From the NCBI GenBank assembly GCA_036172245.1, contig JAYWIR010000037.1, positions 434,001 through 498,000 of the forward strand: a stretch of 64,000 nucleotides of DNA, in the 5' to 3' direction. A program made the position numbers and the translations under genes. The DNA is from Raillietiella orientalis. Its lineage: Eukaryota. Positions 1 to 64,000 of this stretch are shown here, piece after piece. The first letter of the stretch is position 1, and each line of letters opens with the position of its first letter. The notes under the pieces are model-generated. The model was given only the letters and a program-made list of their open reading frames with translations. It was not told where the DNA came from and did not search any database.

Positions 1-38
1 CGTTCTATCGCGATTCGCAGAGAATGTGACTGACTTAC

Positions 39-3000
39 TTGGGCAGAGACAGCGGGTCGGGGGCGTGGGCGTGTCCTCCGTTGCGGGTCTCCGTCACCCG
101 GCAAGCCACCATGTTGTACGCTGGTGGGAGAGAGAGAGAGAGAGAGGGGGGGGGGGAGGGGGAATAAACAAGCAAACCGTGGCAGGTGAGGGTCAGGGAG
201 CCCTACGGGGGACGCACCCAACCCTATGGGGGACGGGACCCTGGAACGTACCTTTCTCGTGCCTGCGGCGCTTCCGCTTGTTGCAGATCTTCACTGCACA
301 GACGGACAGTATGATAGCCACGAAGAAGAAGAGGATTCCGCCCACCACGCCTGCGATGACTGCCTTGTGCTTCAAGCGCACTGGAGGAGAGAGAAAGAAA
401 TGCAGATCTCGAGGTCGCCTTGGTGGGGGGGGGGGAGGAGGAGGTAAAGAAAATGGGGGAGGGGGGATGCGTACCTGGGACAGTGAACTTGACGGGGCTG
501 CTGCTCTCGTAGTTGGTGAGGCTGTGGGCATTGACGCGGAACTCGTACGACCGCTCACCCACTAGGCCCGCCATGTTGCGCTCTGGAAAGACGAGCGTGC
601 GTCGCCACCGTCGTCCCGGCAGACTTCCCCGGGCTCTCCCGGGGACGCTTCCCTTCCCCTTCCCCTACCGATGAATTCCGTGCGCCCTTCTATCTTCGTG
701 GGGTTCAGCCTCTTCCAGGTGGTGTCGGCCAGAAGCTTGTAGTCGATGGTGTAATACCCGATGGCTATCCCGTTGTCGATGGGGGGCAGCCAGAAGAACC
801 TGATGCCAGTTGACACCTCGCTGATATTGAGGTCCCTCGGAGGGTTGGGTCGCGGACCTGCGGAAGGGAGAGAATCCTCCTGACTGGCGAAGGACGTGCA
901 AGGTTTCGGGGAGAGGGTCGACAGGTAGGATGACTGCAAGCCAAGCGCCAATACCTGTAGGTCTACGAACGATTGGGAAGTAGGTGCGGCCGTAGCCGTC
1001 CCTCGGGAGCACAAACATGCTATAGTCTACCACTGAAATACGACAACAACACATGAGCAGGAGGGGCACAGGACACATGCGCACTGTTCCCTTTCCCCTT
1101 AACCCCCCCCCCCCCCCCCCGCTCTCCCGAAAAGCGACAACATGAAAAAAGGGGGGAGGGAGCATGCAGGCACCGCATTCAAGACGTACGAGACGGGCAG
1201 GCAACTGGGGTCCAGGCGGAAGGGGATCTTCCGGGTCTAGGCCACACCACAAAGTCTTACCCGCTTTCAAAATCATCTGCCTTCCCGTGGATTCGGAAGG
1301 GTTCTCCGCCCTGCCTGGTTTTATACCTTGGGGCGAGGGCGAAACGGGCGAAGGAACGACCGTGGCGCCCCCGCTTCCCACAGCTGAAGTGAAAAGGGAG
1401 AGGGAGAAATGCAGAGGAAGGTGTACGGGGTGTTCTTCCGGGCGCAACACTTACTTTTGGTGGTGGCCTTTACGAGTGCACTAACCATACTGTCCCCCAG
1501 GCGGTTCTTGCTCGTGATCTCGAACTCGTAGGACGTGTTGGGCAGCAGGTTGTAGATGGTGATGGACGTTTTTCCGGGAGCCACCTTCTGGGAAGCCCTT
1601 TCCCGGGGCTCGCCGGCCTCGTTGTACCTGCCCAGGCCCCGTTCACCGATCCAGGAGAGAGACCGGGCTCTCAGTGTCCCTCACCAGATGACGTACTCCT
1701 GCTTGTAGTCCTCTCCTCCGCTGTACCCGGGGAACCACTGGAGAGACACCGCGTACTCGCTGGCATTGACGCTTATGTTGTGCGGGGGCTGCGGCCTGCT
1801 CCCTTCGACGAGCAGCTGCGTGGCGGAGACGATGGTGGCGATCTCGTTGGTTGCGATGCACTCGTAGTAGGCAAAGTCTTCTTCCCTCAGGTTCCGGATG
1901 GTAAGGTTCCCCTGGTTTAGTTCCGTCCGCGTCTTTGGCAGCGGCTTGCCGTCGTGCTGCGGAGGGAAGGCGCTCCCGCCGCTGCGGAGCGGATGCCAGC
2001 CTACCCGCCGCCAAGAGATGCTCGGTCGTGGGTTCCCCTCCGCGGCGCAGGGAATCGTCACGTCTCGGCCTTTCTTCTGCTGGTAGCTGGTGCTCGGGCG
2101 GATCGTGAAAACTGGCGGCTCTCGCACGAGGACTTGTATGACCTCCGACGAGCCCGCGGTGCCAACGGCATTATAAGGAGTGCACCGGTATTCACCTTCG
2201 TGGTCGTGAGACACCTATGATGTGAGCCGAATAATCAGCAAGGAACGAGGGGGAGAAAACAGCACGTTTCGGAAATTCCTCACCTTGTAGAAATGGAGGG
2301 ATCCGTTGCTGAGTTCGACGATTTCTGGAATGGTGGAAGGTTTGAAAACTCTCTTGTCTTTGGTCCAGGTAACAAATTTCAAGGGGGGATTGGCTTCTAT
2401 GGGACAATGGAGGATCCCTTTCAAGCGAAGTGGCAAGTACTGAACCGTTGGCGTAAAACGCACCCTAGCGGGAACTGCACACAAGAATTCACGCTGGCGC
2501 TTGGCAGTCACGTCCCTTTCCTTACATTCTACGTTCAAATACGCCGAAGCCGACTGGGGAGTACCTATTCCATTGCTGACTTGGCATGTGTACTTCCCCG
2601 TGTCCTCTGCGGTGAGCGGGTGAATAATCAGCGTGCCGTCCTTTTTGACCGTCGCTCTTCCTTCCAAAGATTCCACTTGGTGGATAGGCACCGTTTCTTT
2701 GAACCACGAGATGGAGATGTTATTCGGCATCCCACGAGGTTCGCATGCTAGTTCTGACTTATCACCTTCAATCTTCGTAATATTCTGAGGGGGTACAAGA
2801 ATTACCGGACCACCTAGAAAATACTCAAGTGGAATTTTCACTCTGACCAGTCTGGACTACAAAACAAAAATGAAAAATTTTTTCCAGCTGCCGCCGCACA
2901 CAACCCGAGAGCGAACGAGGAGAGCTCCAGCTTTGTGGAAACCGGTTTCACTTCGCCCTATTCTCTACGGACGCCTGTTCCGAGCGATGCCCGTTTCTTT

Positions 3001-6000
3001 CCTGCTTCCTTTATTAGTTTCCCAGCGGGCGCAGGAGACACCACAAGTCACTGTTGTTACGGTTTTCTAATTTACTCATGCATTGAAATCTGACACCAAC
3101 ATTGGAGATCGCAACACGTCCGGGAAAAATTCTGAAGGATAAAAGCGGTTAGCGCAAGCAGGATGCTGCTACCGTTCTTTCTCACTATTTTCGACCCATC
3201 GGTTCGATTCCCCCATTCCTGTTGTAGCATACAAACTCGAAACGGTATTTTGCAAATGCTTTACGCGTGCGCAGTGCGTTACGCTCGTGATTCTGCGAGA
3301 GAGTTGAACTGTTTGCGATCTTATTAAAAAAAAAAAAAAAAAAAAAACTACCGACGAGGGGGTGGGGTGGGGTGGGGGTGGGGACCCACCATCCACAGGC
3401 AGGGGAAAAGCAGCATGAGCGTTCACATTTCTTTCTGCACGTTTTGGATGGGCCATGCAACACTATTTCATGTCGTGGGACGACTGATCAACAAATTGCC
3501 GTCGAAGTTGGTTCGCATATTGGTGCGCAAATATGCGAGCCAACTTCAACCAACCGCCCTTAAATCATCTGGACATTTTCAGATTCGGAAATCATTAGCG
3601 ATGTAGCAGTCATAACATCCACACGACTCCACTACTTTGAAATACCGACACTATCCCAAGCCATCACTTCGTCTTTGAGAACCCAACTGAGATGACATGG
3701 AAAGTGTCTGGTAGCCGCATAACCCAACGACGAACGTGATTTTTTTTTTTTAAAAAAAAAAAACACCTATGAATCGGAAGGGGGGGAAAAGGAAAAAATA
3801 GCTGTTGGCTTTGTGATTGCTGCCTCCGTCACCCTGGGATGGCAATAATCCTCTTCGGAAGCGTGGAAACGCTTCAGATCAGCGCATCAAGTATTAATTT
3901 ATATATGAAATTTGCTGGAATGGATTTCTTCATACTGATACCAAGTACAGACTGCTTCCTTCCACACTTCCACAATTTTGATTACCCGACGGACGGACAT
4001 CCTTGGAATGCAATCAACACGTCAACATGTGAGAAATGTATTGCATTTACGAACTGTGCTTTACCTGAATACACCTTATTATCTCAGCTCGTTGAGGACA
4101 AAGACGATAGCATATTATAGCGTATTATTGAGTAATATATTGTGTTAACTGTACAACTCCTCGAGATATGACGAGAAAGCCTACAGGAAATCTGGAAGAT
4201 TTCTGCATCAGATCCATAATTCCCTCTCGAGTGGGGAGAACTTTGAAGGTTGGGCTCGACCTAGGAGACTCTCTCGGATGAGGAGTAAACCTGAACGTTC
4301 CTGTCTCCATAAACAGGACCACATTCACCAATTAAGGGATGGGAGGGGGAGGGGAAACGACATAAGCTGGTGGATGCAAATCATACACGAACTGCAATGG
4401 TGTGTTTTGTCGCTGTGAATACTGAAGAGCGGTGTCGAAATCACAGATACATATTTCCAGTAAAAAGAACACTTTCCATTGCTCATGAGCAACACGCCCA
4501 AGAGAAAGGGCAAGCTTCATTTCATTCAACTGTACAGAACTTTTGTATAATTTCATAGTCATTATGGAAATGATTCAGAGTCTGCAGTCGAGGACTGAGA
4601 TAGAAAAGCAAATGTCTGACGTCAAAGTGTCGGGCGTAAAGTACTGAAACCAAAGAAGGGAAATGGGGAACAGATAGAAAGAAGGAGACCTTCTTAGATA
4701 TATAAGATGCTTCCTTCGTTTCAGTGTTTGTGATTTTTTTTTTTTTCTTTTTCAATTAATGCACAAAGCGGAGCACATCACGCCTATTCCTTTGTGTTTC
4801 TACTATTGAAATTCGCACAAAGACTTTGAGCTGGCAGACTGAACGACTTTCAATGTCGTTCGTTGGCGAAACAAACTCGAAATTAAAAATGAAGAAGAAG
4901 AAGAAGAAAATACACCAGAGGGAATTACAATGAATACGAAATGAAAGATCACAAATGAAATCAAGGCAACACATTACTGGAAAATGCCAACCCCAACGGC
5001 GAACTCTACATCTAAGCAAGATCAAGGAAATGGCATTCGTCACAACGCATTTTATAATAATCCTGAATTGCAATTTGGATTTATAATGACTGTTCCCTTT
5101 ATGAAGCACGGAAAAACTGAGCTTTTGGGGGGGTCACGTTCACGAAACCTCGAGTGAAACTGGGGAACATATCATGTTATCAGCCGGAAGTGAACACAGC
5201 ACCATTACAAAGAGGAGCAACTAATAGGATTGATAAGCAGTGAGGAACGGATTCCAGCTATCCCTCAAGAATCAGTTTTGAGATAATAGACCCAGAATAC
5301 AAATTACTATCACCCCCCCCCCCTCCTCCCATGACGATCAGATTCATACGAATACTGAGAACAAAGCCGACATTTCGAGGTACTAATCAAGACAATTACT
5401 GCCAACTACGCAATTGACACAATGTAATTCATTGATACAATACCGACGACGACTGAAAAATAACAGTAAAGCAATCCAAAATGTGTTCCGAAAATTCTCA
5501 AAACAAGTACGAGATGCTCTGAACATGTCTTTTACATGTCTTTCTTAGAGAATCCTTGGCTATCTCCAAAGACTTCCGCAAAGTACAGTCATCAATGTAA
5601 GCCTGACTGGTTTATTTGGTCAAGTATTTGCAACGATCTCTTTAAATCTAATCCACGCGCAGGAGACTCTCCTACATCAATCATTTCGTTCGTCGACTGA
5701 CCAGGACACTTGCATGACTTTATAGTAGCGGTGGACAGTGATGCATTCAGAAGGATTCACTGAATAAGGTGCCTTTGAAGCATAAGCGAATTCACGCTCA
5801 GCTTTAGAAGTAACTGAGGGTTTTTTTTTGGCTCTACGTGAAAAACCTGATTTAGTGTACATCAGACAAAAACTTCACTAGATCTGTTTTCATTTGAAAT
5901 ACGAACTCGCCACTGTTTTTTTTTTTTTGAGTTTTCAAATCACACTTTGCCTCCTGCAACTCCATCACAAACATCGAAAATGCTGTCTCCCCCGGAGCTA

Positions 6001-9000
6001 TTAGCACACTGAAATTCGAGCTTCTCGGTTCTGCTGCTGCTGAGATGTTTTTGAATAGATCAAAATGAAATCATTGTTTATTGGTTGCCCAAGCATAGAT
6101 GCTGCAGCTCGTCGCTTCTGTACAGCACTGATGGAGGACACAAATGTATTATAGTGGTTCCGCCTGTGCCTGATCATTATGTCCGTGCGCAATCAGAACA
6201 AAACGCCCGACAGCAGCACTTTTAACGAAGAGGCTGAGAAGCCCCAAGGGTTCAAAAACTTGGAAATGTAGAGATACGTTTTCTAATCGCGATTTCGAGT
6301 TTTTCTGATTTGGAGATATATCCTTCGGTCTCCAAAGGCTTCGCTTGCATCATCCGTGTTTCCAGAAAGTGAATACGAGTCGAGATACCGTTGACATCTG
6401 CTCATCTTTCTTCCTGAAAATCCGAAATTGATTCCATCCCAACATTCCACTCAAGCAGAACTTCGAAATTAAATTCTCTTTAAACTTTCCATTCCTCCAC
6501 CCTCACGGAGTTTTCATCACGGTGTTTTCTGGTTGTGAAATGCATTCTTTGTCACTTACGCTCGCTGAGAATATTCATATTCCAAATCAGTTTAACGGTA
6601 GGTTTTGAAACGTCTCAAAGATCATTGCGAAGTGCACAGATTCACGAGGAACCTTAGTGGGAAAGGGAACGAACACTTGGAGGTTACTAATCAATTGAAA
6701 AAAACTCGATGACGGCTGAAAAGTCAACAGCAGCTACTCGTACACAACTCGAAGAATAGGAAGCTATCAGTCGGCTTACGCGAACACCTCCGCGAGATCG
6801 GGAAAATGGCAAAACGAAGCGGTGGCATCCAGGAAGAAGGCAACATGGAAGATGGCGCAGATGAAATGGGTTCCAATTTTGTGGAAACAACAGATCCCCA
6901 TTACGAAAAGGTTTTTTTTTGCAGCTCCTGTGCTTCTTTCTTTTGCTCCATTCTTCTTTCTTTCCTTTCTTTCTTTTGCACTTTTGGATACTGTGTTGTT
7001 AAACACATGCCAAGTGCTGGACTCGATTTCGGTAGGTGTTTCCCGGCTGAAAGCTCATCTTCATGGAAGGAGCACCACCATTAGTAAGATCGTGATAATG
7101 TGGTTATTAGCTGAATGGGTTAGAATGGAGTCACATTATGGGAGTGAGTAAAATTAGCAAACGGGTGCTACGATGACGAAAAAAGAAAAAAGGATACACC
7201 CCTCAGAGGGAACAATAACAGTGGTGAATACGACGATGACGGTTCTAAACATGATAATGATAAAAATCGGTTTGTAGAAGTGAAATGTGGTTTGGAGCGA
7301 GGGATTATCAATTTAGACTTCGTTAACGTGATTTCCCCATTCGACTACTGATAACTGGAACTTGCGAGTATGATATTGCCATGCATCAGAGAAAGTTTGG
7401 AGGATTTCAATTAGCTCAACAGAGTTGCACTGATTTTCGCATGGATGACGAATGTGGATGATGTACGATCTGCCGTTTGCGTTGCAGACTGAAGGTATCG
7501 AGACAAAGAACCATAATTAAGGGGAAATGCCCATCTAATGAAGTCGTATGGATGCGAACTGATCAAAAAGGCATAAAGGAGAGCAGCCTAAGAAAGTACC
7601 AATCACAATGGTACACAATAAGAAAGTTAAGAACGAAAGTAAAGATAGCAGAGCGCATCAACTGGACTTTTTTTGTGTGTGTGTATTTCACTACCGATTT
7701 GCCTCTCTGCACTCTACTTCGGAGATAAAACTTAGCCAAGTTGTGTGCCCAAAATGCGTGCTATCTGAAGTATAGTCGACGAAATCCACGAGAGCCGCCT
7801 CTGAATTCACACATTAGATTTCATCCTTGAATTGCAGTACAACAGACACAGCAAGAGGTTTTGAGTACATGTGCATTCTGCGTGAATAAATCTCGCGTGT
7901 TTGCCTCTTAATCATAACTCCCTTTTGCCCATTCTCACACTTCCCCCCTCCCCCTTTTTTTTTTTTTTTTCTCCCTTCTCTTTTTTGTGAAAGAAATCGT
8001 GAGAGTAAATAAATCTCAATGACGCTCTCAGCCGAAATTTCCGCCATTGAAATGATCATATTATCCTTTTTTTTTTTTTTCTGTCTGGAGATTCCGTATT
8101 ACGAGTTTCGTCTTTTCAAGTTCACGTACGTGTTCGGCGGCTCACAAATCAGAAACTAAAAGTGATCCACATTAAAGTGCACTGAAATGACTCTCTGCAT
8201 TAATAAGGACACGAATTCCCAAATTCATCCTGAAATTTCATACTGTGGTAATACCACCTCGTTTCCGCTTGAGTCTCACTTGGTCATTCACGCCATGAGA
8301 TAATATTGCGTGAGCAGGCATCAGAACGATATAGACGAACAACGAATACAGATATTCGTTTCGGTGCAAAACAGTGTACACTGTACGTTTACTGTAATCG
8401 GAAACAGGCCACCACGTGTTGGAAAAGAAACACTTTCGTGCCTGGAGGCGAAAGCGGACACGGGGAGCAAAGGAGCGAACTTATCGGTTTGAACCACTGA
8501 CAACCGTCAGAGAAAACAAAACAAAATGCAGTCATCAATTATCATGAGGAAACACGAGTGCTTTCAAATACCTGTCAGGAACGTGCGAGAAGATCGGGAC
8601 CACAAATGTGCGAATGAAAGCGAAATGCGATATAACGAAAGGACGATGCATTCGCGTAAACAGAGAGCGCTCAGAAGAGTGTGATGAGATTAGAAAAGAG
8701 TGGGAACCGAATTCCATAGGGCTAAGGATGGAGAGTTTTGAATACACAGTTACCTGCTATTACAACTTTGGTGGTGTGATGGATTCTGCCTTCCCCATTT
8801 TTGGCTATGCAAACGTAATCTCCGATATCCGACTCTTTGATTTCGGTAACCCGCAGTTCAGAGCCATCATTCATGATTGCTATCGTGGCAGATGGAACGA
8901 TGGGATCGCTTTCTTTGTACCACATTATTCGTGGTAATGGAGTGCCCTCTGCCTCACATGTTAATATTATGCTGTCACCAAGATTAACATAAACAATGTC

Positions 9001-9606
9001 ATCTGAAGTGACTATGAAACGTGGAGGTGCTGAAACATGAAATCAAATAGGTTTTAAATGAGCAAATCTGCTTGGGAGAAAGCAATTAGAAATACATGTT
9101 TAGGAACCTTACTAACCGTGAACGTCTAAATAAATCCATGTCCCATTTTTTACAGTACTACGAGGCTCTCGATTCAAGAACAACACCTGACACTCATACC
9201 ATCCTTGATCCGAACTGACCACATTGCTCAGATTCAATGAGGCTTGTCCATCATTCATAACTCGACTTACTCGACCTTCATACTCTTCGTTCACATGAGG
9301 AGGATAACCCTCATACCAAATATATAATGGATAACTGTGACCCTAAGTGTGATTGACAGCAATACCTAAGGATTAATAAGATCAAGCATACTTGCTTAGT
9401 CCACCGGATAATGTAAGGTACAATCTGTCCTTCCGGAAAATCTATAGCACAGTGCAGGATAACAGATTCACCTAACAACGCAGTAATCCGGGGACCGTCA
9501 TGGGAACAATGACCTTCGAAAGATGCGCATCACCACAATTAATTACCAGTGTCTTACTGGGTAAAGCACAAAGGAACAACCATACATAATAGATCAAACA
9601 GGACAT
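39..9606 (-). CDS. tutl: Turtle / IGSF9-family immunoglobulin superfamily adhesion receptor (signal peptide, 5 Ig, 2 FN3, TM; cytoplasmic tail continues beyond the left edge)
   Basis: Phase-consistent GT-AG exons on the minus strand: 9606-9558, 9513-9392, 9342-9117, 9029-8754, 2813-2526, 2474-2284, 2214-2005, 1956-1685, 1627-1455, 1383-1261 (or -1327), 1032-955, 857-669, 582-475, 380-252, 120-39. The spliced protein begins MSCLIYYVWLFLCALPSHCSHDGPRITALLGESVILHC...YIWYEGYPPHVNEEYEGRVSRV...DQGWYECQVLFLNREP...NGTWIYLDVH. The TM/juxtamembrane region KHKAVIAGVVGGILFFFVAIILSVCAVKICNKRKRRRHEKAYNMVACRV closely matches arthropod Turtle as I recall it. In-frame stops immediately upstream fix the start at ATG 9606. 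Confidence 0.92.
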
Positions 9607-12600
9607 GATAGATCATCGCTACCGATGAGCCCGATTTCCGTCCACTTCCAATCCATGTCGGCTACCTCTGCATCTTTTGTTTCAGTTCTGTAAAAAGCAC
9701 AATACATCATCTAGAGAGAGTGCACAATTTTCGATTTAAGTTTCATAGTTATTCTAGTTCAGATCTGTCATGAGAGAACCATAACGATCTAGTTCCAACA
9801 GCATCACAAATCTGAGATGCGGTTATGATGTTCTCTTCACAACACAATAGGAAAACACGCAAGAAAGATTATGGTTTCTCACATGAAAATATGCCGCACT
9901 ACTACAACTATCGGTCACGTGTATTCGTGAGTGATACAACAAGGTGGTCAAAGAAATCATTTACTGCATCATTGAATAGAAACAAGCAGAGCACACACAC
10001 AAAAAAAAAAAAAGCAACCGAAGCAAAGATACGTTCGTTTCGATGGAATTCATTTGAATACTTTGATCAGCATGGCAACAGAATTACGGCAATACGAATG
10101 CTGAGACATTTTCATGATTTTACCAACTGTGCCCTTTGAACACTGTATTACGTACCTCCATCGGTACACTATTCAAGGATCCCAGAGTCTATGATACACA
10201 AAGTTCATTGACGGAATACGTCTATTCGGGATGGAGGCGTGATCGAGGCGAAGGTCGAGACATCAGTAAGGATCATCCATAATCTTTACAGGCTATACTA
10301 TTAAGCCTTTGTGATCACAATATATAAACGATAGAAATGTGGACTCTTAAAACGGTAATTTTCAGAGCTCATATTTGGTGTTTCAGTGAATCAGGGACTG
10401 CACCTCAAACTTGCTTTGGTCGATTACAAAAATACGTTGGTTTCGTTAATTACGACACAAACGAAACTTTCTTACGGGTCCATAGATGAAATACATTTCC
10501 CATTAACCGCTAAGATCACAGATCACCTTACATAATTACACTTTCAGTGCAATTGGAATTAAAGGACGAATCTCTCTGATCGGAAAATGAAAGCATGCAA
10601 AAAAAAAAAAAAAAAAAAAAAAGAACTCTTCTAAATAGGCAAGAATCAAAAACGGGAAAGTTTCACAACATAGCAGCTTAAGTAAAAGTTCAGCTCGAAA
10701 GGGTGACGTTGAAGTACTGAAGTCGTAATAAAAGAGAAACAAGCATCCCTGGAATCACATATCGATAAGGAGGATCAGAAGTGTATGCAGGATTTTCGTT
10801 TTCCAACGCCTAATCTTTTTCGAGAACAAAAAGAAAATCAAATCGAATCAAAACAAAATGATTACAGAAAATTCAATGAGAAACCGGTGACGACACTCGA
10901 TCACTGGCGTTGTCACATCTGCGACATGGCAACCATCAGTCGGCAAAGGACTTTCCCAATTCTGTACTTCATGAGAAGCGAGAAGTTACTTTCGGGAAAA
11001 AAAAAGTTTCGGGAAACCATGGAGGCAGGAAGCAATATGCAGTTCGCATCGAGTCCTTCGTCCAAAGTCCACCATTCGCTTCAAGAGCAAATCAACAGTT
11101 GGAAAATCGGAATGAGGACGAATTCCTCACTTGAACCGAGACGCTAGTGAAAAATGTCACGTCGACGTCGACGGAGTAAGTTCGCTTCTGAATAGAAACG
11201 ACGAAAACGCTAAACGACGTTCCAGTCACACGGTATATACTCTTCACCATGGTGTACCAAAAGCAAATGTTAAACTGAGATCCTTTTGCATGTCAAGGAG
11301 TCCATCATTAGCAATTCTTTGACAAATACACGAAAAAATATCCTTTCGATGCACATGAGGCCATGGAATCACACATGGTTCCACTTTCCAGAAGCTTCTG
11401 CATGAAATCAAGAGCGAAAAAAGGAAAAAAACAATGCCTCAAAATGCATTTAGATACAAGACAAACTATGCGTACTATTTAATCAGTATCAATTACGTGG
11501 ATTACCTAGTAGAAAAATTTCGAAATTTTTTTGGGACACCTTACAAATAAATAATTTTGCATTCGATTCGAGGATTTCCGCAAAATACGGATTTCGGAGA
11601 ACGTGGGATTTACAGGACATTACAGTGTCAACCATAAGCTGAAGAACGCGCTGGTAATTTTGGAGCAGGTCACAACGGAAACTAACGAACACGTGTACTG
11701 ATGTCAGTCATTTGATGCAAGATTAAGCATTGTGTTCTTCATTGCGGTGGAAGCTTGAGAGTGCCATATCTCATAAATATTCATGAAGTATCAAATTATG
11801 TTGCGATGCAAAGATCAGATGGAAGTTATAGGTGATTACACTCTCCGTGTTCCATAAACGACAGGGAAGAAAAAAAAAATGCACAAGCAGAATCACTTGT
11901 ATTTTGCTGTATCATTGGCATCACATTTGAATTTCAACTCCTACTTGTGGGAAAATTAAGGGAAAATCAATCCAAGTGAAAACAATAATAATAATAATAA
12001 AAAAAAAAAAAAAAAAAAAAAAAACCGCAGAAGCAGATTAAGCACCTCCCTATAATCAAAATTTTGGTGCGAAAATAAGAAGCAGAGATGGCAAAGATGA
12101 ATGAATCAGCTGATGTAGCTTCACGAAATAATCATTCAAGAATACACGAGCTTTTCTCATAAGAGCATGTATCCACCTTCGAGCAAGATTCTTAAATTAA
12201 GTCACACGAAAGCTGGTAGGAGATTTGAATATGCTATGTTTTGAATAATTGCTTCAAATAGGCATTGCAGAGGTTTTTGCTTGGAGATGAAAAGGGGCAG
12301 ACTTCACAATTCAAGGCAGAGATACGCAAAATTCGATAACACACAGAACATCTTGCTTCCGCTGATACATCATCTCGAAGAGCGCGGGTTCGGTTTATAA
12401 AAAAAAGAAAAAAATTTTTTTTTGCAATCCTACTAGAAGTCCAAGAGAATTATTTAATCAAAAGATTACTCAAGTGAACAAGAACAAGTGCACGTCAAAG
12501 AATGTATCCCTTGATCACATGGCCGAGAAGGACCAAAATCCCACTCCAGACGCAAAATTAATTTGCGCGAATAACGTCTATTAGGCTACATGATTTGTCC

Positions 12601-15600
12601 CTGTATTTTCTACAGTGAAAAGCATTATTAGTACTACTACTACCCCGTTGTTAACAACAGCAATTCAACCTCCTAAATAAATGCACAAAAGGACATCTTA
12701 TTTCAGTTTCCAAATAAACATGGAAGAACAACGATGCCAGATTTCGAAAACACACACACACACACACAATTACAAATTAAAAGGAATCGCCGAAAAACAA
12801 TCAACATGTAACATTATCATTGAACGAAACACTTTTACGCTGTTTCAAAAAGCTATGATTGATGTGGGCATTTTCAGGTCCGCGTTCTTAAGACAGAGTA
12901 AACAACGAACAAATTGTGCCTCAACCATTCGAAGCCATCTAGCAAGCTATTCGAGACGAGACTCTTTACGCAAGTGCTAGAAAAAAAGCGACCTTCTCGT
13001 GGAGTGAATTGTGAAAATATGAATAAAACGCTTCAGAGTGAAACACTAAACAGAAAATAGGATGGCACATAAGAACGAAAGCTGGACGCTGCCCGTTAAG
13101 AATGACACCGCTGAAACAGACGAACAGGCAAACAACTTGCAAGCAAATACCACCGACATTCACAGGCAGGAAGAAGCTGACAGTCTTAATGCTCATCCAT
13201 CGACGAACCCCTCCGTATCACCCTATGATGTGAAACACTTCATTAAAGGAACACTTCATTAAAAGTACGTCACTTACGTCCACTGATTTATGTTAGCGAA
13301 TTTACAAAGTAAGGCGACCACTCGGTGGGCACCTCAAAGGAATGGGAAAATCAAGAGGAAGGAAACGAAAACCGTCCAACGACACGAATGAAGGAACACT
13401 ATTCGAAGGAACGTGTACTTCCATCACATGGCCGTTTTAAAAACACTGGAGATCCACCAGGATGTGATTACTCGAAACACACGGCTTAGGTATTATTCCG
13501 AGGATCATCTTTTGGTGTGACGACTCGTGCTATGTGGAGTAACTGCTTTACTGGCATTGCTTGAAAATTCGAGTTCACTAAATTACAGAAGTTGCAAACA
13601 AAGTTCGAAACAAACCAGATAGGAAACATCCAGGGAGGAAAAGCAATTTGAGAATGCTTTTCATTAAGATATCTTCCGGAAGAGGCATTCGGAGAATGTG
13701 AAGGAAACGACCATCCAAAGGCACGAAAAGGCACGTATGCAGCTTAAGCTGGCACCAGGAATGTTGTTCTGAATCGGGTGTTGCGATCGGCGTTGTAAGT
13801 CTTGACGAGATTGCAATCTTGTCTCAAGTTCACCGAGATAAAATTTCCAACACCAGAAACCGACTGCCATTACGTCGACTGTTTCGGAGGACAAATGCAA
13901 AAAGTGCCTTCACTTATTTGACGTTCATATGTTTCAAGAACTAGCGGGGATCAGAATTGTAAGTAAGCAGCAAGAAATCAATTCATTTCCACAGTACTGC
14001 TATTCGCTTGCGCCAGTACAGACCCAGGATTGCATCTCGATGCGATTCACTTCATCTGGACCGATGTGAAGAACTAGTTTTGCATCACAACGCTATGGAT
14101 TTCACGCCAAAGGCTGGTGAAACTCCTTACGATAAAGCTGAGGTTACTCAAGTCAGAAACTGCTTAAAGTTACCATCGTTAAAACCAAGTTTTAACGGAT
14201 TCAATCGAAAGAATCTTCCACTTGGCTTCAATGTTTTCAATTAACAAAGCCAAGGAAGTAAGCACATATTGAAATATTTTGATTTTTTTTTTTGAAAAAA
14301 AAAAAAAAAAAAATACGGTGATAAATCAAAGGTGTTTGAGAGTAAAGGGGGGGGGGGGAGGGGAAATCTTTGAGGCATTGCATCGTAGCAATGAGTAAAA
14401 ACATAAGTAATCTTAAATAAATATAAGCTGCAAAAGAAATTTACTCCTTTAAACATTTCACAAATGCTCAGCTGCTGATCAGATGTCGTTTTGTCGTGTC
14501 GCTATTGGAAAATCCACGAAACTTTTCACAGCAGCACCACAGCCTAAATTTTCTTCAATGTGGCAGTTGTTAAACACATGCTGAAATGCACAAACCGAGT
14601 GCCGTCTCCCACTGTCAAAGTTACGGTTTGAAAAAAGACTGGAAGGATGCAAACACTGTACCAAAATCTACCTTCCTTTCCTGCTTGAGTTCTGAATCCC
14701 AAACACACAACAACAAGGGCTTCGGTTTGCGAATTGGTAGTTAACACCTAAGGAAACTTCCCTGCACTTTTCAACGCGGTCTTTCGTGTCTTTTACGACC
14801 TTTAGCAAGAGGAGCACATGGCTCGGGAGCACAAATGAATGCCTTTCGCTGCTCAGAACTCGCTAACGACTCCGATGCTCCACCGTGTGTTCCGAAAAAA
14901 AATCCAGAGAGATCCACAACAACGGTTTCATCTCGCACCAAGATCACAAGTGTCATCAGAACTTTTTGTCACACGGTGCATATACGGTAACGGCAGCATT
15001 TGAGGGCTCTCTTTCTCACCAACTGGAAAGTCATTTTTTCTTTTCTCGTTTGTGAAACTGTGAATTCTTTTCGTCTGAAACAGAAGAAGGCTCCTTGCAT
15101 ATACGAGTAGATACTGTTCCTCTATTAATGACACTTGGCATCCATTCTCGTCGCAAAACTTAAAGTGTTAAAATCATCACAGGATCCAAAACCATATTCA
15201 GTCTCCGAAAAGGATTTTTTCTCCTTTTTTTTTTTTTTTTTTTCATGTTTGCTAAAAATTCGTAACGTAATAATAGCTTTGTAATAGCTAACTCGATGTA
15301 CACCTTCTACGACTATGCGTTCCTTTTCTCTCTCTGTCTCTCCGAAAACAATTGACGAATATTTCGAGCCACAATGTGAATAAATGTGAATAAACGAACA
15401 TTTATATCGACACTGTTTAATTTATCAATCGTTTACCTTTTCCTTGTATGCAAAGCAGAAAGATGAAAGAAACACAGACTTATCGTATACCGAATGATTG
15501 CAAGCATTTGCCACGTTTTCTCTTCGTCCACTCTGCCTTCGTTCTTCATTTGCGAGACTGCAAATCCTCCCTTTAATTTCCGTCGACGCAGAAAAAAGTG

Positions 15601-17943
15601 CTCTTTGACAGCAGAAGCGGTTTGTTTGAATGTGTTTTGTGCAGATATTACTCGGAGAGGTTTCCTGTGGAATAAATAGAAGAGAATCGCAAGTGCATCC
15701 AACAACAACAACAACAAAAAAAAAAAAAATCTGGTTTTTCTTGAAAATGAAAATACTTTATGATTTGACTCTGAGAAGAAAGAAAGGAAGAAGAAAAAAA
15801 AAAAAAAAGAGTAACTCGTATTATCTTCTCAATGTGTAACTGTATGTAACTGATGCCACTGAATCGTCAGCCCACTGGGCAAAGAACGGAAGGTGATTTC
15901 GATTACACTCATCGAAAGCTCTTGAAATCAGTCACTGCGTGTCCTCAATACTTTGAATACCAACTGAGGAAGGAGGAAAATGAATTCCATCGAAATAAAA
16001 ATCGTAAATGTGAAAAATCCAGATTTCGAACATATGCCAAGCTTATGACGTATTGCATTTGTTTCAGTCGAGGGAACATCCAGCACGAAGATGGTGTATT
16101 TAGAATGGAATTTCGAAAGAATTGCATAAGACTGTACTTAGATGTGAGCATCGAGTTATCCTTAGTGAGCAGAGGCAGTACAAACATGATGAGCATTCAA
16201 GATGAACAGCTTACGGAAACAGAAACAATCTCACCGGTCGAACCAAAAGCTTGTGAGGCGAATGTAGCATTTACGAGATCTCTGACACTGTAAATGTTTG
16301 ATTCGAGATGAAAAACTGCGGAATCCGGATTTTTAAATCGGGCTGTTGAAAAGCTGGTCCACAGTTGCCAGAAAAAAAAAAAAAAAAAAAAAAAAAAACA
16401 GTCCCAATCGTAGATTTTCAAAAGAGTACTTTAGACCTTTGAAAAGCAGACGTGAGGTAAACATCGCAAAATTAAGAGATTTTCGTTGACCAACAGGCAA
16501 ATGGAAACACGATTGGTAAACATCATGATCCTCTATCACAATAACCATATTGTACTTTCTTCTCCACAAATCTTGCGAACGGCAAAGCACCAGGTTCAAA
16601 GTTCTAGTACAGAATGGACTCGAATTATAGAATGGTGTACCATGAAAAGCCGCTCGAAAGTTCCACTTTGGTTTTCGCTTTACTGCTTTTTCGCCTCCAT
16701 TACACACTTTGGTGTGAGGACGGATTCGAAAAAGCAAAGAGACACCTATATAATGGGGAAACGAATTCGGGGCTCGGAGGAGCAGCAGGCTGCTCCTTTA
16801 GGAGTCACGGTCGAAGGTAAGCCAGACCTCGGCAGCTCGAAGAGGATCGCTCAATATGGAAAAAAACGTGGGAACCTCTGATCCAAGAACGTGAAATTAA
16901 AAAGCCCGGTGGACCCGAATTTTTAACGAAAACAGTTTCTTTCTTAATTTGAAAGTTGGTTTGTGTATGTGTGTGTTTTTATACATCATAAATCAATCGA
17001 TACCAGACTTGCAATCACGATCTCTTTGATCATTTAGTGGTACTGTGGACCAGGAAAAAAAAAAAAAAAAAAAAACTTGATTGCTCCCTAAAGGAAAGAG
17101 TTTTCGATATCAGCTTTTGGATGTTCGAAAAGGCTTCAAATATGCAAAATCAGTTGGCTGTTTGAGTTCGAATGCAGAAGCTGACGAGGAATTTCCACAT
17201 CCATTCTTCTGGACTGGAGAAACACAACCTTATCTTTGAAAATGATTGGATTGAAAAACCACGCAAAATTTCAGGTTGTTTCAAATGCTTCCCTTCGGTT
17301 ATTTGATTCATACAGATAAACACAGACATACGTTTCACTTGATGAAATCCTGCAGATGATCTTTTCCTTCTTAGTTTGCATTGGGAATCAAAATCCGTTG
17401 ATGTCTGAATCACAGAGATGTTTGAAATGTTTACACAGTGTGCCATCTGCCATTCTATTCTTTCTACTGAATTGAGAAAATAAAAAAACATTGGATGTTA
17501 AAACATTGATGCTTTGGCTTTAGTCGAGAAATGGAGTAAAAAAAACAAAAACAAAAACAAATGGTCACTTCAGTAGAAAATGGATTCTTCTATCTCGTGA
17601 AATTGTTTATGGCGACAGTAGTCTCCGCTCGAATCTTAGAGCGAAACTTCAATGGCTCTATCGTGCACTATTCTGCCAGTTTTCTGGGTATCCAGTTTTT
17701 TTTTTTTTTTTCCCGTTCACAAATCACGAAAAGTTGGAACGAGATGAATCAGTGCAGTAATCTCTGATGCTAGGCACTATCGTGAGACTGATTTCCGCAT
17801 TCCGTTCATTATGCAGTCGGGCAAAAACATATCGGAAAATTTTCTCCAGCCCTGTCCTGAATTCAGCGTACATGGACATACCTGTATTTCCTGCATTTTA
17901 AGACAGGCAGCTGGGAAGCAGCAGCTCCCACACATGAAGGAAG

Positions 17944-17982
<39 letters not shown>

Positions 17983-20900
17983 AAGAAAGAAAGAAGATTC
18001 ACCCCACCCCACCGCCCACCGTATGAACGAGCTGCAACGAGAGAGCTGTTAAGGACTGAAAACGTTCACACACCTAATGGTCAGCTTACTTCGAAGGTCG
18101 GCAAAGGTCTCCGGTACTCGAAATTTTTCGTACTCGTGTAAGATGTACGTGCGCACCCACCTGACCAACACGCTCACACTTTGCGTCGTCGTTTCCCGGT
18201 CAATTGAGCAGGGAATCGCAATTCCCTTCCTTCCTGGTCAACACGGTGGATGCACAACTTTGTGGAATCAGTGGAGAACACGAGTGCGGAACAAAATGCA
18301 ATGCTCTCAAGGTTTTAAGCAAACACGGAGTGTACTCTGCTTTGTGGGTGAAGCACCGGGAAGCGAAGAACAAATGCGGAAGATCGAAACAGCTCTCGGT
18401 TTCTGGACAAAATATAACTAGGCAGTTATCATCATAATGAATACAGGAGATTACAGTAAGTAAAACAATGAAATATGGATGCTTGTAAGAGGATTCGGAT
18501 AGAAGAGATCCTCTGCTTCAATTATTCATGATAGATAATCTCCCGGAAAAGACTACATTGATTTTCAAAGCAAACTACGATATGCGAGATGTCCTTAAAT
18601 ACCAAGGGATGCTTTTCGAAGCGAACTGTAATCTACCTTCATAATTCAATGGAATCCGAAATTTTTACAGACTAATAAAAAACACCTCTCAAGAGTTTTT
18701 TTTTTTTTTTTTTTGGAGGGGGGGGGGGGGAATATATAACAAAATACTTCTCTGAAAACTGTGTGCGTAAGACTAGGAGCTTGTCACACGAAAAAACAAC
18801 AACTTTTGCTCACTCTTGTTCGAAAATTAGAAAACGCAAACGGATTGTACACAATAATTAACGGTTGGAACGTATTAACCTACATAAAAAGAAAGGATGT
18901 GCAGGAGGGATTCGATGGTGGGATTGATGACAATACGCTTGGAGAAACCAATGATGTATGATGGCAGAGAACAAAAAGACATCACTGGTAAGTGAGCATG
19001 TGAGAATAAGTCCAAAAAAAGATATGCAAGACGTTTTACACGCCTTGCTTGCGGCTTTACCCAAACGTAATGAACTGCTTAACTAATTCATGAGGTAAAT
19101 ACCGCACGAAAATAGCTAGGAACATGGGCCTACTTCATAATGCTTCGTCATGTAATTCCACGAGCACTCAATTCAAGAGATTCCTTGAAACAGTTCGAAA
19201 GGCTACGTTTAAAACAAGGATGCAAACTTGGAGAATTACCTAGAGAACAAACTAAGAATCGAGTATTGCCTTCACCCAAAGTACCATGATTGAAACGCAA
19301 CCGAAATACCAGGCGAAACCACGAGGAGAAATTCAATCGCCATTTGCAATAATGCAACAATCAATAAGTATTGGGAAACAAACATATAAAGCGCCATTTA
19401 GTAGTGTTTTTTTTTTTTTTAAAAACAAAAAAACAAAAAAAGTCTCCTCCGAATAAATTGCCTGCAAATATTTTTGCAGCCAAAGTGTATTTTCCTACAT
19501 GTGTGGATACATGAGAATATAAAATGTAAAGAGTATGCAAGGTGCAAAAGGTATGCAATACTTTACATACATGTCAAACGGACAGCTCTTCCAACACTCT
19601 CAGCCTTTCTACAAGTAAATCTGCATAGAACGATCCTTGAAATGCCTAAAACCCACTAAATCCGAATAGACCGCGGAGTTACGAATTTCAGGGAGAAAAT
19701 TCTGGAATGATTCAGCGAATTGTGAGTTGGAAATTCTAGAAAAGAATTCGTTCGCTGAAAAAAAAAAAAAAAAAAAAAAATTAGACCATTACATTCCGAT
19801 GAATGGAAACAGTGTGACATTATCCATCAAGACAAATGAAACTGCGATAAATTTGAAAATGAATGCAAAATACCCGAAATGTTTGGGAACAAGCAGAAAC
19901 CCATAAATAATCAACTAATTCATGACGAGATTCTATGACTTGGGAGCAAAATTTCGCATCTGATTTTTTTCAAAGTGTATTCCCAAGAAAGTGACATCAA
20001 CGGTCATTGCGAATTCCTTTTTACAAAAGCGCCCTTTGTATCTCAACTACAGATTTGTTCGTTTCTCTTTTTTCTTTTTTTTAATCTCTTTAAACGTATT
20101 CCGGACTGTGATCCACGGATATCAGCATCCACTTATAAGGTGTAACTTTTGATAATTTAGAGTTTCTTTTTTTTTTTCTTCCCCCCCCCCCCCCAGTCAA
20201 GTCACGATTGAAGTCATGTCGAATCGGATACTTCCGAGGTACAGATCAATGAGGAAGATTCTTTACTGCTTGTCTCTGAACTTCACACGAGTGTATGTTG
20301 TATTTTATTTTTATTTTTTTTCACATTTCACTTGTTTGTCTTTTACTCGCGCGTCGGAAGCAAAGCACCTCTATTCACAACTCTTCGTCATCGAGAAAGG
20401 GGAAAAAAACGAAATGATTCCGCAGTCACTCATAAGCCCATTCCTGTGCTACGGAAGCAAAGAGTCTGTTCTGGAAGCATCCCGGGGATGAAGAGAGCAC
20501 TATTTTTTTCCTTTTTTCTTTTTTGGCGAAACCAAACGCAAGAGTTGTCGCTCTTAAAAGCCATTGGTATGAAATGCTCGTGAGTTTGGACGAATAGGAC
20601 TTAATTCCAGTGCCTCCTTTTGTGAAACAAAATTGCTAATCTTTGACTCTCCTGAGAATGCTCCCATGTTGTTTGTGAAATCATGCACGCACACAGGGCA
20701 GCCTCCCGACGAATGATTTATGAGTTTACGGAAATACGCATCATTCATCACTTCACTACTGTGCCCTCCCCTTTATTTGAACTATTTTGTGATTTTAGAA
20801 CTGACCGGGACGCTGAACGCTGGATTCACATTTTCTCTCTTCCCCCCCCCCCCCCCCCCCTTCCTTAAAACCCTCAGCGTTCGTACCAATCATTTCATTT

Positions 20901-22201
20901 GAAATTACTTTCGAAACTTTGGTTCGAAATTATTTTCTATTTCTATTCATACATCCCTCATTTCGAATCACTCCGCTGGAGTGTGAAAAAAAAGATTCGT
21001 CATTTTTTTTTTTTTTTTTCTCCCCCCCTTGCAAATTCCTGGACGAGATACAAAAATCGGGATTCCGTCCTTCGATAACTTTGATCCCTTTGATAATCTT
21101 CGTTCCGAGGAAATCGGAATGATCAAATCTTGGAAACTGCGGCCGCTTCTGCCATTTCACGAAAATAAATGACGTGTCAGCACAGACTGTGAAAACGGCA
21201 AACCACGATGGACCACTGGCAATTCGGTGACAAGCAGTGGTGTGCTGCCGCTGTGTCAGCTCGGCACACACGCCCGATCGAAATCGAAATTTCTACACGT
21301 AAAGATGTGCACGTTTGCAGCTTTACACCACCCACTTACGTCACTTTAAATAAATCCACGCAAGCTTAAAAGTGTTGGCAATTTATGGAATGTGACAGAT
21401 TACAATGGAACTTATTGCGTTAATGGTTTTTAAGATTAAAGGAATCACGCAATGACAAATGGGATTACATTACATTGTTTCCATAATCTTGTCAGATCAT
21501 TTAACACAACAGCGTGGATGAGTAGCCGCTACACGGCACACGTGATCGAGCAGCGGCACATAAAGGGGAAAGGCGGATTCTGCAAAGGCTGCAGAGGCTG
21601 GCAGCCCGAGATCGAAACGTTTCCACACGTAAACAAGCTTCGAACCGCTTACATTCGTGTGCGCGTACACGTATGTGTACACAGGCAAGACTGGATGAAC
21701 ACAGGCATGAACGTTCAAAAGATTTTCAAAAGTCTTTAGAGGAAGAAGAAGAAAAAACTCGAATCACAGATGTGTTCATCCGAATTAAAACATCACATCT
21801 TAAAACGGCAGCCTCCTTAACAACAGGACAATGCATCTTACGGAAGCACTCTCCAACTTTGGATGTTATGCCCTGCAAAGTCACCAACGTGCATACCCAC
21901 ATTTCCGAAGCACGAAATCATCACGATGATGACGATGACGGCTGGGTTTGCGCAGCGGCCCTATATACATCCCTTACAATTGAAAAGTGAATGGGAACTT
22001 TTTGAAATCATCACGATCCTGAATGAAGTATTCCCATGTGAACAAAAATTTCATACCACACATTGAATTCAAAAGGAAAAAAACAATTTCAAATCACCTC
22101 GAGCGTGCCTTACATTCTATCGGATACTCGTTCGAGATTCTTTTCGGCTGCTAAAGTCGTCGTCCTTTTCGTGTTTTTTTTTTTTTTTTTTTTTTTTTAC
22201 C

Positions 22202-22233
<32 letters not shown>

Positions 22234-23563
22234 TAGCTAAAGAGGATATTTTTCCGAAACAGTAATTGTACATTTTTCATGCTTCCAAATATGTTTTATA
22301 TGTACATACGTACACACACATCTTTCACGTGCGAAGAAAAAAAAAGAAAAAGAAAAAAAGGTAATCACAACTGACCACATCGCAAACAAACAAGAAGGCC
22401 ACGAAGAAAACTCGAGAGGGAGCTTCAGCTTCACACTCTTACGAGTTTGAAAATCAAAGTTCACAGTGTTGATGATTCCTGTCGTTTTTCAAAACCAGAC
22501 CCGATGGAGGTTTTAAATTTAAAAATATGAATTCCCGAAACGGATATTCCCGGTCTTCAACACATGAGAGGGAAAAAAGCAACCTCGGTGGAAGAAGAAG
22601 AAGAAGAAGAAGAAGAAGGAGGAGGAGGAGGCGGAGGAGGAGGCGGAAAGAAAAAAAAAAATACTGTTTTCAATGAGCAATATTAGCAAAGCACAATGAC
22701 CTCTGGGCCTCCGGCAAAATCTCACTCGTGTTTGCAGAAAATATGCTATTCAAACGGAAAAATAAAGCCAAAAGCTTGTATTTGAGGAGTCTCAAACTGC
22801 AGATACAGAGGACACGGCTGTGCAGGAAGACTTTTTTCTTCTCAAACTACGAGTAGCATGTAATAATTACGAACATAATTAAAAAGGCGATTTCGAACAT
22901 ATTTTAAAATTCTTTTCAGAAGGTCAAGTGACTTCGTGGAAAAATCCCTGAAAACAAAGCTGGCCTAGAAAACTTGTAAAAGCGTCTTAAAGTTTTCTCA
23001 AAGTCTAAATTCTTGACAATAACGAAGGAAGAGGAGGAACAAAAAAAAAAAAAAAAAAAAAAAAGGAGAAGAAAAGAAAAGGACAGACGCTAAGCTCGTA
23101 ATTACTTTACTAAATTCATAAACAAACAACCAATCATCAGTCTGCAGTAAGAGTAGTCATGAATTTGAATTTTTATGGTCGGAATTTCGGAAGTCTGTAT
23201 GTGGGAAGGAAGAGTTGCACACGCACTGCTGCTGCTGCTGCTGCTGCTGCACGTCCGACGGGAACAAAAAACCATGGGCACCGTTTCTACGAAACCAATG
23301 AACCCCACGGAAGATGAAGAAACGCCACAGAAACTCGGTTCAGCCTTCGGTGACTTACATTTTCGTATTTGAAATGCACACAGTTTTTTTTCATGCAGAA
23401 AGTAAAGCAAAGTAATGGCTTGCTAAAACATACTATTATGCATTAATGAATTGCAAGTGTTTTTGCCCATACCGTTTCCATGTCACATATTTTAGAATCA
23501 TCCGATCTCTAGTCCCCTGGACCAACAAGCTACAAGTCAGGACCTTTATTCTTTCCTTCTTCC

Positions 23564-23611
<48 letters not shown>

Positions 23612-25027
23612 TTAAAAAAAGAAAAAAAAAAGAAAAAAAAAAATTCGATGCTATTCCAATTACTCGTGAGATGGAATGCTTTACTTTAGAGTTGACCTAT
23701 AATCCTTTTTAATAGCCTCGGGATTTCCCGCTTCTTCTTCGGTGCAGATGCAGATGCACACAACAAGGCACTCATAAACAACTTTTCCTTCACGTATTTA
23801 ACATCCGCTTTGGACGATTCATCTTTGATGAGAAACCACACTTTAAGCACCGCGCGATGAAGAAGAAAAGGAAAAAAGGAGAACACGAAGTACCGTACAA
23901 TGTAATACATTTTCATATTTAAAAACAAAGATGGCATTCTCACTTGGCCGTTTGATCGGAACCGTTGTGATCATTCGTGGTGTTACCAAACGGTTGCGAG
24001 GAAACGAAATTACGTTCGTTCAGAGGGGGAGCAGCCTGAAATGAGTGGTACAACCGAAGGAAAAAATCCCACGTACGGAACTTACTGTACTTTCGTTGCT
24101 TTGTTCCGTGAGAAATTGCTGCAAACAAATAGCAAAGTGGCTGCAAGTAACGAGCACGTGTCGAAAACATCAACATCTTTACATTCACCGAGTACAGTCT
24201 GGACAATTCGAAAACTCATACACAAGAATCATCAAAATGCATGCATTACCAGTCATTTTCTCGTGTTCGTTAATGACCACAGTCAGCAGAATTTGATGTT
24301 TGCGTGTTTTCTCAAAGATGTTCTCTTCGTAGCTCCAACTGTTTTTCCATTCATTGATGTAAGAAGGCGGATGGCACCAATGCCTTGAAAGCACTCAAAT
24401 TACAGAGCATGAGAAGCCCCCACAAACCATAGCACTCGGTTTTTTCACCTGCAACCGCCACACTAACTTTCCAGTGGTCATTTAGACGGTAGACGGAACG
24501 CCGTACGGAAAGATTTCTGCGCAAGGGATTTGCGCATGTCATTCCGTGAGCCAATCAATATCGGAATTTGCGGACAGCACAGACAAACGCGAAAGTTTTG
24601 TTCACAATACGCGCAGTAATGCTGCTAAGGTTGTTGTACGTGGGAAAAGGAATGTAATTGAATCTCCGAGGAAAAAAGGGGAAAAAAAACACACACGTAC
24701 ACGTACACGTACACGTACGAAATATCCTATGCATATACCGTGACGGTGCGAATTCGGTTCTTGGCGTGCGTTTTTGCTTTATACAGGCGTTCGGGCTGCA
24801 TCACTTTGTTCATGTTGAGCTTTGTGTGTGTGAACATCGTAATGCAGGCTTTCGTGATGTTTTCCTTGCTGACGAGGAAGAATGCAAAATTCACAAAGTG
24901 CAGTGGGGGGGGGGGGGGGGGGCGAAGGAGGGAAAGTAAATAACGAAAGTCGAGCTCGGGAATTCTCCAGAGTGCTCAAATTTAGAACGAGTTTGTTCAA
25001 AGGATGTAAAAATAGTTTCGAAACACA

Positions 25028-25067
<40 letters not shown>

Positions 25068-26164
25068 TTGATTCTATGTATGTCGCCCAACGACGAGCTG
25101 GTTGATGTCGTGATTCTCCATGAATCGGGCACACACATACCAGCTTCCCCCCTCCCTTCTAAATCTCTTTGGGTTCAGGCTCCGAACCCGAATTTCTCAG
25201 TTCGTTATCTCTCACTCTCCAACTTTGCCAGGCATATCTGAAATCGGAAAGAAAAGCTTTCAGAAACGTTTACGTGGAATGCTCGTAAGAGCGCCTAACC
25301 GCAACGGCTCTCTTCCATACGGAAAGATGCTGCTTTGCCATGCACTTGGTTTCATCTCAGCTTCCTGCCTGTAGGAGGCTGCGCGTTCTTGATGATCGGG
25401 AGCAGACCAACACGCTCCTTTCCATCAAGGTTCCAGGGATCTTGTACTCTCTTGAGCAGCTATCCGCATTCAGCAGTCAGTTGTGATCGTACACTTGCTC
25501 ATGGACATGCATGTAACAGAGCGTTGAATTAAAAAAGGAATTTCGTACGTAATTTCCTTCGAGTTGTGCACAAGATGTTGTTGGCGAGATGTTTTTGAAC
25601 TGTGTCTTGGCAGCTCGTCGCTGTACGACCGCTTCGGGCGTACGCGATCCGAGATGCTCTGCGAATCAAAATGGCATGTACACACGTATTGAGGCAAAGA
25701 AACGAAAAAGAATAAAATGAAATGAGCTCGATAAGACAAACGTCATGGATCCGTGTCGATGAAACCGATTTGATTCAGGTACTCTTCTTCTTGCATTTGC
25801 AAAAGTGGATTCGTTCTATCGCTGCTGAATTCATCTCCTCTCATTGCTGTGACAGCACCTGAAAATGGCATGTTGAGGAAGAGCAGCAGTCACAGCGATG
25901 CAAATCGAAAATTTTTCCCCTCGAGCCCATCAGGATCGCTCGTTATCGTATACCAGAAGACTCCTATGTATCTTTGAAACAATCCATAGGTACGAAGTGT
26001 TTGAAAACGTGTAAAGTGAAACTGTGCCTTTCAAGTCTTCCGTGTGCACTCTCGTCGGTCTTCCAATAAACTCACGGAACCTGAGAGTGTTCTTCCTTCG
26101 CAGTTAGATGGTTCGGGTGCACGATGTATCGAAATGCCCACATTCTGTTAAAGAAAAGCGAAGC

Positions 26165-26195
<31 letters not shown>

Positions 26196-27299
26196 AAACC
26201 CGAAGTAGAACTGCTCCGTCTTAGGTCAAGATGGACCTCCCTTGCACATGCCTGTCTTTTTATCTGTTGTTCTTCCTTCTTTTCTTTTCCTTTTGAATCG
26301 AACACTTCTCGACGAATCACCTGTAATAAAGCTGTTCAATCGTATCGTATGGCTTTCGAGTGCTACATGAATTCTTCTTCGTGTTGTGCAATGTGTGTTC
26401 AACTGCGCTGATGCAAGAGAACTGTATTTCAGCGGCACCCGCAATCATTACGTTCATCTCTGCGAACGATCCATAAGTTTCTCAACGAAATCGTTGGCTC
26501 TGCCCCATTAAAAACATGGGAATAGAAACTTCAGTGTTTTCTGATTTCTGGTTTCCCACAGCGGTGGCCACAACCAGTTTTCAAAACGCCATTCCAAGTG
26601 AAAACTTGAAACGTTCCCTCGAACGTGATGTAAATCAAATGAAAAGCCCGTGTTGCCGCGGTTTGCTACAAAAAATTCAAAAAGACTTATTTTCGAATGT
26701 ATGGCTTGGACGAGATAAAGTGCCGTAATCAACTGGAAAGATTCACTTCCTATCATCGATTTCTGTTTGCTATATTTCATGTTAATTTATTCACTGCCAA
26801 AGCTTAGCATTTGCATAAAATTCTTGCTCCGAGTCTTCTCGCTGATTACTGTGCTGCAAAAGGAAATGTTTAGTTTATTGCTGAATTTATCCAGCATGCG
26901 ACAGGCAATCCATATGAAAACGAAGTTTTTATTGGATTTGAAAGCCGAAACGTCGAGACTCGACCTTTAATTTCAAAACTGAATCCGAGTGGTTCGACTT
27001 CCGTGTATGATTGTTCGTGTTCGATGGTGACTGTTTCAATATTCAACGTGCCGAGCATCCTTTGCATGATGTGTGCGTCTCTGTTCTGTGAAATGCGTGT
27101 GGTGCCGATGGAAACGTGTTGTACTGGCTGAGTTTCCTTCCCTCCCTTTATTCTTCAGGCCAGTCGGATGGTACAGCGGAAGAGTGCGCCCATTACCATT
27201 CCTGATCCTTCGGCATAGCCGGTTAACTCTTCCGCCGGTGTCCTTGCCGATGCCTTCTCCAGCAGAGACAAATAATTCTTCAGCACGTGCTCATGCATT

Positions 27300-27302
<3 letters not shown>

Positions 27303-27355
<53 letters not shown>
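27303..27355. repeat. (AC)n microsatellite
   Basis: Uninterrupted AC dinucleotide run of about 26 units. Other microsatellites: (AC)n ~25032-25060, (GAA)n(GGA)n ~22590-22645, (CTG)n ~23225-23249, (CT)n ~23565-23602, (ACACGT)n ~24693-24717. Confidence 0.95.
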
Positions 27356-27356
<1 letters not shown>

Positions 27357-30300
27357 CCAGCGATCCCCACGCTTCTCCGCCCAGCAGATCCGTTCCACTG
27401 CAAGAGGTTTCTGTGCATAATCCGAGTCAGCAGTGACTTTCTCTTACCCTCTCCAGCTTCCAGGGTTTCGAATCTTCCCGTCACTCCTTGAAAAAAAACT
27501 TTGACTGCCTTTATGCCGGTAGGTACGATCGTGCTGTAGATGGTTCTATTCTGCTTTAGCTACCCTGTTGCTAAAATTACCGAAATTGCTGTCTCATCTT
27601 TCTTGAGGAAACACAGTAACACTTGTAAGGAATTACTCGTGGTTTCCTTTCTTTACGCTTTTTGTTACATCACCCAAACAATAAATCCAATGAAGTTTCG
27701 TCATGAAGCACGTCAAGTGCAAGTGCATTACAAGTTAGTAAAGTTTGGTTACAGTTGCGACAAATTTGCGGCCAGTGTGTGTAGCATACTTATTAAATGA
27801 CACGTGTATTCGTTACCATATTCGTTCTCCATGGGTCTTAGAAAATTGGGGCGTGCACGGACAATAGCATGAAAGTATGTATTAAGGGGTTGCAACCCTC
27901 TCTTCGATCGGTTCTCAGATCTCTTCTGAACTACATAAGTACATTAAACAGCGTGTGTTTTCCTATTCACCAATAAATTAGACCTGCTGAAAAACATTTT
28001 CATTGCCTTTACTAGGAAAGGATCGAACACTGAGGTGCAGTGATTTACGGAGGTCTCTTGTTGGAATCAACAACCAAAGAGAAAATTACACATTTCAAAA
28101 AAAAGAAAAGAAAAAATGAAAAGGTTTGATGGCAGCTATTCAGGAAAGACATAAGCTGACATTCAGAACATGCTGTTCATTAGGATAAAAGAAAAGCCAA
28201 CGGCATTTGTAAGCTTGAAAAATTGCATAACTGTGTTCCCTGATGCAATTTGGTCGCCGAATGCTTACATGAAATAGCCTCCGGAAACAAATCCACGGTA
28301 TGAAACGTCGCCACCGCTCTCACCTTCGTCTCAAATGCCTGCATTCATGAAGTTAAATTGCAGATTTGTCTTAGATGTCACTTCAGATGCGTCAAGTCTG
28401 TACTGTGTGGCGAAAATCACATTCCCCTCAACTGATTACATTATTCCCTCGGATAATGTAACGCTTCTAAACAAATGGATAAATGAGCTTTTGTCGATTC
28501 TTCCCAAAGATGCGATGGAAAAGTGCTTGCGTTCATGGGGCTAAGCATCTTTGATATTTTAACATTCGTTTCGGTAATAAGGATGCTGATAAACTTCCTG
28601 GACGTGTGGTCCTGTTTCCAGAATTGTGTACCCATTGTGCGTACTTGGCTTGCAATGTCGCTCTCTCTTTGTACACCGTCTGACACCGATTGAGAATTGC
28701 GAGTAACGCAAGGAGTATGGACTTTTGAGATATAACTTTTTTTTTTTTTTTATTTTTTGTTTTTAATGGGGGAGTAGCAATTATGTTTGCAAAGCTTGTT
28801 TTGCTTCTAAAGCTAACGGACCTCGAATTAAAAGATTAAAGCTGTAAAGGTATGCCATATACATTGGAGAAATGAGAAAATTGTAAGTTACTTTTCATTT
28901 GGTTATAATGAAGACATATGACTGTGAATCCGAAATTCGAGGTTCTGCTTTCCCGTGCATTCTGTTTGCATGCAAAATTCGTGATCTTCTGTTGCAAACA
29001 TTCTGCTGAACCCCTACTGAAATAATTTGAAAAAACAACTGGAGCATTTTAAAGAGGAGATCTTCCATGAGGTTGTTCCTAAAAGCGTGGACATGCATGC
29101 AGTGCATTTGTTTTCTTTCCATTGTACGGGGGAAAAATAAATAAATAAATATATATATATATATATATAGATCATTTGCATTTTCATTGTGCAGTGTTGT
29201 CAAAATTGATGATGCACCAACGAGAGAGACATCCACCCAAAGAAGCTGAAGTTAATTTGGAACGCAGCACGTTCGTTGTTATCCTATGTATTGTACAAAT
29301 CACAGCACAAAACACGAAAATATAGAATTGCCTTGCAATTCACCTTTAGTTTATTTTCAGTTGGGTTTCCTAAATGGGCAAACAAAGATGGGAATTCCAA
29401 TAGAGCAAAGAAAAGATTTTAAACGCATCCAGGACGACTTATTTCTTCGAGGAAACCATGTGGCACCCATGCGCAGCCAAAGAGCTGCTGTGTCTCTGGT
29501 GGTGGAAATAAAGAAATTCCATCGCGTGTTGAAGTAGTAATCTTGGAAGAGTGAGCCAACCTTTCTATTCATTACGAGGCAAGATGAAAATCAAACAAAC
29601 CTGGAAGACACCACATCCGAAAATATCCTGTGTACTTCGAAATTCGAAATTGGGTTCTCCTCAAAAGAAAACTGTTTCTGTAATCATAAGTGTGAATATT
29701 CATCAAGAGACTGTGTTGTATTGAGTTGTACACCATTTCAAGCACGGATCTGTTAGTCCTAAATGAGGAGTGTGGGTGCTTGCTGATTTCACGAGACGAT
29801 TTCATATTCAGTGACATCCCTTGATCATTCATCATACTGACCTCTTTATCCCCACGGATGCCATATCGAACAGAGCACCACTTCTCCATCCGTATCATTC
29901 TTCGTGATTCAACGAAACGGACATCGCGCAGGAATTTTTTTTTCTAAGAGTGGCCATAATGGAGCACCTAATCTCCATTCTTCGCCATAAGTAAAAAGCA
30001 CAAGAGTTCCATGCCCACCAATGAACGTAATTAAACTAGAAAAGAAAAGAAAAATTCCTCCCACCCCTTTTTCCGGATATTCTTAAAGACAGTGGAACCG
30101 AATCGTCCACGGGAATAGTAGGTTTAATAACAAAGCAGATCAGAATTTTGCAAAAGCACGTGTCATCGTAGAAGAGTTCGCCAGTGATGTTCACTGTGCT
30201 GGAAGGTGATGGTTTCATGAAACAGATCCTTAGCCAGACTGATGATGCACCACGGACAATGACCCAGCCGTGATCTTTTAAATGACCGGAATCATGTACA

Positions 30301-31899
30301 CGTACTGACCTATGAAAGTATAAGTAGCGAATCGCTCCGCTCTTCCTCCTGAATCGATTCTGAATTCTTTGTTGCTTTTCAAGGATTTGGTGCCGGTGGT
30401 TTTTTTGTTCTTTCGAAATAGTTTCGTGAACCAACATCGAGGTCTGCGGTGTACATGCGGGATGCACCCAGGACATAAGTCCAAACGCGCCAGTGGCGAT
30501 TATAGCCTAGATGATGCCGAGGGGGTCGGACTCTCCTTGTTGTCCTCTGCCGAGTAACATGACGCAGACGTAATTCCAAGTCCCAGCTCCTCCCAAACTA
30601 ATGCGAAGACATCTTAACGCCGAAAAGATAACTTTGATATTGATTCGCGCGCTTTCAGCTAAAATATCTTCAACTGCTAAGCGCACGAATAGTCGAAGGA
30701 AATCTTAATATGATGATTACTTGAAAAACAGGAGCTGCTAACGAGCAATAGAACCCAGAAAAGAAGCTGGAGGCATTCTTTGAACATTTGCTTATTCCGA
30801 AGTGTTGCATATGAAATGCTGAAAAGCAGTATCCTCCAGAAAGTGCAAGGAATTTCTTAGAACATCGAGTTGCTTTGTTCGGGAATCATGAAACCATTTG
30901 ATTAGTACTGCCTCTATAGAAACGTCAGCGTCGGTCTCTCCAATAATCTATTAAGCCATTAATCACTGTGCCCTAACGCAAAAAAATATACAGATACTTT
31001 CTCGGCATATTCGATTTATTAACATGGCTGCCGACTGATAATTCTGTTCGAAAATACCTTGTGACCGTGAGGGTTTGTAGCATTTGGTAAAAATAAAGCT
31101 GATGCCTTGTACATTTGATGAAGATTCACGCCGATGCTCCATACGTTTTGCAAATGGCAAACTCCATTTGCAATCAGATAAGTGTTTAGAAAGCATTTTA
31201 TCAATTATCGATAGCATTCATGCCGTGACAAGAAGCGTGGATTCATTCAAGGATACAGTTTGAAACGATGAACGATCCATTTCCATTTCTATAGGTAAGG
31301 TAGTGGTCGTTTTCATGAGGGTATGTATTTTATATACGTGTTGCAAAATCGGTCCCAGATGGGACTTTGATGGTAGATGTTTTCAGAAGAGTCTTCAGGG
31401 TTCTCAGAAACTCAGAAAGGAAAAATGGTACCGATATGCGAATGGGATTCTTTGCGAAGCCTTGGGATGATGGCGCTTCGTGGAACGGGAAGAAGGAATG
31501 CATAACTACTCTTTCTTTCTGTCTGTGGGAATTCCGAATAGTGAAAACATCTTATGAGACTTTCATCAGCTTTGCATTACCAACCCGTCTTTGGAGCAAG
31601 CACCCCCTCAGCTGCCTGCCGCTACGAGGACCTCTCTTGCGTATGCGTGAGCACTTGGAACAGGAGTCAAGATTGGCTTGATTTGGGCAAAAGTTTGCTG
31701 GATCGTGTCCTTCTACGAGCAATTCTTTTCCTCCAAAGTTCCCGCTTTAGTGCCTTCTCCCATCGCTTTCAAGTACATGCATGGAGGTAGGAACGCGTTG
31801 GTTCCCCTGCTTTCCAGCGTCTCTGCCGCGCTCTCACTGCACTGTTCCAGGCTCGAATTCCTTGCTTCCAATCTGGATTCCAGTGTCGCAAGTTTCCTC

Positions 31900-33700
31900 C
31901 TTTGCGTTCGCTCAACAGTAATGATCTAGCATTTACGAATCACTCAGCAAATAGCTTTGTTTGCTTCCCCGCGGCCGCGCTTTTACTCGAAAAGGCCGAA
32001 ATTCGTTGCAAACATCGGCCACCTTTCATTCCGACAGGCTCTAAAAGACGCCTCAAGTTTTTCCTTCCCTTGTCGAGCGTCCGCATCCTTATGGAGTTCG
32101 TTTCCACGTGAAGTGGGGCAAAGGGAATTTCATCTGATGGAAGCTCATGAAATCCGTCGCTCAAGGCTAATGATAAAAAATAAATATACCATGACACTTT
32201 GGCATACCACGGAGACACTTTGAGTCCTGGGTTCGGGAGAATTGGACTGAGATTCCACTGCGGCGACGACCGTATCTTTATTCTGAATGATGAGTAGTTT
32301 TCATTGACTCTCAAAAAAATGGAATAAGATAAAATAGATCATTCTCGAAAGTGGAGTTCTGAAAACTCGGTTGTCAATCCGGAAATCCCTACTAGCAAAG
32401 ATCATACCCGACCATGCATATGCACGATCTATCTGTGTGTTTCATCCTGCTACTCCCCTGGTTTGAATCCATCAAGATTGACAAGATTCCGATGGAGGAT
32501 CCAGTTCTTCGGTGAGATTTCTGTTCAAGGCGTAGAGCCATTTTACTTTGCATGTCGGAGCACACGTGCAAACTTCGAGACAGCGGTTAAATAGAAGTTC
32601 AGTACGTACAAAATCATTCACAGCAGTCATTTTCGGGAAATCATCATTGACGGTCTTTGTGCCATCGCTTCCTCGAGAAAAAGAAAAATGTTGGAATTTG
32701 CAGGACACGAACGAAAACCTCTGGGAGGCTGTACAGAACCCACATGGAAAGAGACGCTAAAAATTCTGTATTCTTTTTGCGATGATAACCGACAAACAGG
32801 AAAAATCACATCCAGAAAAACGAATCTTCGCATTCGGTTCATACATTTACGTGAATTCCGACACGAAAGAAACGCACGAAGAAAAGGAAGGACACTGATG
32901 GTAAAGGCGTTAGCAGGGCTACATTGAAAATGCTGCAGCTCAAGACAGATCCGATGCTGCTGGCTGTTAGAAGCCACTTCCCAAGGAACTGCAGTAAAAT
33001 TATCAAAGAAAATGAAGCCAAGACTCTCAGAGTCTCTCAGAGGTGGTTCACAAATGCAGGAGAACCTGGAAGAATCGACGGTTTTAATCCAGAGAGGATG
33101 TGGTGTTGATGAAGGTCGATGCTACCTGTTCCTCGAAACAGATACCAGTCTTATAAAAGGGAACGAAAATGCCAATGGAAAATGAGAAACTATGGAAGGA
33201 TTGAAGGAAACGTCTTGATGTTATTGCTACGGCTGCAATAGGAAAGACGGTAAAGCCCTTCGCGTTATTCTAAATGTGACAGCTAGTAAATCAACAAAGT
33301 TGAAAAACTGACCATTCTCCTGAAGTCTGGTTTGCAAAAGTGCTTGCCAGCTAGGGAACTTTGCACTCTTAAATGAGAACGAAGTAGAAGATCTTAATGG
33401 CAATTTGGATGCACATCCAGGCATGCCGGTGCATGAGCTAAATTCCCACCATCCCACGCAATGGACGTAAAGGATCTAATCGAAAATTGCAGAGATTACC
33501 ACAAACGGTTTCCCTCATACCAGTTCTGATGCAGTGTTGCATCTCCTAGAAATAACCGATACTTTCGGATGCAGTCTCCCGGATCGCACGCTACGAAGTA
33601 CGATCATTCCATGTTCCAGAAAAAGGAGGACTTCGGTTGGCAAAAGTTAGATCGTGAGGATGCAATCGGTCATTCGAATCTCGTGATGACGGTCTGGCGT
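31900..33700 (-). mobile_element. Highly decayed non-LTR retrotransposon remnant (APE endonuclease + RT type); boundaries approximate
   Basis: Motif relics appear in the correct order on the minus strand: YRLFLGDATLHQNW (~33550, resembles endonuclease LGDFNAH..W), LFNRCLEVCTCAPTCK (~32570, RT domain 0), GFKPG (~32460, domain 2) and RVNENYSSFRIKIRSSPQWNLSPILPN (~32270, resembles GVPQGSVLSPILFN). No intact ORF. Confidence 0.5.
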
Positions 33701-34947
33701 GATTTCGACAAACGTGCATTGACAATTCAGCTGCTCTGTTGATTTTGAATTCCGAGAGAGGATGGTGGCACGACTGCCATTGCAGATGAAATTGCTGAAT
33801 CCGATTGAGAAAGTGAAGCAGAAGATGTGGCAGTTAAACGGGTAGTTCCAAGAAACTGGGGATTTTGCAGGAGGTTAAGGAAACTCTCAATAATGGGGAG
33901 TGGGGGGGGGGGGGGAGAGAACTCAGAAATACTGGATCTGCAATTGCGAAAATTATTCCTATTCTCTAAAGCATAAAGGATACGAGCGGACGTTTTCTAT
34001 GGAATGGAAACTATGCGTGTGCAATGCATTGGTAAAATCCCGTCCTGCGCCCGAGTTCCAACGATAGTCCATACAATGCAAGCATGACTGTCTTTCAGTA
34101 ACTAGAAAGAGGCTGGAGCGTTAAATGGAGCAGCAGGAAATGAAAAGAAGCAGAGTTTAAGGGGAAGAAACTGGAGTTTCGCTTTTCGGAAAAAGCATTC
34201 CATTCTTGCATCCTCTGTCTGGCCTACTCAGGCTGCTGATACTCCCGGAGAGGTCACCTCATAAAACTTTCTGATTTCGGTGTCAAATTTCCCAAAGAGA
34301 GGCCTTTGACACTTTTATGAACTTCTACTAAAAAGGACACATTCTATTCACTTTCACCCGCAGAGGCACTCCATAAATTACTCGGGGCATTTGGAATAAG
34401 TAGATTTAAAGCCTCCCAGAATCAAAACATGATTCTAAGAAAAAAATGGAAATTAAAAAAACCACTTAAATCAGACACTGCAGAGATCTTAGCAACAGTT
34501 ATTATGTTCAGCATGAGAAACCTCATTCTGCATGGTGGTGGGTTAAACATAGCTTCCGAAGGTTCTGAATACGACAAGAACTTCAGAGAGGATTAGAAGA
34601 TCACTGGTTTGATGCGGCATCGGGGTAACCTGATCACAAGTTGAGCTATGACAAAAAAGAAAAAGAAGGTGATACCTACGTGAAGAACAAGCATTGTAAA
34701 TTGTGTGGACATAGCTTCTGATCGTTTTCGTTTTCGTTACGGTAGCAACTGATATTTCTGACTGGCAACAAGAAAACCGAGATTTTTCTTATATTCTTCG
34801 TCTCACACAAAGGTTATCAGGAGACAAGGTTTCCTAGACAAGGTAACCTAGGTTTCAGACATTTCAACCTAGAAAATCGAGTGTAGCGGAATTTGTTTGG
34901 AAGCATGTTTCTCGTTAAAAATCTTAGCATCTTCATTCCCTTATTAA

Positions 34948-35388
34948 CCCTTTGAGTGCTATGGACGCATACGTGCCTCTGGCAAATATGTTTTTACTTT
35001 TATACGAGTTAACACTGTCAATGTTTGAGATGGACATTCTCATCATCCCCCTGGCAACGACAGTAAACAAAATTCTGCTTGTCTGTCGGCCAACGATTCT
35101 CGGTTTCTCTCGGTTTTCGTACAGAATTTCTTATACCGTTTTTCATCTTTGTGATATCTTGAAAATGTGAATGGATCAACATTTTTCAAATAAATAATGA
35201 TGCATGTTTGGGGAAAATGAAAACGTTTCATTTAATGTGGTGTTAAATAAAAACAATTACGATATTGACTTTAATCTGCACTCTATGTAGTCAGTCGACA
35301 GAGCACGTGGTACGTGAAGAAGCGTTCCGTCCACTCGCGTGCCGTCAACACGGAATTCTTCAACCGGATGGGCTCCACACCCAAAGGG
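34948..35388. mobile_element. Non-autonomous piggyBac-type MITE (441 bp)
   Basis: TTAA on both sides (34944-47 and 35389-92). Terminal inverted repeats CCCTTTGAGTG ... CACCCAAAGGG. Internal sequence 35009-35180 is nearly identical to 63829-64000. Confidence 0.88.
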
Positions 35389-38300
35389 TTAAGAACAAAT
35401 GAGATCACTGGCACATTTACTGTTGGTACACGTGTCATTTGACTAAGTTTGGTAGAGACAGATCATTTTGTAGTCATTAGGATGAGTATCTTTGTTAGAA
35501 CCACATGTTGATTGTAGAATATCAAGCAGCAATGAAATCAAATTAAGTCCGAATCTAAAAGGTAAATTAATGAACATTCAGAGTATTGAGCTGCACCAAA
35601 AAGGTCGAGACATCGGATCACATGCGGTTAATCATTCGTTCGTCCGGATTTGAAATGAAATCCAACTCTCTATAAAGATGAGTTCCCTCCCCTCCCCCTC
35701 CATTATTTTCATAAAAAAGTGATCTTATCTAAACAAAACAAAACAAAACAAAAACAATGAGGGGCAGTTGCGCTGAATGCCTGTTGCATCCGTTTATGGT
35801 GTATTTGTGTATTTTCGGCAAACTCTGGCGAATCACAAATTTCGAAAGATCAGAATAGAATCCATTCTGCAGTGGCATAGTGGAAACCTGGAAAGTGATC
35901 TGTTTTAGCATCAACCTCATATTTGGAGGGGGGATGAGCTTCCTGCGATTAAAAGTTCAGCCCCAGATATTGAAATGTGTCATGTGAAAAAGCATGCAAC
36001 ACTGATTGCATCCGCATAAAGAAAACTGATAATCTGAAACTGCAAACACGCACACTTAGAATAGTGATCCATTAAAAGCGTTATGTGTTTTTTTTATAAA
36101 TCATGGAATGCTAGGACTCATTTCATAATGCTGCTGCTGTCTGCATAATAAACTATCGGATTGTAAGAAACGTTACCGGTAAAGCACTGAGAACTCCGCT
36201 CGCATTTTCTCAAGAGTGAAAGATTAGATGGCGAACTTTATTGATCTTAATAAAGTTATGAAAATACGAATGGCGGCGAAATGTACAAGTGAGAAAAACA
36301 CTCCCGAATAAAAAAAAAATTGCTTTCTTAGTGTCAGATCCGTGATCATGCACTTTGCATTTGCTACGAAACATATTTTACAGGCTCGGCCATCAGTTAT
36401 TTAGAGAGCATCAGCAATGCAGTTTGCGGTTAGATGAATAAGCAGGATGAACGCTCTTTTTTTTTTTTTTTTTTTTGAGAAAAACGACATTGATATGAAA
36501 GACGCAATTTTATTCGTAATTCAACTCATTTTGTATTAGAGCGAGGATATCAAGCCTTCCAAAGGAAAAAGGGGAAAAAATCATGCCAAACATCAACTGT
36601 CCTCAAACAAGACGGAGGGAAACGTTTGACCAGTGTGATACCCTTAAACACACATATCGAAAGTAATCTTCACATGCCAGAAGAGAAGCATAAATAATAT
36701 AATAAAGATGAGTTGCAGTAAGGCATTTAATAGCTGAGTTTCGTAGCCAGATTCACACTGACTCTAGTGATATTTCAAGAAAATCACTGTGATGTCAGTG
36801 CGTGGACAGATTAGTCTCAATATGCCAAGGATAGATTCAGTGGAGAAAGAGCAGCAAGGCAGCACAGATTTCATTGTCGAATTACTCACTACCTGTGATG
36901 AATTCTCTGGCTCAATCCGAATCAGCTGATATCAGCAAACACAAAATATTCACCAAAAAAAAAAAAAATACTGTGAACCAGAAACGAACGTTCACTTTCA
37001 TGTTGCTGTCGCCAAATTCTTTATTTTCCAGACTTTAAAGAAATAGTTGAACGCATACTACAATCAAGATATATCAGCTGATGATTTCAGTCTCTTTTCC
37101 TTGTAACAGGTTTCAAGCGTATAAACCTACGAGCAAAGTTGACACTTTGGGATGACACTCCACCTTTGGGGAGAGCTGTAAATTTAGTGATAATGATAAT
37201 ATTTAAACTGTTGATAAATGAAAGATTTCATATCGTGTCTTTCATTACTGATTTATGGAGCTGGCTTTAAAGAAGAAAGCATTATGTATACTTATGCACT
37301 TACATGCATGCATACGCACTCACGCATATACACATACACAAATAGGATCTAATGTAAGTATCCTGTGAACATTACGATCTGGTCTATATTTGAATCCTCT
37401 ATCCTTTGATTTCTTTTTCTTTTTTTTTTTTTTCAACTGAGGAAGCGCTAACCAAGATATCAAGTCTTCTTCCGATGAAAGAGGGTACTGAAGCTTTTAT
37501 TTTTCATTTCCTCTGTTCCTGTTGCTGCTTACTTCTCAGCATTACTAGGACATATCTAGAAGCCACCGGAACTGAAAGTACAGTAACACAACTTGAAAAA
37601 CATTCACAAGCAAAGCTTTCAGCCACAAACAGACAAGAGCCTAATCAACTACTGTTTTCCTAAAACTAAGCAGAGCATGTACTCCGCACTTAGTTCCAAT
37701 TTGTCTTTTCAAAAAGCGGGGAGATTATTCCATCGCTACGAGAGAAAAAAAACATCTTTTCTCATTTCGCTTGGTAAATGCTACTTGGACGGTTCTTCCA
37801 GTAATACCCAAAAGTACATTGTCCAATGTGTCATGCTCTGGTTATTTACAATCACGCATCAGAATTCTGTCTGCTGCAAATTATCCCATTTTTCCACATT
37901 GCGATACATCTGTGCAGACAAGGTGGGAACCATGATTTGTGTGAAAGATCAGTTTCTGTTTTTTTTTATGCATCAAGTTATTTTTTCTTCCCTGAAATAC
38001 TTTTTGAAGAAATCGAGCTTGTACTCGAGACAAGATAGTATATGCAAATTATATTCCAAACCTAAGGCAATATGGTTGAAATGCATTCGTACTGCAATAT
38101 GTATGTTAATTTTCGTTCTCGTCTTCCCACTAATATCTGTTTAACATTATTTGAAATATATATATGTTGATATGGTAGAATGATTTCGATTAATAGAGAA
38201 CAAATGCAGCTCTCACTGGAAATTATTTATCAAAAATGTTATAGAATTATATTAATGATGCATGATTCGATAGATACTTACACAATCTTTACTTGGGATG

Positions 38301-41051
38301 TGCCCTCGGTGCTCTCAGTCAGCAAAAAATCTTTGCAACTCCTTCAGCAGGCTTAACGTAAATACACTGTTACTTTCTTAGATCCTTGAATTCTTACGTG
38401 TACTTTATCTCCATGTTGCTGATTTCAAGCAATCATTGAATTTGTCATCGTCTGATTTCAAAACAATCACAAATTCAAAAGCCACTCTCATACAGATCTG
38501 AATTATGCCACCTTTAGCCTTCCTGTTTTTCTTCGAAATCATTATGAAATGTACCCATCTTCATTTCTTGGAAATCATTTTATTTTCATAATTCCGCGTT
38601 AAGCGCAGATTTACGGCGTCAATGAATAATTATTCATCCACCAAGAGGCACCATTTCTGACGAAACTATCAACTTTGGGAAGCCTGTAGGCCTGAAGTGG
38701 ATTACCATGGATACGTGATTATAATGGAAAAGTCAAGCATGTGCACGTTTCCTTTGAGACTGCGCATGCTTCGAGAGGAGGCTACTTTTCAAACTTGTAT
38801 GCCAAAGAGGAAGTAAAAATGAATTGAAACTTCAAACACGCACGTTTTGATTTTTTTGAAGAACAAAATTCACGAAATCCTCACTGTCCATTACCTTATA
38901 AGATCTGGAATCCTTTAATATCTTTAGTCAGAAAATGCTGCCGAAATGAGAATAGCATTTCTTTCAAACTTGAGTTTCGTGGTAGAATGCAGAAGGACAG
39001 AGCTCAGAAATACTTGTACATCTAAAATATGTGTGACGTATTGGAAAGAAAACTGAGCATTAAAACAGTTGAAATAAATTATTTCATTCAAAAACTCTTT
39101 GGCCAAAGCTATCATTTGCTGTGGATTGAAAGAAATGAAATATAAACAAGAACTAGAATCTGATAAATATCTTGTCGACATTAGTAAACGACAACTTCAT
39201 TAACTGAACCTAATGTTAAGGGGTAGGTAACTTGTAAAGAAACATCTTAAAAATGATGTATATCCTGAAAATGAAATTCCAGGAAAAGAACACAAGCCAG
39301 AAATCTTATTAGAAAAAACTTGCACATATTCTTAATTCTCATGCCTTACGAAATCAAAACCTGCTGTTCTAGTTTGTTGTTCGGTAACGAGACAGCTGAA
39401 TGATTCTCCATGATTTTCAAAATTGATTTTCTGCAATGCTTGCAGGAGTAGAATGAATTCTATGTACATTCCAAATAACTGTTAAAAATAGTTTTAACCC
39501 ACCATGTTTGCAATAGTTTCTCAGAACCCAACTATACAGAAGCAAGAAAGACATGCATTTTGAAGCGTTTGTTGTTGAATACAATCTTGATATGCATGAA
39601 AAAAAATTATTTGCAATAATTTCATTCTTTGTAGATGAGTGAATATATTCTCTATGGTGTCACCGTTTCAACTTTTAAAGGCTAATTTGTTGGTTCCGCT
39701 AAAGTTTAAAATAGATTCCACATATTCTGAAATTGCAATTACCTGAGTATAAAGAGCTAAGATTGTTCCTTGTTGATGTTTCAGTCTCATCCTAGTAGTC
39801 CACGCTTGCTTTCTCAGGTATGTTTTTAAAGTAAACATTTTTAGTATCTCGCATTGTTTTTTCACATCCATTTAGAATTATGATCATTTCTCATTCTATC
39901 TGATTTGGCAAATGTTCATTTTATGTTTAGTATCAAAAATAAGTCTCTTTAAATTCAATGAAATGATTAGTTGAACGAAATGATCTTCGTATGAAAGATC
40001 AAGATTTTCAACGTTCGCAGCTGAAAAGCTATTCTACTGAAGGTTTGCTAGAAATGTACAAGAATCGAAGACTCAGGAAATGCTTCAAGTAATCTATAGC
40101 CCGAATGAATATTTCTTTTTCTTATTTCTGATTCTTTTCTCTCAATTAGCATTGAAAAACTATAAGGCGGTTATCCTTTGTTCTCAGGGTTTTAAATATC
40201 TGGTTTCTTTGAGATATATTGTATCAGAGCTCTTATTCGAAATTCAGTCTTTATTCGTTTGGCCAGAAGTGGATCTTGTTTTGACTTTTAGCACTATGAT
40301 CTTGTTCTTTGTTACAACAGATGTCTGTAACTGTCATAGCTGTTATCTGATGTCTAGATTTATGAGCGAGAAATAATTGACAGATCATTATTATTAAAAT
40401 TTGAAAACTGAGGTATCAATTTTCATCACGTTTATCTATTGGTAGCTATAAAGTGATTTGTTTATATGCTTCAGAGTTTGCATCCTGATTTATTGTTGAT
40501 CATTCCGCCAAATGAACCACTGGCTGTCTAATCGATTCTAAAGATTTAATGAAAACATCTCCTTTATATTAAGTAATTTTTCATCACACATTTCTGAAAT
40601 CATGGAACATTAGTTTTCAAGTATCTGTTCAAAATTGTTGAAAGGTGAACTTGGTTCTGAAGTTATAACCCTTTTTGAGCGCGAAAAATTTGTATGCGGC
40701 TGAAGGTAATGTAAATGAACATGGGAGCTTCTTGTAAACTTACGAACTACCGTTGATAAATATATGAATTCTTGATTGCTTTCAAACTCTCATCATTCTT
40801 CATGCATGCAGCGAATGCAAAAATATGTGATTTGCAATTTATTTGCATTTCTCAGTTTAGAGATGCATGTTCATTCATTGAGGCTTAGACAATAAAATGC
40901 GAAATGATGAAACCGACAAAAGTTGTATTTCGAATATTAGGGGTTTGACCTTAACTACCTGGCCAAATCAAATCATCATATCTCTGTAAAGTGTTATGGT
41001 GTTATAATGTCCGTAGAATCCCATCTTGTCTAATGTTTACATTTTGCTTCT

Positions 41052-43702
41052 ATGGATGAGTCGCAAAGTATTTCCAAGGTAAATTTAAACCAGAAATGCT
41101 GTATATTGTATAGTGGAAAATCAGGGATGATGATTTACCTGTATTAATTTTAGGCCTATCATGTTTTTAAAAGCTTCAAACAGAAAGAATCAAAAAAACA
41201 CAAAAATCTTCCTAGCGAATCGGTGCAAGGTTTTGAAGATTTGAAAATCGTAGACAGCTATCATGCATACAAACTGATATGGAGAAAGTTACAAAATAAA
41301 GTGAAGGTGTTTATGCTTTGAATCATTAATTCATACATATAAAGTTATCAACTATGATCCAGAATATTCTCACACTTTATATTTTATAGAAATTGGAAAT
41401 TAGCTTATACCAAACTCTGCTAGACGATATTATCAACTATATCAAAGACTCTAGTCATAATCTAAATCAGCCATCTGATGCGAAAATTTCAACTTCCATG
41501 ATTTCATTAGGTATACAGTTAGATTGATTTTCCTGTTTAAAAACTTTAGTAATAAAGCAAATCTTCCAAATGCAATCAGAATGTACTTTTCTTTAGGAGT
41601 CAATTTGTCTGATCACAAAGACTTATTTACTATGCTAAGTGAGAGAATAGAAGACGAATTGAATTTTCCAGTGTGCATCCTCCAGAATACCTCCTATAGC
41701 TCTTTATCAAAATTGTTAGAAGAATTAGTTCATCAATTTTTTTTGAAGTTGCAAGTGAGTTGGAATTGAAATTTATAATTTATACCTGTTTTTTGTTAGT
41801 GTTTGCTAACTTATCAGGCAAAGGATGAACTACATTTACACTCATCTGACATTAAACATTCAGATTGCACTCTGCCTAATTTGAGAACATGGTACAAGCA
41901 ACACTTGAAGTCAGATTTTCAATTAAAACATCCAGTAATGGTGGTTATTTTGCCACAGATAGATGGAGTCCCAGCAAATATGCTACAAGATTTCGTGCTT
42001 CTCCTCAGGTGAACAGCTGTCTGTACTGTTCATAAGTCTGTACTGATGCCATAGCTCCTATCAAGAGGAGATGCCATTTCAGTTTGTATTTGGTTTACCA
42101 ACTAGTGTTGAGGCCATGCAACAATTACTTCCACAAAGGGTGATCCGTTTCCTGACAATACGTCATTTTGCCACTAAATCTGCAACAGAACATTTAAGTT
42201 TATTGATAGATGAGGTTTAGTATTTGTTAGAATCTTTAAATTTGATGCTTTTTGAATAGGTGCTATTGCAGAATGTCACTTATTTCCAATTAGGAGGAAG
42301 CACTCTTCGTCTACTAATTGAGAGATTCCTATGTCAAGATTTGAGCATTAGCAGTTTCCTTATTGCAATAAAGGTTTGCAAATAATGATTCTAAGCAAAG
42401 TTTCACACTCCAATAGTTTTGCATTCTCGAACATTATATGAGTCATTCATTAACTCGGATCTGTGTCGATGATGAGCATTTGCCCCATAGTTTGGCTTCT
42501 CTCACTAGCAATGATCTCTCCATTCTATGGCAATTACCATCAGTGGCTCAGCATAAAAAAGAATCTGAAGGTGCATCCTGTCAGCTGGTATAGACTTCCT
42601 GTTACTTGCTAATTAATATTGTGATTAAAGAAAAAAGTTGAATCTTGGCTGAAAGATCTCCAGGTAGCCCATAGCAGACTGGTTGAATGTTGCCGTTTCC
42701 TACATTATTTATGTGGGGGTCTGCCTCATACCCCTTTAAGCAAACATCTGCGAGAGGTGTATTCACAAGCCATGGATGGCAGCTTTCTTCAATGTTCTGA
42801 TTACATACATTGTCTCGATTTGCTGCAAACTGTTGACTTGAAGTCTCTGTTGGCATCTGTTATAGACAAGATGCCTACTGATAGCCTATGGAGGTCAACT
42901 GCCACTCAGCTGATTAGTAAATTGGAAGCATCTCAGAATCAGTTTTGCAAATCATCTGATGTTGATCATCACATAGATATTTCATCAGCACGAACATGTT
43001 CTGAGTTGCAGCAGGTATGCTCGTTATTATCACAATGCAACTCAGGGATTTACTTTAGCGATTACTGGAGATCTCTGACATGAAAAAACAAAAATGGTTG
43101 CAACAAGAAAGTATCCAAAGACAAGTCCTTCTTGAGCTGCAAAGTGTGATCCAGGCTCACATAGTGTCTCCTTCCACTTTACCATTACATGAACTTGTTG
43201 TATTTGATAAACCATTACTTGTTCGTCATCACCTGTTACCTTCTCATCATTATGTATTGCAGAAAGCACTGCGCAATCCTTGGATTTATTTTGGATGCCA
43301 CTGCTGCAAACTGTCTGATATTACAGCTATATTACCTTCATTACCAGATACATGTATTCTATACAAATTGCATTTGGAATTTGGTACAAAGATTAACTTA
43401 TATGATTGGATGTGTGCATTCCGTTCTATCATTTGCCCAGAAGACTTAGAAGGTGAAATATCCAAAGAAGTTCAGTATCCTATTTTTATCAACAAATTTC
43501 AAATACATTTTCTATAGACTCCAATCAATTCTGTAGATGTATGTCAAATTTTTAGTACATCTTTCATCGTGCATTTTTGATCCTTAACGTATGATTCAGA
43601 ATTCGATTTATGAATGCAGTTGCTGAATTGACATTTTTAGGTTACATCAAGTCAATTGCTAACAATCCACACTTTGTACTTCGGCTCACCCATGATCATT
43701 GA
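41052..43702 (+). CDS. ORC3: Origin recognition complex subunit 3
   Basis: Exons 41052-41078, 41154-41306, 41390-41510, 41597-41754, 41818-42008, 42055-42214, 42260-42373, 42417-42587, 42631-43014, 43059-43474, 43600-43702 join to 1998 nt (665 aa) with no internal stop. Motifs resembling ORC3: SISK|AYHVFK, LGVNLSDH, LQDFVLLLS..FVFGLPTS, LPHTPLSKHLREVY, LPDTCILYKLHLEFGTKINLYDWMCAF, and the C-terminal winged helix IRFMNAVAELTFLGYIK...VLRLT. AATAAA at 43793-43798. Confidence 0.93.
43475..43599 (+). other. U12-type (minor spliceosome) GT-AG intron, last intron of ORC3
   Basis: The 5' splice site is GTATCCTAT (U12 consensus GTATCCTTT). A perfect U12 branch motif TCCTTAAC lies at 43581-43588, ending 11 nt before the intron end, with no polypyrimidine tract before CAG. 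Splicing restores the frame (CA|A = Gln, then IRFMNAV). Confidence 0.88.
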
Positions 43703-45127
43703 AAAAGGTTAATAGATTACTCATTCTGGAATTAATGTATTTTTTAGTTACATCTCAAGAAAACCAGATGGTCAATTCTGCAGCATAAGATAAATAAATA
43801 AGAGTTTTGTGTTTGTATTTTCTTTTGTTAAAGTCATTTTTACGTCAGGTTCCAAGTAAGGCAAATACTGTACCCAAAACAGTTACAGATAACATTCAAC
43901 CGACATTGATTTCAAATGGGATGTGACGGGATCATGAACTCATCTACCGAATAAAAAATCGGATTCCGAAAATTAAAGTTTCCGGGAATAACACTAGATG
44001 CATATATTACTGTATGCTGAATTCTTCGACATGTATTTTATTTTATGTTGACACGCGACTTTAAAACAGGACAACAGTGAACACGAGGTATTTTGATCAA
44101 TCAATCAAAAACGATGGGTATGGTCCACCAGTTGGATTAATACGCTGTTGTACAAAGTTGCCCTAAGGCAGGCAGTACCCTGTTTGCTGCAGGGTAAGTA
44201 CCATGTACCCTGCTTTCAAAGTGCTATTCGCGAAAAAGTGCGGCATGCCACGTAACAGTTACATTAATCGTTTGCCATGTAAAAATGGCTCAAACTGAAT
44301 AGGTGTTAGAGCTCAGAGGCTTTAAAAGTAGCTTCGAAAATAAGATTCATTACATAATTCGGGTAAGTACGTGGGAGCAGTGCTTTTGTTTGTAAAATTG
44401 AATTGTATCAAAAGCACAGTATCTACACGAAAATAATTTCGTTTAAATACAAAGAACAAATATAGGATGCCAAGATCTTAGCAAAAGCAGATCATCTCAT
44501 GAATTCTTTCAATGATGGGGACTGATTAATCAGAAATTTGGAATACTTTTGTGCAAACAGGGTTTTTCACTGGATCAACACTATTTAAATTGGATTTATC
44601 TCCGAAAACCCAGAGTAAAGTGAATCTATGAAGATGACCCACAATTGTAATCAACAGTTCTAACACTGCTTTTTTTTCTCTCAAGTTCCTAACGGTTAGA
44701 ATAAAACAAAAGCATTTCGTATTAATATATCCGTGGTTCAGATTCCAACTGTGTAACTTCAAGTTATTTATTCAAAAAAAAAAAACCGTTTCATTAGTTC
44801 TGTATGTTCATAATGATTGCAATCCACATTACAAATGGATGACAGTGGCCGAAGAAAAAAAAGTGAGGCTGTTATAGAAACAAAATTTAAAAGTTATGAA
44901 GCTTTAGCAACAGTCACAAATTAGCTAAAATCAATTGAAAAATGAGTAACAAATAATCTAATCATAGAGAAATGCAGATAACAAAGAGAATCGAGTGGAT
45001 AGTTGTGAAAGTAGTTAAGTAGGTAAAAAATAAATAGGTGAATATGAAATATATGAGATTAAATACATCAATCGAAGTACGTATGCAGAATAGTATGGTT
45101 TGAGGACATTTTTATGGAAAATGATGA

Positions 45128-45190
45128 AAAGGATACATCAGTAATTCAAAGGATACTTCAGTACATAATTCAAAAGGATACTTCAGTACT
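45128..45190. repeat. Short imperfect tandem repeat (3 copies of AAAGGATAC(A/T)TCAGTA)
   Basis: aaaggatacatcagta-attc-aaaggatacttcagta-cataattca-aaaggatacttcagta. Confidence 0.8.
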
Positions 45191-46387
45191 TGAAAAGTTC
45201 AGTAGTAATTCATTGAATACAAACTCGTGAAAAATCGATAGAATTCGTCTTGGAACTTTGTGGTTTTTCGCGAAAACTGACCAACTGCATAGAATTTCTA
45301 CTCTTATCCTTGAACTCTATTAAACTAATATTTCTGGAGACATCTTTTTTACGCTTGTTCTCAACATTGTCATATTGATCGATATGCACACTAAAAACAA
45401 GATCCTTCTGCAGTTTATAGTATAATGCAGAGATGTTACTCTAGAATATAGTTTTGGGTAGAAGTCGAAATTGTTAAGCCACTTCAGAATCTGAAGAGGG
45501 TGAAATCGTCGATAGTTACGTAGCCACTTCTGAACATCTCATACATGTATTGGTGCAGGAGAAATTAATTTTCTTTCGTGATGATGAAACTCTTGGAAAA
45601 TGATTCGTGATGAGAGAGTGAGAAGTATTGCCCATTTCTAAATTGTGAGCACGACAAATCATAATCTGAATCTATATGCCAGTCTTTGCGGTCTAACCAT
45701 TCTTTAATGATACAAACTTTGTACATTTTTTTCAGAAGTGAAATAATTGCTCTTTTTGTTATGTTCAAGGTCAAATGCTACCATCTTGACAAAAGAAGCT
45801 TTAGACACTTATTTACTTGCGAACTGATATATGCACTGTATTGTCAATGGATACTATATTTTGTAATCTTCAAATAGTGTTGAAGATTTCCAGTGTTGTC
45901 TGTTTAACCATTTTCAATATTGTCATTAAAAGTGTGTTAGACGGCAATCATCTATCTTGGCAAATAAGCATTAGCAAACAATTGTATATTAAGAAATCTT
46001 ATTCAGATATATCTTGTTTGAAAATTATGGTATTTTTTAAATGATGTAATTTCAGAACTATAATGAAGCATTATTCTTATGAGTAGATCTCAGTTTGTGA
46101 ATGTACATTTGTAATTGATTGGTAATTTTTAACTATTCATCATCATATGAAGGAATAAGAAACGATAAATCAAGTCCGATTGCAACATTATGTACTTATA
46201 TTCCATGTAATGTTATCGGAACATGATAAATTTTAGGATTTCTTTTATGCATAGCTGTCTCTTATCGTAATAATTGCAGTCTTTCGTATAAATGAATGCA
46301 TTACATAAAAATGTATAGGTACATTAATGGATTAAAGATGAATGGTGGATAAGAAAATCTATGCAAGAAATATTCAAGCATCACATT

Positions 46388-46473
46388 TTTATTTATAAGT
46401 TTTTGGTGTATTTACAGATAAAGGAATTTTCACATTCCTTTATCTGTAAATACACCAAAAACTTATAAATAAA
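46388..46473. repeat. Perfect 40-bp inverted repeat with 6-nt spacer
   Basis: TTTATTTATAAGTTTTTGGTGTATTTACAGATAAAGGAAT (46388-46427), then TTTCAC, then the exact reverse complement (46434-46473). Confidence 0.95.
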
Positions 46474-47716
46474 TTGGAGAATATCAAAAAGACGGGCGAA
46501 GTTTTTACAGTTTTGTCATATTGAAAGGCTCCATTGTACACCGATAATTACAATTTTCGGCGTAGAACAGATTTAGAAAGAGCTCCGTAAAAACACAATA
46601 CGTTTATTAATATGTTTGTTATTGTTTCTTAATATTATCATAATTGCATTTTCATTTGCAAAGCATAAAAACGCAACGTACTGCACTGATAGCGCTCTGT
46701 GAGCAAGAATACTAGATCCTGTATTAAAATCAGTATTTAAAATGGAAATATGCAAGTCAGCTCTGTAAATGTCGGGAAAACCATTTATAAATTAATCCAC
46801 TTAATAAATAATTTTATTTTTGTTAGTAAATTGATACTTAAATCATAAACAAAGGTGGTAATGGGTTGAACTTTGGTAGGCATGTCTGTGAATCGCCTAA
46901 ATGTGTATACGATTACAGTGGATTAAATTCAAAACTTGCTGGACTTGATCAGCAATTGTATCAAAACAAATGTATTTTTGCAGTCTACAGTTATAAGTGG
47001 TCGTAATTCTCGTGAACTTAAATTTCATTATAGCAATACTTCCACTTGATGTCCTCTTTCGCCCCCAAAACACACACACCGTATTTTTATGACAGCAGCT
47101 TGCGTGCATTTGCAAGTGGGGGGTGCAAATGGTACCTAATGCCCTGATCTGCTCATATCACAAAGCAGCGATTGAAAAATGTTTGTTGACCATCTCTCGT
47201 GCCTGGGTTCTGAGTTCGCTCCAAGCCATCATATCTAAGCTTAGTTTCGAATGGAGATACATTTGTGGTCGCGTTGATTTGACCTGCAGACTTAAAGCAG
47301 TGTTACAAAATTCCAATGTGATACGTTAAGCGGGTTAATGCATATTTCATGAGAAAAATGTATTTTAAAAAGAATGCGGTTGATTTTTATTAGTACATCT
47401 CGTGGACGAAAGTATACAGGGATCGCTGTTTATATGTTGAAAGGAAAGTAATGTCTCCAATTCAGTTTGATCTTGTAATCTCAACATCCTAACATAACCG
47501 TTTCAGTAATAGTAGCAAATTTATCGCGTACCCCATTCCCATTGAGCAATTAAAGTGATTAGCAAGTGCCCTAATAGTAGTATTTCAAAACTGTTGAAAA
47601 CTAAGAAAATTGTATTTCCACATTTTAGTTTTGTTGATCACATATAAATGAACAAAAGCTAAAAAGAAACCACATTATTGAAGTAATATTTGGGTTTACA
47701 CTCCCACATAGCAAGT

Positions 47717-48836
47717 ATGAGTTCAATAGGCACTGGAGTGAGTAACATAAACCCTTTGAAAGAAAGCAGCATATAGGTATATTCTCTTTTGTAGTATGAC
47801 TTGTCGGCATCACAGTTTTCACCAGATGGTAAAGTGTTCCAAGTTGAATATGCACAAAAAGCTGTTGAAAATAGTGGGTATGTTGACTTGAAGAATTTTC
47901 TTATAAAATTAAAAATGAATTGTTGATTGTATACATGCACCCAAATCATTACAATTTTAAAATTTTCGTTGTTGTTTCATATTTTTATCAGTACTGTTAT
48001 TGGCTTGAGAGGCAAAGATGGTGTTGTGTTTGCTGTGGAAAAGCTTGTCACATCCAAGCTGTATGAACCTGGAGCTAATAAGCGAATATTCAATATTGAT
48101 TTGTATACAGGCATGGTAAAAAGATATCAGCATGAAGTGATAATCTGAGTATTTCTTACTTTACAGGCTGTAGCTGGACTGCTCGCTGATGCTAGGCAAA
48201 TAGTACAGACAGCAAGATTGGAGGCTGCTGATTACAGATCTCAGTATGGAACAGTAATTCCAGTGAAGGTAATATCTGTACTTTATCTGGCCAAATATTT
48301 TTCCATTGTAGTATCTTTCTGATCGTGTGTCTATGTACATGCATGCACACACATTGTATAGTTTCATTAGACCCTTTGGATGCAGCATAATGCTGGCAGC
48401 TTATGAAGGAGATACTCCTCGGTTATTCATGACGGATCCTTCTGGAATTTATTATGTAAGCATGCAGATGCCATTAAGTCCACCAAAAGTTTTTAGGGTT
48501 ATATTGGATGTGCAATTGGAAAGGCAAGACAGAATGCAAAAACTGAAATTGAGAAACTGAAATTGAAAGAACTTAGTTGCGAAGAGCTGGTGAAGGAAGC
48601 TGCTCGTATGTAAGTTTCATGCAGCATTGCAAACAGTTTGCATGAAAATTCGTGTTTCTAGCATCCATATAGTCCATGATGAAGTCAAAGATAAAGCATT
48701 TGAATTGGAGCTGAGTTGGGTTGGCAAAGTTACAAATGGACATCATGAGACTGTACCAAAAAATATACATCAGGAGGCAGAAAAATATGCTAAAGCATCT
48801 GTGGAAGAAGATTCAGAATCAGATGAAGATATGTAA
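47717..48836 (+). CDS. PSMA3: 20S proteasome subunit alpha type-3 (alpha7)
   Basis: Exons 47717-47737, 47795-47877, 47992-48115, 48167-48268, 48312-48455, 48497-48609, 48662-48836 give 253 aa: [35 protein letters not shown]...[14 protein letters not shown]...[13 protein letters not shown]...[14 protein letters not shown]...[17 protein letters not shown]...[14 protein letters not shown] at 48985-48990. Confidence 0.97.
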
Positions 48837-51249
48837 CATCCTAACTTTGCATATCTTCAATCATATTGTTCATTAGTCATTAATCAGTTATTGAAAGAAG
48901 AGCATTGATTGCAAGAGTTGATGGATTTGGAAGCAAGTCATGGAAATCCACAGCAAAGTTCATGTCAGTATTCAGCTGACACGAAATAAACAGAAGCTTA
49001 ATTTTTTCATGGCTTTTTTTTTTTAATTATTGCTTTGAAGTGTTTCAGAACAGTTGCAAAATTTTTTCCATGTGTAGATATTTCTGGTCATTAGCATCTT
49101 TGATAAAGTCAGAAGTGTGAAGTTTAATAGCCTTCATTTATGCCATTAAGGTTTTTGATTGCTTTTTGTTTTGTTTTGATTTTTGGTTCTTTGTTTTCGA
49201 CTTTACACAAATTGGTACTGTTTGGAGTTATAGTGTCAACTTTTGGAAGTCTTTCCTCACCAAAATGAGAGTCAGCAGCATCAAAATGCATTTATTCATA
49301 GAAATTGGAAAACCATAAGTTTGGGTTGAGTATCAACTGGCACATAACCACAAAATACAAACATGTGCATAGCCCCAGTTGCAACATAATTTAATTAGCA
49401 AGTTTGTTTTGAGCGAAATTTTCATATAAGGTACTTTCTGAAAGGAAACTTAGTAAAGGGATAATAATTTTTGTATTGGACTTTGTTGATTTGATAGATA
49501 TTCACAAAAGAAAAATATCCACATTCTGTGAATTTGAAAAGTAGACTGAAAGAATGTCCTTCATTACAATTTTCGGAAATGATTCTGTAATTACGAACAA
49601 TTTTCAAAGAAGGAATGAAATGCCCAATAATGTGAGAAACAGAATTGAAATCAAATGTAAAGAATGTGTTTCAATTTTGAGGTTTGCATTTCAGAATTCT
49701 TGCAATAAATAATAGAGGGTGTGTTGGTATTTACACAATTTATCTATATCTATCTGCATTGATGCTTTTACTTTATGGTATATCTTAAATAACAACATGT
49801 AGCATCAATGAAAGAACAGTTATTCCAAAAGGTTAAATCGTTTTTTTTTGAGATCTTCAGAAGGTTGTGGAGAACCTAAGAAAGAGGCAGAAATAATGAA
49901 TGAGCATTCCTCATTATATAAACCATGAATACTAGTGAGACTTTGAATATGAGCAAAAAAAGGGAAATTGTGGAGTGAACATTTGCTGTTAGTCAGATTC
50001 TAATAATGAGGAGAGTAAGCTGTTGCAATGGGAGCTTGACTAAAAACCTCGAGCCAGGTTCAAATGAAATGATGTTCAATACAGATATTTAACTGTTTGG
50101 AAGCTTTTACTGGTAAATGTGTTTCTTAGGTTGAGAAAGATGCTTCAATGGAGAGCAGTCCATATAATAGTATAATATCAGAGATTTCTTCATTCAAAAT
50201 TTAGTAACATCAAAGCCAAAACAAATTTTAAATTCATGTGAATAACTAAAGACTATTTGGCAATCTTAGGAATATATATATAAGTAATTATGTAACTAAA
50301 AATTTCTAATATGTATGTGGCTAATTAGTTTTTTTCTGTATGCTTAATTAGTTTGATTTTATTTATCCTGCATCTGTTTTCAGAACATCAGAGTCCCTAC
50401 CCATTGCTTTATTAGTGTTATATCTTAAAAAGACTTGAGAATGAGCACAGTTTTATTTAAAGTATTGAAAATGTATCTTCCATGGCGTATGCTTTCATTT
50501 TATCTTAGTTTATTTGAGCAATTGTACAAACAGTTCACAATTCTGTTGCATGCAAACTACAAAATCGGATATTGTAATAGATCTTGTTTGGCAAACTGCC
50601 TGTATATCTTTAGTTTGTTAAGCCTCTTTAGACCTGCTCTCAAGCAATCTGTATTTTAAAAAAGAAAAATCAACAGCATTTCTGTTTTAGAGGATGTTAA
50701 GAATTCTCAGTTGATTCTAGGGAGGTAGTTTTTAAGTGCTTTTTTGGTTCTCTTGTAAGAAATCAACCTTACGAGCCTTTGTTGCTTTCGACGCCTTTCA
50801 TACATAAGTCTCATTCGTTTTGTTGCCATCTCAGCTTCATTCACTGTTTCACAAACATGAAAGAACTTATGTCTGTCTCACTTCTGTTGACTCTGATTTA
50901 CAGTTTATGTTTACAAAGGATTTAATTAATGATTTTTGGGTGCGTGTAGAAGCACTATAGAACTGTTTTATTTTTAGGAAAATTTTTTTTCCATTTCCTT
51001 CAGATTTTGATTTTAGCCTTTTAAAATTTATATTAAATGGGAACTTAACGAAAAAATGCTTGTTTTTATCTTAAGTCAAATTCAGAATATTCTCTGAAAG
51101 CCAACTATATATACTTCAGGTAACAGAACGTATCTCATTGCAATAACTGATCTCATTGAAAATAAACGAGGATCTCCTGTCAAAGACAACTAAACTGGAT
51201 TATTAAGTCTGTTGCTATGGCTTCCTGATTTCTATGCAAACTAAGCTTT

Positions 51250-52008
51250 TTTGCCCAAGCTTTCATGACCACGCGCCCCCAAGCAGGACTGTTTCGCTTG
51301 AGCACGGAGACGAATGGAAGATTCACCCACAGAACGCGAGAGTCTTGGAAACAGCTGCCGCATCAGGCGTGGCTGCTGATGACCAAAGCCAACATCAAGG
51401 AAGAAACCCAGAAGAAACACCAAGACGACGACGAGGCCCTCAATGCAGCCTCGGGCCGCTACGGACTTGCGCATGCAAATATGCAGGCGGTCAGGGCTGC
51501 AATAAGCAGGAGCAATCTTCCCCCGGGCACCCAGGACGACCTCCTGTTGTTCCATCACGGAGGGATCCTGAGTGATTCTAGGCTGCGACACTGGACCGGG
51601 AACATCCAAGACGGACTCTGCAAGGAATGTGGAGCGGAAGAAACGCAGCTCCACGCGTTCACCTGGGCCCACGCTGCGTCCTGATTGGTGGGAGATGAAG
51701 GCGGTGACCGGCCTGCAGAGAAGCAAGAAGACGAAATTCTGGAGGGTTTGTTTCATGGGAACGGAAATGTTCCCTTGTGCAACCCGATGGTTCGAACCAA
51801 GCTTGCCCTCTTCATCACAGCAATTGTGATCAGAAGCGCAAAGATGCATACATCCAAGAGAAGAGCGATGGCACTGGACATCCTGAAAGCACTGGTGATG
51901 AAAGAGGTAGGGATCAGAAAATGCGGAAGGGTCCTGTTTTGGACATATCGCTACATTCTCAGGAGGATTGAAAATTATTCCCAGGCACAAGGAACAACCC
52001 CCCGCCCA
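51250..52008 (+). mobile_element. 3' coding end of a divergent L1/Tx1-like LINE (zf-RVT region), interrupted by the element at 52009; resumes at 54264
   Basis: LLLFHHGGILSDSRLRHWTGNIQDGLCKECGAEETQLHAF parallels LLLLHWGLLSRARLSRWTTGNVDASCAECGERETFPHL of the neighbouring copy. Removing the insert restores ...GTTPRPP-TGA (stop 54279-54281). Confidence 0.7.
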
Positions 52009-54263
52009 GGCGCAGCTACGTCGGGAAAGTCCTGGACTCTCCATTGACAGGGGGGAGGGAAGCCGGGAAGAAGATGCGGCGCCTGGAGCCCTAGCGGTCG
52101 CAGTCGATTTGCGTAAAGCTTTCGACTGCGTCGACCAGGAGCTCCTTCTGGAGCTCCTGGAACGCTTGGGATTTCCGGCCGTCTTCCTGGCCTACCTGCG
52201 CTCCTGCTGGCGCTTCGCGTACATCAATATTAATTTCAGCGGCCGGCACGTGTTCGGCGTGCCGGTTCGGAGTGGCATCCGGCAGGGTGACAGCCTCAGC
52301 CCCCTGCTCTTCAGCATCTACTTTGAGTTGGTGCTGAGAGCATACAGGGAGACTTTGGCAACACTGCCGAGCTCGTGTCCCGGCACGCCTGCCGTGTCGG
52401 CCTATGCCGACGATCTTCTGCTCCTGCTTCCCGGGTCCACCCCGGCATCGGCGCTCGAGGATTTCTTCGAGTTGCTATACCGTGGGACAGGCCTCCAGGT
52501 GAACAGGACGAAGTCGTCGTTGCTTTTCACCGACTCGACGAGGGCCGGACGGTCGGACTGGATCCGCTTGGGGATCCCCACGGGCAGGTACATCAAGTAC
52601 TTTGGCGTTCCGTTGGGGGACTTCTGCTCTGCAGAAGCCTGGTCCGACCGTCTACAAAAAGTGGAGCTGGCGATCGGCCCGTTCCGGGACGGCAAGTTCC
52701 ACTTGCAGGAACGGGCCACGGTATGGAACGCTTTCGCGGCCCTCCTCCTTCGCCCCCTACTTTTTGTGTGCCCTACCCCTCACCAAATTAGGACACGGAC
52801 TAGGGGCCTTATACGGAAAGCCCTCTGGGGCAACCGGAGGCCTCGCGTCCGGCTCAAAGACTTGTGCGCTCCACGCAGGGACGGTGGACTTGGTCTCCTG
52901 ACGTTGGAGCGCATGGAGCGACAGCTCCAATTCAGAAAACTTGCCCTTGTGGCAAAGTTTTGGACAGCACCCTGGTGTGCACCAGCAAGACTCCTTGCTC
53001 ACAGGGCAACCGGCTGCTTCGGATTGACTTCAATCCTGGTAGCCAACGAACGCAGCCTGAACCATTGTGGTTATCAGCTGCGGGATTTGGTTGCTCTGAT
53101 GAGAGACAACCCTTGGATCTCCTGCATCCCAGCGGACTGGACTACCTGGCTTCAGGAGTCCGTATCCGCATGGGCGAAGATCAATGGCACCAGCGATGAG
53201 GACTTCTCCTGCCTCCGCAGAGGGAGGCACGCTGGTCAGCCACTACAGGAGATCGTTTCCAACCCACGGAAACTTCTGTGGGCTTCCTTCACCCCCCTTG
53301 CCCCAGTGCTGCCCTCCCTCAGGGAAGTTCGGGACAGCAACCAACAGGCATCGTGGGAAGTGTCCTGCCTCATCGGAGGCAGGAAGAAATCACTGAAGGC
53401 ATGGACGCCGAGGGAACTAGCGGACGCTAGTACCCCGAGTGTCCCGCCGAACGGACTTTTACGCTGGGGCGCGCTACTCGGTATACCTCCGGAGGAGGTG
53501 AAGTGGCCCCCAGCGTCATGGGACAACGGCACCCTTCCCCTGCAGTGGCAGGAGACGGCATTGCTTCTGCTCCACTGGGGACTTTTAAGCAGAGCACGCC
53601 TGTCTCGCTGGACAACGGGGAATGTGGATGCTAGTTGTGCAGAGTGCGGGGAAAGGGAGACCTTCCCCCACTTGATTCTGGAGTGTGTTGCCCTCCACGA
53701 AATGTGGGACAGACTCTCGTCGATCCTCAACATTCCGGAGGGTGACCCAAAAAATTTATTCAGACGCCTTCTGACGCGAGACGGCTTGCCAGCCTCCGGG
53801 AGCGTAGCAGTGCTCTGCTGCATACGCGGTATCCTGGAGAAGTGGACCGCGTCTAGGAGAGGAAGGACCAGCCGGAAGGCCATCCACTGGGCAGCGATCT
53901 CCTTGGAGAAAGCGTGCCGTTGGCGCCGACTTCAAAAACATTTGCCAGCACTTGTTCGCATCCGAAACCGGATGCAAAGGCCTGCTCACGGCGCACCGTG
54001 ATACCCTCCCTCCCTCCCCCTCCCCAGAAAACTTTGCCCTCCAGACGTTTTTCTTTTTTGTTTTTGTTTTCTTTTATTTTTCCCGTCCCGGCGCCAGTGA
54101 AGGACCTGATCGGCCTCCGGGTCGGTAAGGACAAGTGCTACTGAACTTCTGAACTGAACTTCTGACGTCGAAAAAAGAAAAATGTTAACAACATAGACTT
54201 TGTTACAAAATTTTGTAACTTCAAAATTTTAGTAATAAAAGCCCCGGCTTACCCGGGTGAAAT
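52009..54263 (+). mobile_element. 5'-truncated L1/Tx1-like non-LTR retrotransposon with an uninterrupted RT-to-C-terminus frame and 12-bp TSD
   Basis: The open frame to TGA at 54001 has RT motifs AVDLRKAFD, GIRQGDSLSPLLF, AYADD, KYFG, LCAPRRDGGLG and C-terminal CCHC CAECGERETFPHLILEC. It is flanked by ACCCCCCGCCCA at 51997-52008 and 54264-54275, and ends AATAAAA-GCCCCGGCTTACCCGGGTG-AAA. Confidence 0.93.
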
Positions 54264-54754
54264 ACCCCCCGCCCACCCTGAACCCAAACTTCCAAAGGCG
54301 GAAAATTGCAGTGACACTGATGCGGAATGAACAGCCCGAAGGAACAAGAGTGCAATGTTTAATGGTGGAAACCCTTAAAAGACAGAAGAGACTGATTGTT
54401 GCTTGTTCGAATTTGAAAGTTTGTTTTTAATAAATTCACCCCACCGCTTGTCGGACCTGAGAACAATTTGGACCATGCATGTTATTGCTCGCTCGAAATT
54501 GGATTGCAAAAGTAGCGCAAAGAGTAATTTGCTTGCAGTAATTCTCTTCTACTCGGAATAACGTAAGAAAATCGTATGTGGAAAGTAACAGAAATCTTAA
54601 TGTGAATAGCAAGATTCATCTGGTCGTTTAGTTTGAATTTTTTGTTTGTTTACACCCGGCCATGCCAGCGTTTAGTGTAAAAATTATTTCAAGAAATAGC
54701 CATACTTTAGGGAAAAAAGAGCTTTTTTCTTGCAATGGAATTGTAACTCCTTAA

Positions 54755-54914
54755 GCAGGTGGAGAGTACCACACCGAACAGCGGGCCGGTAAGGGCAAGT
54801 GAAAAAACATTGCCAGAACCACGTGTTCTGGAAGAAACAAGGCCCCAGAGACGAAATTTACTTATAACGAATGATATGAAATTTTAAAAATAGAAGCCCC
54901 GGCTTATCCGGGTG
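54755..54914 (+). mobile_element. 3'-UTR-only remnant of the same LINE family
   Basis: Carries the family 3' module without any ORF: GGAGAGTACC-ACACCGAACAGCGGGCCGGTAAGG, hairpin CCAGAAC/GTTCTGG (54813-54831), and terminal GCCCCGGCTTATCCGGGTG (54896-54914). Confidence 0.7.
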
Positions 54915-55335
54915 GCTCAGGAACCATGCTCCATCCGTGGACATAACCGGTCTGTCCCGCGATGATGACGGATTCGGCTAGCCACCCTAGGCTCTTTGAA
55001 GGCCACGGTTTGCGGGAGGCTTGGCATCCGCGTTCCCTGGCGTGATCGGATGCCAATTGCCCATGCTGCTCAAGTCTTCTCCCTGGAGAAGATGTGCCCT
55101 TGCTGATCGGAACGAGGGAGCCACCTCACCTCTTTCTCCAATCATGGCTGGTACACCAGGGGAGTCAGCTCTGGCGCGAAGCACCGCTGAAACTCTTCCG
55201 GGATAGATCGTTCTCCCGTGGTGATTTCTTCCTCTTGTGCTATCCGACGGCCGACACTCTCCAGTCGTGAACGACTCGCTGAGAGGACTCTGACGAGACT
55301 CTTCAACTGGAAAGTAAAAATCGCACACAATTCTC
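54915..55335 (-). mobile_element. Decayed LINE fragment, RT domains 0-1
   Basis: Minus-strand translation ...GEVAPSFRSARAHLLQGEDLSSMGNWHPITPGNADAK resembles the NWRPITLLNxDxK motif; frameshifted. Confidence 0.7.
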
Positions 55336-55379
55336 TCAGGAGAAGTCAGAAGTAGATATGTCTTCTGTTGCTGCTCCCA

Positions 55380-55989
55380 TGTTCACCCTGTTAGAACTTG
55401 AGGATTTCTTCGAGTTGCTAAGTCGGGGCCAGGTCTGGCAGTGAGCAGAGAGAAGTTGTCCTTGGCACCGGTCGGTGCGGCGTGGGCTGAACGATGGGGC
55501 TGGTTCCGCTTGGGGATGCCCACGAGAGGGCACATCAAGTACCCTGGCGTTCCGTTGGGGGGGTTCTGCATAGCAGAAGTGTGGTCCGGCTCTCTCCAGA
55601 AACTAGAGATGGTACCCGGCCCGAAACGAACCGCGGTGCGAAACTTATTCGCAGCTCCTCCCCTCCGCCCCCTGCTTTCGGTTTGCCCCGTCCATCCTGG
55701 CATTAAGAGAAAAACCGAGGACCTCCTGAAGAAAGCCCTGTGTGGCACAGGGAGGTCCAGAGTCCGACTCAAAGACCTGTGTGCTCCGCGTAGGGATGGT
55801 ACACTGAGTCTCCTTACGCTGGAGAGGATGGAACGTCGGCTGCAGTCCACACTCGCTCTCGAGGCAAGATTATGGACCATACCTGGATGCGCACCAACAC
55901 GACTCCTCTAGAAGAGAGCAACCGGCTGCAAGGGACTCACATCCTTTTTCGTCTCTGGCGAGAGATGTCTGAGGCGTTGCGGACATCAA
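55380..55989 (+). mobile_element. Decayed LINE fragment, RT domains 5-7 and thumb
   Basis: LEDFFELLSRG...HIKYPGVPLGGFC...RVRLKDLCAPRRDG...RATGCKGLTS...RRCGHQ is collinear with the 52009 element. Confidence 0.85.
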
Positions 55990-58900
55990 TTTCGCCAGAC
56001 GGTTGCACTGTTCCCGGAAGAACCATGGAGACCAACCTGTTCCTAGCCATTACCTGGTGGCAGTTGCAACAACGCAAGGCACAGCTGTGTCAAGAGAATT
56101 CTGCATTCTCCTCTGACCAGGGAGAGAAAAACTGAGAAGAAACGTACGCGTCCGGAACCTTTGCAGTCGCCGTCGACCTGCGTAAAGCTTTCGATTTTTA
56201 CCCGGATTTCGCCGGGGTGTTTATTTAAAAATAAACTTTTACAAAGACGTGCAGTGGCTGAAGCAATGCTCCAGCCACGCACGAAGAAACACAGAGCCTG
56301 CCGGGTCACCGGTTCGCAGACCGGTACGGTCCACCAAGGCAGCAGGGGAAGGAAGAAAAACAAAAACTAAACAAAAAGAAAAAAAAGAGTGGGGGGGTAC
56401 GGAAAGGGATCACTGTTGCTGCTGGGGCCGTTGCATCCTTCTCAGGATGCCGGCAAGCTCTTCTTGTATTCGCGGATCCAGGTGGGGCCATCGCGAAGCC
56501 CTCCTCAGGAATTGGGCGGCGCCCTGGATGGCATCCTTATCGCGTGGTCCTCCAGTAGCCGTGCTCCTTGCGGCGACGATCCCGCGAAGGCAGCACAAGG
56601 CTGCTATCGAGGCCGCTGAAGGGCTTCGGCAACGAAGAGGGCTTTCTATGCGTCCCTGGGGTTGCCGCAGGGGATAGCGATGTCCGCGGCAAAGCGTAGC
56701 CAAAGGGACCGAAAGGCAACACAATCCACAAGCAGGTGAGAGAAGACTCCCGTTCCCCACACCTAACACAATTTGGGTTCACCGCTCCCCAGGTCCAATG
56801 GAGTCGGCGGGTGTTGCAGGGAAGTCCCCAATGCTACAACAGTAGCGCCGACTCCTGCATTTTAAGTGGAGGGTGGAGGTGTTCGTGAGCACCGGGGGCC
56901 ACTTCAGATGTTCAATCGGAACATCGAGCAGCGCGTCCCAGCGCAGAAGACCATTAGAAGGCGTACTCGGGGTCGCAGCGTCTGTTAGCTGGTCCGTCTT
57001 TCACTCTCCTATCTTTTTCTCCTTTCCGGAGATTTTTATCCTAACCTCCCACTTCGCCGCAACATCGTTGTCCTGATCTTCCCCTAGAGAGGCCAGCGCA
57101 GCAGCGAGGGGGGTTCTTCCTGACCACCCTCGCTTCTTCGGATCCTCCAGGATCTCTCGGAGAGTGCAACTTCTGTAGCACCCAAACAGGAACCGTCGTT
57201 CCTGTTGGGCGCGTTGCATGCCGCACTGTGCCCACGTGCGAACGGTTTTCTGCAACTAGGCACTACCGTTCGCGGGGCGACAGGTGATCCATCCGTGGTT
57301 TTTCCGAACGAAGACAGTCACCCTCCACAGCTGGAGCCCACATCGGTTGATGCGGGAGCGATGGAGTGAAAGAAAGGACGTGAATCCCGTCTTCCCGATG
57401 GCTTTCTTGACGAGGAGACGTGCAGGGACGAACCAGCAGGTGCACCACAACTCCGGCACAACGGCCAACATCCGGAACTGGAGCTGAAGCTTTAGCCGCT
57501 CCAACGTCTGGATGCCGAGACCGCCATCCCGACGCGGAGCGCACAAGTCCTTTAAGCGGACTCGAGCCCTCCCGTTGCCATAAAGGGCGATACGGAGGAG
57601 GTCCTTCGTCCGCTTTTCAATCCTCTCTGTGGGGGGGCAAACAAAAAGCAGGGAACGGAGGAGAGGAGCCGCGAACGTGTTCCGAACCGCTGCCCGTTCA
57701 GGCAGGAAAAACCTGCCGCCTCGGAACGGGCCGATCGCCGTCTCTACTTTTTGGAGGCACTCGGACCACGCTTCCGCAGGGAAGTAGTCCCCAACGGCAC
57801 ACCAAGGTACTTGAAGTACCTTACCGTGGGGATCCCCAAACGGACCCAGTCCTGCTGCCCTGCCCACGCCGCACCAACTGGCATCACGGACGACTTCGCC
57901 CTGTTCACCGTAAGTCCGGTTCCCCGACTCAGCAGGTCGAAGAACTCCTCGACCGCCGAAGCGGGGGTGGACATAGGGAGCAGCAGCAGAAGGTCGTCCG
58001 CGTACGCTGAAACCGCAGGCGTACCGGCACAGTCGTGCGGCAGGTGCGCCAGAGTTTCCCTGTACGCGCTCAGTACCAACTCAAAGTAGGTACTGAAGAG
58101 CAAAGGGCTCAGGCTGTCTCCTTGCCGTATCCCACGACGCACCGGCACGCCGTGCACGGTCTACCCGCGGAAAGAAACGTTGATGAGTGCCAGCTGGAGC
58201 GCAGATAGGCCACTAATGAGGCCGGGAAGCCCAAGCGTTCCAGAAGCTCCAGCAGGAGATTCTGGTCGACGCAGTCGAATGCTTTCCGCAAGTCGACTGC
58301 GACCGCAAGGGCTCCCTCCCCCATCCGACCATCTGACCCTTTGTCGGCGCACGCACCGGAATTCCGGCTGCGCAACAAACCCCTTTCTTGTTGGAGCTCT
58401 AGCCAGGTGGAAGCGTGGAACAGGTTCGCCTCCATGCTTCGCCCGGGAACAGCATATGTCTGTTCCGGGCTGATGAAGGCGTTTGCAACCCGTCCCAAAC
58501 GCTCTGCCCAAACTTTAGCTACCAACTTGGCGTCCGCATTCACTATTGTGAAGGGACGTCAGTTGTTCATGTAAAGCTTTCAAGCTTTTCGTTAAGCTTT
58601 CGACTGCGTCGATCAGGTACCCCTTCTGGAACTCCTGGAACGCATAGGTTTTCCGACCGTATTCCTGGGTTATCTGAGCTCTCCTGCTGGCGTTTTGTGT
58701 ACATCACCATTTCCTTCAGCGGATGGCACGTGTACGGCGTGCCGGTTCGGTGTGGCATAAGGCAAGGTGACAGACTGAGCCCCCTGCTCTTTAGCATCTA
58801 TTTCGAGTTGGTGCTGAGAACATATAGGGAGACTTTGGCAACCCTGCCGAGCTCATGTCCCGGAACGCCTGACGTGTCAGCCTACGCCGACGACCTGCTC

Positions 58901-60686
58901 CTGCTCCCTGGGTCCATCCCGGCTTCTGTTCTCGAGGATTTCTTCGAGTTGCTCAGCCGTGGGATGGGCCTCGAAGTGTACAGGGCGAAGTCGTCCATCA
59001 TACCAGTTGGTGCGGCGTGGGCAGGATTTCGGACTTGATTCGCTTGGGGATCCCCACGGTCGGGTACTTGAAGTACCTCGGCGTTCCGCTGATGGACGTT
59101 GGGGGACTTCTGCCAGTCAGAAGCCTGGTCAGGTCGTCTCCCAAAAGTGGAGTCAGCGATCGGCCCGTTCCTGGAAGGCAAGCTTCACTTGCCGGAACGG
59201 GCCGCGGTATGGAACGCGTTCGCGGCCCCCCTCCTTCGCCCCCTGCTTTTTGTTTGCCCCGTACTCCGTGAACTGAAAAAAAGAACAAAGGACCTCCTAC
59301 GCATCGCCCTGTGGGGCGGCGGGAGGCCTCGTGTGCCTTTAAAGGATTTGTGCGCTCCACGTCGGGACGGAGGTCTTAGCGTCCTGACGATGGAGCGAAT
59401 GGAAACACAGCTGCGGTGGCGTACTCTAGCCATCGCAGCGAAAATGTGGAACACCCCTTGGTGCGTTCCAGCCCGCCTTCTCGCCAGACGTGTGTCCGGG
59501 ACTGAAGGACTCGCGTCTTTTCTTCTGTGCCCCGGCCGGAAAATAAGAAGATGCGGACTTCTCCTGGGACGCATGGCCACCCTGGCAAAGGAGAATGGCC
59601 TGCAGCCCCGCCAACTCCAGCGCATGGCTGGAAGAAACAGTTGGAACGTGGGCAAAGTTGAAACACATCAGCACACTGCAACCGCCTGCGCACCGGCATC
59701 TACACCCGCTGCACGCTGCGGAACATGATCGTGTGTCCCGCCAGAAGCACTTGGGCGGAGACAACCCCACTGGCCACAGGGCTGCCCTTCCTACGAAGGG
59801 CGCTTCAAAACAGCCGGAAGCCGAGATGGCAAGTCTCCTGCCGGATAGCGGGCAAGGAGAAGGAGTTAAGTGGGTGGACAGTGAGGGAACTGGCAGACGC
59901 CGCAACTCCAAGCGTTCACCCGCATGGAATACGGAGATGGGGCGAGCTGCTTGACATCCCGGCGGATGACCTAGAGTGGCTTCCGTTATTTAGAGACGCA
60001 TCCACATTCCCCCTCAAGTGGCAGGAAACGGCGCTGTTGTTGTTGCACTGGGGTCTTCCCTGCAACGCGCGCCGCCACCACTGGACGTTGGGGAACGTGG
60101 GACAGAACTGTGCAGTGTGCGGGGAGAAGGAATCCCTCCCCCATCTGTTAGTGGACTGCGCTGCCCTCCGGCCCTTGTGGGAACGTTATGCTACGACCCT
60201 CCCTATGCCGGTCGGCAGTACCCCCAGAGACGTTCTGAGACTCCTCTTCGTGCGAGACGCCCTGCCACCAGCCTCAACCCTGGCAGCGCTCTGCTGCCTC
60301 CGAGGGATTGTGGCCGCCTGAAGCGCAGCCAGCAGAGGAAGCAGAGACAGGGACCCCATCGTACACGCGGGTCGCTACCTGCGAATCGCGATCGGCTGGT
60401 CCCATCTGGGAACTATGACGAGGGACCTCGAGGGCATCCTGGAAAGGATGGTCTCTTCCTCTAGCGGGTTGTGATCCCTTCCCGGCCCTCCAAATAGTTT
60501 CTTTTTGTTATTTCATTTATTTTTCTTTTTGTTTTACCCCCTCCCCCCTCCTCGCTGCCGAGGAGAGTCAAGCCGGTCTGCGAACCAGCTTCCTAAAAGG
60601 TCCCAGGAACTATTGGCCGTAGCGGGACCTAGTACCGCAGATGTACTGTGTTTTTTAATAAACGCCCCGGCGTGACCGGGTGAAAA
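55990..60686 (+). mobile_element. 5'-truncated LINE (55990-56194 plus 58571-60686) split by a nested opposite-strand copy
   Basis: ISPD..VPGRTMETNLF...AVAVDLRKAFD breaks at 56194 and resumes at 58571-58603 as KAFDCVDQ...GIRQGDRLSPLLF...AYADD...LCAPRRDGGL...CAVCGEKESLPHLLVDC. Several frameshifts. Ends AATAAA-CGCCCCGGCGTGACCGGGTG-AAAA at 60686. Confidence 0.88.
56195..58570 (-). mobile_element. 5'-truncated LINE inserted antisense into another copy, with TSD
   Basis: Minus strand reads N*RPFTIVNADAKLVAKVW...AVDLRKAFDCVDQ...QGDSLSPLLF...AYADD...CVRCGERESSL with frameshifts. The 3' end is AATAAA-CACCCCGGCGAAATCCGGGT-AAAAA. TSD GTAAAGCTTTC at 56182-56192 and 58571-58581. Confidence 0.92.
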
Positions 60687-60689
60687 CTC

Positions 60690-61388
60690 CCACGAGTCCA
60701 GTAAGAGAGGGGTGCTCTTCAAAGGAGTCTCCAATGCAACGCCACCTCTTGTCACTTCAAGGGGAGGGTGCCATTGTCCCAACGCGCTGGGGTCACCTCA
60801 CCTCCTCAAGGCCCTCCTCCAGATGTGGGATAGACTCGTCGATCCTAAACATTCCGGTGGGCGACTCCAAGAACATTTTTCGTCGCCTCCGGATGCGGGA
60901 GTCCTGCCAGCAGCCGCGTAAGATACTGGAGTGTAACAGTTCTCTGTTGCATCCGCGGCATCCTGGCAAAATAATCTGTATCGATGAGAGGCCACAACAG
61001 CCGGAATGCCATTCACTGGGTGGCAATCTCCATGCAGAACGCTTCCCGAAGGCCCCGGCTACGAACTATACGACCGGGACTTGTCCGCCTCCAAACCAGG
61101 ATGGAGAAAAAAAAATGATTCAAATACTTGATGATCCTTTCCGAAAAACATTGCTCTCCTCTTTTGTTTTGGCTTATTTTTTTGTTTTTTTTGTGGTTTT
61201 CCCTCCCTCATCGCCCACGGAGAGGACCTCACCAGCCTGCGGGCCGGTAACGATGAATGCTCAGAGACAGTTGGAACCACCCGTTCCAACTGTCTCTGAG
61301 CATTCATGAACAAATTTCTAAGACTTTATTATAAAATTTTATGTGCAAAGTTTCAATAATAGATGCCCCGGCAAATCCGGATGAAAAA
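60690..61388 (+). mobile_element. 3' fragment of LINE (end of ORF plus complete 3' UTR module)
   Basis: PHLL..LLQMWDRL / SILNIPVGDSKNIFRRL matches the C-terminus of the 52009 element. Ends AATAATAGAT-GCCCCGGCAAATCCGGATG-AAAAA. Confidence 0.85.
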
Positions 61389-62495
61389 CCTGCCCGTGGG
61401 GATCCACAAGAGGACCCAGCCCGACCGTGCTGACCTCTGAAATGCAATGCAATAAGTGCGTTGCGTCAGCAGGAGTGTAGATAGGCCAGAAAGATGTTCT
61501 GAAATCCCATGGGTTCCAGGATCTCCAGGAGTTCCTGGTCAACACAGCTTTGCGCAGATCGACCGCGATTGCAAGGGCTCCAGACACGTCTCTTCCTTGG
61601 TGGCCTTCCCCTTCCTGTTCAGAGAAGAATCCAGAATTCGTTAAAACAGCTCACTGTTGCAACTGCCACCATGCCACATGCTCGCGAAGAACAGGCTGTC
61701 CTCCATGGTTCGTCCGGGAACAACGTGCTGTATGTTTGTTCCAGACTAATCACGGATTCGACCACTCGTCCCAATAGCTCTGCCCATAGTTTGGCAAGCG
61801 ATCCGTCGTCCGCGTTCACTACTGTAATGAGCTGCCATTTTCCAACGTTGCGCAAGTCTTCTGCTTTCGGGAGGAGACGTACTCTTGCTGATCGGAACGA
61901 GGTTTGTTCGCGGATCAGCCTGCATAATCAGTGCACCAGGAGGGCAAGCTCTGCTGCGAAACCTTGATAGAACTCTGTGGGCAGGTCATCCTCCGCTGGT
62001 GCTTTCCGCCTCTTGAAGCCTTCCGATGGCGGAGATGAACTCCGCCATCTGAAGGGTTCCTCGAGGCTTCTTGCCCCTCCTCCTCTAACGCTCTTGTGCG
62101 CTCTGGCAGCAAACGCTGCGCAGAGTCGTACTCTGAGGGTACCCTCACGTAAATCGAGGGGTAAAAATCACGTAAGTTTTCGGCTTACCTGAGCTGGGGC
62201 CGAGTGTTCTTGGTCCCGATTGTTCAGCAAACAGGCCGATCCGAATTGCCCCCCAGGCCCATCTTTGTATACCGCCAGACGTCAGACGTCGGGAGTCTTG
62301 CAGAAGCGACGGGTGTGGAGGTGCGCTGTTTCGCTCTGCACCCCATCGCCAAAACCTGGAGGAAGACGGCCCAGGGGGAACTGGTCGCAGAACTCTCGGA
62401 CTGTGCATTTTAATTTGTCCCAGTCCTCGAACATCTGCAGTTCGGACCCTCGCAGGAATTGGAAGGTGCTCCGCTGCTCCTGAGAGGTTCAACTA
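61389..62495 (-). mobile_element. Decayed LINE fragment (EN-RT linker to RT domain 3)
   Basis: Minus-strand pieces GKWQLITVVNADDGSLAKLWAELLGRVVESVISLEQTY and GALAIAVDLRKA; multiple indels. Confidence 0.75.
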
Positions 62496-62499
62496 GTCC

Positions 62500-63340
62500 C
62501 CTGGCAAGCGCCATGCTTGGGAGGGAGGACCCCTGTAGCGCGGAAGTGGGACCGCGCATTGGAACTCATTCGCGGCTCCTCTGCTCCTAGCCCTGCTTTT
62601 TGTTTGCCACCCCTCACTTTTACATGGTGGAGACATCCAGAAACTTGTCACGCACGAACATGTATTTCTTTACATGAAATAGTGGACCGCGGACCTTTTA
62701 AGAAACACCCTGTGGAGCAAAGAAAAGGCGCTCGTCTGGTTGAGAGATCTGATGACTTGACTCCAGTGGTGGTCTTAGCCTCATGACTCTTGAAGACAAG
62801 AAGAGTCTGCTCCATCAGAAAAGAGTAGCATAAGTTTGGGAGAACTAGACGTTTCCATGGTGCGTCCCAGCACGTGCCCACGCCGAGTGAGCAGCCGGCT
62901 GCGAAGGACTGACATCGTTCCTCGTCGGCAGCCACTGAAGTCTAACCCATGGCAGATGCTTGCCTTGGTGGAGGAGATCCCTTGGCTCTCCTGTCTCCCT
63001 GCGAACTGTACTACCTGACTTAAGGAGGCAGTTGACATGTGGGGAAGGATCCACGACACGAGGGCGGAACACGACTCCTGTCAGCTACGGGGCAGGTACG
63101 CTCTCGTCAGTCGTTTCAGGAGATCGTAAGCAAGGATCGAAGGTGCGTTGGGGCTTTGATAACTCTCCTTTGCCGCGGCGGTGCTCTCCTTAAGAAAGGC
63201 AAGAGGCGATGGAAGACAGGCAAGGCGGGAGACGAGCTGCTGCGTTCCAGGGAAAAAGAAACCTCTTGGTGGGTGGGTGGTCGACACGTGAACTGGCGGA
63301 CGTTGCGACCCCGAGTGTTTCCATTAAAAGGACTCTAACG
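62500..63340 (+). mobile_element. Decayed LINE fragment (thumb/C-terminal region)
   Basis: Relics such as PWLSCLPANCTT and GWSTRELADVATPSV are collinear with PWISCIPADWTT and AWTPRELADASTPSV of the 52009 element. Confidence 0.7.
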
Positions 63341-63344
63341 CTGG

Positions 63345-63730
63345 GCTCAGCTCCGTCCCATGCAGACACGAGCAAAAATGAAAGGCAAGCATTCACCATG
63401 TTTGCATTTAGCATTTCTGATTTGTGCAGCTCTCCTACGAATCTTATCTTTCCAATTACTTCCGCTTAGCCTTACGTTCACCACCTCCATCATCAGCATT
63501 TCGTCCTTTTTCAAATTCTGGTTGGCATCTATCAAGAAACTTACGAAATGCTACTTCGTGCCTATCTGCTTGAAGTGCTTCCTCACTCATTTTGCCACAT
63601 TCTACTACAAAATTTGGTTCATCGACAGCCTTTTCAAATACAAAATTTAAACTTCCCCCCAATCGAATTTGCGTACCTCTTCCTAAAGCATGAATCGTGT
63701 CGATTCGTGAAAGGAACTTTTGTTGTTTTT
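63345..63730 (-). pseudogene. Decayed intronless fragment of an eIF4G-type MIF4G (HEAT-1) domain
   Basis: Minus strand reads QQKFLSRIDTIHALGRGTQIRLGGSLNFVFEKAVDEPNFVVECGKMS...VAFRKFLDRCQPEFEK...AKRK*LE, then a -1 frameshift, then IRFVGELHKSEMLNANMVNACLSFLL. This parallels eIF4G LIFEKAISEPNF...FRKLLLNRCQKEFEK...[33 protein letters not shown]. It has a premature TAA at 63456-58 and a frameshift. Confidence 0.78.
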
Positions 63731-63734
63731 TTAA

Positions 63735-64000
63735 CCCTTTGAGTGTTGTGGACGCATAGATGCTCCCGAAGGAAGCCATCAGCATGGCGTTTACGCATGC
63801 GTTTGGCAAATTGCACGCGCAGCATAATTTAACACTGCCAATGTTTGAGATGGACATTCTCATCATCCCCCTGGCAACGACAGTAAACAAAATTCTGCTT
63901 GTATATCGGCCAACGATTCTCGGTTTCTCTCGGTGTTCGTACAGAATTTCTTATACCGTTTTTCATCTTTGTGATATCTTGAAAATGTGAATGGATCAAC
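63735..64000. mobile_element. Second copy of the piggyBac-type MITE (runs off the right edge)
   Basis: TTAA at 63731-34 followed by CCCTTTGAGTG. About 170 bp are near-identical to the 34948 copy; the segment just inside the TIR differs. Confidence 0.85.

Follow-up and report, generated by a model that had tools for sequence, protein, structure and literature searches.

Within the window, the 64,000-nt stretch of Raillietiella orientalis DNA analysed here, five LINE ends share an ordered 3'-terminal module, and all five are found at the positions, with the order of parts and with the terminal loops given in the initial annotation. Their features are as follows ("contact" is the predicted pair between the base after AATAAA and the second base of the terminal loop):

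52009-54263, plus strand: E1, a 5'-truncated L1/Tx1-group LINE with RT, zf-RVT, 3' UTR and terminal module
54109-54126, plus strand: E1 hairpin 1, 6-bp stem, loop CUCCGG; C(UCCG)G closure possible in the E1 subfamily
54202-54219, plus strand: AU-rich palindrome before the E1 AATAAA; not a homologue of the middle hairpin
54234-54263, plus strand: E1 terminal unit, with AATAAA 54234-39, 3-nt linker, stem 54243-47/54253-57, loop 54248-52 and 6-nt tail
54755-54914, plus strand: E2, a UTR-only remnant, with degenerate hairpin 1 at 54773-90, middle hairpin 54813-31, AATAGA 54889-94 and stem 54898-902/54908-12
56195-58570, minus strand: E3, a 5'-truncated LINE; 5' limit approximate
56195-56342, minus strand: E3 module, with outer stem ~56342-37/56303-298, hairpin 1 56325-08 (loop CUGCGA), middle hairpin 56283-48, AATAAA 56225-20, stem 56216-12/56205-01 and tail 56200-195; contact C-G
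60560-60686, plus strand: E4 module, with hairpin 1 60572-89 (loop CUGCGA), a weak middle hairpin, AATAAA 60657-62, stem 60666-70/60676-80 and tail 60681-86; contact C-G
61220-61388, plus strand: E5 module, with hairpin 1 61231-48 (loop CUGCGG), middle hairpin lengthened to a 25-bp stem at 61253-307 (z -10), AATAGA 61358-63, stem 61367-71/61377-81 and tail from 61382; contact U-A

In the frame 51911-54001, E1 retains RVT_1 (E 2.9e-15) and zf-RVT, and the copy is bounded by a 12-bp TSD (51997-52008 and 54264-54275); its middle hairpin proper is degenerate and its predicted contact is A54240-U54249. E2 is missing the AA of the tail and retains an A-U contact, and a search for its TSD found none. 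E3 interrupts, in antisense, the codons for DLRKAFD, an RT motif, in a sister LINE, and a rearranged duplication lies at ~58571-58600. E4, like two other copies of its subfamily, lies in antisense orientation within a sister LINE, close to ORF2 nt 3235-3245.

The elements of this family are L1/Tx1-group LINEs with two ORFs, an APE endonuclease and an RT. In copies L061 and L065, ORF2 carries Exo_endo_phos, RVT_1 and zf-RVT, and ORF1 carries zf-CCHC. The closest solved protein is human L1 ORF2p (E 6e-49, compared to 6e-15 for R2), just these two clades having solved members. Two protein relatives are close (62-64% identical) and the rest are ~25-41% identical, the protein searches yielding no informative clade names. 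TSDs and 5' truncation with variable 5' ends, the hallmarks of TPRT, are both present; the variable poly(A) and unconserved tail of relaxed-type (mammalian) L1 are not.

Recurrent junction sites lie inside the ORF2 of sister elements, mostly in antisense, and the flanks are often more diverged than the copies inserted between them. Segmental duplication accounts for some of the repeated junctions (flank identity of at least 0.9), but not for those at 0.45-0.7. Subfamilies reinsert at fixed sites inside sister LINEs, which is the family-specific target preference of the Tx1 clade. Xenopus Tx1 (into Tx1D), crocodilian Tx1-Mar, and Tx1-8_Crp/Tx1-4_AMi (into LTR elements) are likewise described as APE LINEs preferring sites in other repeats (PMC4494074); here, however, it is the ORF2 of sister LINEs from within the radiation that serves as target.

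In a pattern search of the genome (210 Mb), AATAAA-N0-8-CCCGG-N4-7-CCGGR gave 1444+1426 matches (2870), compared to 1+3 (4) for the reversed control, and a degenerate hairpin-1 pattern 50-110 nt 5' of AATAAA gave 1346+1420, compared to 4+5. As the matches far outnumber those of the reversed pattern, the module is not a product of chance, and the AATAAA-plus-hairpin end is confirmed as real and genome-wide. The terminal motif was present in 114 of 118 ends selected by hairpin 1 and AATAAA alone. Identity at the end of ORF2 has a median of ~55%, compared to at least 90% at AATAAA and the terminal stem, showing that the module is kept across deep subfamilies; 133 of 169 testable ends are uninterrupted from ORF2 through the module. 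Scans from which near genomes were possibly left out gave no exact terminal-pattern match in metagenome contigs, and both motifs were absent from seven distant loci in other organisms (22-35% identity; one 61% over 28 aa). No description of the module was found in the literature searched, a scope with Repbase, Dfam and most subscription journals outside it, and an existing annotation is possible.

Hairpin 1 is a 6-bp stem with a shared hexaloop, CUGCGN, and not the extra-stable C(UNCG)G tetraloop originally proposed, for which closure occurs in just two of the five window copies (54109-26 and 61231-48). Position 6 of the loop is free to vary (U52/G23/C21/A15 of 111 ends; U79/C19/A16/G4 of 118 in a second end set), so that the common loop is the hexaloop, most often CUGCGU (71/118). 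Loop positions C1 and G5 are C and G in 121/133 ends, with no covariation, and the anchoring of the alignment favoured these letters. In an alignment whose rows were picked by a score rewarding pairing, 87.8% of stem cells were paired, with 66 double changes compared to 17.5 in shuffles (0/500). A tree-aware covariation test on the ORF2 tree placed the closing pair at rank 1 of 3403 column pairs, the other five pairs remaining below significance; this closing pair is C-G in 46, U-A in 40 and G-C in just 12 of 118 ends.

A conserved C1/G5 and a free, mostly pyrimidine sixth base are also described for the apical loop CUGUGC of HBV epsilon (PMC1636360) and for a human foamy virus hairpin with a UGC triloop and U bulge (PMC3884659), and CUGCGU matches the foamy virus loop in its reported composition. 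With a C-G closing pair, the foamy virus loop was reported to become a plain hexaloop (PMC3884659); the closing pair here is often C-G (46/118). Both viral hairpins belong to unrelated elements and are reported from a 5' location; we suggest a pseudo-triloop type for hairpin 1 as a structural likeness, and claim no homology.

The initial annotation had called for a check on covariation and stem conservation in a larger alignment, and there the module is conserved and two column pairs covary on the ORF2 tree. Of 3403 pairs, no others reached significance in the tree-aware test. The first is the closing pair of hairpin 1; the second, at rank 2, couples the base after AATAAA with base 2 of the terminal loop, a contact that had escaped the first inspection. 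The terminal stem itself is sequence-invariant (one double change among 114 ends); its five pairs, being invariant, show no covariation and no significance in the test, and the stem is read from complementarity. Its spacing from AATAAA is a rigid 3 nt. The linker-loop contact reached E 0.005 (133 rows) under a loop-register rule chosen after the signal had been seen, the first register having given E 1.4-1.7, and E 0.04 in the 111 rows with a 5-nt loop. C-G, U-A or A-U forms occur in 1734/2038 copies (genome-wide C:G 1314/1461, U:A 308/414, A:U 111/129).

Five branches of the ORF2 tree carry double changes at this contact. Four of the five replace C-G by U-A at two CpG sites, with three of these on single tips, so CpG decay could account for some, and only the U-A to A-U change is free of it. 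As a counter-case, one group retains C with the loop CUUGA (26 among the 100 listed of 147). A neighbouring G-C pair is found in 134/184 and broken in 44/184, and a neighbouring A-U pair is found in 114/184, neither with covariation. The covarying base pair predicts either a lone tertiary pair or a minimal pseudoknot.

TSDs of 12-17 bp (mode 14 bp) were found in 26/250 ends, compared to 1/198 control seeds; the yield is only about a tenth, partly since 5' ends lay beyond the DNA examined. They place the 3' end past the terminal stem by 6 nt in 16 copies, 5 in 6, 4 in 2, 7 in 1 and 9 in 1, so that the ends map mostly 5-6 nt from the terminal hairpin and not far from it. This end is fixed also at unrelated targets, and the longest A run is at most 6 in all 250 ends. 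The tail of 3-5 A's noted earlier fits the window subfamilies, but the general end is a fixed T-G-N-N-A-A, with A at positions 5 and 6 in 111 and 105 of 114 ends. Short TSD-bounded copies resemble truncated LINEs.

The initial description of an L1/Tx1-like family with a structured 3' end and a hairpin after AATAAA is supported; its extra-stable loop, and the self-cleavage it proposed to test for, are not. We consider it likely that the module acts as a stringent-type 3' recognition signal of an APE-endonuclease L1/Tx1-group radiation and also fixes the cDNA start. ORF2p would bind the folded 3' UTR in two places. One would be hairpin 1, a conserved CUGCGN loop on a sequence-flexible stem; the other would be the terminal unit, comprising AAUAAA, the GC stem and the contact of the terminal loop with the linker that follows AAUAAA, either a lone pair or a pseudoknot of 2-3 bp. 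Binding would place the RT active site a fixed distance downstream, and target-primed cDNA synthesis would begin ~6 nt past the stem whatever transcript follows, poly(A) or read-through. Binding of a cognate stem-loop is reported for ZfL2 ORF2 (PMC4176376), and binding of a pseudoknot-hinge-stem at the 3' end for A-clade R2 (PMC12180492).

The 3' end lies 24-25 nt beyond the AATAAA hexamer, which is inside the usual cleavage window, and for this reason AAUAAA probably doubles as a cleavage/polyadenylation signal; such a poly(A) tail may begin with the two A's that close the element. The TSD-bounded copy L113, which ends TGGCAT where the target has C, counts against a poly(A) origin of base 6. 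Alternatively, the end could arise at the RNA level, with AAUAAA and the hairpin directing precise cleavage ~24 nt downstream; polyadenylation would be slight or absent, or the RNA would be trimmed later. The RT would then start at the RNA 3' end, and host factors would read the module as a 3'-processing or stability signal. The fixed distance between AATAAA and the end and the mostly A positions 5 and 6 of the tail are consistent with this, but hairpin 1, ~45-155 nt upstream, is also conserved, and one copy, at offset 9, has three additional A's, which suggests that A-tailed templates exist. Cleavage factors are not known to require a spacing as rigid as these 3 nt or a covarying linker-loop pair. 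We regard an RNA-level end as unlikely.

Precise junctions and subfamily-specific sites would also arise if the RNA read into the donor flank and this flank annealed to a similar target, the hairpins serving only for RNP assembly; R1Bm is cited as a case in which downstream target sequence anneals (PMC7265360). The reuse of the same sites in sister LINEs by subfamilies fits such a scheme. However, the end remains at +5/+6 even where copies of one subfamily lie in targets alike only in their first one or two bases, and none of 25 TSD-bounded copies showed 3' transduction, making an R1Bm-like route improbable.

Several stems, a possible pseudoknot and a precise end could likewise suggest a self-cleaving ribozyme making the RNA 3' end, as had been raised initially. 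Against it, the DNA beyond the end belongs to the target and varies, so that no conserved strand can come from there, the 133/169 ends noted above run from ORF2 through the module, and TSD-bounded copies begin 84 to >2000 nt upstream, with no pile-up of 5' truncation points at the module. A search of Rfam with window positions 50000-64000 returned four weak matches at E up to 5, all far below gathering scores, and no ribozyme family. We consider self-cleavage very improbable. HDV-, hammerhead-, twister- and pistol-like readings were weighed against the known topologies and dropped.

Returning to stringent recognition by ORF2p, a bolder version can be put forward only tentatively. The lineage may have dropped poly(A) priming wholly, with a ~30-nt pseudoknot that includes the end of AAUAAA as a ruler making ORF2p start cDNA six bases past the stem, the epsilon-like pseudo-triloop as a second anchor, and the subfamilies sharing out conserved codons of sister LINEs as targets.

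The tails of UnaL2 and ZfL2 elements carry short terminal repeats, which are absent here. In eel UnaL2 and zebrafish ZfL2-1/ZfL2-2 (L2 clade), stem and loop of the 3' stem-loop are both reported as required, and the ORF2 region between EN and RT as binding it; their loops are family-specific, whereas the hairpin-1 loop is common to subfamilies (PMC4176376). The monocot LINE1-1_ZM group and Chlamydomonas L1-1_CR are L1-clade elements described, like the present family, with a conserved 3' end and a hairpin whose stem shows compensatory changes and whose loop, UCU in their case, is conserved; they have one hairpin of ~45-50 nt and partner SINEs, and L1-1_CR ends in poly(A) (PMC3747384). The present family, from an animal, has three stems, AATAAA within the conserved unit, a predicted linker-loop contact and a fixed 6-nt end lacking poly(A). 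For Tx1-Mar, the SINEU partners are described with poly(A) tails (PMC4494074). In A-clade vertebrate R2, the template is positioned, much as proposed here, by a tertiary RNA element at the 3' terminus that includes an A-rich single strand, the GAAAAG hinge, and compensatory changes rescue insertion (PMC12180492). R2, however, is a one-ORF, restriction-like-endonuclease, rDNA-specific element with a solved pseudoknot upstream of hinge and stem (PMC12180492), while the pseudoknot here, predicted from a single covarying pair, includes the last stem.

Poly(A) is the main feature that human L1 ORF2p recognises, and stringent recognition has been proposed as ancestral for the L1 clade, and the L1-clade evidence for it found in these sources comes from plants and algae (PMC3747384, PMC5135761, PMC12503042). 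How an L1-type enzyme reads a structured end in place of poly(A) could be tested directly in an animal family of the L1/Tx1 group that has thousands of copies, open ORF2 frames, a compact tail and a 3' junction exact almost to the base. A short tail with precise junctions would also interest builders of retrotransposon insertion tools.

The remaining parts of the module are more variable. All segments first described as middle hairpins do fold, but the one at 54202-19 is the AU-rich palindrome and not a homologue of the other four. The middle hairpin proper, described at first as different in every copy, has by eye a recurring core across subfamilies, and its stem forms at least 7 of 8 bp in 108/133 ends, compared to 52% of shuffles. 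The G-U pair of the minus copy, opposed to A-C on the other strand, is true but is a single case; of 89 representative middle segments, 54 were more stable as the sense strand and 35 as the antisense, a weak difference. The purine-rich leader thought common to all is not universal. Two pairings picked out by eye, between the hairpin-1 loop and a downstream strand and between the leader and a GGUCC stretch, failed the covariation test and were discarded. Round hairpin 1, a further stem that had been overlooked, CUGCCG/CGGCAG, is perfect in 45/133 ends, compared to 14% of shuffles, and in alignment A1 it is 53% paired; this outer stem is real for part of the family, though it is not universal and falls short of significance in the tree-aware test.

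The positions that the initial annotation gave for five LINE 3' ends were correct on re-check:

E1: 54100-54262, +
E2: 54755-54914, +
E3: 56335-56195, -
E4: 60560-60686, +
E5: 61220-61388, +

Each carries a module of hairpin 1, a middle segment, AATAAA or a variant, a terminal stem-loop and a short tail (the hexamer onward is referred to as the terminal unit). A search of the 210 Mb genome found 2870 exact occurrences of the terminal pattern, compared to 4 of its reversed control; for hairpin 1, sought as a degenerate pattern upstream of AATAAA, the counts were 2766 and, for the control, 9. Since these counts lie far above controls, and the terminal motif is present in 114/118 ends chosen solely by hairpin 1 and AATAAA, the parts travel together. 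We conclude that the module is genuine, abundant and conserved. No Rfam family came close to its thresholds in window 50000-64000, and a literature search, with repeat databases outside its scope, found no description of it. What sets it apart from an ordinary stringent LINE tail is that an animal L1/Tx1-group enzyme is combined with an absence of poly(A), an end fixed almost to the base and a predicted tertiary contact.

RVT_1 and zf-RVT domains were detected in the frame preceding the E1 end. Longer copies elsewhere encode a CCHC-knuckle ORF1 and an ORF2 with APE endonuclease, RT and zf-RVT, which measures 1207-1215 aa in two open copies:

L065:4116-9727: uninterrupted ORF2 plus ORF1, with a 10-bp target-site duplication (TSD)
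L061:4874-8751: uninterrupted ORF2

The family is recent, as close copies are 96-98% identical. The closest solved protein to ORF2 is human L1 ORF2p (E 6e-49; R2, E 6e-15); because other protein relatives, besides two unnamed closer matches, are only ~25-41% identical, placement stays at the L1/Tx1 group rather than L1 or Tx1. Median identity over the last 420 nt of ORF2 is 55% between 133 copies; conservation of AATAAA and the terminal stem is at least 90%. Loop and linker variants track the ORF2 tree, and the tail is therefore inherited together with its element. At L068, L003, L078 and L057 a full-length element begins a few bases past another's 3' end, in head-to-tail arrays that look as if insertion had been repeated at the same site.

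TSDs were sought as exact upstream repeats of each end's 3' flank, and were found in 26/250 ends (12-17 bp, mode 14), compared to 1/198 when seeds were taken from further downstream; many ends have none because the 5' end lies outside the fetched DNA or was disrupted by nesting. Element ends far from the terminal hairpin had been named as evidence against the module; the 26 TSDs begin 4-9 nt past the terminal stem (6 nt in 16, 5 in 6, 4 in 2, 7 in 1 and 9 in 1). Those at offset 5 can be explained by a one-base overlap with the target, and 10-12-mer repeats far upstream may be due to chance. E1 occupies 52009-54263, bounded by 12-bp duplications. Directly upstream of its TSD, window 51241-51910 is GC-rich, looks coding and contains a Cys/His motif; this fragment probably belongs to the end of another non-LTR element, the one that received E1. 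The consensus tail is T-G-N-N-A-A (among 114 ends, T in 109, G in 100, and the two A's in 111 and 105); A runs after the 250 element ends never exceed 6.

We infer that ORF2p probably holds the RNA both at hairpin 1 and at the terminal unit, and would start cDNA at a fixed six bases beyond the terminal stem. The mode of action would resemble that of known stringent tails, in ZfL2 (PMC4176376) as well as monocot and algal L1s (PMC3747384), and that of the A-clade R2 pseudoknot-hinge-stem (PMC12180492). The element end could instead be produced by precise processing of the RNA 3' end, which we consider unlikely, or the junction could be set by R1Bm-like read-through pairing (PMC7265360), which is less likely still; self-cleavage making the RNA 3' end appears very improbable.

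Hairpin 1, the first of the two places that ORF2p would grip, is recognisable in 111/137 ends and consists of a 6-bp stem capped by a hexaloop, in which C1 (106), U2 (110) and G5 (105 of 111, under scoring that favoured these letters) recur; CUGCGU is the most frequent loop (71/118). Its sixth base is free, and the C(UNCG)G loop initially read as a shared feature is a subfamily special case. Fixed C1 and G5 with a free sixth base fit the pseudo-triloops of HBV epsilon (PMC1636360) and foamy virus (PMC3884659). The latter study reports that a C-G closing pair prevents the pseudo-triloop in free RNA; 46/118 copies have this pair. In part of the family an outer stem surrounds hairpin 1.

Across 67 diverse copies (E2 and 68 picks, less two that were false), 87.8% of stem cells are paired and 66 double changes occur, compared to 17.5 in shuffles and far exceeding slid controls, in rows picked by pairing score. 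Because of that selection, ends were re-anchored by sequence alone (successful for 172/195), and 133 of the 169 having an ORF2 end were retained for a covariation G-test on the ORF2 tree, with substitutions redistributed over its branches as the null. Of 3403 column pairs, the one closing the hairpin-1 loop (U-A, C-G, G-C) ranked first, with E 0.025 in a repeat of the test. Of the covariation the initial annotation had asked for, this pair bears it out; none of the other five hairpin-1 pairs passes singly in the 133 ends, and covariation is absent at all five terminal-stem pairs, both in this test and in counts over ends. Departures from the terminal-stem sequence look like decay.

The second-ranking pair joins the base directly after AATAAA to base 2 of the terminal loop (C-G 81, U-A 25, A-U 14 of 133). 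This pair gave E 1.4-1.7 under the first handling of 6-nt loops and 0.005 under a loop-register rule chosen afterwards; restricting the test to the 111 rows whose loop has 5 nt, which need no register choice (22 rows dropped), gave 0.04. On five branches of the ORF2 tree both sides change: four of them (one deep, three tips) replace C-G by U-A, and the fifth, also deep, replaces U-A by A-U. At 13 tips one side changes. Among 2038 ends genome-wide with a perfect terminal stem and a 5-nt loop, where subfamily size inflates counts, linker C meets loop G in 1314/1461, linker U meets loop A in 308/414 (the remainder mostly U-G) and linker A meets loop U in 111/129; linker G occurs in only 34 copies, one with loop C. 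All five window copies obey the rule. Against a tertiary contact, CpG decay can mimic the C-G to U-A change, and one group keeps linker C with loop CUUGA (26 among 100 matches listed of 147). On balance, we lean towards the linker-loop pair being real. Neighbouring bases could lengthen it (G-C 134/184, A-U 114/184 in a variant-enriched set), with no covariation found at these neighbours; the extended helix would be a minimal H-type pseudoknot.

The middle segment was annotated as self-complementary and different in every copy. A variable stem of at least 7/8 bp is indeed present in most ends (108/133, compared to 52% of shuffles), with folding z < -2 in 29/89 representatives (median -0.9); the palindrome cited for E1 is a different, AU-rich element. 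The hairpin is occasionally extended to a long perfect inverted repeat (window 61253-61307, L098, L139), perhaps via fold-back or template switching.

At the junction, 71/244 flanks map into LINE ORFs, 46 of these antisense in ORF2, and the same positions, give or take a few bases, come up repeatedly inside ORFs of sister LINEs, other elements of the same radiation.

Recurrent insertion sites in sister-LINE ORFs
ORF2 nt 1072: 14 loci (inflated, as loci were fetched by similarity to one ORF)
nt 1717-1729: 5 loci
nt 903: 4 loci (inflated for the same reason)
nt 201-210: 4 loci
nt 479-481, sense: 4 loci
nt 1476: 3 loci
nt 3235-3245: 3 loci
Window 56172-56194 and 58571-58610: target flanks of E3, sister-LINE ORF2
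L036, L073, L075, L099: further loci with an insertion in sister ORF2

Several recurrent insertions hit codons of conserved motifs (DLRKAFD, NADAK, GDFN, LQEIH); E3 lies within those of DLRKAFD, and E4 at the nt 3235 site. Part of the recurrent junctions are segmental duplicates. In many junction pairs the flanks are 45-70% alike and the inserts more similar than the flanks, which points to independent insertions. GC-rich nests arise because subfamilies insert repeatedly at the same sister-ORF2 positions, mostly antisense. Tx1 families preferring other transposons as targets are already known (PMC4494074). One subfamily nearly always precedes the same short CCAGTG-like flank motif, which does not map to LINE ORFs:

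L010, L019, L025, L027, L095, L097, L105, L106, L110, L111: CCAGTG-like flank

Elsewhere in the window, an Ig/fibronectin-type cell-adhesion gene has exons at 193-2856 (-), where the introns are very short and GC content is 60%; Pfam identified Ig domains there, and the gene may resemble insect turtle. Two frames at 42625-43517 (+) may belong to a gene for origin-recognition-complex subunit 3, covering its C-terminal part.
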